A stretch of 64,000 nt of DNA from Candidatus Latescibacterota bacterium (GTDB lineage Bacteria > Latescibacterota > CBDEFO01): NCBI GenBank assembly GCA_965237525.1, contig CBDEFO010000008.1, positions 256,001 through 320,000 on the forward strand, read 5' to 3'. Below the pieces are notes generated by a model, which was not told where the DNA came from, did not search any database, and saw nothing but the letters and a program-made list of their open reading frames with translations. Position 1 is the first letter of the stretch. Each line of letters opens with the position of its first letter. The position numbers were made by a program, and so were the translations under genes. Positions 1-64,000 of this stretch are shown one piece after another.

Positions 1-364
1 ATCCCCACTTCCTGACAGAGCCGATTCTCACTCAAATTATACAGATAGCCAATAAGGATCATTCGAACAACTAATTCAGGATCAATACCGGGTCTGCCAT
101 TGTCAGGGCAATAACAATCTGATACAACGTCTCGTATAAATGAAAAATCAACTGCCTCATCAATCTGACGAAGGATATGATCCTCGGGAACTAAATCCTC
201 CATCTGAAAATAGTGAAACATCGGATTTGTCTGTTCCTGCTTTTGTGGGGTCATTGTTTCCTCCATGTATAATATTATCAATAACATAATATAATACATC
301 GGAGCTGCTTTATCAATGCTTGTTCTATACTACTTTCTGAATCTAAGGGTTTTTCACAAGGCTT
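1..364 (-). mobile_element. IS1182-like insertion sequence, copy A (5' end only, cut by the window edge)
   Basis: Near-identical to 24166-24529. Ends in terminal IR TTTCACAAGGCTT followed by TTAG. Confidence 0.9.
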
Positions 365-588
365 TTAGAAACCTCACGGTTGTCTCCAAAGATACGAAAT
401 TGAGTGTCGAGAACGTAACAGACGCCTTCGAGGCCCGCGACGTTGAGTTCCACAAGATCAGCATCGACAGGAACCAGGAATACCTGAGCATGACCTCAAT
501 CGTCAAAATCCCAAAGGAACTTTCGGTCGATACCATAATCAAGGACGCTATGAACATCGAGGGCGTAGCTCAGGTGAAGTTGGAATAA
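365..588 (+). pseudogene. C-terminal fragment of an IS-truncated gene (ACT-like tail, MgtC/SapB-like)
   Basis: The ORF 316..588 starts inside the IS (MLVLYYFLNLRVFHKAF is IS sequence). The remainder resembles an ACT-like tail ending IEGVAQVKLE. Confidence 0.45.
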
Positions 589-707
589 GCTGAATTTTCG
601 TTAGATGCTTGTCTGTAGGATGGTGCGACCATTGCCAGCGAGCTCGGAGAATCCGAAATCGAAGGGTGCTATCGAGAGTATCACCAGAGCCAAATGGAGA
701 ACATTAA

Positions 708-1823
708 ATGAAAATAACAGACGTGGAAGCCATACATATATCCCTCCCCCAAGTCGAAGAGAAGGCGGACGGGACACAGGACGCCCTTATAGTAAAAATC
801 CACACGGATGAGGGGATAACCGGAATAGGAGAGGTGGATTCCTCAGCCCATGTTGCAAAAGCCATAATCGAAGCTCCCACCTCGCATTCTCTTTGTCACG
901 GTCTAAAGACGCTCCTTGTGGGTGAAGATCCGTTCCAGATCGAAAGAATATGGGAGAAGATGCACCAAGGCACGATATACTACGGAAGGTGCGGTGTGGT
1001 CCTGCACGCTATGGCTGGAATAGACATAGCCCTTTGGGACTTGATGGGAAAGGCCCTCGATTTGCCCGTGTACGAGCTTTTAGGGGGATGCTACAGGAAA
1101 AAGGTCAGAGCCTACGCCAGCTCCCTTTTCGGAGATACACCCAAAGACACCGGGAAATTGTCCGCTATGTACATAGATAGAGGCTTCACCGCCGTCAAAT
1201 TCGGATGGGGTCCTATGGGACAAGACGAAAAGACAGATATCGCTCTGGTGAGGGAAGCCAGAAAAGGTATGGGAGACGAAGCCGATCTTCTGATAGACGC
1301 AGGATTAGTATGGGACGCCAAGACCGCTATCCAGAGGGCCAGAAAATTTCAAGAATACAACATCTTCTGGCTTGAGGAACCTCTTCCTCCCGATGACGTG
1401 GAAGGGTACGCCCGCCTTTCGGAAGCCGTAGACATCAGGATAGCCGCTGGAGAAGAGGAGAGCACAAAAAGAGGATTCAAAGACCTGATAGAAAGGGGCA
1501 AGATAGATGTAGTCCAGGTGGATGTCACGCGCGTCGGTATAACAGAAGCCAAAAAGGTGGCTCAAATTGCACACGACAGGAACCTCCCCTGCGTCAACCA
1601 CTCCTTCACAACCGACATCAACATAGCCGCATCTTTGCATCTACTTGCAGCTATCCCCAACGCATTCATACTCGAATACACTGTCAGCACAAGTGCCATA
1701 AGAGAAAACACGACGCTTGAAAGGATCGAAGTTAAAGATGGATACGCGGACGTGCCCGACGGACCCGGTCTGGGGATCGAACTGAATGAAGAGTTTATTC
1801 AAAAGTATGTGTGGAGAGGATAA
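708..1823 (+). CDS. Mandelate racemase/muconate lactonizing enzyme family enolase (acid-sugar dehydratase-like)
   Basis: MKITDV start, GIDIALWDLMGK, KxG, WLEEP, AAGE, GPGLGIELNE motifs; GGAG RBS. Confidence 0.9.
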   Translation: MKITDVEAIHISLPQVEEKADGTQDALIVKIHTDEGITGIGEVDSSAHVAKAIIEAPTSHSLCHGLKTLLVGEDPFQIERIWEKMHQGTIYYGRCGVVLHAMAGIDIALWDLMGKALDLPVYELLGGCYRKKVRAYASSLFGDTPKDTGKLSAMYIDRGFTAVKFGWGPMGQDEKTDIALVREARKGMGDEADLLIDAGLVWDAKTAIQRARKFQEYNIFWLEEPLPPDDVEGYARLSEAVDIRIAAGEEESTKRGFKDLIERGKIDVVQVDVTRVGITEAKKVAQIAHDRNLPCVNHSFTTDINIAASLHLLAAIPNAFILEYTVSTSAIRENTTLERIEVKDGYADVPDGPGLGIELNEEFIQKYVWRG

Positions 1824-1832
1824 CTGCTACAG

Positions 1833-3011
1833 GTGAGTTCAGAAAAAGACGTCATAAAAAAGGACATCTTGTTCTATCTGTTCACCCACTTGTTAGACCT
1901 CTTTTTTTCGATCACCTCCCTTGCTGTTCCGCTATTGGCTATAAAGATAGGGGCTTCGGTTACCCAATTAGGGATGATAGGCACGACCTGGGCATTGAGC
2001 TATTCTTTGCTCTGTTTCCTTTCCGGAAGGTTGTCAGATAGGTTCGGACGGAATGCGATAGTATTTTCAGGGTGTATCATTGTTTCGGCGGTCTTCTTTT
2101 TGATGGCCTATGCGCGGAGCGTAGATCAAATATTGATACTGGTAGCCTTAAGTGGAGTTGGATTGTCTTTCATATGGCCCCCTATGGAGGCGACGATAGC
2201 GGAGGGAAAGGACCGTTCGACCCTGATCAAAACTATAGGTATCTTCGGTGTTGCGTGGAGTTCAGGCGTCTTTCTGGGACCAGTCATCGGAGGTTACCTC
2301 TACCAGATTGACTTTCGCATCCCCTTTTTCTTAGCCTCCGGAGGATCACTAATCTGCGGAGCGCTATCTTTATTCCTCCCCGTAAGAAAAGGTAAAATTG
2401 ATGAAGTAGTCGAAACTTTCGGTGGAGGAGAAAATAATAAGCTTTATGCAGCCTGGGTCGCCAACTTTGTCGCCTTCTTCACAAGAGGCGTAATCGGAAG
2501 TATCTTCCCCAAATTGGCTGAGGAACTCGGCATTAAACCAGGAACATTGGGTATCCTTTTCGGCTGTATTGCGGGAGTTCAGATGTTGACATTTGCCATT
2601 ATCGCATTTAATGTCAAAAGGTACAGAACAGACCTTGTGATCCCTGCCCACTTCTTGGCCTGCTTTGCCATGGTCATAACTTACACTACTGAATCTACCC
2701 TCGTCTTCGGGATGGCATTTGCATTGGTAGGATTAACCCTAGCGACAACCTTCTATTCCAGCGCCTTCTACAGCCTCTTCAATCAGAAGGGAAGAGGGAC
2801 TAAAGCGGGGGTGCACGAGGCGATGGTAGGAATGGGATTTCTGATAGGTCCCTTTACTGGAGGGTTGACCGCCGATAAATTCGGACTCGGATCTCCATAT
2901 CTTCTGTGCCTTGGGCTCTTAATCGCGGGGATTCTCGTTCAGATTTATATTTTGAAGAAGAAATCTAAAAGTTCTATCAGGATAAAGTTCGCCAACGGGA
3001 AAGAAATATAA
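1833..3011 (+). CDS. MFS transporter (copy 1)
   Basis: About 12 hydrophobic segments; motif A GRLSDRFGR. Confidence 0.9.
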   Translation: MSSEKDVIKKDILFYLFTHLLDLFFSITSLAVPLLAIKIGASVTQLGMIGTTWALSYSLLCFLSGRLSDRFGRNAIVFSGCIIVSAVFFLMAYARSVDQILILVALSGVGLSFIWPPMEATIAEGKDRSTLIKTIGIFGVAWSSGVFLGPVIGGYLYQIDFRIPFFLASGGSLICGALSLFLPVRKGKIDEVVETFGGGENNKLYAAWVANFVAFFTRGVIGSIFPKLAEELGIKPGTLGILFGCIAGVQMLTFAIIAFNVKRYRTDLVIPAHFLACFAMVITYTTESTLVFGMAFALVGLTLATTFYSSAFYSLFNQKGRGTKAGVHEAMVGMGFLIGPFTGGLTADKFGLGSPYLLCLGLLIAGILVQIYILKKKSKSSIRIKFANGKEI

Positions 3012-3111
3012 CAACAGTAAGTACAACCCCATAAGAGAAAACACGACGTTTGAAAGGATCAAAAATGAGGAATTTATTCAAAAGTATGTGTGGAGAGGAT
3101 AACTTCTGCAG

Positions 3112-4263
3112 GTGGACTCAGAAAAAGACATCATAAGAAAGGACATCCCGCTCTACCTGTTCTCGCACTTCATAAACCTGTTCTTCGCGATCACTACCCT
3201 TGCTGTTCCGCTATTAGCTATAAAGATAGGGGCGACAGTTGTAGAATTAGGATTGATAGGCACGACATGGGCGGCGACTTACTCTGCGCTCTGTTTCCTC
3301 TCCGGAAAATTGTCGGACAGACTCGGCAGAAAGGCGATACTATTTTCGGGGTGTATCGTTATTTCAGCGAGCCTCTTCCGAATGGCCTATGCGGCTAGCA
3401 TGAATCAAGTTTTGATACTGGTCGCCCTCAACGGAGTCGGAGCATCTTTCATATTTCCCCCAATGCAGGCGTGGATAGCAGAGGGCAAGGATCGTTTGAT
3501 CCTGATCAAAACTATAGCCTTCTTCGGTGTTACGTGGAGTTCAGGCATCCTTTTGGGACTAATTATCGCAGGTTACCTCTACCAGATTGACTTCCGCATC
3601 CCCTTTTTCTTAGCTTCTGGAGGAGCACTAATCTGTGGAGCGTCATCCTTATTCCTCCCAGGAAGAAGAGCCAAAATCGATGATGTAGATCAAACTTTCC
3701 CAGGAGGAGAAAATAATAAGCTCTATGCAGCATGGGTTGCCAACTTCGTCGCCTTCTTCACAAGAGGTGTAATCGGAAATATCTTCCCCAAATTGGCTGA
3801 GGAACTCGGCATTAAACCAGGAACATTGGGTATCCTTTTCGGCTGTATTGCGGGAGTTCAGATGTTGACATTTGCCATCATCGCATTTAATGTCAAAAGG
3901 TACAGAACAGACCTTGTGATCCCTGCCCAATGTTTGGCCTGCTTTGCTATGGTCATAATTTACACGACCGAATCTACCCTCGCCTTGGGGGTGGCATTCA
4001 CATTGATAGGACTAACCTTAACGGCGACCTTTTATTCCAGCGCCTTTTACAGCCTCTTTAATCAGAAAGCAACGGGGGCTAAAGCGGGCATACACGAGAC
4101 GATGGTAGGAATGGGATTTCTGATAGGTCCCTTTACTGGAGGGTTGACTGCCGATAAATTCGGACTCAGATCTCCATATCTTCTGTGCCTTGGGCTCTTA
4201 ATCGCGGGGATTCTCGTTCAGACTTACCTTTCAAAGAAGAAACCCCTAACAAGTGGGAAGTAG
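3112..4263 (+). CDS. MFS transporter (copy 2, tandem paralog)
   Basis: GKLSDRLGRK; colinear with copy 1, with long identical stretches. Confidence 0.9.
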   Translation: MDSEKDIIRKDIPLYLFSHFINLFFAITTLAVPLLAIKIGATVVELGLIGTTWAATYSALCFLSGKLSDRLGRKAILFSGCIVISASLFRMAYAASMNQVLILVALNGVGASFIFPPMQAWIAEGKDRLILIKTIAFFGVTWSSGILLGLIIAGYLYQIDFRIPFFLASGGALICGASSLFLPGRRAKIDDVDQTFPGGENNKLYAAWVANFVAFFTRGVIGNIFPKLAEELGIKPGTLGILFGCIAGVQMLTFAIIAFNVKRYRTDLVIPAQCLACFAMVIIYTTESTLALGVAFTLIGLTLTATFYSSAFYSLFNQKATGAKAGIHETMVGMGFLIGPFTGGLTADKFGLRSPYLLCLGLLIAGILVQTYLSKKKPLTSGK

Positions 4264-4484
4264 GTAGTAGACAGAGCACCGCCTCCCTTTCCTTGAGACT
4301 GGTTGCGGTCTACTTCCCAACTGCTCCGGACGGGCTCGCGTTTCCTTCGGGGTCGGGCCGAGCGTCCCTCGTAATGATTAGACGTCTGGAGGTTAAGAGT
4401 CATTGCAAGTATCCCCTGTGTCATTGCGAGCCGAAGCCCAGAGACTTTAGCCCTGAGCGAAGCGAAGGGTGAGCCAGGCAATCT
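4260..4484. repeat. Cluster of REP-like elements between convergent genes
   Basis: GTAGACAGAGCACCGCCTCCC unit, GAGA..CTCGTAATGA hairpin, and GTCATTGCGAGC..GCAATCT unit; similar units recur elsewhere in the window. Confidence 0.65.
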
Positions 4485-4523
4485 TTCTGTATGCGGTTTA
4501 CTGTTCTGCTGTCCAGTTGCAGT

Positions 4524-6116
4524 TCACAGACCCCCTAAAAACACCCTAGTGACTCCCCTTTCGGTCCCGAACCAGATGTATTCTCCATCGCGAAGGATCA
4601 CCTGCGCCGAGCGATGAGGCAGGCCCTCAGCTTCGGTGAATATCTCCCAGGTGTGGTATCTTCTGTCGAGACGAAAGACGCCCGATTGGGATGCTATCCA
4701 TACAAAGCCATCATCGGCACAGATATCCTTTATATCGCTGGAAGCTGCGCGCGGAGGGAAATATCTCCGCCAGTTGAGGGCGTCTCTATCCGCAGCAAGT
4801 ATAAAATAGCGTCCGTTCGCTACCACTCCTGTCCCGATTGAAGGAGCGGAAAGCTCCAGGGCATTTGTACCTTTGGCGATGCCTAATTCCACTGAGGTCT
4901 GTACAGGAAGAGCAGAAACCGCAAGCCATATCTCTCCTCTATCTATGACAATAGAGGTCACAGCGGCGTTATCGAGGAGTCTGTATGTGTCGGTTATTCT
5001 GGTCCACACAGAGTCGCCCCCGATTAAATCGGGGGTCGACTTTCCATCATCCTTTAGATATCTGTAGATCCCCTTTACCGTTCCGACCCATACGCTCTCA
5101 TCATCAACCTCCACATCATAGACGGCTCCTCGTTTTATCCCGTCGGGTCCAGCCTCTTCGATGATGCCGCTTGGACAGTGGAGGCGATCCAAGCCGTAGG
5201 CTGTCCCTATCCAAAGATATTCGTCGTCCAGGCATATGTCTATAACGCTATCGTCCGACAGCCCGTGGAAGGTAGTAAGGGTGTCCCAGCTATCCTTCTT
5301 CTTGTCGTACCTGGAAAGTCCGTTTATGGTTCCGAACCAGACGTATCTTTCTCCCACAGCGACAGATGTGACGTCGTTGGTGTTCAGACCGTCTATGTAT
5401 CTTGCCTCAAAATAGACCCATCCTTTTGTATTTTTATCGAATCTGCTTATGCCAGCAGATGCACCACTTGTAGAGGACGCTCCGCCGAACCAGATGGAGG
5501 AGCCGTCTGTTTCCATAGCTGAGACGTTATTTTCGATGGGTCCGAAGGGGAGCAGTTTTAACTCCAGAATCCTCAGATCCGCCACTCCTGTGCCGATACC
5601 CCACGTTCCAATCCAGAGATTTCCCCAGTCGTCTTGGATGCTCTCTGTTACAGAATACTTTCTAAAATAGGAATCGCGTATATATCCTTCGGGGTAGAAG
5701 AAATATCCTAAATCCATGATAAGCGAGGGGAGTTGGGGGCGTTCCTTCTTGCGGATCAGGCGACGCGCGAAGCCTCCCCCGTAGTTCCATAGATCCCCGG
5801 GGGGATACCATCTTGCAACTCCCCTTATGGTATCGAACCATATATCGCCGGAAGTAGGATCGAAGGCAACCCTTCTGACCCAGTTGTCAGGTAGGCCGTC
5901 GCTTGTAGTGATAGGGTCTTTCCACCCTTGTGTGTACATATCATAAATTCCGACGCCGCCAGTGGTGGCGATGTATGCAGTCGCCCCATCGAACGTTATA
6001 GATGTAACATAGCGCATATCCAGATAACTTGTCCATCGTTCTTTATCGCGTACGTCGGCCGAGGATGGATCAGCAAAGAAAGCGCAAAGATTTATAATAA
6101 TTATAAGCCTTTTCAT
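4524..6116 (-). CDS. Secreted beta-propeller protein (two-component-regulator-propeller-type repeats)
   Basis: Signal peptide; repeated 'GL.D..V..I..D...W.GT..G' blades. Confidence 0.8.
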   Translation of the reverse strand: MKRLIIIINLCAFFADPSSADVRDKERWTSYLDMRYVTSITFDGATAYIATTGGVGIYDMYTQGWKDPITTSDGLPDNWVRRVAFDPTSGDIWFDTIRGVARWYPPGDLWNYGGGFARRLIRKKERPQLPSLIMDLGYFFYPEGYIRDSYFRKYSVTESIQDDWGNLWIGTWGIGTGVADLRILELKLLPFGPIENNVSAMETDGSSIWFGGASSTSGASAGISRFDKNTKGWVYFEARYIDGLNTNDVTSVAVGERYVWFGTINGLSRYDKKKDSWDTLTTFHGLSDDSVIDICLDDEYLWIGTAYGLDRLHCPSGIIEEAGPDGIKRGAVYDVEVDDESVWVGTVKGIYRYLKDDGKSTPDLIGGDSVWTRITDTYRLLDNAAVTSIVIDRGEIWLAVSALPVQTSVELGIAKGTNALELSAPSIGTGVVANGRYFILAADRDALNWRRYFPPRAASSDIKDICADDGFVWIASQSGVFRLDRRYHTWEIFTEAEGLPHRSAQVILRDGEYIWFGTERGVTRVFLGGL

Positions 6117-6123
6117 AAAGAGA

Positions 6124-6660
6124 TCACCTGGCCTCGTTGAGATAGGACATCACGTGGAATTTGTCCAAGACGATCTTCGTATCGGCGCCAGGCACATAGG
6201 CTTTGTGGCTGAAATCTAAGGGGCCCACATATCCATGGAAATCGCCTGAACCGCTTCCAACTCTTCCTTGGTAAAAAGCTGGAAGTAGGCCTCCAGGCTC
6301 TCCTGTTTGCGATCCTCTCCAACGTATTCGATGACGCCTTTCTGAAGATCGCAGACGATCGTACCGTACTTCTGGCGTTTGGCGAAGGATTTCTTGTCCA
6401 CGCCAAGGTAGGCGGGACTGGCCGCGTTTGACAGCTCGTTCCATAATACCCCAGCAGCGATCCCAGCTCAGACCAGTCAAAGGGCTGGCGGCTTCGATGC
6501 TGCAATCCTTCCCCAGGTCGATGAGGTGGCACTCCAGACCCCTCGTGAGGTCGGACCCCGTCTCTGCGCCCATTCCGAGATCACACACCGCACCCCGTGC
6601 TCTTTGCACTTCACGCGCGGCAGATGTGTAGATGCTGCCACTCACGCTACGCAAGGTGAT
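6124..6660 (-). pseudogene. ISL3-family transposase remnant
   Basis: Fragments in several frames: DKKSFAKRQKYGTIVCDL, AISMDMWAP, IVLDKFHV. Confidence 0.85.
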
Positions 6661-6825
6661 CGTAGACCGAACAGTAACGATCGCACTCCGGGCACGGCAT
6701 CGGATGCCCGATTCGTGGTCTACATATACGTCGATCCGCTCCGGAGAGTCGCTGAGCCGTACTTCCTTAGCATATCAGGGACGCCGAATCCACAGCGGGC
6801 ACGTGTAAAGCTCTGTATCCTTCAA

Positions 6826-6903
6826 TGTAGACCCTCCCAACATCCGGTGGCAGGGGCGAACTGGTCAACGCTAAGATACCACAAAATGTTGGGGGCACCC
6901 ACA
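6826..6903. mobile_element. Possible 78-bp MITE with TG...CA ends
   Basis: Imperfect terminal IRs TGTAGACCCTCCCAACAT / ATGTTGGGGGCACCCACA; no clear target duplication. Confidence 0.4.
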
Positions 6904-6925
6904 GTATTCTCAGGAGCCATAGAAC

Positions 6926-8959
6926 TTATTCCACCCAGATCCGTCCCAGCGGTTGATAGTCGTATTGCCCCCTCCAGGCTTTGAGCGTTTGCAGGGGCGT
7001 GAGGATCTGGATCGATTTTCCCTTGTAGGTGCCCCGGACCTGTGCGGTGGGCCGGTTAACCATGACGGCTAAGGTATAGAGTCCTGACGGGATGTAACCG
7101 GGGATTTTGAAGATGAAGCCGTCTTTTCGATACCACCCCACCGGGAGATCTTTGGGAATGATTTCGAGGTGCTTGGAGGCCGAAAAGCCGTGGGCCGAGG
7201 GGATTTCCATGCGGTCGTTCACAAAGGCGAATTCGGCGATGAACTTGGCATTGGGCGCACCGGTGCGCTGAACCACGAAGGTGAGTTCAAAGAGTTCGCT
7301 CCTCTGGACGATGCCGTCAATCAGTCCGGAACCAAAGGTGAGGGGCGTTCCGAAGGTCTTTGAAACACCCCGGTCCAGGCCCTCGATCTCGAAGCCGACG
7401 AAGCGGAGGTCTTTGAAATAGACCCCTTCCGAACGGACGAGCACCGGGAGAGGCTGGGAGGAGGCCTCGGCGGGAGGCTTCGGCTCGATTTTGAGGAGGT
7501 GGGGATCGACGGGGGAGCGGACGGTCCGAAAGTGGTCGTATTCCGGAGGCATCCGGTCGTCTAAAATGGTGTGGATGGGGCGGCCTGGGAAATCTTCGAG
7601 GAGACCATTGAGGATGCGGAACCGATCGGCGACGTTGAGGCTTAGGCGCAGGTCCCTGGCGTTGCGGACGAGGGGCCGGTCCAGGGCTATTTCACCCCTG
7701 AACCGGGGGGCCAGCCGCCCCAGGGTGTGGACGGTGATATCCGGGCGAAGCCCTCGGACGATCTGGAAATACTTGTAGCGGGTGGCATATCCGTCATCTT
7801 CTCCGATGATGATGGAGTTTTCGGGGAGCCGTTCGAACTGCTCCAGCAGTTTTTGGTACCGGGTTTCGTCTCCGGTTATCCGGGTGACGGCGGGGTGGTG
7901 ATGGATGAACAGATAGAGCGACAGGCCCGAGGTGAGGATTAGAGCGCTAACGAGAGCCAGGGAGTGTGGGAGGCGGGATGAGAGGAATTGAACGATGCGG
8001 TGGAGACCTAGTCCGACAAAAGCGGTTAGGAAGAAAAACGACGGCATATAGAAGACGTCTTGGTCGGGTACCTGATAGGAGAGGACCGGGAAGAGGGTGC
8101 AGAGGAAGGCGACCAGAAGCGTTGTGCCGAAAAGTCCCGATTCGTGGGATGTTCGGGAGAAGAGCCGGATGAGCAGGCCATGCCGTTCACGCCGGGGCTT
8201 CGCGCGACTAGCTTTTCTTTCTGCCTTTTTGCGTTCTTTCCGCGATTGCACAGCTCCCTTCTTTGGCCATTTGGGACGACGTCTCAAGGGATCGATTGCC
8301 AGCGCGCCAATGCCGGCGACTGCGAGAATTGCCGCGACAGGTGAGCAGTTCGTCGAGTACAACCGTAGATATGACCAGACCAGAGCTGGATAGGAACTGA
8401 GGGGGACGCCTAGGATCTTGCTGGTTGTAAATTCTTCCCCGGAGAGATACCACCAGTACCACCGGGGCGACTGGACCTCATAGCCGTTGAGGTAGACGAA
8501 GTCGCTGATAAACCCGCTGTTTTGGGCGAGACGTAACGGGATATAGACAAAAGGGAGGAGACCGATGATCCCACAGAGCGTCGCTCGGATTGCGCGGCCT
8601 TTTCTCCACTGTCCGTTTTCGACCCATGCTCCGCTGCGAAGCGTCAGGTAGACCGCGGCAGGGACGATAAGGGCCATCAGGAGGATATTGCTGGTTGCGC
8701 CGAGGGCTAGGGTGAAGATGAGGAGATAGAGCGTTTGACCTTTTCGGGTGCGGAGCCAGCGGGCCGTGAGGTAGAGGAAGAGGCCGAGGAAGGTGAGTTG
8801 CAGGGCGTAGACCTCTGCGATGGCGGCGTGGAGCCAGAAGATGAAGCCGAAGGCAAATACCCCCCAGACGCCGAAGGCCAAGAGGGAGAGGAGGCGCTTA
8901 GAGGACGTCCGGGCCGTCAGGTTGCTGGATCTAAATAGATGCATGAACGTGTTTGACAC
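6926..8959 (-). CDS. DUF2723-like membrane glycosyltransferase (GT-C type), probably 5'-truncated
   Basis: FWLHAAIAEVYAL motif, multiple TM helices, Y.Q.V.GLRPDI motif. The usual N-terminal 'GD..E...G.AHPPG' segment is absent. GC is higher than in the flanks. Confidence 0.7.
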   Translation of the reverse strand: MSNTFMHLFRSSNLTARTSSKRLLSLLAFGVWGVFAFGFIFWLHAAIAEVYALQLTFLGLFLYLTARWLRTRKGQTLYLLIFTLALGATSNILLMALIVPAAVYLTLRSGAWVENGQWRKGRAIRATLCGIIGLLPFVYIPLRLAQNSGFISDFVYLNGYEVQSPRWYWWYLSGEEFTTSKILGVPLSSYPALVWSYLRLYSTNCSPVAAILAVAGIGALAIDPLRRRPKWPKKGAVQSRKERKKAERKASRAKPRRERHGLLIRLFSRTSHESGLFGTTLLVAFLCTLFPVLSYQVPDQDVFYMPSFFFLTAFVGLGLHRIVQFLSSRLPHSLALVSALILTSGLSLYLFIHHHPAVTRITGDETRYQKLLEQFERLPENSIIIGEDDGYATRYKYFQIVRGLRPDITVHTLGRLAPRFRGEIALDRPLVRNARDLRLSLNVADRFRILNGLLEDFPGRPIHTILDDRMPPEYDHFRTVRSPVDPHLLKIEPKPPAEASSQPLPVLVRSEGVYFKDLRFVGFEIEGLDRGVSKTFGTPLTFGSGLIDGIVQRSELFELTFVVQRTGAPNAKFIAEFAFVNDRMEIPSAHGFSASKHLEIIPKDLPVGWYRKDGFIFKIPGYIPSGLYTLAVMVNRPTAQVRGTYKGKSIQILTPLQTLKAWRGQYDYQPLGRIWVE

Positions 8960-9276
8960 TGGCCATTCTCTCTGTTCGCCTTGAGCTTAAACCCTCAAGC
9001 TGGCTTTCGACGTGTTCCCTGAGTCCCTCATCGACGGGGCTTGACGGGACTGTCGCGCCGGTGGCTTTGAGTTTGTCCGGACAGTAGATGCCGTGGCAGA
9101 TGAAGGAGCGGTTCCGGTGGTCGGCGAGGTGCTGGCCGACCGGGATCTCCTCCATGGTGCGCTCGGGGGCGTCGAGGATGCAGATGAAAATTCGGTCAAT
9201 TGTGCAAATGGTCCCTATCTGACAACTCTAAGCCAAATAAAGCTAAGGGATTTGTTCAGCGTTGTCAACGAAATGT

Positions 9277-9305
9277 TTGACAAAGGGGCCTATGATAGTT
9301 ATCTT
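9277..9305 (+). promoter_or_regulatory. Sigma70-type promoter
   Basis: TTGACA-17 nt-TATCTT upstream of 9460. Confidence 0.55.
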
Positions 9306-9459
9306 TTCAAATAATGGAAACTTCATCGGCGATCCGAAAGTCTAAAATCTATACGAAAGAGGCAAACACATAGGTTGCCTATTATACACGACAAATCTTG
9401 ATGGGCGCAAAGAGAGGTCTGCCCGTACTGACTACCGTCTACACAAAAAAGGGATCTTT

Positions 9460-10422
9460 ATGTCTTTTAGAAACGCCTTTTTATACTGGACAATTCTGGC
9501 GTTGGTCATTACAACCGGTGTGGTTGATAAGGCGGAGGCGGCGACAAAGTTCGCTGGAGATTTTCTGGCATTTGGAGCCGGAGCAAGATCGCTCGGTATG
9601 GGCGGAGCCTTCGTAGCAATAAGTGACGATGCCACGGCTGGATACTGGAATCCCGCAGGCTTGACCCAATTGAGAAAAAAAGAGGCTATTGTGATGCACT
9701 CTGAGCGGTTCGGAGGGGAGTTCAAATACGATTTGTTCGGCGTTGCCCTCCCGATAGAACAATTGGGAGGAGTCGGAATAAATGTCGTAAGAGTCGGATC
9801 GGATGACATCAAATTCACGGAACTTCCCGACCCATCGAAGGAGATCAGCGGAAGGAACCGCCCTCGGGTCTCAAAGATCGTAAGCAACGCCGATTACGGA
9901 ATATTTCTTTCAAACGGACGGAGAGTCTTTACGGACCTTTCTTTAGGAGGAACCATCAAGTTTATCAGAAGGTCAATAGGTGACAATACGGCGTTCGGGT
10001 ATGGGATAGACATAGGCGCCCTCTATTCATCTTCCATGGGATTCTCGATAGGGCTCAATCTGGCGGACGTCACCTCTACGAAAATCACGTGGGACACTGG
10101 AGCCAAGGATAAGATAGAACCCTCCTTGATCCTGGGTGCTGCATATACTTGGAACCTGCCCTTCCCAGAAAGCAAAATCACGGGGGCGTTCAGTTCAGAT
10201 GTAGGAGGAGAATCATCCGCGGGGATAGACACAGGAACAAACAACAGCGGTGTAGAGTACTGGTACCGGGATTCTATAGCTATAAGAGCCGGCTTCCAGG
10301 GGGAAAATCTCACGGTAGGTGCAGGATTGAGGTTATATCGTAAATTCGGATTGGACCTGGCCTTTCTAAGCCACGATGATCTGGATAATACGTACCGTAT
10401 ATCAGCGTCTTTACAGTTTTGA
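9460..10422 (+). CDS. PorV/PorQ-family outer-membrane beta-barrel
   Basis: FL..GAGARSLGMGGAFVAISDDATAGYWNPAGL motif; signal peptide; C-terminal Phe. Confidence 0.85.
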   Translation: MSFRNAFLYWTILALVITTGVVDKAEAATKFAGDFLAFGAGARSLGMGGAFVAISDDATAGYWNPAGLTQLRKKEAIVMHSERFGGEFKYDLFGVALPIEQLGGVGINVVRVGSDDIKFTELPDPSKEISGRNRPRVSKIVSNADYGIFLSNGRRVFTDLSLGGTIKFIRRSIGDNTAFGYGIDIGALYSSSMGFSIGLNLADVTSTKITWDTGAKDKIEPSLILGAAYTWNLPFPESKITGAFSSDVGGESSAGIDTGTNNSGVEYWYRDSIAIRAGFQGENLTVGAGLRLYRKFGLDLAFLSHDDLDNTYRISASLQF

Positions 10423-10427
10423 GGGCT

Positions 10428-11000
10428 ATGATAGAAAAGGTAAAAGGTAGGTTAGAAGAGAGCGCACAGGTAAAAAGAAAGATGATTGAGGAAGGTTCTG
10501 CGGATGATATTGTAAGAATAGCCGACTGCCTCATAGAATCGCTCCATTCGGAGGGAAAGCTCCTTTTGTGCGGAAATGGAGGCAGCGCAGCGGATTCCCA
10601 GCATATGGCCGCTGAGCTTGTGGGCAGGTTCAAGATAGAAAGAAAGGGCCTTCCGGCCATATCGCTGACGACAGATACCTCTATTTTAACGGCGCTGTCA
10701 AACGATTACGACTACGATTCAGTATTTTCCCGTCAAATAGAAGCCCTGGGCAAGGCGGGAGACACACTCGTGGCTTTCTCTACAAGTGGAAACTCCAAGA
10801 ATGTCCTCGAGGCAGTGGAATTAGCCAAAAAGATGGGCATCCGGACCGTGGGATTCACCGGAGGCGACGGAGGAAAGCTCGCAAAAGCGGTGGATATCTG
10901 CCTTGTAGTACCTGCAGTGGGCTCCGACTTGATTCAAGAGGGGCATATTACCGCGTATCACATCATCTGCGGATTCATCGAAGAGGAATTCACCTCTTAA
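10428..11000 (+). CDS. gmhA: D-sedoheptulose 7-phosphate isomerase
   Basis: CGNGGSAADSQH, NDY, STSGNS, IQEGH motifs. Confidence 0.95.
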   Translation: MIEKVKGRLEESAQVKRKMIEEGSADDIVRIADCLIESLHSEGKLLLCGNGGSAADSQHMAAELVGRFKIERKGLPAISLTTDTSILTALSNDYDYDSVFSRQIEALGKAGDTLVAFSTSGNSKNVLEAVELAKKMGIRTVGFTGGDGGKLAKAVDICLVVPAVGSDLIQEGHITAYHIICGFIEEEFTS

Positions 11001-11067
11001 TCCTTCCTGAAGATTCAACTTACCGAGCCTGTGCCTCATCCTTTGCCGGGCAGGCACGTGTTTCTCC

Positions 11068-11096
11068 TTGACTTTGAGGGATAAATAGCGTATCAT
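11068..11096 (+). promoter_or_regulatory. Sigma70-type promoter
   Basis: TTGACT-17 nt-TATCAT. Confidence 0.55.
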
Positions 11097-11163
11097 TTTA
11101 CGTAACATTTTCACAGCTGTCTCGAACGTGGAGGCTCCAATCGTCAATGGAGGTGATACCACA

Positions 11164-11703
11164 ATGGAAAGGCTGATTGCAATAATATTTGCAGGGATGT
11201 TAATTATATCTTTGTGGACAGGATGCGCCTTTGCGGGGCACAGTAGCGATAATGACCCGTTGACCGTCAAAGATATAATAGAGATGAACGCCGCCAAGGT
11301 CGGAGACGAAGTGATAATAAGTCAGATCGAGGCTACAGGCTCGGTCTTTCATCTCTCAACGCAAGAGATAATCGCTCTAAAAGATGCAGGTATAAGCGAT
11401 AAAGTGATAAAAGCCATTATAGAGACGAGGATAAAGAGTCCTTCCTATCAAAGACGGACGGGCTTCACAATCTCCCCGAAGCGCCGTTATCGCTACAGCA
11501 CTCCTTATTACTACCGGACGCTTCATCGTGAGGTTTATTACTATCCGTCGCACGTCCCCACAGTCTCTTACTATCCATCGCATTTCCCTACCTTAATTAT
11601 AGTGCATCGCAGCATTCATGGTAAGGATCACCAGATACATCAAAGGCATTTCAATCACGGGTCGCATACCGTCCATGGCTGGAAGAGAAAAGCAGGATTG
11701 TAG
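11164..11703 (+). CDS. Hypothetical exported protein with a Tyr/His-rich low-complexity tail
   Basis: GGAGGTG RBS, signal peptide, helical repeat 'L.V.DII.M..A.V.DEVII', then a YYP repeat and a His-rich C-terminus. Confidence 0.7.
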   Translation: MERLIAIIFAGMLIISLWTGCAFAGHSSDNDPLTVKDIIEMNAAKVGDEVIISQIEATGSVFHLSTQEIIALKDAGISDKVIKAIIETRIKSPSYQRRTGFTISPKRRYRYSTPYYYRTLHREVYYYPSHVPTVSYYPSHFPTLIIVHRSIHGKDHQIHQRHFNHGSHTVHGWKRKAGL

Positions 11704-11789
11704 TGGAAGTGGGTTTAAATGGGCAGATACTCCCTACATCGTGATTTAGACAAAATGTAACCAAAACTTCTATACGCTGAAAAAGTCCG

Positions 11790-12503
11790 GTGAAGTCTCT
11801 CATAATCATACCCACCTACAACGAGAAAGAGAATATCCGGGAAATTATTCAGGAGCTATTCAAGCTCAGTTTGTGCTTCGAGGTGCTCGTTGTAGACGAC
11901 AACTCTCCCGACGGAACCGGAGAGATCGTTGATGGGCTTTGCGTCGATAATCCTAAAGTTCACGTCATACACAGACCCCGAAAGATGGGTCTGGGATCGG
12001 CCTATGTGGAGGGTTTCAGATTCGCTTTAGAGAAAGATTACGACATCGTCTTTGAGATGGACGCCGATTTTTCCCACGATCCCGGTTATCTACCGATCTT
12101 CCTTGAGCAGATAAAGGAATGCGACCTCGTTTTGGGGTCTCGCTACATACGGGGGATCAGGGTTACAAACTGGCCCTTGGGAAGGCTTCTTTTGAGCTAC
12201 TTTGCGAACATATACGCCAGAACAGTCACCGGCCTACCCGTAAAAGACACCACAGGCGGATTCAAATGCTTCAGACGAGAAGTCCTGGAGAGCATAGACC
12301 TGGACAAGGTGAGCTCGGAAGGGTACTCGTTTCAGATCGAAATGACCTTCAGAGCCTGGAAGAAGGGCTTCAGGATATGCGAGATTCCCATAACCTTTCG
12401 GGACAGACAGAAGGGCAAATCCAAAATGTCCTTTAAAATCAACAGAGAAGCCGTCTGGATGGTCTGGAAGCTGCGCCTGTTGGGAATCTTAAGGAGAATA
12501 TAA
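11790..12503 (+). CDS. Polyprenol monophosphomannose synthase (DPM1-like GT2)
   Basis: IIPTYNE, VDDNSPDGTG, EMDADFSHDP, GYSFQIEM motifs. Confidence 0.92.
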   Translation: MKSLIIIPTYNEKENIREIIQELFKLSLCFEVLVVDDNSPDGTGEIVDGLCVDNPKVHVIHRPRKMGLGSAYVEGFRFALEKDYDIVFEMDADFSHDPGYLPIFLEQIKECDLVLGSRYIRGIRVTNWPLGRLLLSYFANIYARTVTGLPVKDTTGGFKCFRREVLESIDLDKVSSEGYSFQIEMTFRAWKKGFRICEIPITFRDRQKGKSKMSFKINREAVWMVWKLRLLGILRRI

Positions 12504-12508
12504 CCAGT

Positions 12509-14167
12509 ATGGACCTTTCCGTTGTAATAGTAAGCTACAACGTCAAGAGCTTCCTGGAGCAAGCCTTAAGAACCATAACAGACGCCTCACAGGGACTTGA
12601 GGTGGAGATATTCACCGTTGATAACAACTCGGCAGACGGGAGCCCAAAGATGGTGGAGAGCCAGTTCCCCGACGTTCGGCTAATATGCAACGACCGTAAT
12701 GTAGGCTTCGCCAAAGCCAACAACCAGGTTATCCAACTTTGCAAGGGGCGCCATATCCTCCTTATCAACGCAGATACCATAGTCCAACGGGATACACTAA
12801 GAACTATGGTCAAATTTATGGACGAGCACAAGGACGCTGGGGCAGCAGGATGTAAGCTTCTAAACCCTGACGGCACGCTGCAGCTTTCCTGCAGGAGAGG
12901 GTTCCCCTCACCCGATGTGGCGTTCTACAAGATAGTAGGGCTTTCCAACCTCTTTCCCAAAAGCCGCAGATTCGGAAGATACAATCTCACCTATCTCGAC
13001 CCCTCAAAGACTCACGAAGTAGACGCCCTGTCGGGGTCGTTCATGATCGTGCGGAGGGAGATACTCGACCAGGTCGGTCTTTTGGACGACAGGTGGTTTT
13101 TCTACGCCGAAGACCTCGATTGGTGCTACCGGATAAAGCAGGCCGGCTGGAAGGTCTATTACGTTCCCGAAACAGAGATAATACACTTTAAAGGCGAAAG
13201 CTCCAAGAAAGTTCCCAGGGTCAAAGACCGCATAACCTTCTACAGAGCTATGTACATATTCGTCCAGAAGCATTTTAAGAAGCGCCTCTTATTTATCCCC
13301 TTGGAATGGTTTCTGACTGTGGGAATAATCTTAAGAGGGCTCATTTCCATCCTGGTAAGGGCAGGGGAAAAGTTCCTCTGGCCTGTAATCGACTCAGCCT
13401 TGGTCCTCTTAGGCTTATATTTGGGGATAACACTGAGATTTCAGGACTCTATAAAGCCGCCAGCTTTTTCTCAATGGGAATGGACAGCCATATACGCCCT
13501 CTGCTGGGCATCATGGCTTTTGTCCTTTTGGATTTTGGGCCTTTATGACAGAAATAAATATTCTCCTTTCAGAGCGCTTCTGGGAGTACTTACGGGCTAT
13601 CTTCCAATAGCTATTACCGGATTCTCCTTCAGAGAATACCACTTCTCCCGAATAGCGATGTTCTACGCCTGGGCTATAAACTGTGCCTTCATCGCCGGAT
13701 GGAGAACTCTCTTCTACTTAATATCTAAAGCACTGATAGGAAGGGATATAGGTAGAAGGCGCTCGCTTATAGTCGGAGCTGCAGAAGAAGGCGCGTCCTT
13801 TATGCGGATGTTGAACGAGCAGCAGTTAGACTATGAGGTGGTGGGATTTGTGGACTCAAGAGAGGAGATGAGAGGCAATTTGGTCGAAGGAAAGGGCGTT
13901 ATAGGAGTCATCGATGACCTTCCCGCGCTGGTGCGTGAGTATAGAGTCGATGAAATCATAGTAACCACCAAAGACGTGCCCTATTCAGATTTACTCGGAC
14001 TCAATCCGAGACTTTTTGGACCTGCCCTCCAACTCAAGCTTGTCCCCGGCTCTTTTGATTCCCTTATGAACGGAAGAAACATAGGGCACATTGACGACCT
14101 TCCCCTAGTGGAAATCGCCTACAGACGAAAAGGCATCTTGAACAGGATTTTCAGGAGAGATCTTTGA
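12509..14167 (+). CDS. GT2 glycosyltransferase fused to membrane and Rossmann-like domains
   Basis: VIVSYN, GFAKANN, YAEDLDWC; TM helices; IVGA..EG and VVGFVD motifs. Confidence 0.85.
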   Translation: MDLSVVIVSYNVKSFLEQALRTITDASQGLEVEIFTVDNNSADGSPKMVESQFPDVRLICNDRNVGFAKANNQVIQLCKGRHILLINADTIVQRDTLRTMVKFMDEHKDAGAAGCKLLNPDGTLQLSCRRGFPSPDVAFYKIVGLSNLFPKSRRFGRYNLTYLDPSKTHEVDALSGSFMIVRREILDQVGLLDDRWFFYAEDLDWCYRIKQAGWKVYYVPETEIIHFKGESSKKVPRVKDRITFYRAMYIFVQKHFKKRLLFIPLEWFLTVGIILRGLISILVRAGEKFLWPVIDSALVLLGLYLGITLRFQDSIKPPAFSQWEWTAIYALCWASWLLSFWILGLYDRNKYSPFRALLGVLTGYLPIAITGFSFREYHFSRIAMFYAWAINCAFIAGWRTLFYLISKALIGRDIGRRRSLIVGAAEEGASFMRMLNEQQLDYEVVGFVDSREEMRGNLVEGKGVIGVIDDLPALVREYRVDEIIVTTKDVPYSDLLGLNPRLFGPALQLKLVPGSFDSLMNGRNIGHIDDLPLVEIAYRRKGILNRIFRRDL

Positions 14168-15750
14168 ATGCTTGTTTCCACCTGTCTACTGCCTGCTGGC
14201 TAATGTCTGCTGTCCTTATCATCTCCTGCGCAGGGGAGGAAGAAAAAAGGGTAGACATCTTCCGATTTAGAATCGGAGCAGACCCTCCCTCTTTAGATCC
14301 AGTCCACTCCACAGATACCATCTCAGGAGCCATCGTCTCGCACATATTCGACGGACTGGTGAAACTGGATCCCGAAACTGGAGAAGTAGTCCCCGCCGTC
14401 GCCGACACCTTCTGGTCGTCTCAAGACGGAAAAGTATGGACCTTCCGTCTCAAAAAGGGCGTCCGCTTCCACAACGGAAGAGAAGTGATAGCAAGGGATT
14501 TCCACTACTCCTTCGAAAGGGTGCTGTCCCCAGAAACCAGAGCCGAAAGGCCCTGGGTCCTCGAACCGATATTAGGCGCAAGAGATTTTATAGACGGAAT
14601 AGTCTTCAGCGTTGAGGGCATTCAGGCTGTAGATGACTATACACTGGTCATAACACTCGAAGAGCACTTCGCCCCGTTCTTGACCCAATTGTGTATGGAG
14701 ATAGCAAGTGTAGTGCCGGGCGAAGAAGTCGCAAAGCGGAAAGAGGACTTTTCATCCCATCCTGTCGGCTGTGGACCCTTCAAGTTTTCCGAATGGAAGC
14801 ACGATGTCCAAGTGAGGCTCGAAAGATTCGACGACTACTATGGTCAAAGAGCCCATATAGATGGAATCGAATACCACATACTCCCGGACGTAAGCGTAGC
14901 CCTAGAAAAATACAAAGCGGGAGAGCTCGACCTCTTAGATGACATACCCCCAGGACAAGTCCGGTTCCTTAAGGGTAGATTCCCCGATGAAGTTAAGATA
15001 TGGCCCGTTATGTCCATAAGATACCTGGGAATGGACCTTCAACGGGAGCCGTTCAGGGACAACGTCCTTTTAAGGAAGGCTATCAACTACGCTATAGACA
15101 AGATAAACTTGTGCGACGTAATAATGGAAGGGTGCGCCGTCCCCGCCAAGGGAGTCCTCCCCCCTTTGCTGTGGGACGGAAAAGAAAGGCTCGACGTGTA
15201 CCCTTATAGTCCGAAAAAGGCAAAAGAGCTTCTGGAGGAGGCGGGATTCCCAGACGGAGAGGGACTCCCAGAGCTTACCCTGTGGCATCCAAACAGCCAG
15301 GCCGAACAGAGGGTATGGCAGTTTGTTCAGGCCAATCTCCAGGACATAGGGATAAAGACCAAGCTTAAGAGTCTCGATTGGGCGGTATATCTTTCGGTGG
15401 TTCGCCGAGGAAGGGCGCAACTTTTCAGAGGTAGTTGGGTCGCCGACTATCCTGACCCTCACAACTTTCTCTACATACTTTTATACAGGAAAAACTTCGG
15501 AGAGGCGGGCAACTACGCAAGATATTCTAACCTCCGATTCGACGCTCTGGTTGAGGAAGCCAAAAGGGAGAGGGATCCCCATAAGAGGAGAAAACTCTAT
15601 AGAGAGGCCGAGAGCATAGCTGTCGAAGAGGTCCCCTGGGCCTTTCTCTTCCACACAAGCGACAGGATGATCATAAAGCCCGAATGGAAAGGAGTCGTCC
15701 TTTCCCAGCAGGGAGACTGGATGATTCCACTTGAGAGGGTGTATAAGTGA
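14164..15750 (+). CDS. Peptide ABC transporter substrate-binding lipoprotein (family 5)
   Basis: Lipobox IISC; SLDP, LKKGVRFHNG, PVGCGPFK, W.ADYPDP motifs. Confidence 0.92.
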   Translation: MNACFHLSTACWLMSAVLIISCAGEEEKRVDIFRFRIGADPPSLDPVHSTDTISGAIVSHIFDGLVKLDPETGEVVPAVADTFWSSQDGKVWTFRLKKGVRFHNGREVIARDFHYSFERVLSPETRAERPWVLEPILGARDFIDGIVFSVEGIQAVDDYTLVITLEEHFAPFLTQLCMEIASVVPGEEVAKRKEDFSSHPVGCGPFKFSEWKHDVQVRLERFDDYYGQRAHIDGIEYHILPDVSVALEKYKAGELDLLDDIPPGQVRFLKGRFPDEVKIWPVMSIRYLGMDLQREPFRDNVLLRKAINYAIDKINLCDVIMEGCAVPAKGVLPPLLWDGKERLDVYPYSPKKAKELLEEAGFPDGEGLPELTLWHPNSQAEQRVWQFVQANLQDIGIKTKLKSLDWAVYLSVVRRGRAQLFRGSWVADYPDPHNFLYILLYRKNFGEAGNYARYSNLRFDALVEEAKRERDPHKRRKLYREAESIAVEEVPWAFLFHTSDRMIIKPEWKGVVLSQQGDWMIPLERVYK

Positions 15751-15756
15751 GCTTAA

Positions 15757-16005
15757 TCACTCTCTTTTCCCCTTTTCTAACAATTTGGACAACGGAATCA
15801 GTTCCAGAAAAGCCAGTGCCCTGCTGTAATTCCGTCTTTCCAGATAATGCCGCAGCATAGTGGGGACCTCCGAACCCATCTGGGTTTTCAGTCTTTCTAT
15901 GATCTCTATCTGGCCGGCAATAGTTGGGCCTTCCTTTTCTGTCCCATCGAGTCGGAGCAAAGTTGCTATAGCATCTCGCAATTGTTCAGCAAGATCGCGT
16001 GTCAT
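15757..16005 (-). CDS. Hypothetical protein, diverged duplicate of 16388..16624
   Basis: Shares GPTIAGQIEIIERLKTQMGSE..MLRHYLE. Confidence 0.6.
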   Translation of the reverse strand: MTRDLAEQLRDAIATLLRLDGTEKEGPTIAGQIEIIERLKTQMGSEVPTMLRHYLERRNYSRALAFLELIPLSKLLEKGKRE

Positions 16006-16019
16006 TTCAATATACTCCC

Positions 16020-16190
16020 CCTTTACAATTTTGATAGAGGAATCTCTGCTCCTTTAGAGGTCCCTGTGAGATCCGTCACAGAACGGCTGATCTTTCGGGC
16101 GTCCGCATCGTTACCAAATAGGTATCAGGCTCAAGCTAACGGGTGATGGGACTTCTAGCTGCAATTACTGGTTGACCGCTTATATCACTT
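16020..16190 (-). pseudogene. Decayed CDGSH iron-sulfur protein duplicate
   Basis: Colinear with 16675-16911 (KDQPFCDGSH retained), with indels and no start codon. Confidence 0.75.
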
Positions 16191-16387
16191 TTCTCCTTGC
16201 TGAAGAGCCCCACTTAAAGAGAGTCGTTTGAAAAGGAAGACGCTCACCGGGCGTTTCTCTTATACGCAAGCGAAAGGATGATGATAAAGCCTAACTTGAA
16301 AGGAGTCGTCCTTGCCCATCAGGAGTACTGGCAATACCGCTTGAGAGGGTCTACAGGTGAATTTCATCAGCCTTTTTCCAAGCGCAC

Positions 16388-16624
16388 TTAACAATTGGGG
16401 ACAGCTGTATCATCACGTCCCTCCAGAAAATCCAGCGCCTTGGAAAAGCTCCGTTTCTCCAGATAATGCCGCAGCATAGTGGGGGTCTCCGAACCCATCT
16501 GGGTTTTCAGTCTTTCTATGATCTCAATCTGACCGGCAATAGTTGGCCCTTCCACTTCTGTTCCATGAAGTCTCAGCAAGGTCGCAATAGCTTCGTGCAG
16601 TTGTTCACCAATATCGCTTACCAT
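16388..16624 (-). CDS. Conserved-looking hypothetical protein
   Basis: RBS plus ATG; LRHYLEKRSFSKALDFL. Confidence 0.65.
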   Translation of the reverse strand: MVSDIGEQLHEAIATLLRLHGTEVEGPTIAGQIEIIERLKTQMGSETPTMLRHYLEKRSFSKALDFLEGRDDTAVPNC

Positions 16625-16674
16625 TTCGATGTACCCCTTCATTATATAATGTTGAAATAAAACTCTCCGTTCCT

Positions 16675-16911
16675 TCAGACGTTCTTGTGCGATCCATCGC
16701 AGAACGGGGCGTCGCCTGTGTGCTTGCATCGGCAGAACACAAACCGTTTCTTCTCCTCTACTGTGAATTCCACCGGAGTAAATCCAGTTCCTTTGTGAGA
16801 TCCATCACAGAACGGTTGATCTTTCGAGCGTCCGCACCGACACCAGTAGTACGTATCTGGTTCAAGCTCAAGGGCGATGGGCTTTCTGGCTGCAATTACA
16901 GGTTGGCTCAT
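16675..16911 (-). CDS. CDGSH iron-sulfur domain protein (two motifs, MiNT/CISD3-like)
   Basis: WCRCGRSKDQPFCDGSH and FCRCKHT..PFCDGSH; AAGGAG RBS. Confidence 0.95.
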   Translation of the reverse strand: MSQPVIAARKPIALELEPDTYYWCRCGRSKDQPFCDGSHKGTGFTPVEFTVEEKKRFVFCRCKHTGDAPFCDGSHKNV

Positions 16912-17191
16912 GTCACTTTTCTCCTTGCTAAGGATCCCATTGGTGGGAAGTCGTTTAAAAAGAAAGATACAAAAGATTGAACCTGCACAATGTTCAATAA
17001 ATCTTCACATCATACAAATCCACCTACATAATCAGTCCAACTCCTACGATGCAACTGTCCCTGAACTGCGCCCCAGGAAAAGTTCTTGCTTTACGTTAAA
17101 AAGCCGCCTCTTCAGACTTGCTATTGCCTGCGATATTTAGAACGCATCTCGAAGGCGTGTTGATGCCCAAATTTTAAATGTCAACTATAAC

Positions 17192-18559
17192 TCATTGTTT
17201 GTTTTCATTGCATATATCAAGGCCATTTAACCTGCGCACAACGTCAAAGAGGACCTGCACCCCAAAGAGGACGTTGTCGGCAGAGATCCTCTCGTCGTGA
17301 CCGTGACACAACTGAAAGAACGTAGGCCCTGGTTCGTACTTCATCGGGAGGAAGCCGTAGACCTTCGTCTTTGTCCCTACAAAAGGCCTCGCATCTGTCC
17401 CGCCCGTTGCCATATATGGTATCACAAACGCCTCCGGATGATGCTTGGCGATAGCTTCCTGTACATACCCAAAGAGCGGGGTATCGTGGCCGGCTTCCAG
17501 CCCCCGAGCAAACCCTTCAGCACTTATGTCCACGTCGTCGCCTACGATCTTCTTCATCTCCTCTATAAACCCTTCTGCATCTACATCGGGAAGGGTCCGA
17601 CCGCTCAATTTGACCTTCACCTCAGACGGAATCACGTTCCTCTTTACTCCGCCCTCTAACATAGTAGGAGCGCAGGTGTTTCTGAGCATAGCATCGAACA
17701 TCCAGGCAGTTGGAGCGTCTACAGGCAACTTTTCCAAGATCTCTGGCTCCTTCTGGGGGTCAAGCATATCCAGATATAATTTTTTCGAGTCTTCGTCATC
17801 CTGAGCATTTGCTATCCCCTCGAAGAATTTACGTACAGAATCGGTGACCCTATGAGGCATTTTCTCTTCAGATATGCGTTCTATTGTCCGAGCTAAACGA
17901 TAGATGGAATTGTCATCGTGAGGCGTCGAACTGTGTCCCGGCTGTCCCTTTGCAATTAGATCCACGTTATATGCGCCCTTTTCAGCGGTCTGACACAGAT
18001 AGAAGTGCTTTCCTCCCACGAGTATAGCGAATCCTCCGCCCTCGTTTATGCAGTACTCCGATTCTATCAGATCGTAGTGATTGTCCACAAGCCAATTTGC
18101 ACCGTATGCGCCCCCCATCTCCTCATCCGCACAAGCTGCGATTATGACGTCCCTTTTCAGGGGAACTTTATGGCGGGACAGAAGAAGGAGGATCATCATT
18201 TCAACGGCAGTCGTAAGCTTGGAGTCTATTGCGCCCCTCCCCCAGATGTAGCCGTCAGCCAGAGTAGCTGAAAAGGGTGGGTACGTCCACTCATCCGGTT
18301 CTACGGGCACCACGTCCACGTGCGAAAGTAAAAGGAGGGGCGGCAGTTCCCCTGTTCCCTTCAATCTCCCTACCGCGTTCGCCCGATCTGGAGCAGACTT
18401 CAATACAGAAGTCTGGATTCCATCATCAGACAGCACATCGGCTACAAATTCGATAGCCGGAAGTTCATTTCCCGGAGGATTCGTGGTGTCGAATCGGATC
18501 AACTGCCGTAAAAGCTCAACCGCCTCGTCTTTGACTGGCTTCCAATCTATATTTTCCAT
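17192..18559 (-). CDS. M20/M25/M40 metallo-hydrolase
   Basis: SHVDVVP, GRGAID.K, ADEE, NEGG, GGTD, HG.DERI motifs. Confidence 0.92.
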   Translation of the reverse strand: MENIDWKPVKDEAVELLRQLIRFDTTNPPGNELPAIEFVADVLSDDGIQTSVLKSAPDRANAVGRLKGTGELPPLLLLSHVDVVPVEPDEWTYPPFSATLADGYIWGRGAIDSKLTTAVEMMILLLLSRHKVPLKRDVIIAACADEEMGGAYGANWLVDNHYDLIESEYCINEGGGFAILVGGKHFYLCQTAEKGAYNVDLIAKGQPGHSSTPHDDNSIYRLARTIERISEEKMPHRVTDSVRKFFEGIANAQDDEDSKKLYLDMLDPQKEPEILEKLPVDAPTAWMFDAMLRNTCAPTMLEGGVKRNVIPSEVKVKLSGRTLPDVDAEGFIEEMKKIVGDDVDISAEGFARGLEAGHDTPLFGYVQEAIAKHHPEAFVIPYMATGGTDARPFVGTKTKVYGFLPMKYEPGPTFFQLCHGHDERISADNVLFGVQVLFDVVRRLNGLDICNENKQ

Positions 18560-18663
18560 GCAAGTCTCCACAAGTCTGCAGTGGCAGATCCAAGTGCCCG
18601 CCGCGAAAGCTTGGACCAATCGCGCGAACACATAGGTTCGCCCTTACAGGTGTCCTCTTAAAC

Positions 18664-18978
18664 CTAAGAACCAGCCCTTATCGCATTCCTTATCAAATAC
18701 TTGGCCGGAAGCGGCCATCCTCTTCCGTCTTCTTTCTTGTAGACTCTGCACGTCAGCGCATAGTGCTTCGTAGACTCGGCCTCGGGGTCTATGTCCACTC
18801 CGTTTACCCTGATAGTCGGAGATCCCAAAAACTTCAGATCTACTGCCTGCTGGTCTGAGTCCACCTCGATGCGCTCTACCTCCGCAGTTACTTCCTCCTC
18901 TTGGAGGACTTCGTTCAAGAGTTCGTATCCCCGCTCGTGGGAGGGACAACCTTTAAAGAAGAGATAATCTATATGCAT
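18664..18978 (-). CDS. Thioredoxin-fold protein (DUF2703/MerB-associated-like)
   Basis: FKGCPS, FLGSPTIRVNGVDI, CRVY motifs. Confidence 0.75.
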   Translation of the reverse strand: MHIDYLFFKGCPSHERGYELLNEVLQEEEVTAEVERIEVDSDQQAVDLKFLGSPTIRVNGVDIDPEAESTKHYALTCRVYKKEDGRGWPLPAKYLIRNAIRAGS

Positions 18979-19122
18979 ATTCGGCTTCAGAGACCAAGTA
19001 TCAGTTCCAAATCGTGTGGAGGTGGTTATACAGATCCAAAATAGTGGACGCACCTAGTAGACGAGGCAGTTTAAGTGAGCATGCCTCGCTCCCCCGATAG
19101 TATGGATTTTTCTGGGATAGTA

Positions 19123-19491
19123 TTAGTCGAGATTCTCGTTGAAGAGGATTTGATTTCCGAATGGATCCTTCACGGTGACTGTCCTGGCATTCCATGGGGC
19201 CTGTTCCAGACCAGGACGATTGTATTTGTAATCCTTATCGGATAGTTCCCGGTGGAGATCCTCAATCCCGGTGATGTGCACGAACACTTTCGCACCAGGA
19301 CAACAATCACCATGATGCTCTGAAAGATGAAGGACCAGATCTCCCCTTGAGATCTGCATGTAGATCGGCATCCCCTCGCCGAAGCTGTGTTGCCAATCAA
19401 TTTTGAAGCCGAGCCAATCAATATAAAATTGGGTGGTCTTTGAGATGTCGAATATTCGCAGAACGGGTATTACCTGTTCGAATGTAGCCAC
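19123..19491 (-). CDS. Glyoxalase/bleomycin-resistance (VOC) family protein
   Basis: FY..WLGF.IDWQH, LHLSEHHGD, DPFGN motifs. Confidence 0.9.
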   Translation of the reverse strand: MATFEQVIPVLRIFDISKTTQFYIDWLGFKIDWQHSFGEGMPIYMQISRGDLVLHLSEHHGDCCPGAKVFVHITGIEDLHRELSDKDYKYNRPGLEQAPWNARTVTVKDPFGNQILFNENLD

Positions 19492-19537
19492 GATTGCCCC
19501 CTCTTTACTGTCTCCTTACTTAAGTGCCACTCGCCCC

Positions 19538-20758
19538 TTAGATCCGCTCCCACCAGTCCGGATCTACGCCCGTCATCATGGCCCGTTCCACCTTGCTTAA
19601 TGGACGCCTGTCTTCTATGTCGTATTTGCTCTTATCGCACACGTTCCCGTTCCGTATTGTAGCCACTGCCGAAAGCTTCTTGTCCCATGTGGCCTTCTGG
19701 CCGTGAGTATCTACAAAACCGAATTCGCCCTCTAAAAGCTCGAAGACTCCGATGTCCGCGGAGTAGCCCACCTTCAGGCTCCCCATTTCGTCCTCCCTTT
19801 TCACAGCCCGCGCCGGTGCGATAGTGCTCTTTTCTATAGCGTCCTCCAAACTCATCCCCATATAGAGGAACTTGGATATGGTCGTAGGGAAATCGTAGAC
19901 TGGACCTCCAATGCTTAAGCTGTGCAGATCTGTGCTGATAACATCTGGCAGGAAGTGGTGCTCGAAAGCCGCCTTTGCCGTATCGAAATTGAAACTCCCC
20001 GCGCCGTGTCCCACGTCGAATATCACCCCTCTCTCCCGGGCGACGATCACTTCGGGAAGCAGATTGTCCTTCTCATCTATGATGCCGTCACCTCTGCCCT
20101 GATAGCAGTGGGTCACAATATCGCCCGGCCGCAGAAGTTTAAGTACGTCCGGGAGCGGAACGCCAGCCCCTATGTGAACCATTAGGGGGGTACCTGAGTT
20201 CTCAGCCGCCCGGACAGCCATCCTGAGCGGCTCGACCCCGTTTTGTTGTCCCACCTGCCCTCCCCCCTGTCTGACCTTCACACCCACAGCGATATCTCTG
20301 TTCTCCTCTATCGCCTGAGCTACCTCGTCAGGAGCCGCGTAGTCCATATCAAGCATCTCTCCCACAGGCCCGTAGACCAGGCCGATGCCCGATATGTGAA
20401 TAAACGAAAGTACCCTTGTTCGGGATCGGTTGACCACCAACTCCCTGAACCCCGGAAACGTTACCCAGCCAGGACTGCCTGCGTCCACTGCTCCTGTCAC
20501 ACCGTTCAAAAGGCACACAGGATCGGCCTCAATCCCCCATGTGGTTACCCCCACATATACGTGAATATGGATGTCCAGAAGCCCCGGAGTTACGAATTTG
20601 CCCGATGCGTCAAAAACCTCTGACGCATCCTCAGGCTTGATGTCCTCCTCAAGAGCGACCACCTTCCCACCCTTGATCCCCACGTCCATGTTGCAGTTGA
20701 TCCTTTGAGAAGGGTCTATTACAACCCCTCCCTTTACAACCAGATCGTATTTCATCAT
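19538..20758 (-). CDS. Amidohydrolase/deacetylase (dihydroorotase-like EF_0837-type)
   Basis: PGLLDIHIH, VDAGS, THC, DVGHG.GSF, ISTDLH motifs. Confidence 0.88.
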   Translation of the reverse strand: MMKYDLVVKGGVVIDPSQRINCNMDVGIKGGKVVALEEDIKPEDASEVFDASGKFVTPGLLDIHIHVYVGVTTWGIEADPVCLLNGVTGAVDAGSPGWVTFPGFRELVVNRSRTRVLSFIHISGIGLVYGPVGEMLDMDYAAPDEVAQAIEENRDIAVGVKVRQGGGQVGQQNGVEPLRMAVRAAENSGTPLMVHIGAGVPLPDVLKLLRPGDIVTHCYQGRGDGIIDEKDNLLPEVIVARERGVIFDVGHGAGSFNFDTAKAAFEHHFLPDVISTDLHSLSIGGPVYDFPTTISKFLYMGMSLEDAIEKSTIAPARAVKREDEMGSLKVGYSADIGVFELLEGEFGFVDTHGQKATWDKKLSAVATIRNGNVCDKSKYDIEDRRPLSKVERAMMTGVDPDWWERI

Positions 20759-20830
20759 CACGCCCTCAGATAAGTAGACAGGGACACCTCCTCCCATCCT
20801 GTCAATGATAGTGGAAGCACAGATCCCGAA

Positions 20831-21064
20831 CTACATTCTTCCCTTTATCTCCTTTTGAATCTCCTTATATTCGGGAAATCTGCCCTCCTTCTTTTTCGAG
20901 AAGACCAGATCTTTGTCGATGGACACCTCAAACTTCCCGCCATCGGACGGGACGAGGACCAGTTGAGATATGTCCTGTTTGAACTCCTCTAAAATCTCGC
21001 TCGTCATACTGACGGCCTGGGGCTCGTAGCCTCAGGCGGCACAGTAGATGATCTCGATATCCAT
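20831..21064 (-). CDS. Rdx-family (SelT/SelW/SelH) selenoprotein; TGA at codon 11 read as Sec
   Basis: AGGAGG RBS; MDIEIIYCAAUGYEPQAVSMTSEILEEF...PSDGGKFEVSIDKDLVFSKKKEGRFP. TGA at 21032-21034 lies in a CxxU motif. Confidence 0.9.
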
Positions 21065-21231
21065 AGGTTTACACCTCCTGTTGAAAAATTGAATCCTTGT
21101 ATTGTTACTTCAACTTTCAGAAGTGACTGTTGCTGGAGAAGTTAGGCTCCTGTCAGCATAGGATCTGGAATAACTCCCTTAAACCGAGAAGAAGCAGTTA
21201 AGCTAAATCCACTGACAGTGATCCTGAAAAG

Positions 21232-22518
21232 TGTACTGCCCCCCAGGAAAGCGACACCAATTAAGCGACCTAGGGTAGTAGATAGAATTGTTTTCTCCAC
21301 TCTTCTGGGGTCTTATATCCCAGGGATGAATGAAGCCTGTTCTTGTTGTAATTATCGATCCACTGAGATATGATCTTCTCAGCCTGTTCAAAGGATTCAA
21401 ACTTGTGAAGCCAAACACACTCTTGCTTGAGGGTCCTGAAAAAACGCTCTACAACACCGTTCCAATCGGGCTTACCACTTGGTATGTATTCCTGACGAAT
21501 TCCCCAATATTCGGTACTCGCCAAATAGGCCCGAGCCAAAAAGATGGAACCATTGTCAGAGCGCAAAGTGAGACCCTGGGGGACAGCCTCTTTGGAGGTG
21601 TATCGAGAGATCACGGCCCGATCCAGGGCATCTGTGGCCTCCAGTGCCCTCCCTCTTCGACTAAAACGATACCCGGGGAACCTCCCGACTCCCGTTGTCC
21701 ACCACCGCAATAAGAGGACACCAACCATCTTTTCCACAATAGATCTTGGTCAAGTCAGCCGACCAGAGACTGTCAGGATGATCCATCACAGAACGCTTCT
21801 GGGCAACCTGTGGCCCCTTTCTCCCGGGGTCCCCGATTGATTCTATCGGGGACCCCACAGCTTACACTGCCACCCCTTAAGCTTCATTATCCTATGAACC
21901 TTCTTGATGTTGACATATGCCCCTTCCTTGAAACGAAGATGCGCCCAAACCCGCCTGTGACCAAATGCCTCTTCTTGGTCGAGTATCCCTCGAACACGAA
22001 AAGCAAGCTGTCCATCTATCATAGACTCTTCGACAGAAGAACTGACACCTCTATACCTAAGCCTATACAGAGTCGAACGATGCAAACCCAAAGCCAAAGC
22101 TACCACCTTACGGGAATAGCCTCGACCCAAAAACCGCCCACTCAAGGCAACCGCTTCGTTTTTTTTAGACGGGCTACCTCCTCGAGTATCTCCAACTGGA
22201 GGGTTAACTGCCCTACCTTACGCTCCAACCGGCTGACCTCCCGCTCCTTCGGATCCTTGCGACCACGCCGAGACTTCAGACTCTCCTGGCCTCCTTCCAG
22301 GAAACTATCACGCCAGGCATACGCCTGTGACTGGCTAATTCCATTCTTCCGACACACCTCTGATACATCCGCTCCTTTCAAAACAGCCAACACCACCTCT
22401 ACCTTACGGGTCGCCGTCCAGCGCTTACCATCTTTCACTTCGGGGCTTGACAATTTGACCTCCCTTCTCAAACCCCAATTTGCGAAATATTTGTCGCTCT
22501 GTCAAGGGGAACGGTATG
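21232..22518 (-). mobile_element. IS3-family element: orfA 22142..22471 and disrupted orfB 21270..22145
   Basis: HTH orfA; A-run slippery site before the orfA stop; rve core (WSADLT, RSDNGS, ERFFRTLKQE, HSSLGY); imperfect IRs containing GCGACA; two extra frameshifts in orfB. Confidence 0.85.
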
Positions 22519-23010
22519 TTACATCCTTAATTTCCCCTGTTTCTTAAACAATTTTTTCACTTTCTTTTTAACATGATCCCAGGTAGATCTCTCTTTCCAG
22601 CTTCCCCAACCATGATGAATTCCATACGAAACCCCATTGTTCAATATTTCCTCATATTCTTTGTCATTCCTCGGCGAGGGTGGATGAAAATACAGCCTTT
22701 CGGTTTCTTTAACATCATAATAATTATTCTTATAGTAAATCCTTGTAAGTAAGAGAGGGCCCGTAGCATCAACAACCTCAGTATAATTCCTATCAACAGG
22801 ATAGTTACTCTTTAAATCATCAATTACGTCTTTCCAGAACTGGTGCTTGGGAATTGAAGCAAAAACACAGTTCCCAATACCATCATAAGTGTCTCCAAAC
22901 TGCTTGCTTCTGTTTTTTGGTAATACTAAATTTGCTTCTTCGAAATCAAATCACTTTATCATCTCATAGTCAAGATCGAGATATAATCCCCCAATATCAT
23001 ACATTATTAA
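22519..23010 (-). pseudogene. 3' part of a DXD (GT32/OCH1-like) glycosyltransferase
   Basis: LIMYDIGGLYLDLD..., TGP and H.G.GSW motifs; internal TGA at 22951-22953; AT-rich. Confidence 0.8.
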
Positions 23011-24529
23011 AAGCCTTGTGAAATAGTTATGTCCCAGGCAGCGTCTGAAGCGCCGATTATGGGTCAAAGAGTAGCATATCGTATCGTTTTGCTGTGGAAT
23101 AAGCAAAATAGTCTTATCAGAGTTCTGGTCAGCAAGGAATAGGAGCTGTTTGAAGAACAGGATGCACTGTCTTTGACAGACAGGGCACACATAGGCGCTT
23201 TCCCCCTTCTTATGAAAGATACAAGCCTCTTGAGATTCTGTACTGTTGCAACAAGATTCAACTGTTCATTCAGTGAGGCTGGTCCTCTGTAACGGGCTCG
23301 TCCCATACCGTGTTGTTGCCTGGCTTCAGCAAAGATATGTTCACTGCGTTTACGGAGTCTCCGGGAGAGTTTGTAGTCAGCTGTTAATGAGATAGACCGT
23401 GCATGATTTCTGGCTTTCGCCTCTCGCACTTTTCTATCCCGTTCGGCCTGAATATGTGCTGAATTTGTCTTGTTTTTCCATGTAGGAATCGGTTCAATCT
23501 TCTCATCGGCTCGCAGAGGAATATGGGGTATGATTCCCCGGTCAAGTACATCAGCGATAAAATTACCAGAACCGTAACCGGTATCGGCACTAAGTGTCTG
23601 AATGTCTTTGGGCATGGTGTATGTTTCAAGGTCATCTACCATCTTAAGGGCACTTTCGGGCTCTGCTGTCCCTGTCGCCTGCGTGCCCTGAGTCTCAAGG
23701 ATTACTCTGCTTTTTGTGTCGATCAGATCATGGCCCATAAACGAGAGAAAAGCCCCTTTGCCCTTCGATTTGCTGTATAAGCGCGCGTCGGGGCCTGTAG
23801 TCGAACGGTGTGTTTGGTTCGTCCACTTTTCACCATGAAAGTCTTTATCCTGAGGATGCCCGGACCTACCCTTTGTCTTATCACCTTCAAAACCGATTCC
23901 CTTGAGATAATCATCAAGAGAAACAGGGGGTTCTATCGGCTCAATACTTTTCACTGAAGCATCAGCTTGTATCTGAGTGCCGTCGACACTAAGGTGTTTA
24001 CCGCTCACAACACCGACATCTATGCAACACTGGACTACCTGACGCATTATCCGTTCAAACAACCCACTGGATGCCCACTTGTGATTGCGAAGCTTGTTGA
24101 TCGTGCTCCTATCCGGAACCGCATCCTCAAATGTCTGATGACAAAACAACCGATATGCCGCATGCATCCCCACTTCCTGACAGAGCCGATTCTCACTCAA
24201 ATTATACAGATAGCCAATAAGGATCATTCGAACAACTAATTCAGGATCAATACCGGGTCTGCCATTGTCAGGGCAATAACAATCTGATACAACGTCTCGT
24301 ACAAATGAAAAATCAACTGCCTCATCAATCTGACGAAGGATATGATCCTCGGGAACTAAATCCTCCATCTGAAAATAGTGAAACATCGGATTTGTCTGTT
24401 CCTGCTTTTGTGGGGTCATTGTTTCCTCCATATATAATATTATCAATAACATAATACAATACATCGGAGCTGCTTTATCAATGCTTGTTCTATACTACTT
24501 TCTGAATCTAAGGGTTTTTCACAAGGCTT
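23011..24529 (-). mobile_element. IS1182-like insertion sequence, copy B (1519 bp; transposase 23064..24464)
   Basis: IRs AAGCCTTGTGAAA/TTTCACAAGGCTT; DUF772-like N-terminus (VPEDH.LR.ID, GRPGIDP) plus DDE residues (VDGT, ADTGY, SEHIF). Confidence 0.92.
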
Positions 24530-24868
24530 TTAGCCTTTGTCAAGAAAAAAATGCCGTTTGTTGCGCTTAAATGCTATAATAACAAAAAATTATTGTCTGA
24601 AACGTGAAGGGTGAGAAATAGGACTATAAAATCGCGCAGCTTGGATTAGTTCTACAGACGCTTCAATTGCTCTTTAGTTCCCCCGATTCCACCTTCGTAA
24701 AAAAGTCCAACTTATCGGCCCTACATCACTCTACTTTTCATCTTCCTCCAAGTACCTGGCCCCAAATTGTAGGTCTCGCAACAACACTTGCATCTATCAC
24801 AGCCCGGAAGGAAAAGTGCTCCACTTCAAGAGTGATCGTATTCTCCCCGATGAAGCGTTATCTGGAAC

Positions 24869-25719
24869 CTATTTCATCAATACCAGTTTTCTCGTCTGAA
24901 CAAATCTATCTGTTTCCATCCGATACAGATAGATTCCACTGGCAACACTCTCACCGTTATTATCTTTGTCATCCCAGACTACAAAGTGACTGCCTGCGTC
25001 CATCTCGTTATCCACCAGTGTCGTAACCTTCTGTCCCATCATATTGTAGACAGATATAGCGACGTGGCTTCGGAGAGGAAGATCGTAGTGGATCACCGTC
25101 TCAGGGTTGAACGGATTAGGATAGTTCTGAGAGAGAGAATAGGCAGTCGGTATGTATTTCGGATCTTTGAAGCCGGATAGAGTTAGCCTGACCGTGAGTT
25201 GAACAGGGCCCAGTGTTCTATTATGTCGATGTCGTCTCTTGCGATCCCTTTAAGCTCTGCTCTGGAGAGGCTGAAAGTGACTTCGGACCCCACGGGCAGT
25301 TCACCCGAGGGTGTAAATGAGATTACGCCTAAAAGTCCGTCTCCGGAGGGAGTTGTCCTATGGTCGGGCTTCATAATGGCGTTGGCTACGATAATTCTAT
25401 CCTCCCTCTGTGTCTTCAAAAAGATGGGCGTTATGCCTCCTTTGGAGGATAGCATATTGACTTCCCCTCCTTCAGAAGATGCCTGCGTGGAAATATCGTT
25501 CCAGGAGAAGAGATTGCTGTCGTATTGGAGGTCTATGCGGTAAGCCGTCAGTTCAGATACGTCTTCTGCATAGACAGCCACATTTACAACCTGCTGATTG
25601 CCCTTATGAAGGTCGAGTCTCAGGGAGGCTGCGCTGTTTGTGCCCGCTACCGTCTCTGATAGAGGGAGCAGAGTAACGGTCAAAAGGACAACTACAATAA
25701 CTATGACTCTGGATGTCAT
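24869..25719 (-). pseudogene. Secreted cohesin-like protein with a FlgD-type C-terminal sorting domain (one frameshift near 25213)
   Basis: Signal peptide; cohesin-like LQYD and SGDGLLG.ISF; second frame LGPVQLTVRL..YSLSQNYPNPFNPET..ASGIYLYRM..TRKLVLMK. Confidence 0.75.
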
Positions 25720-25815
25720 GGTTTTCCTCCTTCCTTTAGGACTGATAGCGTACATCGCTCAGAAGCCAAGTCTATTTGTCTTCAGAGAATCACTGGTCAA
25801 TAGACAACTGTAAGA

Positions 25816-26210
25816 CTACCCCGACGTGCCGAAGTTATCCAGAAAGATCACAAAGTCAGACAGACCGATCTCTCCATTACTATCTAAATCGAAAATCGGA
25901 TTCCAATTGGGCGAACTGCTCGTTGTCCCGAACGCATCTAAGAAAAGGACAAAATCAGAAAGACCTACCTGATTGTTCTCGTCGAAATCTGCTGTCAGCA
26001 GTGGCGCGGTGGGTGCCGTCGTGACACTAGCTTGGTCCATCACAGCCCAGAAGGAGAAGCTTTCCACCTCGACAGTGATCGTATTCCCCACGGTGTCCAC
26101 CGCTACTATATCCTCCTCAGGTACTCCCTCAAAATCTCCCGTCTCCTCGTTCAGTGAGGCGACTGTCAGACTGTCCTCCTCAACCCCCTCAGGAATTTCT
26201 TCATCATTAA
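25816..26210 (-). pseudogene. C-terminal fragment of a large exported protein with a dockerin/EF-hand pair, truncated by the IS
   Basis: ADFDENNQVGLSDFVLFLDAFG...FDLDSNGEIGLSDFVIFLDNFG; the 5' end is IS sequence. Confidence 0.75.
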
Positions 26211-27729
26211 AAGCCTTGTGAAAAACCCTTAGATTCAGAAAGTAGTATAGAACAAGCATTGATAAAGCAGCTCCGATGTATTATATTATGTTATTGATAA
26301 TATTATACATGGAGGAAACAATGACCCCACAAAAGCAGGAACAGACAAATCCGATGTTTCACTATTTTCAGATGGAGGATTTAGTTCCCGAGGATCATAT
26401 CCTTCGTCAGATTGATGAGGCAGTTGATTTTTCATTTATACGAGACGTTGTATCAGATTGTTATTGCCCTGACAATGGCAGACCCGGTATTGATCCTGAA
26501 TTAGTTGTTCGAATGATCCTTATTGGCTATCTGTATAATTTGAGTGAGAATCGGCTCTGTCAGGAAGTGGGGATGCATGCGGCATATCGGTTGTTTTGTC
26601 ATCAGACATTTGATGATGCGGTTCCGGATAGGAGCACGATCAACAAGCTTCGCAATCACAAGTGGGCATCCAGTGGGTTGTTTGAACGGATAATGCGTCA
26701 GGTAGTCCAGTGTTGCATAGATGTCGGTCTTGTGAGCGGTAAACACCTTAGTGTCGACGGCACTCAGATACAAGCTGATGCTTCAGTGAAAAGTATTGAG
26801 CCGATAGAACCCCCTGTTTCTCTTGATGATTATCTCAAGGGAATCGGTTTTGAAGGTGATAAGACAAAGGGTAGGTCCGGGCATCCTCAGGATAAAGACT
26901 TTCATGGTGAAAAGTGGACGAACCAAACACACCGTTCGACTACAGACCCCGACGCGCGCTTATACAGCAAATCGAAGGGCAAAGGGGCTTTTCTCTCGTT
27001 TATGGGCCATGATCTGATCGACACAAAAAGCAGAGTAATCCTTGAGACTCAGGGCACGCAGGCGACAGGGACAGCAGAGCCCGAAAGTGCCCTTAAGATG
27101 GTAGATGACCTTGAAACATACACCATGCCCAAAGACATTCAGACACTTAGTGCCGATACCGGTTACGGTTCTGGTAATTTTATCGCTGATGTACTTGACC
27201 GGGGAATCATACCCCATATTCCTCTGCGAGCCGATGAGGAGATTGAACCGATTCCTACATGGAAAAACAAGACAAATCCAGCACATATTCAGGCCGAACG
27301 GGATAGAAAAGTGCGAGAGGCGAAAGCCAGAAATCATGCACGGTCTATCTCATTAACAGCTGACTACAAACTCTCCCGGAGACTCCGTAAACGCAGTGAA
27401 CATATCTTTGCTGAAGCCAGGCAACAACACGGTATGGGACGAGCCCGTTATAGAGGACCAGCCTCACTGAATGAACAGTTGAATCTTGTTGCAACAGCAC
27501 AGAATCTCAAGAGGCTTGTATCTTTCATAAGAAGGGGGAAAGCGTCTATGTGTGCCCTGCCTGTCAAAGACAGTGCATCCTGTTCTTCAAACAGCTCCTG
27601 TTCCTTGCTGACCAGAACTCTGATAAGACTATTTTGCTTATTCCACAGCAAAACGATACGATATGCTTCTCTTTGACCCATAATCGGCGCTTCAGACGCT
27701 GCCTGGGACATAACTATTTCACAAGGCTT
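26211..27729 (+). mobile_element. IS1182-like insertion sequence, copy C (1519 bp; transposase 26276..27676)
   Basis: Near-identical inverted copy of B, with TTAA on both sides. Confidence 0.92.
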
Positions 27730-27967
27730 TTAAAGAATGGACCATAGGATTAGCAGCAGTTATGATATTTCGCGGGAATTTCCTATAGATTTCATAAAAG
27801 TCTGGAAAACATTCTTTAACAAAATTGTTATTGTCCTCATCAGTCCATAGTTCATAATCCCAGTCAGGATGTAATTCTATTACTCTTTGCTGGAATAATC
27901 TCCATTTTTTAGGAATCTTATTCGTTTTCCATGTCTGATGGATAATTTTAGGTATCCTCATTTCCAA
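27730..27967 (-). pseudogene. 5' part of a DXD (GT32-like) glycosyltransferase
   Basis: IPKIIHQTWK..HPDWDYELWTDED; cut by IS copy C. Confidence 0.85.
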
Positions 27968-28092
27968 ATTCGTTAGTATCTATACCACAAACCGGCTGTT
28001 ATAGGATGTGCCAGCTGGGTTGGGTCGGGGCGGCCTTACCATGCGACCGTAAGGCCGCTGCCTTTTTGCAGTAGGAGAATTCCAGTCATAAA

Positions 28093-28920
28093 TCAGGTTT
28101 CAGATTTCTTTCGAGCAATGAATAAAAGAGAAAGATATGGCCTGTTTACTATACCTTCAAATTCCGTCTCAATTAGCTCTGCTATTTCGTTGAATAAACG
28201 CGAACGCCGACCTTCTTCCAAACTTCGATGATCTGAGAAGGTGTTGAGAAGCTTGATATAATCCGCTGTAGTAAAACCTCTTGTCCAAGCATAGGTTCTC
28301 ACCTGGACCCTCTCAAAAACCCCCATACTATTGATATAGGTTTCCTTCGAATTGATACTTTCTTCCATTGGTGGCGCGTCACTTGGATTTTTCCACTCAG
28401 GAACGATTTTCTGATATACCTTGTGAACGGATTTGAAGAAACCTGTATATGGGGTTGGATGAGAGTTGCTGAATATTGCGATAGATCCCATATCCTTTAA
28501 CACCTTGGCTGACTTAGGATAACCAATCTCTGGCGGAATCCAATGAAATGCTGTGGCAGACATTACAAGGTCAAAGGTATTCCCCTCAGCTTCCCATTCT
28601 TCAAAGGATGCGATCTCAATCTTCACCTGGGGATATGGCCGACACTTCTGGGCAGCAATAGCGGCAAGTTCTTTTCCGATATCCAAACAGAGTATGGAAT
28701 ATCCACGTTTGGCGAAAGGAAGAGTGGCTTGACCTGTCCCACACCCAATTTCGAGCAGCCTCCCTCCTTCTGGAATAGAGGAAATGGAGATTACGTCCTC
28801 AATTAGCTCCTCTGGATATCCAGGACGGACTGCATCATAATCCAGTGCAGCTTGATCAAAAATAGCTCGCAGCGTATTCTTTGAGCCAGACATAGCGTGA
28901 AGATCGGTATTCTTTGGCAC
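28093..28920 (-). CDS. Class I SAM-dependent methyltransferase
   Basis: YD.VRPGYP, LLEIGCGTGQAT, ATAFHWI motifs. Confidence 0.9.
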   Translation of the reverse strand: MPKNTDLHAMSGSKNTLRAIFDQAALDYDAVRPGYPEELIEDVISISSIPEGGRLLEIGCGTGQATLPFAKRGYSILCLDIGKELAAIAAQKCRPYPQVKIEIASFEEWEAEGNTFDLVMSATAFHWIPPEIGYPKSAKVLKDMGSIAIFSNSHPTPYTGFFKSVHKVYQKIVPEWKNPSDAPPMEESINSKETYINSMGVFERVQVRTYAWTRGFTTADYIKLLNTFSDHRSLEEGRRSRLFNEIAELIETEFEGIVNRPYLSLLFIARKKSET

Positions 28921-29326
28921 AGAGTTCTTCTTCTCTTGGTAGATCTATCAGACTCTGCTTTATCAAAGTCGGCTCAAGGATCTATAACATTAAGACAAGT
29001 AAGGGTAGTTGGAAGTTTCAAGGGCGCCGGCGTTTCTGCCTTTGGGGCAGGCTGGCATTTTCCTATAACTTGCTATATCCGAACTATTTCGCATATATTT
29101 CCATTTCTGTGTGCTATCCGAAGTTCGGATATAGATCCCTCATTGCGCTGACCTTCGAAAAGCCGCTCTCATCGAAATCATAATAGCACAATTTACATGT
29201 ATTGTCAAGTCTAAAAGCGTCCCCTCATCCTCTTTTATATTTGCCTTCCTCTCTGGTTTTTCGTATATTCATAGCTATTCAAAATAGAACAGGCAAGTGC
29301 ATAAGACACTTACAGCGAATAGGCAG

Positions 29327-30077
29327 ATGACTCGCATACTTCTGACAAACGACGATGGATTTTGGTCTGAGGGATTGACGACCCTGAAACGGGAACTGTC
29401 ACGTCATTGGGATGTTGTGGTCATAGCCCCCGACAGAGAGCAGAGCGCTAAGAGCCACTCGCTGACCTTGACCCGTCCTTCTAAGAGTCAACAGGATAGA
29501 AGAGGATGCCTTCAGCGTGGACGGCACTCCTTCAGACTGCGTTATGCTGGGAACCTACGGACTTTTAGATAAAAAACCCGACCTGGTGGTCTCTGGGATC
29601 AATCACGGAGCCAATCTGGGGGACGATGTCACCTACTCCGGCACGGTTGCAGCAGCGATGGAGGGCACACTCTTAGGGATACCCTCAATAGCGATCTCAG
29701 TTGTAGGCGAGGACAAGCTGATATTCGATCAGGCGGCGGAGTTTGCCGTTCATCTGATAGAGAAAATTCTGCAGGAGGGAATGCCCGAAGAGACACTTCT
29801 GAACGTAAACGTCCCCAATTTCCCCAAAGACCGTTTAAAAGGGGTTAAGATCACAAAGTTGGGAAAGAGAATCTACAGGGATGGAATAGTTAAGAACACC
29901 GATCCGAGGGGAAAACCTTATTACTGGATAGGCGGGCAGGATCCCACCTGGATAGGCGGGGACGAGACCGACTTTGCTGCTGTTGAAGAGGGTATGATCT
30001 CAATTTTACCTTTACATTTAGACCTGACGAAGTATAAAGCCATAGGGGAGATGGAGAACTGGAGGATAGAACTGTAG
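29327..30077 (+). pseudogene. surE: 5'/3'-nucleotidase SurE, frameshifted by one extra base near 29479
   Basis: ILLTNDDG..SHSLTL in one frame; DGTPSDC, SGINHGANLG, YSGTV in another. Confidence 0.9.
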
Positions 30078-30106
30078 AGAACAAAGCGGGTACCAAGGTA
30101 GGACTT

Positions 30107-30688
30107 ATGAGGCGGCTTTACGACTGGGTGCTCGGCTGGGCGCACACTCCCTACGGTGCGCCTATGCTCTTTTTACTGTCCCTTGCTGAGTCTTCATTCT
30201 TCCCTATCCCGCCCGATGTCCTCTTAATGGCGCTGTCTATCTCCATCCCTAAAAAAGCCTTAAAATACGCCCTTTACTGCTCCGTCGGATCTGTCATCGG
30301 AGGAATCGTAGGCTACTTTATAGGAGCAGTCGGATACGAAGCTATCGGAAGGCACATCATAGAATTCTACGGTGCCACTGAAAAATTTAACTATGTTGCA
30401 AGTAAGTACAAAAAAAATGCATTTTCATTTATAGTAATAGCCGGTTTTACCCCGATCCCTTATAAGGTCTTCACCATAGCCGCAGGAGTCTTCGACATAA
30501 GGCTTTCGACGCTCGTGTTAGCATCGGCTATAAGCAGGTCCGCCAGATTCTTCATCTTAGCTGTCCTAATCCACATATTCGGCCCATCCATCAAATCCTT
30601 TATAGACAAGTACTTTAATATTCTCTCCGTGGCTTTCGTAGTTCTGCTGATATTAGGTTTTATAGTAATAAGGCTCATCGTGAAATAG
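30107..30688 (+). CDS. YqaA/DedA-family membrane protein
   Basis: AESSFFPIPPD and FTPIPYK motifs. Confidence 0.92.
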   Translation: MRRLYDWVLGWAHTPYGAPMLFLLSLAESSFFPIPPDVLLMALSISIPKKALKYALYCSVGSVIGGIVGYFIGAVGYEAIGRHIIEFYGATEKFNYVASKYKKNAFSFIVIAGFTPIPYKVFTIAAGVFDIRLSTLVLASAISRSARFFILAVLIHIFGPSIKSFIDKYFNILSVAFVVLLILGFIVIRLIVK

Positions 30689-30866
30689 TTATTTGACAGG
30701 TGATGACAAAGGTTTGATAGGAGGATATAGAACAGGAAGGTATTGCTATTGGTGTGGGAAGAAGCTGGCGTTGTGCTTAGCTAGCAAAGGGATGAACGGC
30801 TCAAGCTGAAATCCTCGTTGGGGCACTTGTTTATCCGCCATCTATTAGATTTAAAAAGAGAAATCT

Positions 30867-31675
30867 ATGGTATCAACCTGTAGGTTATGCGGTAGTCAAA
30901 ATTTAGAATTGTATTATACGCAAGGGAACAATAACCAATATAAATTCTATAAATGTGTAAATTGTAAACTTGTCAATTATGCTCTATCTACGGGACTGAA
31001 TCAGGAAAAGTATGCAGAGAGATATATTAATCCACAAGATCACAAACATAAACACAATTTAGGACAGACCGAAGCCTATAATTTCATTAAGCGACATATT
31101 GACAAACCAGGAAGGTTATTAGATATCGGTTGCGGTAACGGAAAATTGTTATTTCTTGCTCAAAAAGATGGCTGGAAAGTTAAAGGATTGGAGCTATCTG
31201 GTTTTTTGGCTGATTCCATAAAGAAAGCAGTAGGTATAGATGTCGAAGTTTCCAACTTTTTGGAATATAAAATTAGTGAAAATGATATTTTTGATGTTGT
31301 TGTTTTGAGGCACGTACTGGAACACCTTCCTGACTCTGTATTGGCAATGAATAAAATTAATGCAATATTAAAGACCGGTGGATACGCCGCATTAGAATTT
31401 CCTAACATTGAAGCTTTTGATTTGAATTGCCCTGATTCAAAAGATTTTTGGGGGAAATAGGGCTTCATAAAAAGAAATATTCACCAGATTATAAGCTTGG
31501 TCACTGTAATGAATTTTGTAAAGACTCATTTGAGTTCCTATTAGCAAAAACAGGATTCAAATTAGAAATATGGTACACTTATTCATCAAAACCCTTTTTT
31601 AAGCCATTATTTAATTTGCTATACAATATCTTTAATAGTGGCAATAAGGCAAGAGTATTGATAAGAAAGGCTTAG
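30867..31675 (+). pseudogene. AT-rich SAM methyltransferase with an N-terminal Zn ribbon, frameshifted near 31430
   Basis: CRLC..CVNC, LLDIGCGNG, HVLEH; the C-terminus continues in another frame. Confidence 0.75.
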
Positions 31676-31690
31676 ATCACGTAACATCTC

Positions 31691-32596
31691 TTATTTCCTC
31701 CCTCTTGGCGATTCCGAAATTCCCGCAATTCCTTCTCCCGAAACCGATCTATAGATTCCCCAGAGGACGATTATGCTACCTGCGATTCTGAGAGGCGTGG
31801 GAGTCTCATAAAGGATAAAATAGGCTAAAACAGCGGCTATGACAGGCTCGGCTAAGAGCGCTATAGATACATAGGAAGGAGAAATGCTCCCCAAAGCCCA
31901 GTTTATGGAGCTGTGGCCGATGATCTGCGGAACGAGGGCTAAAAGGAAAAGATAAAAGTACGTCTTTGGGGAATAACCCACGAATTCTTGACCGAAGATC
32001 AGGCATATAACTATTAAAAAGAGGGCGGCGGATGTGTAGGCTTTGAATATGTAGCTGTAAAGGCCGATTTTTTGCCTGAGCTTTCTGCCGATTAACAGAT
32101 AGCAGGACATGGCGACCGCGCCCAAAAGAGCGAGGATGTCCCCGATCAGCGACTCCGGACCCTTCTCCCAATCCCCAAAGCCGATTATGACGCTGCCTGC
32201 GACCGAGATCGCTATGCCGAAAGCCATTTTGCGGGATACTTTTTCCTTCAAAAAGAAATGGGAGGCGATACCCACAAAGATTGGGTTTGTAGTAACGAGG
32301 ACTACAGAGCTTGCCACGGTAGTGTAGCTTAGGGAGGTTATCCATAGGGAAAAATGGAAGGCAAGGCACAGGCCCGAAAGGACCGAAAGTAGAAGATCAC
32401 CTCTGCTCAGCTTCGTAGGATGTGCGCGTCTGTCCACAAGGACGAACGGCAAGAGCATAAGCGAGGCTAAAAAGAGGCGGTATGCGGCAATTATTAAAGG
32501 CGGAGCGTCGCACAGACGTATGAGAATAGAGGCAAAAGAGGCTGCTGTAATCCCTACAGACAGGACTATGTAAGGAGAAAAATTTAAGCTCTTGAC
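31691..32596 (-). CDS. DMT/EamA transporter; the codon after the RBS is GTC, so the start may be lost
   Basis: The frame is open 46 codons upstream of 32458 (SFASILIR...IAAYRL). GGAGGAGG precedes GTC at 32594-32596. Confidence 0.8.
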   Translation of the reverse strand, partial: VKSLNFSPYIVLSVGITAASFASILIRLCDAPPLIIAAYRLFLASLMLLPFVLVDRRAHPTKLSRGDLLLSVLSGLCLAFHFSLWITSLSYTTVASSVVLVTTNPIFVGIASHFFLKEKVSRKMAFGIAISVAGSVIIGFGDWEKGPESLIGDILALLGAVAMSCYLLIGRKLRQKIGLYSYIFKAYTSAALFLIVICLIFGQEFVGYSPKTYFYLFLLALVPQIIGHSSINWALGSISPSYVSIALLAEPVIAAVLAYFILYETPTPLRIAGSIIVLWGIYRSVSGEGIAGISESPRGRK

Positions 32597-32616
32597 GAAA
32601 TCCTCCTCCCAGTAAA

Positions 32617-32690
32617 TAGTAGGGGCGAACCCATGTGTTCGCCCGATTCATCCGCATTTTTGGGGCAACCATGTGGGTCTGTCCTAAGAA
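32617..32690. repeat. GTAG-type REP pair
   Basis: GTAGGGGCGAACCCATGTGTTCGCCC plus a degenerate inverted partner; related halves near 18627 and 46990. Confidence 0.7.
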
Positions 32691-32708
32691 TGTTTGCTGT
32701 CTACTGGT

Positions 32709-33701
32709 TTATCCTCTCGGATGATAAGTTCTGTGGACTTCCCTCAGATATTCTATATCGATGTGCGTGTATATCTGTGTGTTGGATATGTTGACGTGGC
32801 CGAGCATCTCCTGGATAACGCGCAGATCTGCTCCCCCTTCTAAAAGGTGCGTCGCAAAAGAGTGCCTTAAAGTATGAGGGCTGACTCTCTTGGCGATGTT
32901 GGTCATATCCACGTATTTTCGAAGTATCTTCCACATGCCCATCCTGGAGAGCGGTTTCCCTCTCCAATTGAGGAATAGAACGTCTCCGGATGCATCGGAG
33001 GCGATCTTTGATCTGGCACTATTCAAATAGATATCAATCCAGGCAATGGCTGCGCTTCCTATGGGGACTACGCGCTCTTTGGATCTCTTCCCGAAAACTC
33101 TCACCATTCCGATACGATGTTCGCCTTCTCCTTCAAGCGGATGTTCCGCATCCTCCAGGAGGAGGTCTCCCGTGTGGACGGATATGAGCTCCGAGACCCT
33201 GACACCCGTGGCATATAGGAACTCAAGACAGGCCCTGTCCCTTATGCCCATCGGGGTACTGGTATCGGGCCGATTTAAAAGGATGTCTATCTCGAGGGGA
33301 TTTAAGACGTCGGGAAGATGCCTTCCCAGTTTCGGGCTTTCCACATGTTCTGTGGGATCATCCGTGGATTTTCCTTCATTGAGGAGAAAGCGGTGGAACA
33401 TCCTTATTGAGGAGAGATTCCTTGAGATACTTGATGACTCCATTCCCCAATCACTCAAAAGGCGCAAGAGAGACGATATGTCCTCGCGACGCGCGTATTC
33501 AGGCGAACGGGCACCCCTGAAGGATAGGAATTCCAAATACCTTTCGATATCCTTCTTGTAGGCATAGACGGTGTTGCCTGACAGACCCTTTTCGACGGTT
33601 ATGTAGTCGAGAAATTGATCTAAAAGCTCCTTCGCCTCGGCGGAATACCTGCTGTGATCATCAGGACGTTCGCTTCGACTGTATGTCTCTAAATTTTGCA
33701 T
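32709..33701 (-). CDS. xerD: Tyrosine recombinase XerD
   Basis: VEKGLSGNT..AY..D, LYATGVRVSEL, SPHTLRHSFATHLLEGGADLR, YTH, HPR motifs. Confidence 0.93.
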   Translation of the reverse strand: MQNLETYSRSERPDDHSRYSAEAKELLDQFLDYITVEKGLSGNTVYAYKKDIERYLEFLSFRGARSPEYARREDISSLLRLLSDWGMESSSISRNLSSIRMFHRFLLNEGKSTDDPTEHVESPKLGRHLPDVLNPLEIDILLNRPDTSTPMGIRDRACLEFLYATGVRVSELISVHTGDLLLEDAEHPLEGEGEHRIGMVRVFGKRSKERVVPIGSAAIAWIDIYLNSARSKIASDASGDVLFLNWRGKPLSRMGMWKILRKYVDMTNIAKRVSPHTLRHSFATHLLEGGADLRVIQEMLGHVNISNTQIYTHIDIEYLREVHRTYHPRG

Positions 33702-33892
33702 TAAGTATCGGGTCAAAAATAGTAACCAGCATACAGGGGATCGCTTCGTGACTTTTCCCCTTTGCAACGACTGGGGGACGAAGCCAAACAATGTCATTGC
33801 GAGCGCCCCGACTAAGGATATCGGGGGGAAGCAAGCTCAAGGAATGGGAGGCGCTGCCCTACCTGCTGTCTACTGAACTACTGTCGACTAAT

Positions 33893-34393
33893 TTAGGATA
33901 TATCCAGTTGGGGAATTTCGAGCTTCAAAAGGGCGATTTTCCAGTCTGTTCCTGCCGAAAATCCACCCAAAGCGGTGTTCGCGGCTATAACCCTGTGGCA
34001 GGGAATTACTATAGGAATGGGATTTCTCCCAAGTGCCGCTCCCACTGCCCTGGAGGCTGCAGGTCTCTTTATTGCCTCTGCTATTTCACCGTAGGTTGCC
34101 ACCTTGCCGTAGGATATTGATGACGTTTCCATCCAGACTGCTTTTTGGAAATCAGTAAAGCCTGAGACATCCAGGGGAATTGAGAAATCCACTGGCTCTC
34201 CCCTGAAGTACTTTACCATCTGATCCTCGAATTCAATCAAATCGGGGCGGAAGTCGGAGGCTCGACCTCCCTTTCCAAGTATCCCTATTTCGCCGCTGGT
34301 TCTGCGGAACTCTCCTAACTTGACCCTCTTTAGCTTGCGGTCAGAAAATGCTATTCTCACGCTGCCGAACTGAGTCCTTAAAATTGCGGACAT
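33893..34393 (-). CDS. ogt: Methylated-DNA-protein-cysteine methyltransferase
   Basis: FQKAVW, TYGEIA, RAVG, IPCHRV motifs. Confidence 0.92.
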   Translation of the reverse strand: MSAILRTQFGSVRIAFSDRKLKRVKLGEFRRTSGEIGILGKGGRASDFRPDLIEFEDQMVKYFRGEPVDFSIPLDVSGFTDFQKAVWMETSSISYGKVATYGEIAEAIKRPAASRAVGAALGRNPIPIVIPCHRVIAANTALGGFSAGTDWKIALLKLEIPQLDIS

Positions 34394-34412
34394 TTTTTGA
34401 GCCCTGTGGATA

Positions 34413-35432
34413 CTACTTGATTCCAACGACCATCGAGTCCGGTCCGACAAGATGCTCGACGCGTGTTTGACGGAATCCAGCCTCGCGCATCCAGGAGGTG
34501 CAATCGGCTCCAGTGTAGTCGAATCCACCTGGTGTCTCAATGAGCATGTTCAGGCTCATAAGTAATCCGAACGCGTTCTGGTTGCGGTCGTCATCAATTA
34601 TAGCCTCGTGGATGATTAGCACGCCGCCTTTGGGCAGTGCATCGTACGCCTTGGCGATCAGCATGTGCTTCTCCTCCAGATTCCAGTCGTGCAAAATGTG
34701 TCCCATCACCAAAACGTCTGCTTCCGGCAGTGAGTCCTCGAAGAAGTCTCCCGGATAGAAGCGCAAGCGCCGGCTTAGCCCGAACGAATTCACGTAGTCC
34801 TCGAAGATGGGGCCCACGGACGGCAAGTCGAACCCACCTCCTGTGAGGTGACTGTGGCCAAGAGCGACTTGCACCGGCAGGCCACCTTGAGCCGTTCCGA
34901 TGTCAATGAACGTCTGATAATCGGCCCACGGGAATTTATTCGCGATCGCATTTGCCGCACCCATGCTGATGCCTGTCATGGCTTCAAGAAATCCCCGCAG
35001 CCCAGCAGGGTCACTGTAAAGTGCAGCAAATACGTCCTTCCCGTCTTTTGCCTCGTTCTGCGGTCGGCCGCTGCGAAGCGCTTCGGTCAGCGAGCCCCAG
35101 AAGCGATAGAGACGCGCGTTGGCCATCTCAAGCATGCCTCCAATATAGCGAGGTTTCTCCCGGTCCAGGAAAAGGTCTGTCTGGGGTGTATTGGCATACC
35201 GCCCGTCGCTTCGCTCCAGCATTCCCAAGGCGACGAGTGCATCGAAGAAATCCCGTGCGCTGCGCGGGTGGAGTCCAAGTTTCTCGGCAATTTCATCAAT
35301 ATCTGAGGGACCCTTGGCAAGCTCAGTGAACAGACCGATCTCAATCGCGCTCAGCAGGGTCTTCGAGCCCCAAAAACCGAGGCCAAGTTGCATGATTCTA
35401 TCAGGAGTGGGATCTTCATCATCTTTATCCAT
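34413..35432 (-). CDS. O-methyltransferase (ASMT/Methyltransf_2 family)
   Basis: Dimerisation N-terminus; [18 protein letters not shown] motifs. Confidence 0.9.
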
Positions 35433-35503
35433 AATCTTCCACCTATCTATTTAATTTTTGTATCTCTGTTGTCTTGAAGCTCTGTAAGCCTTAGTTTAGA
35501 AGT

Positions 35504-37330
35504 TCACACTCTCTTCTGCAAATGCTCTTTGATCGTCGAAGCAAGCTTTCTTCCTATACCTTGGATAGAGGCTATATCCTCCACATCGGCCTGGGAGATT
35601 CTGTTTACTGATCCGAATCTGTTGAGGAGCATCCGCTTTCTGGATTCGCCAACGCTCTCTATGTTATCCAGTTCGGAGGAGATCGTACGCTTTTGCCTCC
35701 TTTTGCGGTGGTATTCGAGCGCGAAGCGGTGCGCTTCATCCCTTATCGCTTGAAGGAATCTAAGAGACGAAGAGGTCTTGGGCAGAGTCTGAGCTTCTGA
35801 TACTCCCGGGACGAATACCTCTTCGAGCCTCTTGGCAAGACCAATTACGGGCTGTTCGGGCACGCCCACGTCCCTCAAAGTGGCGGCAGCACTTGAAAGC
35901 TGGCCCTTCCCTCCATCTATCAAGAGGAGATCCGGGAGTTCCGATCCCTCCTCCAGGAGACGTTTGAACCTCCTTTGTACGACCTCTCTTATCATTGCAA
36001 AGTCGTCGGGGCCTTCTGTCCTGGAAATCTTAAACCTTCTGTATTGGCCCTTTTGGGGTCTGCCGTCCCAGAAACTGACCAATGAGCCGACAGGGTCACT
36101 CCCCTGCACGTTGGATATGTCTATAGCCTCTATTCTCCTTGGCAGGCCTTCGAGCCTTAGATCTCGCTTTAAGGCTTCGACCGAATGAGGAACTCTGTCT
36201 TTGAGCTTTTCCCTCTTCAGCCTTCGCTCGGTCAGGAGGAGCCCGGCGTCCCTCTCTGCCATCTTTATGAGTTTGGCTTTGTCGCCTCGTTCGGGCACTT
36301 TGACAGTTACTTTGAACCCGGCAATGTTAGAGAGCCATAGAGAGATAGAATCCTGTTCTTCTATCTCCAGAGGAAGATGTATCTCTCTGGGCACGCTCGT
36401 TGAGGTGAGGTAGAACTGTCTGACAAATCCTGATACTATAACAGAGTGGGAGGAATCCAAAACTTTGTCCATAAAGTAGTGCTTTCTGCCGAGCATTTTT
36501 CCTGCTCTCACCTCCATAACAACCCCGCAGGCTTCGTCATCGTCCACACAGACCGCTATTATGTCCCAGTCATCTAAAGTAGCGGTCGCTACCTTCTGCC
36601 TATCAGCAAGGCTCTGGATGTCGGCAAGACGGTCCCGGTAGGAGGCGGCTTCCTCAAACCTCAAATTCTCAGAGGCTTCCTCCATCTTCTCTCTGAGATT
36701 CTCTATGATGCGGTCATTTCGGCCCTTCAGGAAGAGCACCACCTCCTCCATCATGCTCTGGTATTCTTCCCTGCTCACAAAGCCCTCGCAGGGTCCCCCA
36801 CAGCGTTTTATCTCGTACTCAAGACATACTCTGGTGATGCGAGGAGAAGGAAGCTGATCCTGGCATGTCCTTACAGGAAAAACGCGCCTTATTATCTCCA
36901 ACGTCCTGCGCATGGCGCTCACGTCGGTGTAGGGACCGAAATATTCGGCCTTGTCCTTTTTCATCTCTCTCACGACCAGAATGCGAGGATAGTCCTCGTT
37001 TGTGATTTTGATGAAGGGGTATTTTTTATCGTCTTTCAAGCTGATGTTATAGCGGGGCTTGTGTTCCTTGATAAGATTCGCCTCTAAGATCAGGGCCTCT
37101 AACTCGTTGTCCGTGATAATGTATTCGAAGTCAGCTATATTGGAGACAAGGGCCTTAAACTGTATCCTCCCGTCGTCTGCCGATTTCCCAAAATAGGACC
37201 TTACCCTGTTTCTTAAAGACTTGGCCTTGCCGACGTATATGAGCTGATCACCTCTGTCCTTCATCAAATAGACTCCGGGCTTTTGAGGCAGGCCTTCCAG
37301 TTTAAGGGCTATGTTTTCTCTATTATTCAT
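35504..37330 (-). CDS. uvrC: Excinuclease ABC subunit C
   Basis: GIY-YIG (PGVY..YVGKAKSLR), DISN, DGGKGQL, RDEAHRFA, HhH. Confidence 0.97.
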   Translation of the reverse strand: MNNRENIALKLEGLPQKPGVYLMKDRGDQLIYVGKAKSLRNRVRSYFGKSADDGRIQFKALVSNIADFEYIITDNELEALILEANLIKEHKPRYNISLKDDKKYPFIKITNEDYPRILVVREMKKDKAEYFGPYTDVSAMRRTLEIIRRVFPVRTCQDQLPSPRITRVCLEYEIKRCGGPCEGFVSREEYQSMMEEVVLFLKGRNDRIIENLREKMEEASENLRFEEAASYRDRLADIQSLADRQKVATATLDDWDIIAVCVDDDEACGVVMEVRAGKMLGRKHYFMDKVLDSSHSVIVSGFVRQFYLTSTSVPREIHLPLEIEEQDSISLWLSNIAGFKVTVKVPERGDKAKLIKMAERDAGLLLTERRLKREKLKDRVPHSVEALKRDLRLEGLPRRIEAIDISNVQGSDPVGSLVSFWDGRPQKGQYRRFKISRTEGPDDFAMIREVVQRRFKRLLEEGSELPDLLLIDGGKGQLSSAAATLRDVGVPEQPVIGLAKRLEEVFVPGVSEAQTLPKTSSSLRFLQAIRDEAHRFALEYHRKRRQKRTISSELDNIESVGESRKRMLLNRFGSVNRISQADVEDIASIQGIGRKLASTIKEHLQKRV

Positions 37331-37429
37331 TTATAAAAGTTTCACGGTCTCAATATAAAGCTCAATCGCATCGGTGATATTCTCCAGAGCCTCTTCGATT
37401 GTTTCACCCTGGGAGACACACCCTTTCAT
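37331..37429 (-). pseudogene. HicB-family antitoxin fragment (32 aa)
   Basis: MKGCVSQGETIEEALENITDAIELYIE; the N-terminal beta strands are missing. Confidence 0.7.
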
Positions 37430-38314
37430 TTATAGAAAATTCCTAAATTTTTCAGGAGTACTGTTTATCATTTTCAGAACTTTGGGGACCTCCTTGCTTC
37501 GTGCTTCGCCCGCGTCAGAATTGGGTGCGCGCACCGAAGGGTTATCTATGATGCCCTGCTAGTAGCGAATGTATTTGCAGACAGAGTAGGCATGAGGATC
37601 GAAGGTGCAGTAGTTCAAAAGAGGCAGGAGTTTGTTGTAGTACAGCTCACGAGCTTCGTCCCACCGTTTCTCCATCGCAAGCTCGTACAGCTTTACTTCG
37701 TCCTGAGGCACCAACGTAGCGCTTCCTGAGATGACGCCGTCAGAGCCCATCTCGTAGGCTATAAGGCTCATCAAGTCCCATCCACAAAGGAGGGGGATGT
37801 CCAGCAGTCTTTTAGCCTCGTAATTCTTGTCGGGAAGCCCGCTAATCTTTAGCGCAACTATGTTCTCACTTTTCTGAGACAGCGGCAGAATATCTTCTTC
37901 GATAGACAGCTCCCCCTGCTCACCCAGGTCGTAGAGCATCACCGGGATAGTATCGGCCAGCCTCAGGAAATAGGCGCTGATACCGCCTTCAACCGGGGGT
38001 CTGGACATCACGTAGTCCCCGCCTGCTTCTTTCGCATAGCGACCAAGTGTAAGGCCTTCTTCGAAGCCGGCGTCGATAATGCCGAAGCCGACCGGGACCC
38101 TGCCTCCGACATAGTTTACGACGACCTCCATTGTGCGCCGTCGCTCCTCCATCGAAAGCAATGAGAACTCGCCGATCTTTCCCATCTCCACAAGGCTGTT
38201 GGCCCCACCGTCGATAACGTGGTCGATCAGTCGGCAAATGCTCCTTTCGTCCACCTCACCCGAATCGGTGAACGGCGTCATAAGCAAGGTGTTAACCCCT
38301 GTAAGTCTTTTCAT
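37430..38314 (-). pseudogene. DHDPS/NAL-family aldolase with an in-frame TAG at 37559-37561
   Basis: TPF..GEVD, GEF..L..EER, MLYD, IVALK.S. Reading through the TAG gives QGIIDNPSVRAP... and 294 codons, a normal family length. Confidence 0.8.
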
Positions 38315-38382
38315 ATTCGGGCAATCCCTTAGCTATCTTGTCAGTCATTGATAAAGAGCCCCTTCCATCGAACACTTTCCGA

Positions 38383-41040
38383 TCACTTCCCTTCGATCTT
38401 CTTCTTCCATTCCTCTATTTTTATCAACGCTTGAAGGGGCGTTGTAGAGCTGATGTCTGTGTTCCTTATCTCGTCTATTACGGGATTTTCAGAAGAGCCG
38501 AAGAGGGTCATCTGAAGGTTGTCGGAGGGATGCGCCCTCCGTTTAGGCCCGGGTGTGTCTGAAATCTCGTGCGATGTTGAACCGTTCCCTTCCAGGTCGC
38601 TGAGGACCTCCTTTGCCCTATCCACTACTTCTTGAGGCATTCCGGCCAGGCGGGCGACATGGAGGCCGTAGCTGTGGTCACAGCCTCCAGAGACCATCTT
38701 GTGCAGGAATACGACATGATCTCCACTTTCGCTTACCGCTACGTTGTAGTTTTTGACCCTTTTAAGACGTTCTTCAAGTTCTACGAGTTCGTGATAGTGC
38801 GTCGCAAATAGCGTTCTGGGATTGGCTTTAGAGGAGTTGTGGAGGTGTTCCACCGTAGCCCAAGCTATACTCAGGCCGTCGAAGGTGCTGGTTCCTCTGC
38901 CGACCTCGTCGAGGAGAACGAGACTTTTAGACGTGGAGTTGTTGAGGATATTGGCGGCTTCGTTCATCTCCACTAAAAAGGTGCTTTCCCCCCTTGCCAG
39001 ATTATCGGATGCCCCGACCCTGGTGAATATCCTATCTACAACGCCGATCTTCGCCGATTTTGCAGGGACAAAGCTGCCCATCTGAGCCATCAAGACTATC
39101 AGGGCGACCTGACGGAGGACAGTGCTTTTCCCTGCCATATTTGGTCCCGTGATTATGAGTACCTGATCGCTGGAACCGCTTAAGTAGACATCGTTCGGGA
39201 CAAACTCGCCCTCCTTGATGATTCGTTCGACCACAGGATGCCTGCCGCCGGATATTTCTATTGTGTCTTTGTCGTCCACCTGGGGGCGGACGTAGTCGTA
39301 AGCCGAGGCTACTTCAGCAAGCGATGCAAGGACATCTATGTAGGCTACGGCTTTTGCGGCTGTCTGTATCTCCCGGACCCTTTCGGCCACCTGGCAGCGT
39401 ATATCCACAAAGAGGTTAAGTTCGAGCTCCTTTATCCGATCTTCGGCACCGAGTATCTTGGCCTCCCATTCCTTCAGTTCCGGCGTTATGAACCTGCTGG
39501 CGTTTACTAACGTCTGTTTGAGGATGTAGTCGTCGGGGACTCTATTCAGATTGGACTTGGTCACCTCTATGTAGTAGCCGAATACCTTGTTGTAGCCCAC
39601 CTTGAGGGAGGTTATTCCTGTCCTGCTCTTCTCTTTGGACTGGAGGACTGCTACCCAATCTCTGCCCTCAGAAGTTACGCCTCTCAGACCGTCGAGTTCC
39701 TCGTTGTAGCCGTCCTTTATTATATCACCCTCTGCGATAGAAAGGGGAGGTTCTTCCTCTATCGCGCGGTCGATGAGGTCTGCTACATCGCTTAAATCTA
39801 GGAGACCCGACTCCCTTGTGCGGCAGAGCATCTCCGATGTCTTGCCCTGAAGGACATCTTTGAGTTGGGGGAGTTTCTTGAGGGAATTTTTCAGTCCGAT
39901 CAGGTCTCTGGCATTGGCTCTGGCGCAGCACACCTTAGCTATAATCCTCTCTAAATCGCTGATCTCTTTCAGAACATCCGCTAGCTCCATCCTGCACTCA
40001 GAATCGTAAAATAGTTCCTCTACAGCGTCGAGTCTCTGCTCGATAGATTTAACTGAAGTAAGGGGGAGCAGGATCCAGTTCCTTAAGGTCCTTGCGCCCA
40101 TGGGGGTTTTAGTGCTATCCAAGACGTAAAGGAGCGACCCTTCGCGAGCACCTTCTCTCAGGGAGGATAAGAGTTCCAGGTTGCTCTGCGTGGACGGATC
40201 CAATATCATATAATCGGATGAGCGGTATCTGGATATGCGGTTGACGTGGGAAACATCGCTTTTCTGATTCTCCTTGAGATAGCCCAGAACTGCTCCGGCA
40301 GAGCAGATACCGATCTTTAGATCTTCGCAATCGAAGCCCTTTAGAGAAGCTACTTTGAAGTGGTCTAAAAGGGCCTCGTAGGCGGAGTCGTAGAGGAATG
40401 CCCAGTCATCGATCTTCGTCAGTAGAATCTTAGGAAAGAGATCTTCAAATTCGTCTTTGAATCGATCCACCCAGATTTCCGATGCGACGACTTCTGCGGG
40501 GCTTATCCTCTCTACCTCCTCCCAGAGCACCTCGTTGGGTACCTCCGCAACTCCAAAATCACCTGTGGAGAGATCTACTGTGGAGATTCCCGATCTTTGG
40601 GAGTCTGAGCACAGGGATAGGAGGAAATTGTTCTTACTGCCATCCAGGAGGTTCTCCGATAGGGCTGTGCCCGGAGAGACGATCTGGACGACCTCTCTTT
40701 TTACTATGCCTCCACCAGGTTTAGGGGGTTCCATCTGCTCGCATATAGCGACCTTCACACCCGCTTTGACCAGTTTGGCAAGGTATCCGTCTAAGGCATG
40801 ATGAGGCACACCTGACAAGGGCACATTATCGGACTTTCCGTGATTTCTGGAGGTTAAAGTCAGTCCCAGAAGCTTTGCCCCTATCTTGGCGTCCTCAAAG
40901 AACATCTCATAAAAATCGCCCATCCGAAAGAGGAGTATGGCGTCTTTGTGCTCCTTCTTCAGCTTGAGGTACTGCTCTATCATCGGGGTGATGCGACCAC
41001 TCCGTGTTGTCTGATATGACCTTGCCAACGACTTTTTCAC
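38383..41040 (-). CDS. mutS: DNA mismatch repair protein MutS
   Basis: TPMIEQY, GDFYEMF, GPNMAGKST, DEVGRGTST, FATHYHEL motifs. Confidence 0.98.
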   Translation of the reverse strand: MKKSLARSYQTTRSGRITPMIEQYLKLKKEHKDAILLFRMGDFYEMFFEDAKIGAKLLGLTLTSRNHGKSDNVPLSGVPHHALDGYLAKLVKAGVKVAICEQMEPPKPGGGIVKREVVQIVSPGTALSENLLDGSKNNFLLSLCSDSQRSGISTVDLSTGDFGVAEVPNEVLWEEVERISPAEVVASEIWVDRFKDEFEDLFPKILLTKIDDWAFLYDSAYEALLDHFKVASLKGFDCEDLKIGICSAGAVLGYLKENQKSDVSHVNRISRYRSSDYMILDPSTQSNLELLSSLREGAREGSLLYVLDSTKTPMGARTLRNWILLPLTSVKSIEQRLDAVEELFYDSECRMELADVLKEISDLERIIAKVCCARANARDLIGLKNSLKKLPQLKDVLQGKTSEMLCRTRESGLLDLSDVADLIDRAIEEEPPLSIAEGDIIKDGYNEELDGLRGVTSEGRDWVAVLQSKEKSRTGITSLKVGYNKVFGYYIEVTKSNLNRVPDDYILKQTLVNASRFITPELKEWEAKILGAEDRIKELELNLFVDIRCQVAERVREIQTAAKAVAYIDVLASLAEVASAYDYVRPQVDDKDTIEISGGRHPVVERIIKEGEFVPNDVYLSGSSDQVLIITGPNMAGKSTVLRQVALIVLMAQMGSFVPAKSAKIGVVDRIFTRVGASDNLARGESTFLVEMNEAANILNNSTSKSLVLLDEVGRGTSTFDGLSIAWATVEHLHNSSKANPRTLFATHYHELVELEERLKRVKNYNVAVSESGDHVVFLHKMVSGGCDHSYGLHVARLAGMPQEVVDRAKEVLSDLEGNGSTSHEISDTPGPKRRAHPSDNLQMTLFGSSENPVIDEIRNTDISSTTPLQALIKIEEWKKKIEGK

Positions 41041-41137
41041 TTAAGAAAAGCTTTCTAGTAAGGACCAATTGAAGTAAGATTGCTCCCCCCGATAGATTCA
41101 ATCGGGGACTCAGGGGATGGGAGGTGGTGGCCCCTGT

Positions 41138-42154
41138 CTACTGTCTACTGGTATTCACCACTATCGGACGTTCGTGAACCCATTCTATTGAGAGTAGGCT
41201 CTCGACCCACTTTTGGGCTTCCTCTTTCGTCTTATAGGGACCCATCCTGACTAAATATGCCGATTCATCCTCTATGGTCTTCATCTCCACGTAGACAGAT
41301 AGTCCCTTCTCTGAGAGTCTGTTGTACAGGCTCGTCGCGTTGGATGCGTTTTTGAACGCTCCTATCTGGACGGCAAAGTCTCCTTCAGAGCCTGAAGGCA
41401 CGCCTCCTTTTGCTGTAGCGATACCCGGGATGGAGGCAGCTTCATAGCTGTTGGGACACTCACGGGCAATCCTTTCGAGAGCCTTTGAGGCATCTTTCTC
41501 TCTCCCGATCTTTCTGTAGGATTGGACGAGGGTCCAGAGGATATGGCTCTTGAGGGTCTCTACGTCTTCTCTTTGGAGGAGTCTTTCGCCAAGCTCTACG
41601 ACTCTTTCGAAGTCTTCCTGCACAAAGTAAGAGTCCATAATTCCGGACCCGGCGAATATCCTCATTTTTGAGTCAGGATAAAGAGTTAACAGCCTTCCGA
41701 ACTCGGCTCTGGCTAATGCCCAGTCTTCGGTGGCCAGAAAGGTCATCCCGATTCGATACTGCGCCCTGTCGGCAAGCTCGCTTTTGGGGTACTCTTCGAG
41801 CAATCTTCTAAAGTGGCTGCGCGCTGTTATGTAGTAGGGTCCAGAATAGTAGGACTCAGCTATCTGAAAGAGGGCGTTGTCCGCTAACTCGTGCCCGGGA
41901 GCGACTTCCAACAAGCGCCTGAAGCGATCGTACGATAAGAGACCGTCGGTCTCTGTTCTGCCCAGATAGTATAGGGATTCGGGATCGTCGGGATGGCGGA
42001 TTAAATATTTTTCGAAAATCTCCCTGGACTTTTCATATTCCCCTGACTTGAAAAGGGACTTTGCCTCGTCTAAAGACACTTGACAAAAGGCAAGGTTATA
42101 TGTAAAAAGGCAGGAGCAGAGCGTTAAAATAGCGGTAATAATACGCGGTATCAT
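41138..42154 (-). CDS. TPR (BamD/CpoB-like) plus SPOR-domain periplasmic protein
   Basis: Signal peptide, YP.S..A..A TPR repeats, FAVQIGAF SPOR motif. Promoter TTGACA-17-TATCTT at 42204-42232. Confidence 0.85.
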   Translation of the reverse strand: MIPRIITAILTLCSCLFTYNLAFCQVSLDEAKSLFKSGEYEKSREIFEKYLIRHPDDPESLYYLGRTETDGLLSYDRFRRLLEVAPGHELADNALFQIAESYYSGPYYITARSHFRRLLEEYPKSELADRAQYRIGMTFLATEDWALARAEFGRLLTLYPDSKMRIFAGSGIMDSYFVQEDFERVVELGERLLQREDVETLKSHILWTLVQSYRKIGREKDASKALERIARECPNSYEAASIPGIATAKGGVPSGSEGDFAVQIGAFKNASNATSLYNRLSEKGLSVYVEMKTIEDESAYLVRMGPYKTKEEAQKWVESLLSIEWVHERPIVVNTSRQ

Positions 42155-42351
42155 AAGTCCTTTATCCTTCTGCCAAACGTCTGTATGCACCTTTGTCACA
42201 ATAAAGATACGTTACTCTCATCCATTTGTCAACAGTGACATTGTCATGGGATCTACAACCGTACGAAACAAGTGTAAAGTAAGTATATTGACAATTCCTT
42301 TAACCAATACAAAGACGGATAAATAGATGTCGTCAAGAAGATCTTCTGAGC

Positions 42352-43059
42352 TTAGGCTGGTACAGAATTCATGGCCTCGTACATCTCTTCTACTGTGACA
42401 AACTCCAAGCCCTTGTCCTGTGCAGATTCAATAATTTTCGGTAGAGCCGCAATAGTATTAGAACGATCTCTGCCACCATCATGTAACACAATGATAGAAC
42501 CATTCCTCATCAGCGAACGGACAGCCCATTCAATATACCAAGCTGGAACTCCATAAGGGTCTCGGGGGCAAATAGATCCCAAAACGAGTATATACCCTTT
42601 TTTGCGAGCAATTTCCATTAACATCGGCCCGAACCAGCCCTTGGCCGGACGCAGATAGAGAGGTTGGCTTCTTTGTTGAATCAACCCTTCTGTTTTATCC
42701 AGAGAATCTTCTACTTCAGTGCGGTCTCGTAAGACAACTCGTTTATCCTCATAGAAGTGATTAGCTATCTGATGACCCCTATCTCGAATCTCTGCGAAAA
42801 GTTCAGGATATTTCTCAGCCTCTTTACCAATGATGAAGAATGTGGCTCTAATATCATATTTATCCAGGATCTTCAGCACCTTTGGCGTATTTACAGGATG
42901 TGGACCATCGTCAAATGTTAAAGCTATGTAGGGCTTATCTGCGGTACCAAACCACATTACATCGGGTACTATTTTACTAACTACATTAACTATGGGAAAG
43001 GGTTCATATAAAGCAAGAACAATACAAAGAGAAGTAAAAATGACAGCATAAATCCACAT
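42352..43059 (-). CDS. Polysaccharide deacetylase (CE4)
   Basis: ALTFDDGP, ATFF, NH, LRP, IVLHDG motifs. Confidence 0.9.
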   Translation of the reverse strand: MWIYAVIFTSLCIVLALYEPFPIVNVVSKIVPDVMWFGTADKPYIALTFDDGPHPVNTPKVLKILDKYDIRATFFIIGKEAEKYPELFAEIRDRGHQIANHFYEDKRVVLRDRTEVEDSLDKTEGLIQQRSQPLYLRPAKGWFGPMLMEIARKKGYILVLGSICPRDPYGVPAWYIEWAVRSLMRNGSIIVLHDGGRDRSNTIAALPKIIESAQDKGLEFVTVEEMYEAMNSVPA

Positions 43060-43194
43060 AATTCGGATTGTTCTTCTCCTCAAAAAGTGCACGCTTAAGG
43101 AAAGGAAACTACGGACATTCCAGGTACTTCCCCTCGAATCTGTGCAAACCATGATATACCTGAAGGCTATGTTATGCGATTGAAATTATTTCAA

Positions 43195-44484
43195 TTATTC
43201 TAAATTTTGAACATCAATTTTTCCCTGCTTTTCATCGACCTTATATAAAAGAATCCCGCCGAGAATAAATAAGATCACAATAGAACCAATTCCAGCCCGT
43301 GAAGCTATATTCTCCGAGTATCCAATATTTTGAGCAATCATACCCACACCGCCTATCAGAAGTGGGCCAATTATTGCGGCGAATTTTCCGAGCATATTAT
43401 AAAAGCCGTAAAACTCAGCCACTTGATTAGGCGGGATCAGTCGAGAGTAAAACGAACGACTTAATGCTTGGACTCCACCTTGAACCAATCCAATAACTCC
43501 TGCCAGGATATAAAATTCGTAGATGTCGGTCATCAACATTGCAAACATTGTAACGAAGAAATACACAATAATTCCAATGAAAATTGATTTCTTGACGTTC
43601 CACTTTTGACCGAGCTTTCCGAACGCTATAGCGCTTGGAAATCCGACAAACTGTGTTATCAGAAGTGCCAAAACTAAATCACATGGCTGGAAACCGATGG
43701 ATAGTCCAAAATCCACAGCCATACGAACGATTGTATCCACACCGTCTATATAAAGCCAATAAGCAATTAAGAATAAGAAAGTCATACGTAACTGTCTAAT
43801 TTTTCGGAAGGTATAGCTTAATTGCTGGAACCCAGCTATAATCAGATTTTCCGAAGAGACAACATTTGCTTTTTCTTCTTTTACCCATATAATCAAAGGA
43901 ATTGTAAATAATCCCCACCAGAGTCCGACGGTTAAGAACGTAAATTTGATAGCTTCATCCGGATTTTCTAACCCAAACAGATCAGGCCTCTGGTACATCA
44001 TTACATTGATAGCGAATAAAATTCCTCCGCCCAAATAACCAAGAGCGAATCCCAATCCTGATATATAATCAATCTTTTCTTCGCTGGCCACCGAAGGAAG
44101 GAGGGAATCATATAAAACATTTGCACCCGAAAATCCGATTATTCCAATTCCATAAATAATCGAAGCAAGCACCCATTGTCCCTGTCCCAATAGAAAGAGA
44201 GTTGAGGTCATTAGAACACCAACATAGGCAAAGAAAATAAGAAATCTCTTTTTTTGCGAACCTCGGTCGGCAATCGCTCCAAGTATTGGGGCAGAGGCTG
44301 CAACAATCAGGCTTGCAACGGAATTAGCAATTCCCAACCTAAATGTGGATTCAGTATCATCAACGCCTGCATTCCAAAAAACTTTGAAAAAAATGGGGAA
44401 AAACCCAGCCATTACTGTTGTGGCAAAGGCCGAGTTGGCCCAGTCGTACATCGCCCAGCCGAAAATTTGTTTTTTATTGTTCAT
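43195..44484 (-). CDS. MFS transporter, UMF1/Atg22 family
   Basis: WAMYDWANSAF, GYLGG, QALSRS, EFYGFY motifs; AT-rich. Confidence 0.92.
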   Translation of the reverse strand: MNNKKQIFGWAMYDWANSAFATTVMAGFFPIFFKVFWNAGVDDTESTFRLGIANSVASLIVAASAPILGAIADRGSQKKRFLIFFAYVGVLMTSTLFLLGQGQWVLASIIYGIGIIGFSGANVLYDSLLPSVASEEKIDYISGLGFALGYLGGGILFAINVMMYQRPDLFGLENPDEAIKFTFLTVGLWWGLFTIPLIIWVKEEKANVVSSENLIIAGFQQLSYTFRKIRQLRMTFLFLIAYWLYIDGVDTIVRMAVDFGLSIGFQPCDLVLALLITQFVGFPSAIAFGKLGQKWNVKKSIFIGIIVYFFVTMFAMLMTDIYEFYILAGVIGLVQGGVQALSRSFYSRLIPPNQVAEFYGFYNMLGKFAAIIGPLLIGGVGMIAQNIGYSENIASRAGIGSIVILFILGGILLYKVDEKQGKIDVQNLE

Positions 44485-44635
44485 GTAACTCTCCCGCAGC
44501 TTTAAATAACCCTCTGCCGTGATCACCGCCGGATAGACGGAGTTAGCAAAATCATAAAGGTCCCAGTCACACTATCCGCCTGGTTTTTCATTGTCACCTC
44601 CTACGGTAGAGGAATAACAGAGATCCCACTCAAGG

Positions 44636-45211
44636 TCAATCCCGATCTCGGAATCCCAATACTATTGATCCTATATGTTCATCTACGTTGGATCTTGTGA
44701 GCTGGAGGACAAGCTCCTCTGTAGATGATAGAATAAACAGTCCAATTGCCACGTAGAATAGGTCTTGATGATAGCTGAGTATGAGAGCGTGGACTATGAA
44801 GATATATCCGACAACCCCCACTACTTTGCTTGAGTAGAGATGCATATTGGCAAACCTTCTGAATTTTAACCAGCCCACCAATAGAGATAATGCATACAGA
44901 AGTATAGACGTAAAGGACAATACCCGATGATCTGCAATTATTTCTGGTCTCAATATGAAAATCCATACTATTACTGAGGGTATGAGCAGATTATCCGCCA
45001 AAGAATCCAATTTGCTGCCGAGCCCAGTAGCTTGGTTGAATCTTCTGGCCATCAGACCGTCCAGAACATCTGTCAGACCTACCATGATTAGTCCGATACC
45101 AACGTAAAATGACAATTTCATAAGGGCCAAAATCCATAAGATTGGAATTAGGAATAATCTCAAGCCTGAGAGTTGATTTGGAGCCGTTTGGAACTGTTTA
45201 AGAACTTGCAT
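44636..45211 (-). CDS. CDP-alcohol phosphatidyltransferase family protein
   Basis: PN.LS..R; TDVLDGLMARR...GSKLDSLAD. Confidence 0.9.
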   Translation of the reverse strand: MQVLKQFQTAPNQLSGLRLFLIPILWILALMKLSFYVGIGLIMVGLTDVLDGLMARRFNQATGLGSKLDSLADNLLIPSVIVWIFILRPEIIADHRVLSFTSILLYALSLLVGWLKFRRFANMHLYSSKVVGVVGYIFIVHALILSYHQDLFYVAIGLFILSSTEELVLQLTRSNVDEHIGSIVLGFRDRD

Positions 45212-45262
45212 GGATTCTCCGCGCTTTGGGACAGTGTTCTCTATGCTGGAAAATTGCCCCGT

Positions 45263-46491
45263 TTAGCTACCTGAATCTGACAGACTGGAAACCATCTGCT
45301 GAACTTCGTTTTCTAATTCTAACGTAATACGCTGTATGGTGTCTCTTTTATCGTTCTTGTAAGTTTTATAAGCGTCCAACACATTTATAGGAGTGGCAAC
45401 ACGGATGAGAGCCGTACTGGGTCCTTTCGTTTTAGGGCTGCCGTAGGCTTCTCTTTCCAACCGGGCGATGACTTCCAGAAAGCGTTCCTGAGATGGCTTT
45501 TCACCGACGTACCCTTCGTAGATGGCAATAAAGTTCACGATTCGGCTAAGGTCTAACTAAAATTGTCGAAATTTGTCGAGACGCTCTTCGTGGATCTCTT
45601 TTCCATATTCCGTCATCTCATCCGCATCCCGGTAAACCTCCTCATCGACCCAATTCTGAATAGTCCGAACCCGATTTAGAGGAAGAGCTCCGGAGCGGGG
45701 AACAATTTCCATAAAGTTCTCCATCTGTGACAGAATATGTTCTCTCGGATGTTGAATGCGCTCGTTGAGTGAACTTTCCTCGCTTAGAGGAAGTTGATAT
45801 TCCTTTGCCAGTGTTACCTATAGGACAGCCCCCACGTTTTGGAGGCGATCGTATAAATCTTCTGATAGATTTGAATTCTTTGGCAGGATTTTTCTCTCTA
45901 ACTTCGCGAGTGCCTTCTCGATCTTACCCCACATATCTTTCTTGTAGATATACTTGATAGCCACAGGCAAAACGTAAATAGGTTTTACTTGGCCAGACTT
46001 CTTCATATCGTCCAGTGCCCAGAAACCCAACTGTACAACGCCACTTTCAAAGGGCATCACCGTATCGTTCTGGTGTGAGATTTCTCCCTCAGCAAAAATG
46101 ACCAATTTACGCTTTCCTTCTGAGAGGGTCTCTCGCGTTATCCGAAACGATTCGCGATCAACGGCACCGTGCACCACTGAATAGACCCCGAGGCGCTGCA
46201 TGAAAATTCCCTCAGACCGCCTCCACCGCGGAGGTGGAGAGTCTCCCGTGCTGCTACATAGCGGAATCGCTCCCCGAGGAGTTTTGAGAGCGCAAAGATT
46301 ACAGAAGCATCTTCAGGGCTTGGATGGTTAGGTACCATTACGGTAGCGAATCCGGCAGTCGCTCTTAACCTCTCCTGAGATTCAACGTCAACTTCTAAAC
46401 TTAAACCCTTCAGTCGCATGATTAAGGGCACCAGCTACTTGGCTGGCCCAAGGACGAAATCATGCTCTTTCGGAGGTTTGAAGTCTAACAT
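45263..46491 (-). pseudogene. 1-acyl-glycerol-3-phosphate acyltransferase-like pseudogene
   Basis: MLDFKPPK start, PNHP..ED, IFAEGE, PVAIKY; several frameshifts and a TAG at 45557-45559. Confidence 0.8.
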
Positions 46492-46588
46492 TGTGAGCTA
46501 CTTGGCATTACGCTTTCCACGAGGGGCTTGTAGCAGATAGGAATGGAAGGAGGTATCCCCATCTAATTTCAATCTGTTACGATCTGGT

Positions 46589-46879
46589 TTATGTCTTGGA
46601 CGGTGGGATATTGGGAAAACTTAGGCCGCAAAAGGTTGAGGGGATAGATTCCGAAAGTTCATCATGCGACATGCACTCGTCCAAGAGGACGAAATATTCC
46701 TTTTGCGATGCAGCGTACTTTTTGTGGGGCGAGGCCACATTGCAGTCGGCGGAGCCAGCTCCGAATTCCCGCTCTATCGCTTCCTTCAACTTCGGATGGA
46801 CGATCTTACCTTTGATATTTTTCTTGTATCGTGTCTCCTCTTCGAACTTGCGTATCTGTTCGTAGAGGTGGTCGTACAT
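46589..46879 (-). CDS. Hypothetical protein (possibly a fragment)
   Basis: Open frame only; no motif recognised. Confidence 0.3.
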   Translation of the reverse strand: MYDHLYEQIRKFEEETRYKKNIKGKIVHPKLKEAIEREFGAGSADCNVASPHKKYAASQKEYFVLLDECMSHDELSESIPSTFCGLSFPNIPPSKT

Positions 46880-47118
46880 CGGCCACGCTGAAGAAGAGGA
46901 AGTTTAGGACCTTTGAATTCAGGCATAGACTTCCCCTTTACCCTTAGCTACTATATCTCACACGTCAGACAGGAATGTCTGACCCACCGGGTTCGCCCCT
47001 ACTTGTCTTTGCTTTCCCCCAGCTTATTGAAGTTAAGGAGATGGGAGGTGGTGCCCTGTCTACTGACTACCCCCGATTGAATCCCCGATTGAGTCTATCG
47101 GGGAGCGGGGGCTCCTGT

Positions 47119-47853
47119 CTACTTATTTTTGTCCTCCACCTTTTTTATCTTGTCGAGCCTCCTCTGATGTCTGCCTCCTGCAAAGGCAGTGTCAAGCCAG
47201 ATCTTTACTATCTGTATAGCCATCGGTTCGCCAGTCATATACGCCCCTAAGGACAAAAGATTTGCCCCCACCTTACTCCTTGCCTCCCTTGCCATCAAGG
47301 TGTCCCAACAGACGGCGGCGTAGACCCCTGGAACTTTATTGCACACGATCGCCGATGCAAAACCGCCGCCATCTATCACGATCCCTGTACCACATTCCCC
47401 CTCAGATACGGCGTTTGCCACTTTTTCAGCTATATCAGGATAGTCCACAGGCTGAGTCGAAGATGTTCCGAAGTCCACTACGTCCCTTCCGTTCTCCCTT
47501 AAGAATTTCTTGATCGCCTCTTTCATGGCGTAACCGCTGTGGTCTGATCCCAAAGCGACACGTTCGAAAGAGGATTCGGGAATCTGGGTGGAGTCTGAAT
47601 CTGCAGTGAGATTTTCGGCAATCGTAAGAGATATTCCGGCCTTTCTCATCTTGTCTTGTGCTAAAGGAGTGACTATAACTTTCGTCTTGGCAGAGATATC
47701 CCTACAACCTTTCGAGATAGCCGACGAGACATCTTCTGCAGTAATCACGGACTTTTCAAAGACGATGGAGAGTTTATGCTCACCCCTCTGACTCCGGGTC
47801 AATCTTGCTATCACCTCTTCGACGATTTTGGCTATTTGATCTTCGTTCAACAC
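47119..47853 (-). CDS. rpiB: RpiB/LacAB sugar-phosphate isomerase with an N-terminal extension
   Basis: LGSDHSGY, DYPD, NKVPG, FAGGRHQRR; ~95 extra N-terminal residues. Confidence 0.85.
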   Translation of the reverse strand: MLNEDQIAKIVEEVIARLTRSQRGEHKLSIVFEKSVITAEDVSSAISKGCRDISAKTKVIVTPLAQDKMRKAGISLTIAENLTADSDSTQIPESSFERVALGSDHSGYAMKEAIKKFLRENGRDVVDFGTSSTQPVDYPDIAEKVANAVSEGECGTGIVIDGGGFASAIVCNKVPGVYAAVCWDTLMAREARSKVGANLLSLGAYMTGEPMAIQIVKIWLDTAFAGGRHQRRLDKIKKVEDKNK

Positions 47854-47989
47854 AGAAAAGTCCCAAAGCTGGCAGGTTCAAGCTGCGTTGCAGAGCATTC
47901 GCATTACGTAGTAGAAGTAATATATTGAAGTACAGTTCCCAAGTCAATATACAAAACTTATTGCATATCCCTTATCTTCAATTTTCCAT

Positions 47990-48016
47990 TAAAGATTCCA
48001 TCTGATCTGCCGATAA
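47990..48016 (+). promoter_or_regulatory. Sigma-28 (FliA) promoter
   Basis: TAAA-15 nt-GCCGATAA, a full consensus match upstream of flagellin. Confidence 0.85.
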
Positions 48017-48072
48017 ACAAGAACAGATAGGCAGCTTAAATTGTAGAATCGTCAAAATTTTACGTAAAGAAT

Positions 48073-48100
48073 TAAAGTTTCAGATAAAAGTTGACGATAA
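48073..48100 (+). promoter_or_regulatory. Second sigma-28-like promoter
   Basis: TAAAGTTT-12 nt-GACGATAA. Confidence 0.6.
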
Positions 48101-48137
48101 TTCTACGTAGAGACGAAAATCGCTAAAGGAGGTGATT

Positions 48138-48185
48138 ATGATCCCATCCGAAGTTCGTCGGCTCCTTCGGACAGAATCAAATTGA
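48138..48185 (+). CDS. Putative 15-aa leader peptide (MIPSEVRRLLRTESN)
   Basis: Strong RBS AAGGAGGTGAT immediately before the ATG, within the flagellin leader. Confidence 0.45.
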   Translation: MIPSEVRRLLRTESN

Positions 48186-48198
48186 GCCGTCAACAGAT

Positions 48199-48277
48199 GG
48201 GGCACGGACGCCCCGGACAAACCGTAGGGCTCCAAATCTTTCTGGAGCCAAAAGGTAGAATTTAACACGGAGGTTAA
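48199..48277 (+). promoter_or_regulatory. CsrA-type GGA hairpins in the flagellin 5' UTR
   Basis: GGGGC-ACGGAC-GCCCC and TTAAC-ACGGAG-GTTAA (this loop is the RBS). Confidence 0.6.
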
Positions 48278-48280
48278 GAA

Positions 48281-49510
48281 ATGGCAAGAATCAACACTAA
48301 CATCGCTGCGTTGAACGCCCTCAACGCGTTGAGGAGCATCAACAAAAGGCTTGATATCCATCAGCTCAGACTGGCCACGGGTAAGAGGATCAACACCGCT
48401 GCCGACGACGCTGCGGGATTGTCCATAGCCAATAAGCTGAAGGTAAGAGCGGAAGGTCTGGGTGTTGCAATCAACAATATAGGCGACGCCAAAAATCTCT
48501 TGGCCATCGCCGAAGGACACCTGCAGACCATCAGCGACACCCTGGGAACGATGAGAGCCAAAGCCGCCCAGGCGGCAAACGACACTCTGGGAGCTTCAGA
48601 GAGGACTACTCTAAAGAACGAGATAGAGCAGTTGGCCTCGGAGATTGACGACTAGGTGAGTCAGGCTCTGTTCAACAACATCGAGATCTTGAAAACCACG
48701 ACTTCCTCTTTTGATTTCCAGGTGGGAGCCGGAACTCTCGATACCATAACGTTCGATCTTACGGATGCGTCTACTTCAGGATACGCAACAGGATACACAG
48801 CAGCGCAGCTGGATGTGGTTGTAGGCTCTGCGACTGCTTCTGTCGCCACGACCTTCGATCCCGCAGGTTTAACTGTGGCTGTGGCTACTTCCCCTACATT
48901 CATTAACTCCGGCTTAACTGAACTTACGGAGGGGTTCTACACAGTGGAAGTGACAGCCGTAGCCGCCAACTCTGCCGGGGCAGGTACTATCACGTTCCAG
49001 GTAAGAGATTCAGCTGGCGTTATCGTCAATATCGATGCAGATGGACTCACAACAACAACATCAGACACAGATGCCTCTGTAGATCTTGCTTTCACGGGAT
49101 TGGACCCCGCCGTCTTTGACACGGGTGTCGGATTTACGATAGATTTCTCAGCGTTATCGTCTGCGACCTCAAATCCCACGTCGTTCGGTATCCAATACGA
49201 ACCTGATGGCGGCAGCGTAGCTAGCAACGCCAATGCTTCGGCTTTCGTCCAGAAGCTTGACGACGCCATAGCCAATGTCTCTGAAGGGCTGAGCTATTTG
49301 GGGGCATTTACCAACAGGCTGTCGGTCAAAGAGGATTCGCTGGCAACTGCTCAGACGAACACCGAGTCATCCAGAAGCAGGATCCAGGATGCTGACATAG
49401 CGCTTGAGCAGTTAGAGGCCACCAAGCTGCAGATACTGCAGCAGACGGCCGTAGCTATACTGGCTCAAACCAACGTAGCTCCACAGGTAGTACTGGCACT
49501 CTTCGCGTAA
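48281..49510 (+). pseudogene. fliC: Flagellin with an in-frame TAG at 48653-48655
   Basis: RINTN, LATGKRINTAADDAAGL N-terminus and SRIQDADIA..ILQQ..VLALF C-terminus in one frame, separated by a single TAG. Confidence 0.92.
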
Positions 49511-49716
49511 ACCTGGTAAACCTTAAACCTATTGAGAATAGGGGGACAGACGGGATACTTCTCCCTCCTGTCCTCCTCCCTTCTCAAAATAGGTAGGAAG
49601 TAGATAGGGGCGCAACAGTTGCCCCCTTGGGCTATTTTAACGAAGAACACAACCAACAACTTATGTGAATCCGGACAGGGAAGACCGGACACCTACAGCC
49701 AAGGAGAAGAACAAGA

Positions 49717-50074
49717 ATGGCGTCATATCCAGCTTTCGCAGCTCCGAGAACACAGTTATCTAGTGTGTACAATAACTATAAAGACCAGGAGATATTAGCG
49801 GCAAGTCCGGAGCGTTTGACTCTCTTCATATTCGATTTTGCAGTCAAAGGTTGTAAGAAGAAAAAAGAGGATGAAGTCAGCAGGGCTTTAGTCCAGCTCA
49901 TAGATTCTCTAAACTTCGAGTATGAGGACGTTGCAGTGGGGCTCTATCAGATTGTACGAATACTGTATGAGGATGGTAAAAGAGAGGGAATTTGAAGTTC
50001 CCTTGGAATTATTAAGTGAACTTCGTGACACTTGGGCAACGGCCATGGGTGAACAAACTCTGCCTGAGTCTTGA
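49717..50074 (+). pseudogene. fliS: Flagellin chaperone FliS, frameshifted by one extra base near 49947
   Basis: Y...EI..ASPERL, L..SLNFE; the corrected frame continues LYRLYEYC..LSELRDTW. Confidence 0.85.
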
Positions 50075-50115
50075 TAGAAGTTAGTTACTTAAATATGAGG
50101 AAGTAGGTACAAAAG

Positions 50116-51870
50116 ATGGCAAGTATTTCATCTACATCCGGTATCAACTCTCTGGTTTCTCAGTTTTTGGCTTTAGAGAGGCGTCCCGTAACTTCCCTGG
50201 AAAGCAAGAAGTCCACCATAAACCGGCAGATAGCGGTCTTTACGGATCTCAATACTTCTCTTTCCAAGCTGGAAGATCTTGCAACGGATCTGGCTGATAC
50301 TGAAACCACTTCTATTTTTGATGATAAGACGACTTCGTCTTCCGAGATAGACTCAGTTACCGCTACGACCGCGTCGGGAGCTGCGGCTGGAAGCTACACC
50401 TTCCGCGTGAAGCAGTTAGCCACATCCACCTCTTTTAAGAGCACAGGCGATCTTAACACTTCCGCCGGGACCAAAAGTTCACCACAGGTGGTGGACGGCG
50501 CCACAAATAATCTGGATACCACACTGAGCTTTGCAGATGCGGGATTCGACAACACTCCCGACGGTACCGTTACGGTCAACGGTCAGACGTTCACCCTTGC
50601 GGACTACAGCACAGTGGATGCCTTTATAGATGCCATAAACGACGACGCTACTGCGGCGGCCAACATCTATTACGACCAGGACGAGGACAAGTTCGTCATA
50701 GAAGCCGACAACGGAGGCGCCAGCATAACCATATCTGAGACCGGAACTGTGGGATTCTTTACAGAGGTCAATATTGCCACAGGGACGTTTACCACCAACA
50801 GCGGAGCCGGCGTTCAGACGGACGTGCTGCTTTACAAAGCCAACTTCGACACAGCGCTTGCAAGCACACATTCAGGGAGTTTCAAAATAAACGGCACCAC
50901 GATAACCTTCGACGCTGACGAAGATACGTTCAACGAGGTCCTATCCAGGATAAACAGCTCGGAGGCGGGGGTCACAGCTTTCTACGACAACAGCCTCGAC
51001 AGAGTAGTTATAACCTCAGACACGACCGGAAGCGAAGAGATAGTATTCTCGGACATCAGCGGCACCTTCTTAAGTAGCGTGTTGAAGCTCTCAGGCGTGA
51101 CACAGACCACAGGACAGGACGCCCTCTTTACGCTAAATAGTACAGATTCGGCCGACGAGATAACCCAGTCGTCCAACACGTTCGAGATAAACGGCGTGAC
51201 GTTTACGCTCAAAGCTACGAACGTTACCCTCTACACAGACTCCTCGGACGCTACGGTGACCGTAAGTCAGGACACCGCCGCTCTAGAGAGCAAGATAAAG
51301 AGCTTCTTGAGTCAGGTCAACAGCACTCTGAATTTCATCAAGGCAAAGTCGGCTGTCAACGCTGACACATCCTTCAGGGGCGTACTTGCGGGTAACACCA
51401 CGTTCAGAAGTCTGAGGCGGGATGTTCTGGATATCCTGACGGACGACGTATCGGGAGCTTCAACAGGCAAGCCGCAGAACCTGGGAGAAATAGGTATAAC
51501 CTTCGACGACGACCTACAGGTGAGCCTCTCAGATACAGCTCTTTTGGCGTCCGAGCTATCTGAAGATTCCGAGGCGGTTGAGCTCCTGTTCAACTCCACA
51601 AACGGCGTCGCCGCAAGGATAGAGGCCCTTTTGGAGCCGTTTACCGAAACCAACGGAATAATTGACGACATAAAGGACAGCTCCAGCGACCGGATTGAAA
51701 GGATCGATACTCAAATAGAGAGACTCGAAGAGAGAATCTCCCGAAAAGAGATCAGCTTCAGACGGAAGTTCTCACAGGCGCAGCAGTCTTTGAATCTGAT
51801 ATTAAGACAGCAGTCAATAGTTCAGAGTTTTCTCGGATTTTCGGAGAATTTCACTTTGTCTACGTTTTAA
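50116..51870 (+). CDS. fliD: Flagellar filament cap protein
   Basis: SGI..LV..L..ER.P, V.QLAT, GQDA, SSNTF..GVT.TL, L.EIGI motifs. Confidence 0.92.
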   Translation: MASISSTSGINSLVSQFLALERRPVTSLESKKSTINRQIAVFTDLNTSLSKLEDLATDLADTETTSIFDDKTTSSSEIDSVTATTASGAAAGSYTFRVKQLATSTSFKSTGDLNTSAGTKSSPQVVDGATNNLDTTLSFADAGFDNTPDGTVTVNGQTFTLADYSTVDAFIDAINDDATAAANIYYDQDEDKFVIEADNGGASITISETGTVGFFTEVNIATGTFTTNSGAGVQTDVLLYKANFDTALASTHSGSFKINGTTITFDADEDTFNEVLSRINSSEAGVTAFYDNSLDRVVITSDTTGSEEIVFSDISGTFLSSVLKLSGVTQTTGQDALFTLNSTDSADEITQSSNTFEINGVTFTLKATNVTLYTDSSDATVTVSQDTAALESKIKSFLSQVNSTLNFIKAKSAVNADTSFRGVLAGNTTFRSLRRDVLDILTDDVSGASTGKPQNLGEIGITFDDDLQVSLSDTALLASELSEDSEAVELLFNSTNGVAARIEALLEPFTETNGIIDDIKDSSSDRIERIDTQIERLEERISRKEISFRRKFSQAQQSLNLILRQQSIVQSFLGFSENFTLSTF

Positions 51871-51893
51871 GGTGTTATACTGAGAAATTTTCA

Positions 51894-51922
51894 TTGACAT
51901 CTAACATTTTCTTCTGTATCTT
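51894..51922 (+). promoter_or_regulatory. Sigma70-type promoter
   Basis: TTGACA-17 nt-TATCTT upstream of flaG. Confidence 0.55.
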
Positions 51923-51982
51923 TTTGATGAAACGCAAAAGAATAGGGGACGTTGATCTCAACTCACAAGGAGGTGAGTTACA

Positions 51983-52354
51983 ATGGCAGAATTTGAAATA
52001 CAACCGTTATCCAGTACGGCAGAGTCCCCTCCTGTAAGCCCCCGTGCACGAGGTCACAAGGCCGAGCGCCCAAAATCTGATGAAAAACAGGTAGAAGAAC
52101 AGAATCGGACCCCTGAGAAAGATTCGGCTAAAGCTGTAGACAAATCGGTCGAAAATAGAAGAAAAAGGGTCGTTGCTGAGGAATTGATGAGACACGTCTC
52201 GTTTTCAGTCAATCAGGAAATGGGCCAGGTAACGGTCGAAGTCATCGACGATGAGACTAAAGAGGTAATACGGCAGATTCCTATGCAGGAAGCTATCAAA
52301 TTTAGAAACAAAATAGAGGAGCTATTGGGCACGTTTGTCGATAGGGAAGCGTGA
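51983..52354 (+). CDS. flaG: FlaG family protein
   Basis: V.VID.ETKEVIRQIP..E, G.FVD motifs; AAGGAGGTG RBS. Confidence 0.9.
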   Translation: MAEFEIQPLSSTAESPPVSPRARGHKAERPKSDEKQVEEQNRTPEKDSAKAVDKSVENRRKRVVAEELMRHVSFSVNQEMGQVTVEVIDDETKEVIRQIPMQEAIKFRNKIEELLGTFVDREA

Positions 52355-52438
52355 CCGGAACATTCCACGTCAAAGACCTATCTGTAGAAGTAAGCTCTTT
52401 AAGATCCAGCCACTACTAAAGGCAAGTAATGTGATCAG

Positions 52439-52909
52439 ATGACACCAATATACGGCATAAGTCAGCTTATAAAAGCTCTTCAAATAAAGAACCATGATGG
52501 CGCTTCACGGGTGAAGAAGAGTGAGCCTATTACGAAGGAGGCTCGTCTTGATAGCCTGGATCTTTCTGAAGTAGCCCTGAGCTTCCATAACCTCCAAGTT
52601 AAGTTTGACTCGATCCCGGACGTAAGGCATGAGAAGGTCGCTGATGTAAAGGACAAGGTTAAGGAAGGTTACTACAATGGAAGAGAAGTAATAGAGGAAG
52701 TTGCAAAAGCGATTATTAAGACAAAGATATCCGGCGACTTCGAGATAGCCAGAAAGGTCATTGTCAAGACTAAAGGTCAGACTGACGTGAGAACAGACAA
52801 TGTCGAAAGAGCGCGCCAAAGGGTAGAAGAAGACTTTTACTTCACAGATCGGGTCAAATCGGTTATAGCACAAAAGTTGTCGTATATCCTTAAAAGGAAC
52901 GCGACTTAA
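52439..52909 (+). CDS. flgM: FlgM-like anti-sigma-28 factor with two tandem C-terminal repeats
   Basis: D.LDLS, IPDVRHEKV..VK.KV.EGYY and TDVRTDNVE.AR.RVEE.FY. Confidence 0.7.
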   Translation: MTPIYGISQLIKALQIKNHDGASRVKKSEPITKEARLDSLDLSEVALSFHNLQVKFDSIPDVRHEKVADVKDKVKEGYYNGREVIEEVAKAIIKTKISGDFEIARKVIVKTKGQTDVRTDNVERARQRVEEDFYFTDRVKSVIAQKLSYILKRNAT

Positions 52910-52947
52910 AACCATGACTGATCTTCACAAAAAATTCGATCAAGAGC

Positions 52948-53367
52948 ATGGTCGATCAGATAATAGTCAATGAGGGCATAGCCACACTGCCGGATCCGGA
53001 TGCACTTTATCGATGGCGTGAAAAAGTCAGTGCTCCGGAAGGCGGCTTTCAAGTGCTACAGAAAGATATTCCAGGGAGACAATAAACATCATCCCAACGG
53101 CACCTGGAATGGTACAGATGCGCTAACTGCGAGCAAGAATGCCACAAGCACATAGACTTAAGGAATGATCCGACCAATCCTACCCGAAAGAAAGTGCCAG
53201 ACCAGTGTCCGTTGGAATTGGATCTTTACAGCCTCAAGTGTACAGGCTGCAGCCACGAGTTCCCCTCGCCCCCTGACGAAAGCGATAAACCTTACAGTCC
53301 CTACTGTCCCGACTGCAAAGAGATTATGAAGGAGGATTACGATATACTTTGCACACTTATATCTTGA
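52948..53367 (+). pseudogene. Cys-rich Zn-ribbon-like protein interrupted by TAA at 53083-53085
   Basis: One 140-codon frame with CANC, CTGC and CPDC motifs after the stop. Confidence 0.55.
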
Positions 53368-53528
53368 TATCCTTCCTATTATCAGTTCCCTGTTTAATCG
53401 CCCGCCCTAGTTTAAATCCACATCTTTTACAAATTTGGAGAACTACACCCCCTTTACAAAGCCCCCTTTGTTCCTTTCGCTTGGATAGTCCCTCTTCTTA
53501 AAGCACCCAGAGCTATTCAGTTTTCTTT

Positions 53529-53684
53529 GAGCTTGCTTCGGGATTTCATCCCTCGCAATGACCGAAGCCAAGCAACGTCGTTGCGAAGCGACGTGGGCAC
53601 TGCGCTCGTTGCTGCCACCCCTTTTTGCAGGGAGCACGAAGTGCCAACAAACGATGAAGTGGCGAAGTGTGCGAAGCAATCTCG
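53529..53684. repeat. REP-like structured repeat cluster
   Basis: GAGCTTGCTTCG..CCTCGCAATGAC and GCGAAGCAATCTC, related to 4419, 33792 and 61498. Confidence 0.6.
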
Positions 53685-53783
53685 ATTCCTACTCTTATCT
53701 TGACACATAAGAAAGTATAGACTATATTTATGCCGTTGTGAAGTGAGCATCGGGTGGGATTCTCTAAATGGGTCAAAATCGGC

Positions 53784-54869
53784 ATGAAGAACCCCTTTGA
53801 CATCAACATCTGCCAAAAACTGCTTATCAAGGCTTTTCAACTTTTTCCTTCGGAAGATGTTCTTATCTTCTCCTGTGGAAATCCCCACTTTGCACTTATA
53901 GTGGCCAAGCTGAATCCCGACGCCCGTATTTATATAGTGGATACTGATATAAGATCCGTCCACCTTGCAGAAGAGCAAAAAGACGCAACGCACATCTTTA
54001 ACGCTCAGGCTATCCTCGCTGATACACCACAAGACCTGAAAGACTTACGGTTCGCTGCTGTGCTCTTAAGCCCTCCCATCCACATAGGCAAAGACAGGAT
54101 CTTCGAGATGATTGAGGATTCTGCCCACCTTTTAAAACCGAACGGACGCCTCTATTTTTCCGCAAAGACAAACAAAGGAGCCAAGACATACTCCTTAAGA
54201 ATGCAACAGGTCTTGGGAAATTCGACCCTGCTCAAAAAGGGAAGCGGGGTCAGGGTTGTGCTCTCGCTCAAAGATCAAAGGACCGACAGCCGCCTTAAGA
54301 GACTTCCATCTGACAGATACCATAACAGAGTAAGGGAGACTATAAGAGAAAGACAATATACATTCGTTACCACCTGCGGAATATTCTCAAGAGAGAGAAT
54401 CGACTCAGGGACAAAGCTCTTGTTAGAAGCTGTGCAGATTAAACCGGGAGACGTTATACTCGACCTGGGATGCGGATACGGAGCTATAGGGATAACGGCA
54501 GCACGTGAAGCTTCCCAGGGTGAGGTGTACATGTTGGACTCCGACATAAGAGCCGTTAAGTTTGCGAACAAGAACATAAAGATCAATGAGATTACGAACG
54601 CCCAGGCTCTTATAAGCGATGGCTTTGAAAATCTCAAGAATGAAAAATTCAACCTCATAATCAGCAATCCTCCCTCCCATCGCGGAGCAGGCACGGCGCT
54701 TCAGTTTGTAGCAGGATCTTACAAGGCTCTCGGAAAAAAAGGGAGACTCTATCTTGTAGCTGTAAGACCCCAGCTATATAGAAAAAGGATGATTAACATT
54801 TTCGGAAACGCCTGTGTTGTCGAAGGAAACGGGGACTATACAGTGCTGATGTCGGAAGCGGGACGTTAG
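53784..54869 (+). CDS. RsmC/MTS-type methyltransferase with tandem domains
   Basis: GIFS..RIDSGT.LLL, LDLGCGYG, ISNPP motifs; degenerate N-terminal copy. Confidence 0.85.
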   Translation: MKNPFDINICQKLLIKAFQLFPSEDVLIFSCGNPHFALIVAKLNPDARIYIVDTDIRSVHLAEEQKDATHIFNAQAILADTPQDLKDLRFAAVLLSPPIHIGKDRIFEMIEDSAHLLKPNGRLYFSAKTNKGAKTYSLRMQQVLGNSTLLKKGSGVRVVLSLKDQRTDSRLKRLPSDRYHNRVRETIRERQYTFVTTCGIFSRERIDSGTKLLLEAVQIKPGDVILDLGCGYGAIGITAAREASQGEVYMLDSDIRAVKFANKNIKINEITNAQALISDGFENLKNEKFNLIISNPPSHRGAGTALQFVAGSYKALGKKGRLYLVAVRPQLYRKRMINIFGNACVVEGNGDYTVLMSEAGR

Positions 54870-54903
54870 CTGAAAGACTGACTATTAGGAGAAGAGAGCC
54901 TGA

Positions 54904-55743
54904 ATGAGCCAGACATCCGGGCAATACGACAGGAAAGTATTCAGATGGTACGGCATATTGGGAGCCGCCATAATCATCGTATCTGAAATCCTAATGTTTC
55001 AAAGGGTTATGATAGTATCTCAGTTTTTTACAGCCATTGTCTGGACCGGATACATCCTCTTCATGGACGCCTTAATCTTCAAATTGAAGGGCGAATCTCT
55101 TATCTCTAATAGAACGAGGGAACTCGTTCTTATGCTTATCTTGTCTGTAATATTCTGGCTGATATTTGAGTTCTACAATTTCTCCATCAAAAACTGGCAC
55201 TATATCAATCTGCCCCCAATATGGTGGGTCAGATGGTTAGGTTGTATTTGGGCTTTTGCAACCATACTGCCGGGAATATTCCTGACTACTGAGTTGATAG
55301 AGACATCGGGGATATTCAAAGGGGCAAAAACCAAGAGGGAGACGATCACAAAAAGAGGGGCATATACGCACATGGCATTTGGAGCGCTCTGTCTGATAAT
55401 ACCTATGATCCTCCACTCCGATTACCTGTCCCCCCTTGTGTGGGCGGGATTCATCTTCCTGTTAGAACCGATAAACTATATTTCAGGGGGAAGATCTATT
55501 CTGAGAGATTTGGAACAGGGAACGACCGAGAAGTTCTGGTCTCTTATGTTAGCCGGACTTGTATGCGGGGTGCTGTGGGAGTTTTGGAACTATTGGTCGT
55601 ATACCAAATGGATATACACCGTCCCGTATCCGCTGGACATCAAGATATTCGAGATGCCCATTTTGGGGTGGCTCGGCTTTCCGCCCTTTGCCGTTGAATG
55701 CTACGCTATGTACAACTTTGCAAGAGTGACCCTGAAATTCTAG
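54904..55743 (+). CDS. Conserved integral membrane protein
   Basis: FW.IFE.YN..IKNWHY, LWEFWNYWS, FEMPILGWLGFPPF motifs. Confidence 0.8.
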   Translation: MSQTSGQYDRKVFRWYGILGAAIIIVSEILMFQRVMIVSQFFTAIVWTGYILFMDALIFKLKGESLISNRTRELVLMLILSVIFWLIFEFYNFSIKNWHYINLPPIWWVRWLGCIWAFATILPGIFLTTELIETSGIFKGAKTKRETITKRGAYTHMAFGALCLIIPMILHSDYLSPLVWAGFIFLLEPINYISGGRSILRDLEQGTTEKFWSLMLAGLVCGVLWEFWNYWSYTKWIYTVPYPLDIKIFEMPILGWLGFPPFAVECYAMYNFARVTLKF

Positions 55744-56689
55744 TCTCGACAGCCTCTATTACCTCTTTTATTGAGACTTCCCGCTGGCTTTTATACGACG
55801 AGATCGTGGTCACATTTTCGCCTCTGGGAGCCCATATATCGGGATCAGACGCCTTGAATATCGCAAGTGTAGGTGTCCCAACCGCCGCTGAGATATGCGA
55901 AACGCCCGAATCGTTCCCCAAAAAGAGGTGGCACCTTTCCAGAAGAGCCGCCAATTGTACGAGGGAAAGGTCTTTTACCAGGATAGGATTGAAGCTCTGT
56001 CGGTTCAGGACGTCATTTACAGCTTCCTTGTCTATGGGTCCAGAGATCAGGACGACCTTGGCCCCGCGAGCGCGGCTTATGTGCTCGATGACAGATGCGA
56101 AGTTCTCCGGAGGCCACATTTTCTTTTTCCCTCCGCACCCCGGGTGAACGGCAACTAACGGTCTGAACTTCCTCAGTTTCTCCTCCGACAAAAACTTCGA
56201 CGCGAAGCACCTGTCCTGAGGATTTAAGAATATCTTAGGAGCTATTCCCTCTTCCCGGATGCCGAGCGGCCTTAGGGCGTCTATCAGATGATCTATAGCG
56301 TGTCTTTTTTCGCATTGTGCTGGTGCAACCACTCTGTCGGGAATAGGGTCCCAAACGATTACGGATCTTGCCCCTGTTCTCCTCAGATTCCGCTCGAGTA
56401 GGCCGTCGTCGTCTCTTTGGTACGACACTATCAGATCGAATCTTGAAAAGTAATCCGAAATATCTCTATCCAGCCTTCCATCCTTCCTAAAAAAGCTCGA
56501 CATTCCGGCTGTATCTACAGACCTTCCTGCATCGGCATAGTACCTCCCCAGGGCCAACTCCAGCGTCGAGGGATAACCCATAACCTCGACCTTTGCCCTG
56601 GGAAATCTTCTCCTCAGGGCTCCGATAGCCGGGAGACTCAGCACGAAATCGCCTACAGCTCCGGAACGTATCACAAGGATATTTTTCAA
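55706..56689 (-). CDS. GT9 (heptosyltransferase-like) glycosyltransferase
   Basis: GAVGD, HPG.G..KK.WP, GNDSGVSH motifs. Confidence 0.92.
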   Translation of the reverse strand: MKNILVIRSGAVGDFVLSLPAIGALRRRFPRAKVEVMGYPSTLELALGRYYADAGRSVDTAGMSSFFRKDGRLDRDISDYFSRFDLIVSYQRDDDGLLERNLRRTGARSVIVWDPIPDRVVAPAQCEKRHAIDHLIDALRPLGIREEGIAPKIFLNPQDRCFASKFLSEEKLRKFRPLVAVHPGCGGKKKMWPPENFASVIEHISRARGAKVVLISGPIDKEAVNDVLNRQSFNPILVKDLSLVQLAALLERCHLFLGNDSGVSHISAAVGTPTLAIFKASDPDIWAPRGENVTTISSYKSQREVSIKEVIEAVETRISGSLLQSCT

Positions 56690-56804
56690 GGGTTCTTCAT
56701 CGCCTCCTCATACTTGACCAATCGCATAACATGATCTGAACTGTCCCTTAAGTCTTAGTATTGCAAAGTTGATGCGAAAAGTCAATAAGAGACACAAAAT
56801 TTCC

Positions 56805-56833
56805 TTGACAAATCTCGCTCTTTTTCCGATAAT
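56805..56833 (+). promoter_or_regulatory. Sigma70-type promoter
   Basis: TTGACA-17 nt-GATAAT. Confidence 0.6.
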
Positions 56834-56879
56834 AGTCGATGCCTATATCTGCAATCTGTAAAGGACGGAACTCTATCCT

Positions 56880-58784
56880 ATGTCAAAGAATGTGCCCAGA
56901 TTTATAACGCTGATTTTGATTATTCTCCCTCTTCTTATCTCATCGTGTCAGCCTCCTGATGCCGTAAAGGAGGAAGAACCTCCACATCGAGTGGTGCGCC
57001 CCCCGCAAGTGGAAGGTACTCGTGAGAAGATCGTTCAAAGAGATCTCAGTTTCAGCCTGAAACCTATCGGCAATCCTTTCATCGGACCCAACAACGCCCT
57101 CGTACAAGTGCACAATCCTACCTCCAAAGATAGATATTTAAGCTTCATATTGAAAGTAATCTCTCCGGCTGGAGAGGAGACCTTAAGCTCTATTGACACC
57201 TCTGTATTCCCCGATTCTATAACACTCGTCTCTTTGGATTATGCCACACCAGAAAAGGGGAAATATAGAATATGGATCATGGCTATAGACACAGCTTCCG
57301 ATGCGATAGTCTATTGGTCCGGCGGACAGATCCTTCGCGTCCACGATCTTTTAGAGTTGAGTCTGGACCGGGCATACTATACCTCAGAGGAGAAGATAAG
57401 ATGTCAGATAGAGCTAAATATCCCTTTAAATCTGCTTGCGGGCACAAGTCTGGAAATCTATCTTTACCAGGGGGAACCGGAAAAGGTCGACAGACCAGTC
57501 GGCGCCACAGGTGAAGCTGACTATCACCAGAGTCTTTTCGGGAAAGAAGGTGAAGGACTCGTATCGGAAAGACACGTAGCACCGCTGGAACCGGGCGATG
57601 TCAGGGTAGAATTCGACGCTGAACGGATACATATCGGTAAGTTTTCGATCAGGGCGGAACTTAAGGATATAGAAAGCCAGATTTCAGCGTCGGCCAGGAT
57701 AGTCTCCCAGAAACTCCCACCTAAGAACAGAGAAGTTAAGATAGATTTCTTCACGAACAACCTCCTTGTAGATGGGACGCCCTTTTTCCCAGTCGGACTC
57801 TACTGGCTCAGAAAGGACATCCTCTCTGACATGAAAAGCAAAGGCTTTAACTCGGGAGATTATTATCCGTGGCTGACGAAAGGTCAAATTAGTGAACTTA
57901 TGGATGCGGCGCGAGATAGCGGCATGATGATCCTCTTAGAACTGAGCGAGTTTTTGAGAGTGGACAAAGAGCCAGATCTTGAGGGCATAAAAAATACAGT
58001 GTCTCTTTACAAAGATCATCCTGCCCTCCTCTTGTGGTACTTAATAGACGAACCCGTTGAGACTGATACCCCTCCCTACACTACACAGAAGGCCTACGAT
58101 CTGGTAAAGGAACTTGACCCCTATCATCCTGTGTACATGGTCAACAATCGTCCCAACTATTACGACCACTATGCCGAATCATCAGATATTCTGGCTATAG
58201 ACCCTTACCCTATTCCCAAGTATCCCCCCTCCAGGGTCTCGGACCTGACGGACAGGGCCAAAGAGGCTGTGGAGGGCAAAAAGCCTGTATGGGTTATCCC
58301 TCAGGCATTCGGAGCGACCGAACGATGGGATAGGACGCCGACTCCCGAAGAAGAGCGATTGATGACGTACCTTGCGCTGATACACCGAGCCAAAGGCATC
58401 CTCTTTTACAGGTACTGTGAGGAATCCGAGCGGAATATCCAGCCGCTCAAACTCTGGCAGGAGGTAGTAAAGTTAGCCAAGGAGATAGGAGAGCTTTCCC
58501 CTGTGCTCCTCTCTCACGACTATAGGGGGAATATCGCGGTGGACCCGGACACGCTGCGGATAGATACTCTACTGAAGGAACACGACGGCAGTATCTATAT
58601 ATTCGTCGCTAACAGGAGCAAAGACTCCCTCAAGATGAAGATCCATCTGGAGGACATAGAAAAAGACACGGAAGCCCAAATTCTCTACGAGGACGAGACG
58701 ATAATCATCAAGGATGGCCTTCTGGCAGATAGACTGAAAGGTTACCAAGTCCGCATATACAAGGTTGTAGGCAGTATGCAGTAG
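56880..58784 (+). CDS. Lipoprotein with a C-terminal GH-A-clan-like TIM barrel
   Basis: Lipobox ISSC; VDG.PFFP.G.Y, HPALL.WYL.DEP, D.YP, PVW.I.QAF motifs. Confidence 0.75.
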   Translation: MSKNVPRFITLILIILPLLISSCQPPDAVKEEEPPHRVVRPPQVEGTREKIVQRDLSFSLKPIGNPFIGPNNALVQVHNPTSKDRYLSFILKVISPAGEETLSSIDTSVFPDSITLVSLDYATPEKGKYRIWIMAIDTASDAIVYWSGGQILRVHDLLELSLDRAYYTSEEKIRCQIELNIPLNLLAGTSLEIYLYQGEPEKVDRPVGATGEADYHQSLFGKEGEGLVSERHVAPLEPGDVRVEFDAERIHIGKFSIRAELKDIESQISASARIVSQKLPPKNREVKIDFFTNNLLVDGTPFFPVGLYWLRKDILSDMKSKGFNSGDYYPWLTKGQISELMDAARDSGMMILLELSEFLRVDKEPDLEGIKNTVSLYKDHPALLLWYLIDEPVETDTPPYTTQKAYDLVKELDPYHPVYMVNNRPNYYDHYAESSDILAIDPYPIPKYPPSRVSDLTDRAKEAVEGKKPVWVIPQAFGATERWDRTPTPEEERLMTYLALIHRAKGILFYRYCEESERNIQPLKLWQEVVKLAKEIGELSPVLLSHDYRGNIAVDPDTLRIDTLLKEHDGSIYIFVANRSKDSLKMKIHLEDIEKDTEAQILYEDETIIIKDGLLADRLKGYQVRIYKVVGSMQ

Positions 58785-59176
58785 ACCGTAAGCGGGGATT
58801 CTCCCAACGCAACCCCTTATACAACACCTGCAGCGGTGAAGTCACGTGTTCGCTCCTGCAGTAGACAGATAGGCAAGCGAAAAACAATTGATTTTGGATC
58901 GGTTATTAGTTATTTTAATAACATAGAGGTTCTCTCAGAAGGAAGGGCGCTATATGTCGAGAATGGACTGAGGGGAAAATGAGTGCAGAAAGAGACGGTT
59001 GCGGCTTTCTGAAAGGCAAAGGATGGATAGCGCCCAGTGACGATAAGAAGTGGAGCACCTACTGCAAAATAACAGCGTTTCTTCACTTCCGGATTTACTG
59101 TCTTTTCGAATCGTAAGAGCTCAGTCCCCTTCGACTGGGCTCTTCGTATTATGATGGGAGTCAACGGAGTTTCCAG

Positions 59177-60268
59177 ATGGCGCTTTCGATCGGTATAGTA
59201 GGCATGCCCAACGTGGGAAAATCCACGCTCTTTAATGCCCTGACCCAGGCCGGAGCCCAGATGTCCAATTATGCCTTTACAACTATAGATAGAAATGTAG
59301 GGGTTGTGGAGGTTCCGGACGAGAGATTGCAGGAACTCAACCGCCTTCTATCACCGGAGGAGTGCATACCGACGACGATTCAGTTTGTTGACATCGCTGG
59401 ACTCGTCGAGGGAGCAAGCACAGGTGAAGGTCTGGGAAACGAATTCCTGGGACATATACGAGAAGTGGACGCTGTTGCCCACATGGTCAGATGTTTTGAG
59501 GACGAAAGGGTAGTCCGCACAGATCGGAGCATTGATCCATCCAGAGACGTGGAGATCGTGAACGCAGAGCTTGCCCTTGCCGATTTACAGACTGCACAAA
59601 AGGGCTTACAAAGATGGGAGAAGATAGCTAGGAGTGATGCAAAATTAGAATCGGGTCAGATAGATGCGTACAGAAAGGTAAAAGATGGCCTCGAACAGGG
59701 GATAGCGGTACGAGGCATCGTTCTTTCAGATGAAGAGATGGAGATCTTGGCAGAGAGCCATTTTTTGACGCTCAAGCCCCTCTTGTATGTGGCAAATGTG
59801 GACGAGGACGACCCAAAGGGCGAAGGTCTGCTTGTCAAAGGGCTAAGAGAGTCCCTTGGAGAAAATAAGATCATAACCTCGATCTCAGCTAAGATGGAGG
59901 AGGAGATCTCCGAGCTTCCCGATGAAGAGCGGGAGGAGTTCCTATTCGATCTCGGATTAGAGGATTCGTGCATAAACAGGTTCATATTGGAAGGATACAA
60001 GCTCTTGAATCTGATTACGTTTTACACCACCGCAAACAACAAACTCAGAGCTTGGCAGCTAACAGACGGAACTAATGCCCCCGACGCTGCGGGAAACATT
60101 CACTCTGATATGCAACAAAGATTCATAAAGGCAGAGGTGGCATCTTACGAGGATCTGAAGAGACACGGCTCTATGGCAGAGCTTCAGCGGACAGGATTGG
60201 TGAAGATAGAGGGCAAGGATTATAAGGTGAGAGACGGGGACGTTATGCATTTTATGTTCGGTAAATAA
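59177..60268 (+). CDS. ychF: Ribosome-binding ATPase YchF
   Basis: GIVGMPNVGKSTLFNALT, DIAGLV.GAS.GEGLGN.FL, EGKDY.V.DGD motifs. Confidence 0.96.
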   Translation: MALSIGIVGMPNVGKSTLFNALTQAGAQMSNYAFTTIDRNVGVVEVPDERLQELNRLLSPEECIPTTIQFVDIAGLVEGASTGEGLGNEFLGHIREVDAVAHMVRCFEDERVVRTDRSIDPSRDVEIVNAELALADLQTAQKGLQRWEKIARSDAKLESGQIDAYRKVKDGLEQGIAVRGIVLSDEEMEILAESHFLTLKPLLYVANVDEDDPKGEGLLVKGLRESLGENKIITSISAKMEEEISELPDEEREEFLFDLGLEDSCINRFILEGYKLLNLITFYTTANNKLRAWQLTDGTNAPDAAGNIHSDMQQRFIKAEVASYEDLKRHGSMAELQRTGLVKIEGKDYKVRDGDVMHFMFGK

Positions 60269-60482
60269 TCGGTGAACAACTTGAAAACCAAGAGTTAACA
60301 TGACAAAAATGTAGTAGACAGCAAATAGTAGACTACATACGGGGTGGCAGCCAAAGCGAGATTTCTTCGCTGTCCCTTCGCTTCGCTCTGGGCTAAAGGC
60401 TGCCAATTACGGTTCAGGAGTGAGAAAGTGCCCTCCCGAGATCCAATCCCCGATTGACTCTGTCAGGGGGGCTGTCTACTGA

Positions 60483-61466
<984 letters not shown>

Positions 61467-61497
61467 TTGACAGCATACAGCCAGAGGCAGTTCAACG

Positions 61498-61702
61498 GAG
61501 ATTGCTTTGCTATCGCTCGTAATGACAGTGCTTGGCTAATGACCCACAGGACAGACAAAAATGTCTGTCCTACTGTCTGCTATTGCAAGGGGTGAAACAT
61601 GGTGGGTCAGACATTCCTGTCTGACGAAGCAATCCCCGATTGAATCTAACGGGACAATGGAAGGGAGGCGATGCCCCTGTGTACCGTCTACTACTGTCTA
61701 CT
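61498..61702. repeat. Mosaic of REP-like elements between hemB and prs
   Basis: GAGATTGCTT..CTCGTAATGAC, GGACAGACA..TGTCTGTCC, and GGTGGGTCAGACATTCCTGTCTGACG (exact inverted copy near 46963), plus a CCCCGAT palindrome and CTGTCTA heptamers. Confidence 0.75.
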
Positions 61703-61719
61703 TAAAAAAAGGGGTGACC

Positions 61720-62697
61720 ATGTTAAACAGCCTGAAGGTCTTTTCCGGCAACAGCAATCCAGCTTTGGCTCAGGAGATATGTGACTATTTAGACATCCAG
61801 CCGGGCAAGATAAGCTTCAACAAATTTAGCAATGAAAACATCAAGGTTAAAATCGAAGAGAATGTCAGGGGAGATGACGTCTACGTGGTGCAGACGGCCT
61901 CGCCTCCTGTGAACGAGGGGCTTGTGGAACTTTTGATAATGGTAGATGCCCTTAAGTACGCATCGGCTGGCAGGATCACGGCTGTTCTGCCTTATTATTT
62001 CTACGGCAGATCCGATAAGAAGGATGAGCCGAGGATCTCCATCGCCGCGCGCCTTGTGGCAGATCTGTTGGAGACAGCGGGGGCTGACCGGATCTTGACC
62101 ATGACTTTGCACTCTCCTCAGATCGTAGGATTCTCCAGAATCCCGGTAGATCAGCTCCTTGCAACATCTTTGATATGCGGATATTTTGAGCGAAAGAACC
62201 TGGAGAACACCGTCGTAGTTGCCACTGACGTAGGACGAGCAAAGGAAGCGGAGATATACGCCAAGAGATTGCGGCTTGCGATGGCAATTATAGACAAAAG
62301 GAGATACGCCGACGATGAGAAGGCACAGGCTGCAAATATCATAGGGGACGTAGAGGGCAAGAACGCCCTGATATTTGACGATGAGATCCTGTCGGGCGGC
62401 TCGATTATAGAAGCCGTCAGGATACTCAAGGAATACGGGGCTTTAAGTATCATGGCCGGATGCACGCACGGGATATTTTCAGGCGAGGCCGTCTCGAAGA
62501 TAGAAGCCTCTCCCATTGAGGAGTTCGTGGTGACGAACACGTTGCCATTCCCGAAGGAGAAGAGAATACCCAAGATCAGGGTACTATCTGTGGCCAGGCT
62601 CTTTGGAAACGCTACAAAGGCGATTCACCTGGGAGATTCCGTAAGCAAGCTGTTCGATGACGGATTCGGCTACGATCAGTTAAGTCTGGTGCTGTGA
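61720..62697 (+). CDS. prs: Ribose-phosphate pyrophosphokinase
   Basis: FSGNSN, ENVRG.DV, PY..Y.R.DKK, DKRR, DD....GG motifs. Confidence 0.95.
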   Translation: MLNSLKVFSGNSNPALAQEICDYLDIQPGKISFNKFSNENIKVKIEENVRGDDVYVVQTASPPVNEGLVELLIMVDALKYASAGRITAVLPYYFYGRSDKKDEPRISIAARLVADLLETAGADRILTMTLHSPQIVGFSRIPVDQLLATSLICGYFERKNLENTVVVATDVGRAKEAEIYAKRLRLAMAIIDKRRYADDEKAQAANIIGDVEGKNALIFDDEILSGGSIIEAVRILKEYGALSIMAGCTHGIFSGEAVSKIEASPIEEFVVTNTLPFPKEKRIPKIRVLSVARLFGNATKAIHLGDSVSKLFDDGFGYDQLSLVL

Positions 62698-62722
62698 TTT
62701 TTGCTAATAATCGTTATCAAAT

Positions 62723-63508
62723 ATGACTGAAGATAGAGATAACTATTCGGGTCACTGGTACAAAGATATCTTTGATCGGGATTACCTGAAGTATTGGCTT
62801 TCTGACGAGGTAAAAAGGAGATTAGACCGGGAGGCTCCCAGAGAAGTCGCTTTCGTAGAAGGAGCGCTTCAGCTTGAAGTGGGGAGCAAAGTTTTAGACC
62901 TGTGCTGCGGTCAGGGCAGACACGCTGTGGAGTTAGCCAAAAAGGACTACGATGTGGTGGGCGTCGATCTTTCTGCTAAGCTCCTGGAGGAGGCTCGAAA
63001 GAGGGCACAAAGAGAAGGAGTATCCCTCCTCATAGAACGCAGCGACATGAGGGAGATTACCTACTAAGATGAGTTTGATGCCGTGATCAATATGTTCTCA
63101 GCGTTCGGCTATTTTGATAGCGATCAGGAGGATCTAAAGGTCATCGGCAAAGTCGCAAAGGCGTTACGACCGGGCGGCAGTTTTCTCATCGACCTTATCA
63201 ACAGGGACAGAGTTATCCGCGAGTTTAGACACAGGGATTGGCATCAGGCGGGAGAGAACAGCTGGGCTCTCCTCGAACGCTGTTGGGACACTCAAAAAGG
63301 AAAAGTCATCAGCAAGTTCACGATAGCCGAGCCCCACGAGATCACACACTACGAAATAGATTTGAGGCTCTACACTTACACGGAGATCACGGGAATGCTG
63401 CGGTCCTGTGGGCTTTCTCCTATAAAGTGTTACGGAGACTTCGAGAATGTACGATTCGACCTTGAGTCCAAAAGGATGATCGTGGTGGCAAAGAAGGTAT
63501 ACTGCTAA
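62723..63508 (+). pseudogene. Class I SAM methyltransferase with an in-frame TAA at 63065-63067
   Basis: VLDLCCGQGRH..DMREITY*DEFDAVINMFSAFGYF is continuous in one frame. Confidence 0.85.
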
Positions 63509-63602
63509 TGTTCGGGAATTATATACCAAAGTTACCAGATTTCCCTTGACAAGACCACCCTTTTTCGGTAGATTAGTTACCAGAAAGAGGGAGGATTTAG
63601 GA

Positions 63603-64000
63603 ATGCATAAGACAAACGGACACAAGAAGATCGGACCCGGACGGGCGCACCGCAAGGGCATCAGTATCATCGAGGTATTCGACATGTTCCCCGATGACGC
63701 AGCTGCCGAGTCTTGGTTCGAGGTGCAGCGGTGGCCAGAAGGCCGAATCTGCCCGGACTGCGGATCGCATCTTACCGAAGTTTCCGCCCACCGGGCAATA
63801 CCCTATCGTTGCCGGGAGTGCCGGTCCTTCTTCTCGGTCCGCAAGGGCACCGTCATGGAGAGCAGCAAGCTCGGCCATCGAAAAAAGTGGGCCATCGCCC
63901 TCTACATGATGTCCACGAGCCTCAAGGGCATGTCCAGCATGAAGATCCACCGGGAACTTGGAATCACGCAGAAGACCGCGTGGCACCTCCAGCAGCGTAT
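63603..64000 (+). mobile_element. IS1595-family transposase, 5' part (runs off the window)
   Basis: RWPEG..CP.CG, YRC..C...FSV.KGT.ME.SKL, KG.SS....RELG.TQKTAW; GC shift; GGAGG RBS. Confidence 0.9.

Follow-up and report, generated by a model that had tools for sequence, protein, structure and literature searches.

Very small mobile palindromes are an already known kind of element, and among those nearest to the hairpin described here are the SDRs of cyanobacteria. As papers citing the original work describe them, SDRs are about 20 bp long, apparently mobile and devoid of an enzyme of their own, and SDR5 is cited as inserting precisely within the short palindromic HIP1 target (PMC4390886, PMC2884548). 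Our hairpin is likewise a dispersed unit of about 20 bp whose mobility is evidenced by empty sites. It differs from SDRs in sequence and hosts and in having two size classes of insertion, one with a 3-4-bp duplication and the other with loss of target bases, although the likeness may be closer than the citing papers convey. The starting point was a 64-kb stretch of a Latescibacterota genome, referred to below as the window. The source genome (4.58 Mb, 96.6% complete) was compared with a complete, single-contig sister genome of the same genus, of whose 4.54 Mb the comparisons cover 2.8 Mb.

REP sequences, REPINs and BIMEs, which are associated with RAYT proteins, are outlined in the literature as imperfect palindromes of 20-40 bp, present in hundreds of copies, mostly intergenic and in some cases in frame, with a mismatch in the stem (PMC3733652, PMC3116915, PMC3333891, PMC8266576). 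In size and number the hairpin (23 nt, 552 copies, mostly extragenic) resembles them. However, it has no GTAG/CGTC tag (of 309 contexts, 7 have GTAG as their left 4-mer and 16 have it as the reverse of the right one, and no 4-mer exceeds 20), it inserts into REP-like repeats, and the sister genome is a complete carrier without a RAYT. Whereas the doublet is the replicating unit of REPINs as presented in PMC3116915, it is a single hairpin that moves here: 35 filled/empty pairs differ by one hairpin of 15-27 bp.

Ssn nucleases of the GIY-YIG type act, as described in PMC11893778, on NTS/SRM repeats, small hairpins in hundreds of copies that are recognised in single-stranded form and cleaved within the variable flank, a few bases from the hairpin. 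This is the kind of cut that the mechanism preferred below would need, and SRM-like repeats are a favoured target of our hairpin. By inspection, the hairpin differs in lacking the HGTC head of the SRM. Rickettsia palindromic elements (RPEs) are palindromes tolerated in frame in unrelated genes and are given as about 150 bp long in PMC10969869; the present hairpin adds 5-11 residues and is also found in frame in unrelated intact genes whose homologues lack it. MITEs are similar in being non-autonomous, in their inverted ends and in the duplication seen in one insertion class (PMC10969869, PMC3184786). Their range is given as 50-500 bp (PMC10969869) against 23 nt here, and most of our insertions have no duplication: 7 of the 35 pairs gain 26-27 bp and 26 lose target bases. 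The ends of the IS families inspected in the window, IS5/IS1182-type and IS3, do not match the hairpin.

Literature searches by topic and by literal motif returned no description of the sequence, although the figures or supplements of REP catalogues could list it. The first-pass annotation had proposed an undescribed system. This is too strong a wording, since mobile palindromes such as SDRs, REPs and RPEs are a known kind. By analogy, the hairpin appears to work like SDRs and REP singlets and, within genes, like RPEs. The present analysis adds the geometry of insertion, with its two modes, and a homing-like switching of sites.

The hairpin unit and its copies

The element was defined from 309 unique non-nested contexts of the source genome and of 2.8 Mb of the sister genome as a 23-nt hairpin, Y-C-CCCGAT-TGANTCT-ATCGGG-G-R, with the outer pair being T-A in 146 contexts and C-G in 87. 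The 23-mer folds as an 8-bp DNA stem with a T.T mismatch and a GANTC centre above it; the mismatch is kept in 493 of 517 contexts. Allowing up to 3 mismatches from the consensus, the source genome contains 552 copies and none in each of five shuffled-consensus controls, which supplies the genome-wide count against a shuffled background proposed in the first pass. The exact form CCCCGAT-N7-ATCGGGG is found 268 times, compared with 0.15 expected per spacing from half-site counts, and its loop reads TGAATCT in 117 cases. The N3-spacer form has 20 copies in the source genome and other short spacings are nearly empty. The single-nucleotide spacer originally read between CCCCGAT and ATCGGGG has no match in the window; the real spacer is 7 nt.

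Two stem pairs covary, 1/23 with 164 double changes (87 if independent) and 6/18 with 18 (1.2 if independent), these counts being inflated by copies of one subfamily; the other six of the eight pairs have no excess of double changes. Hairpin-templated mutation makes such compensatory pairs without selection. An Rfam scan of the 64-kb window gave no matches.

Insertion polymorphism and other length evidence establish that the hairpin is mobile. It is best regarded as selfish DNA and occupies hundreds of sites with no relation to one another. Its description as a non-autonomous micro-element is supported by the genome-wide enrichment, by the empty alleles and by a search that found no mobilising enzyme. 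At about 739900-743150 of contig C8 of the source genome, three paralogous large genes are separated by tandem arrays whose 27-bp unit consists of CCTG and a 23-nt variant of the hairpin.

Copies in the window

Seven sites in the window had been listed as near-identical hairpins. A hairpin is indeed present at all seven, but they do not share one near-identical motif. The exact stem with the 7-nt spacer is found at 21831-21851, 41087-41107 (in the opposite orientation) and 47083-47103, the last being the inner copy of a nested pair. The first of these is the IS3 passenger discussed below. The 23-mer at 41086-41108 (minus strand) is intergenic, between mutS and a TPR/SPOR gene, and has no orthologous alignment in the compared part of the sister genome. 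The nested double noted at 47071 was confirmed: at 47070-47111 (plus strand) an older copy holds a younger one, 47082-47104, inside its TCTA, and the sister genome has the outer copy only, a net difference of +19.

The remaining copies are more or less diverged. The near-consensus copy at 61633-61655 (plus strand; 61634 in the original list) has one mismatch to the 19-nt core, and the degenerate one at 60447-60470 (plus strand; listed as 60448) has three. The copy at 33805-33827 (plus strand; listed as 33806), located in the loop of a GTCATTGCGAG...GAAGCAA repeat, is a diverged member missed by a search at 4 mismatches. All three are common to both genomes. The hairpin at 5017 is a sibling with a 3-nt loop. 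When contigs from 4 of 22 listed sequencing runs were compared with 32500-48500, they bridged the copies at 33806, 41087 and 47071 gaplessly, and there were no 15-27-bp deletions among the matches listed.

The window also includes two IS5/IS1182-type elements (DUF772 + DDE_Tnp_1) at 23064-24464 and 26276-27676, placed in opposite orientations around two small ORFs. The layout resembles a composite transposon, and k-mer counts give about 80 genome copies.

A broken IS3 derivative carrying the hairpin

The hairpin at 21830-21852 (plus strand; 8-bp stem, T.T mismatch and GANTC centre) lies inside orfB of an IS3-family element, 21232-22519 on the minus strand. The element, assigned to IS3 by its Pfam HTH and rve domains, is a broken derivative carrying the hairpin as a passenger: orfA occupies 22142-22471, and orfB is split into 21843-22145 and 21270-21737. 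A premature stop had been attributed to the hairpin and a frame change had been noted to coincide with it, and both are borne out. The TAG at 21843-21845 (minus strand) comes from the element, as seen in the sequence and in comparison with the empty allele, and the net gain of 20 bp is a frameshift. At the left junction the AC of the target is replaced by GTC relative to the empty allele. On the other side, the copy reads CC at 21853-21854 (plus strand), in contrast to the TT of 15 other filled IS3 copies. This change, unique to the window's copy among filled IS3 copies, adds 4 bp to the stem, takes the DNA fold from -7.2 to -14.0 kcal/mol and is likely a hairpin-templated mutation. Since the outer 4 bp of the stem depend on it, the 31-bp span first given (21826-21856) exceeds the element.

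Near-full IS3 copies number 50, with 14 in the source genome and 36 in the compared part of the sister genome. Aligning these paralogues for empty sites, as had been suggested, revealed 33 copies without the hairpin and 17 with it. An open orfB frame of 308-340 aa is present in 31 of the 33 empty copies while no filled copy keeps a frame longer than 199 aa, and therefore the empty allele is ancestral. All 17 filled copies, in both genomes, have the hairpin at the same site, 16 of them with the same junction and loop and one garbled; the orthologous position of the sister genome contains no IS3. The shared site and the lack of IS3 at that position mean that the hairpin arrived here within a transposing IS, rather than inserting after the IS had arrived as was first thought. 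The broken IS3 is presumably mobilised by intact copies in trans.

On the tree of IS3 copies the filled/empty label requires five changes, at least three of which are forced by well-supported branches. Sisters of which one is filled and the other empty have private variants in common to the left and to the right of the site, about 25 nt away in one pair. As the copies are mosaic along their entire length, gene conversion is the plain reading of this switching; the direction, gain or loss, is not established. The compared 2.8 Mb of the sister genome contain 25 identical empty IS3 copies and six near-identical filled ones. This suggests a recent burst of the intact IS3, with the broken derivative riding the same burst.

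Empty sites and insertion geometry

Among copies with an alignable orthologue, 62 of 265 in the source genome were scored as empty in the sister genome and 35 of 221 in the reverse comparison, raw counts that include some degenerate copies. Such empty orthologous sites confirm mobility beyond the IS3 paralogues. A strict search of the 309 contexts left 35 non-nested filled/empty pairs. Their net gains were +15 (one pair), +18 (three), +19 (12), +20 (nine), +21 (two), +24 (one), +26 (one) and +27 (six), where several +20 rows represent the same repeat site and are not independent, and some of the "empty" alleles have diverged since insertion. None of the 35 pairs has a net of +23.

The pairs fall into two main classes, and these define the target and duplication that the first pass had left to be worked out: C^G sites without duplication in the short class and a 3-4-bp duplication in the long one. 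In the short class (26 of 35) the gain is 18-21 bp at ATC^G/C^GAT-like sites, with flank or target bases overwritten. Of the 12 targets with a net of +19, 9 have CG exactly in the centre (genome CG frequency 0.054) and 8 have an in-register ATCG or CGAT (background 0.009 per site), which are the junctions most common in the element itself. C^G is the place taken by the 19-nt core. Perfect targets (TCGA, ACGT) stay as they were, whereas in others the adjoining base or bases are rewritten as T..A or C..G; the targets TCGT, TCGC and CTGC were converted to CC..GG. The bases that replace those of the target beside the insert are often donor-like.

In the long class (7 of 35) the gain is 26-27 bp. 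Here the 23-mer is located between 3-4-bp repeats or, where the target differed, beside a foreign 4-mer (CAGG, CAAG, CCTG). Direct repeats of 4 bp abut the 23-mer in 18 of the 309 contexts (shuffled mean 2.3, maximum 8) and repeats of 3 bp in 34 (8.9 in shuffles); there are none of 5 bp. All 18 of the 4-bp duplications are YNNR, none with a central CG. A purine precedes 249 of the 309 copies and a pyrimidine follows 243. The metagenome contexts behave in the same manner, with a purine before in 32 of 39 and a pyrimidine after in 35 of 39, 4-bp duplications in 4 of 39 (0.7 expected) and a single pair, with TAAA, that gains 27 bp. Where copies are nested, the inner one takes the place of the TCTA/TAGA of the outer element and may have either orientation.

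A rule by which target bases are micro-inverted (AC to GT) was considered and dropped because the TCGT, CTGC and TCGG pairs do not fit. Inverted extension by 1-3 flank bases is not above shuffles, and extension by 4-5 bases is slightly above them (10 vs 4.3 and 6 vs 1.8). Metagenome "pairs" with a net of 13-15 made up 17 of 18 rows (counting both strands) and came almost entirely from a single repeat family; they were left out, since what looks like their empty copy could belong to another subfamily. Along the 2.8 Mb of the sister genome, no clear switch of strand accompanied GC skew.

Target repeats and switching between filled and empty copies

The association with other repeats noticed in the window holds for the genome. 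A GTCATTGCGA/GAAGCAATC motif is found within 30 bp of 14.5% of 275 intergenic copies compared with 1.3% of random places, the CTGTCTA repeat is near 11.6% of them (1.5% of random intergenic places), and a piece of the element itself is near 32% (5% for random places). This corresponds to an 8- to 11-fold enrichment beside SRM-like and heptamer repeats and a 6-fold one beside element pieces.

One host repeat is filled at a single site in 37 of its 54 copies in the source genome and in 10 of 27 in the sister genome. Eight of the source rows have a one-to-one orthologue: five are filled/empty, three filled/filled and none empty/filled, the five being four loci, one of which is duplicated in the assembly. 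In all four of these orthologous copies, filled in the source genome and empty in the sister genome, the junction is identical. In two of the filled/empty pairs, variants private to the locus have persisted in both genomes at a distance of 8-16 nt from the junction, which means that the hairpin entered or left repeat copies already in place.

At least five flank bases are matched on both sides with another locus in 63 of the 309 contexts, compared with 8-26 in 20 shuffles; target preference could produce such two-sided sharing.

Dead IS DNA is a sink for the hairpin. Decayed transposase relics, which we take to be IS1595-like, contain four to five hairpin copies each at 425081-425664 of contig C3, 404259-406107 of C6 and 767988-768671 of C8 of the source genome.

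Hairpins within genes

ORFs of at least 200 aa make up 72.6% of the genome and contain 117 of 569 copies. Of these, 56 are deep inside ORFs, some of them in spurious antisense frames. Six of the 35 insertion events lie in reading frames that extend for 78 codons or more to either side, with net gains of 15, 18, 18, 21, 27 and 27 bp; a seventh open-frame event, with +20, is in the antisense frame of the dead IS3. Apart from that one, the nets in long open frames are divisible by three; on the mechanism preferred below, frame-keeping gains alone survive within genes. A contig C2 gene of the source genome, presumably ketoacyl-synthase-like, has a 9-residue insert missing from the orthologue in the sister genome, and in other phyla frames stay open through the hairpin in RelA/SpoT and LuxR-family genes.

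The copy at 5017 had been presented as the same element lying in frame in a beta-propeller gene. The in-frame peptide is real: the gene (4524-6116) carries an 11-codon insertion at 5007-5039 on the minus strand. The hairpin inside it is not the same element, being a 19-nt member (5017-5035) of the sibling family with a 3-nt loop. A check of propeller homologues for an empty allele found the 11-residue insertion absent from all 39 that were aligned (the best 39 of 299), and in the sister genome the insertion is present and decayed. The 3-nt-loop sibling (window 5005-5040) often occurs within a longer ACRGAGTCGC...GGTCGA frame, and some of its copies hold a nested 23-mer.

Distribution across genomes

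The sister genome contains 237 exact copies, and only one of 39 other relatives has a match, a single one. With a looser pattern there are 352 copies in the source genome and 312 in the sister genome, with at most 13 in each of the other 166 genomes of the phylum. Thus, among 168 genomes of the phylum the hairpin is expanded only in this genus.

Outside the phylum the same sequence reappears sporadically. A broader sequence scan gave at least 56 loci; among the matches listed, 44 are from one Latescibacterota record and the other 12 are from Deltaproteobacteria/Thermodesulfobacteriota MAGs and one archaeal contig. The same 23-mer is present 19, 5, 6, 2 and 6 times in five Deltaproteobacteria-type genomes, and one or more letter-for-letter copies occur in 14 of the 96 genomes of a Deltaproteobacteria class. 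Metagenome contigs provide at least 120 loci in 39 distinct contexts, some at 59-69% GC. No matches were found in the viral contigs searched. On a contig labelled archaeal (L191, 301-321) the same hairpin lies in a transposase-like gene, which we assume to be IS256; this may reflect passenger transfer or misbinning. Within the source genome, a gene block at about 542000-555000 is present on both C2 and C4, inverted, and was counted once where noted; it is probably an assembly duplication.

Candidate enzymes and routes of movement

The explanation towards which we lean, while rating it just short of an even chance, is that a hairpin-specific nuclease frees a single-stranded copy together with donor flanks and that repair splices this copy into look-alike sites. 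A candidate hairpin-cutting enzyme would release a short single strand consisting of the hairpin and a few donor flank bases, and host repair would then patch it into sites resembling those flanks. Matches on either side of C^G would give about +19 without duplication, and one YNNR used on both sides would give +27 with a 4-bp duplication. Long matches, as between IS copies, repeat copies or copies of the element itself, would lead to homing-like refilling of the same site. We infer the single-stranded intermediate, the 2-4-base matches that set both junctions, and the enzyme.

Copying-in of this kind would account for the overwritten or foreign flank bases, the lack of +23, the nesting and the refilling of the same site. 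It fits less well with the sharp modes at 19 and 27 and with insertions that match by 1-3 bases: many insertions into unique DNA match their junctions by only that much, too few for ordinary recombination. The two modes and the rule of a purine before and a pyrimidine after look more like the geometry of an enzyme cut than like repair. Two-sided flank sharing and duplications could equally result from target preference combined with a staggered cut, and ordinary gene conversion may account for the changes between filled and empty states in IS and repeat copies.

In line with the first reading of the window, no mobilising enzyme was found; none of the families tested is present in all carriers, although absence is weak evidence in carriers other than the sister genome, these being incomplete MAGs. 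A GIY-YIG gene flanked by the hairpin, which was one of the leads, was not found. The small GIY-YIG gene of the source genome (C4, about 479830-480200; a 107-aa frame) has inverted GTCATTCCCG...CGGGAATC flanks, the Ssn/SRM layout as it is described in PMC11893778, and these SRM-like flanks are without the hairpin; this gene is not in the sister genome, which like G041 has UvrC-sized matches alone. Several carriers show nothing beyond such a match: G041, G043, G044, G045 and G262 have one each, again UvrC-sized. Matches to the four-helix IVP were found in four of five genomes and not in the source genome, to PDDEXK_3 in one of five, to DUF559 in three of five and to IS110 in one of five. An IVP (four-helix-bundle) gene with an internal TGA is located at 2579539-2579850 of the sister genome, in the region orthologous to the window. 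ORFs bracketed by two hairpin copies, read by eye, are ordinary genes or IS scraps.

A rather unlikely alternative is that an HUH (Y1) enzyme of the RAYT/TnpA type excises the hairpin from single-stranded DNA at a dinucleotide as a circle of about 27 nt, which is pasted at a matching tetranucleotide in the way proposed for REP/BIME, so that the hairpin would parasitise the REP machinery of the host. TnpA-REP, as summarised in PMC3333891 and PMC8266576, needs a mismatched hairpin, and its cut falls at a dinucleotide on the 5' or the 3' side of that hairpin. The kept T.T mismatch and the purine/pyrimidine junction rule agree with this, and a 27-nt circle is consistent with those +27 insertions that have a foreign 4-mer. 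The source genome has an intact-looking RAYT-like gene of 176 aa with an HMH/HIH motif (L200, 1441-1968; C8, 1476118-1476645), and a hairpin is found about 70 bp downstream of this frame. The gene scores 60.7 bits, under the NF047646 cut-off of 80, and its region is unaligned in the sister genome. It lies between GTAG-type palindromes, and the single hairpin, on one side only, is nested in one of these repeats, so that a RAYT flanked by the motif, another of the original leads, was not recovered. PF01797 was not detected in either of two genomes; NF047646 was detected in four of five and was missing in the sister genome, where only a 29-residue scrap of RAYT is present and yet there are 237 exact copies. 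In the Deltaproteobacteria class NF047646 matches 70 of 96 genomes; these include all 14 carriers but also 56 of the 82 non-carriers. Furthermore, neither GTAG nor any other 5' tag is fixed (20 of 309 contexts share the most frequent left 4-mer), and precise pasting leaves the loss or overwriting of target bases in 26 of 35 events unexplained.

We consider it improbable that the 23-mer is joined into a cut at R^YNNR^Y, staggered by 4 bases and made by a type II topoisomerase or by an integrase- or DDE-like enzyme, with fill-in giving +27 and trimming giving +19. The modes are symmetric about 23 (+4 and -4), all 18 duplications are YNNR, and a very high-copy IS5/IS1182-type transposase is present in the genome. 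Nevertheless, independent filling or trimming predicts +23 as the commonest net, which is seen in none of the 35 pairs, the ends of the IS5/IS1182-type elements (TAAAAGCCTTGTGAAA) are unlike the hairpin, and foreign flank bases are left unexplained. Arms of 8 bp are also likely too short for a transpososome.

More improbable still is spread without any dedicated protein, for which a stable hairpin would need only gene conversion and template switching during replication. It would agree with the fact that Y1, GIY-YIG, reverse transcriptase, four-helix IVP, PDDEXK_3, DUF559 and IS110 are each absent from some carrier, with the hairpin-extending double change in the window's copy and with the lack of a recurring neighbour gene around the 39 metagenome contexts, which were read by eye. 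However, the stem and loop are identical letter for letter across phyla and are expanded in one genus among 168 relatives, which argues for sequence-specific recognition by a lineage-limited factor.

Transcription of the hairpin followed by its reverse transcription into new sites has an even smaller chance of being correct. Variable junctions are typical of target-primed reverse transcription, and two reverse transcriptase matches are present in the sister genome, but none was found in the source genome (96.6% complete), which has new insertions of its own. The idea of a selected signal (a protein-binding or uptake site, or a terminator) that arose by point mutation and does not move can practically be dismissed: the copies are mostly intergenic and each contains GANTC, yet 15-27-bp length polymorphisms, gene-breaking insertions and self-nesting speak against it and the empty alleles contradict it.

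Returning to the preferred splicing of a released strand into look-alike sites, its broadest form seems to us possible but doubtful. According to it, selfish hairpins of 19-27 nt cross phyla by homing-like, microhomology-guided copying-in, with no need for a linked transposase. A putative enzyme, either a housekeeping one or one acting in trans, would recognise the hairpin, and whether a +19 replacement or a +27 duplication results would depend on the register of two matches of 2-4 bases.

Implications

The spread of palindromes of 20-40 bp such as SDRs, CGTC-REPs and RPEs, which carry no gene for it, calls for an explanation; CGTC repeats, as they are presented in PMC3733652, seem to be without a dedicated transposase. 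The present family offers dozens of clean comparisons of sites before and after insertion. Together with the target motif, the two classes of junction and the replicate found in another phylum, these data suffice to design oligonucleotide assays and to score candidate enzymes. The hairpin also kills transposases, as in IS3, and adds short loops to enzymes. If homing-like copying-in is true, such hairpins would be among the smallest bacterial replicators and a source of new protein loops.
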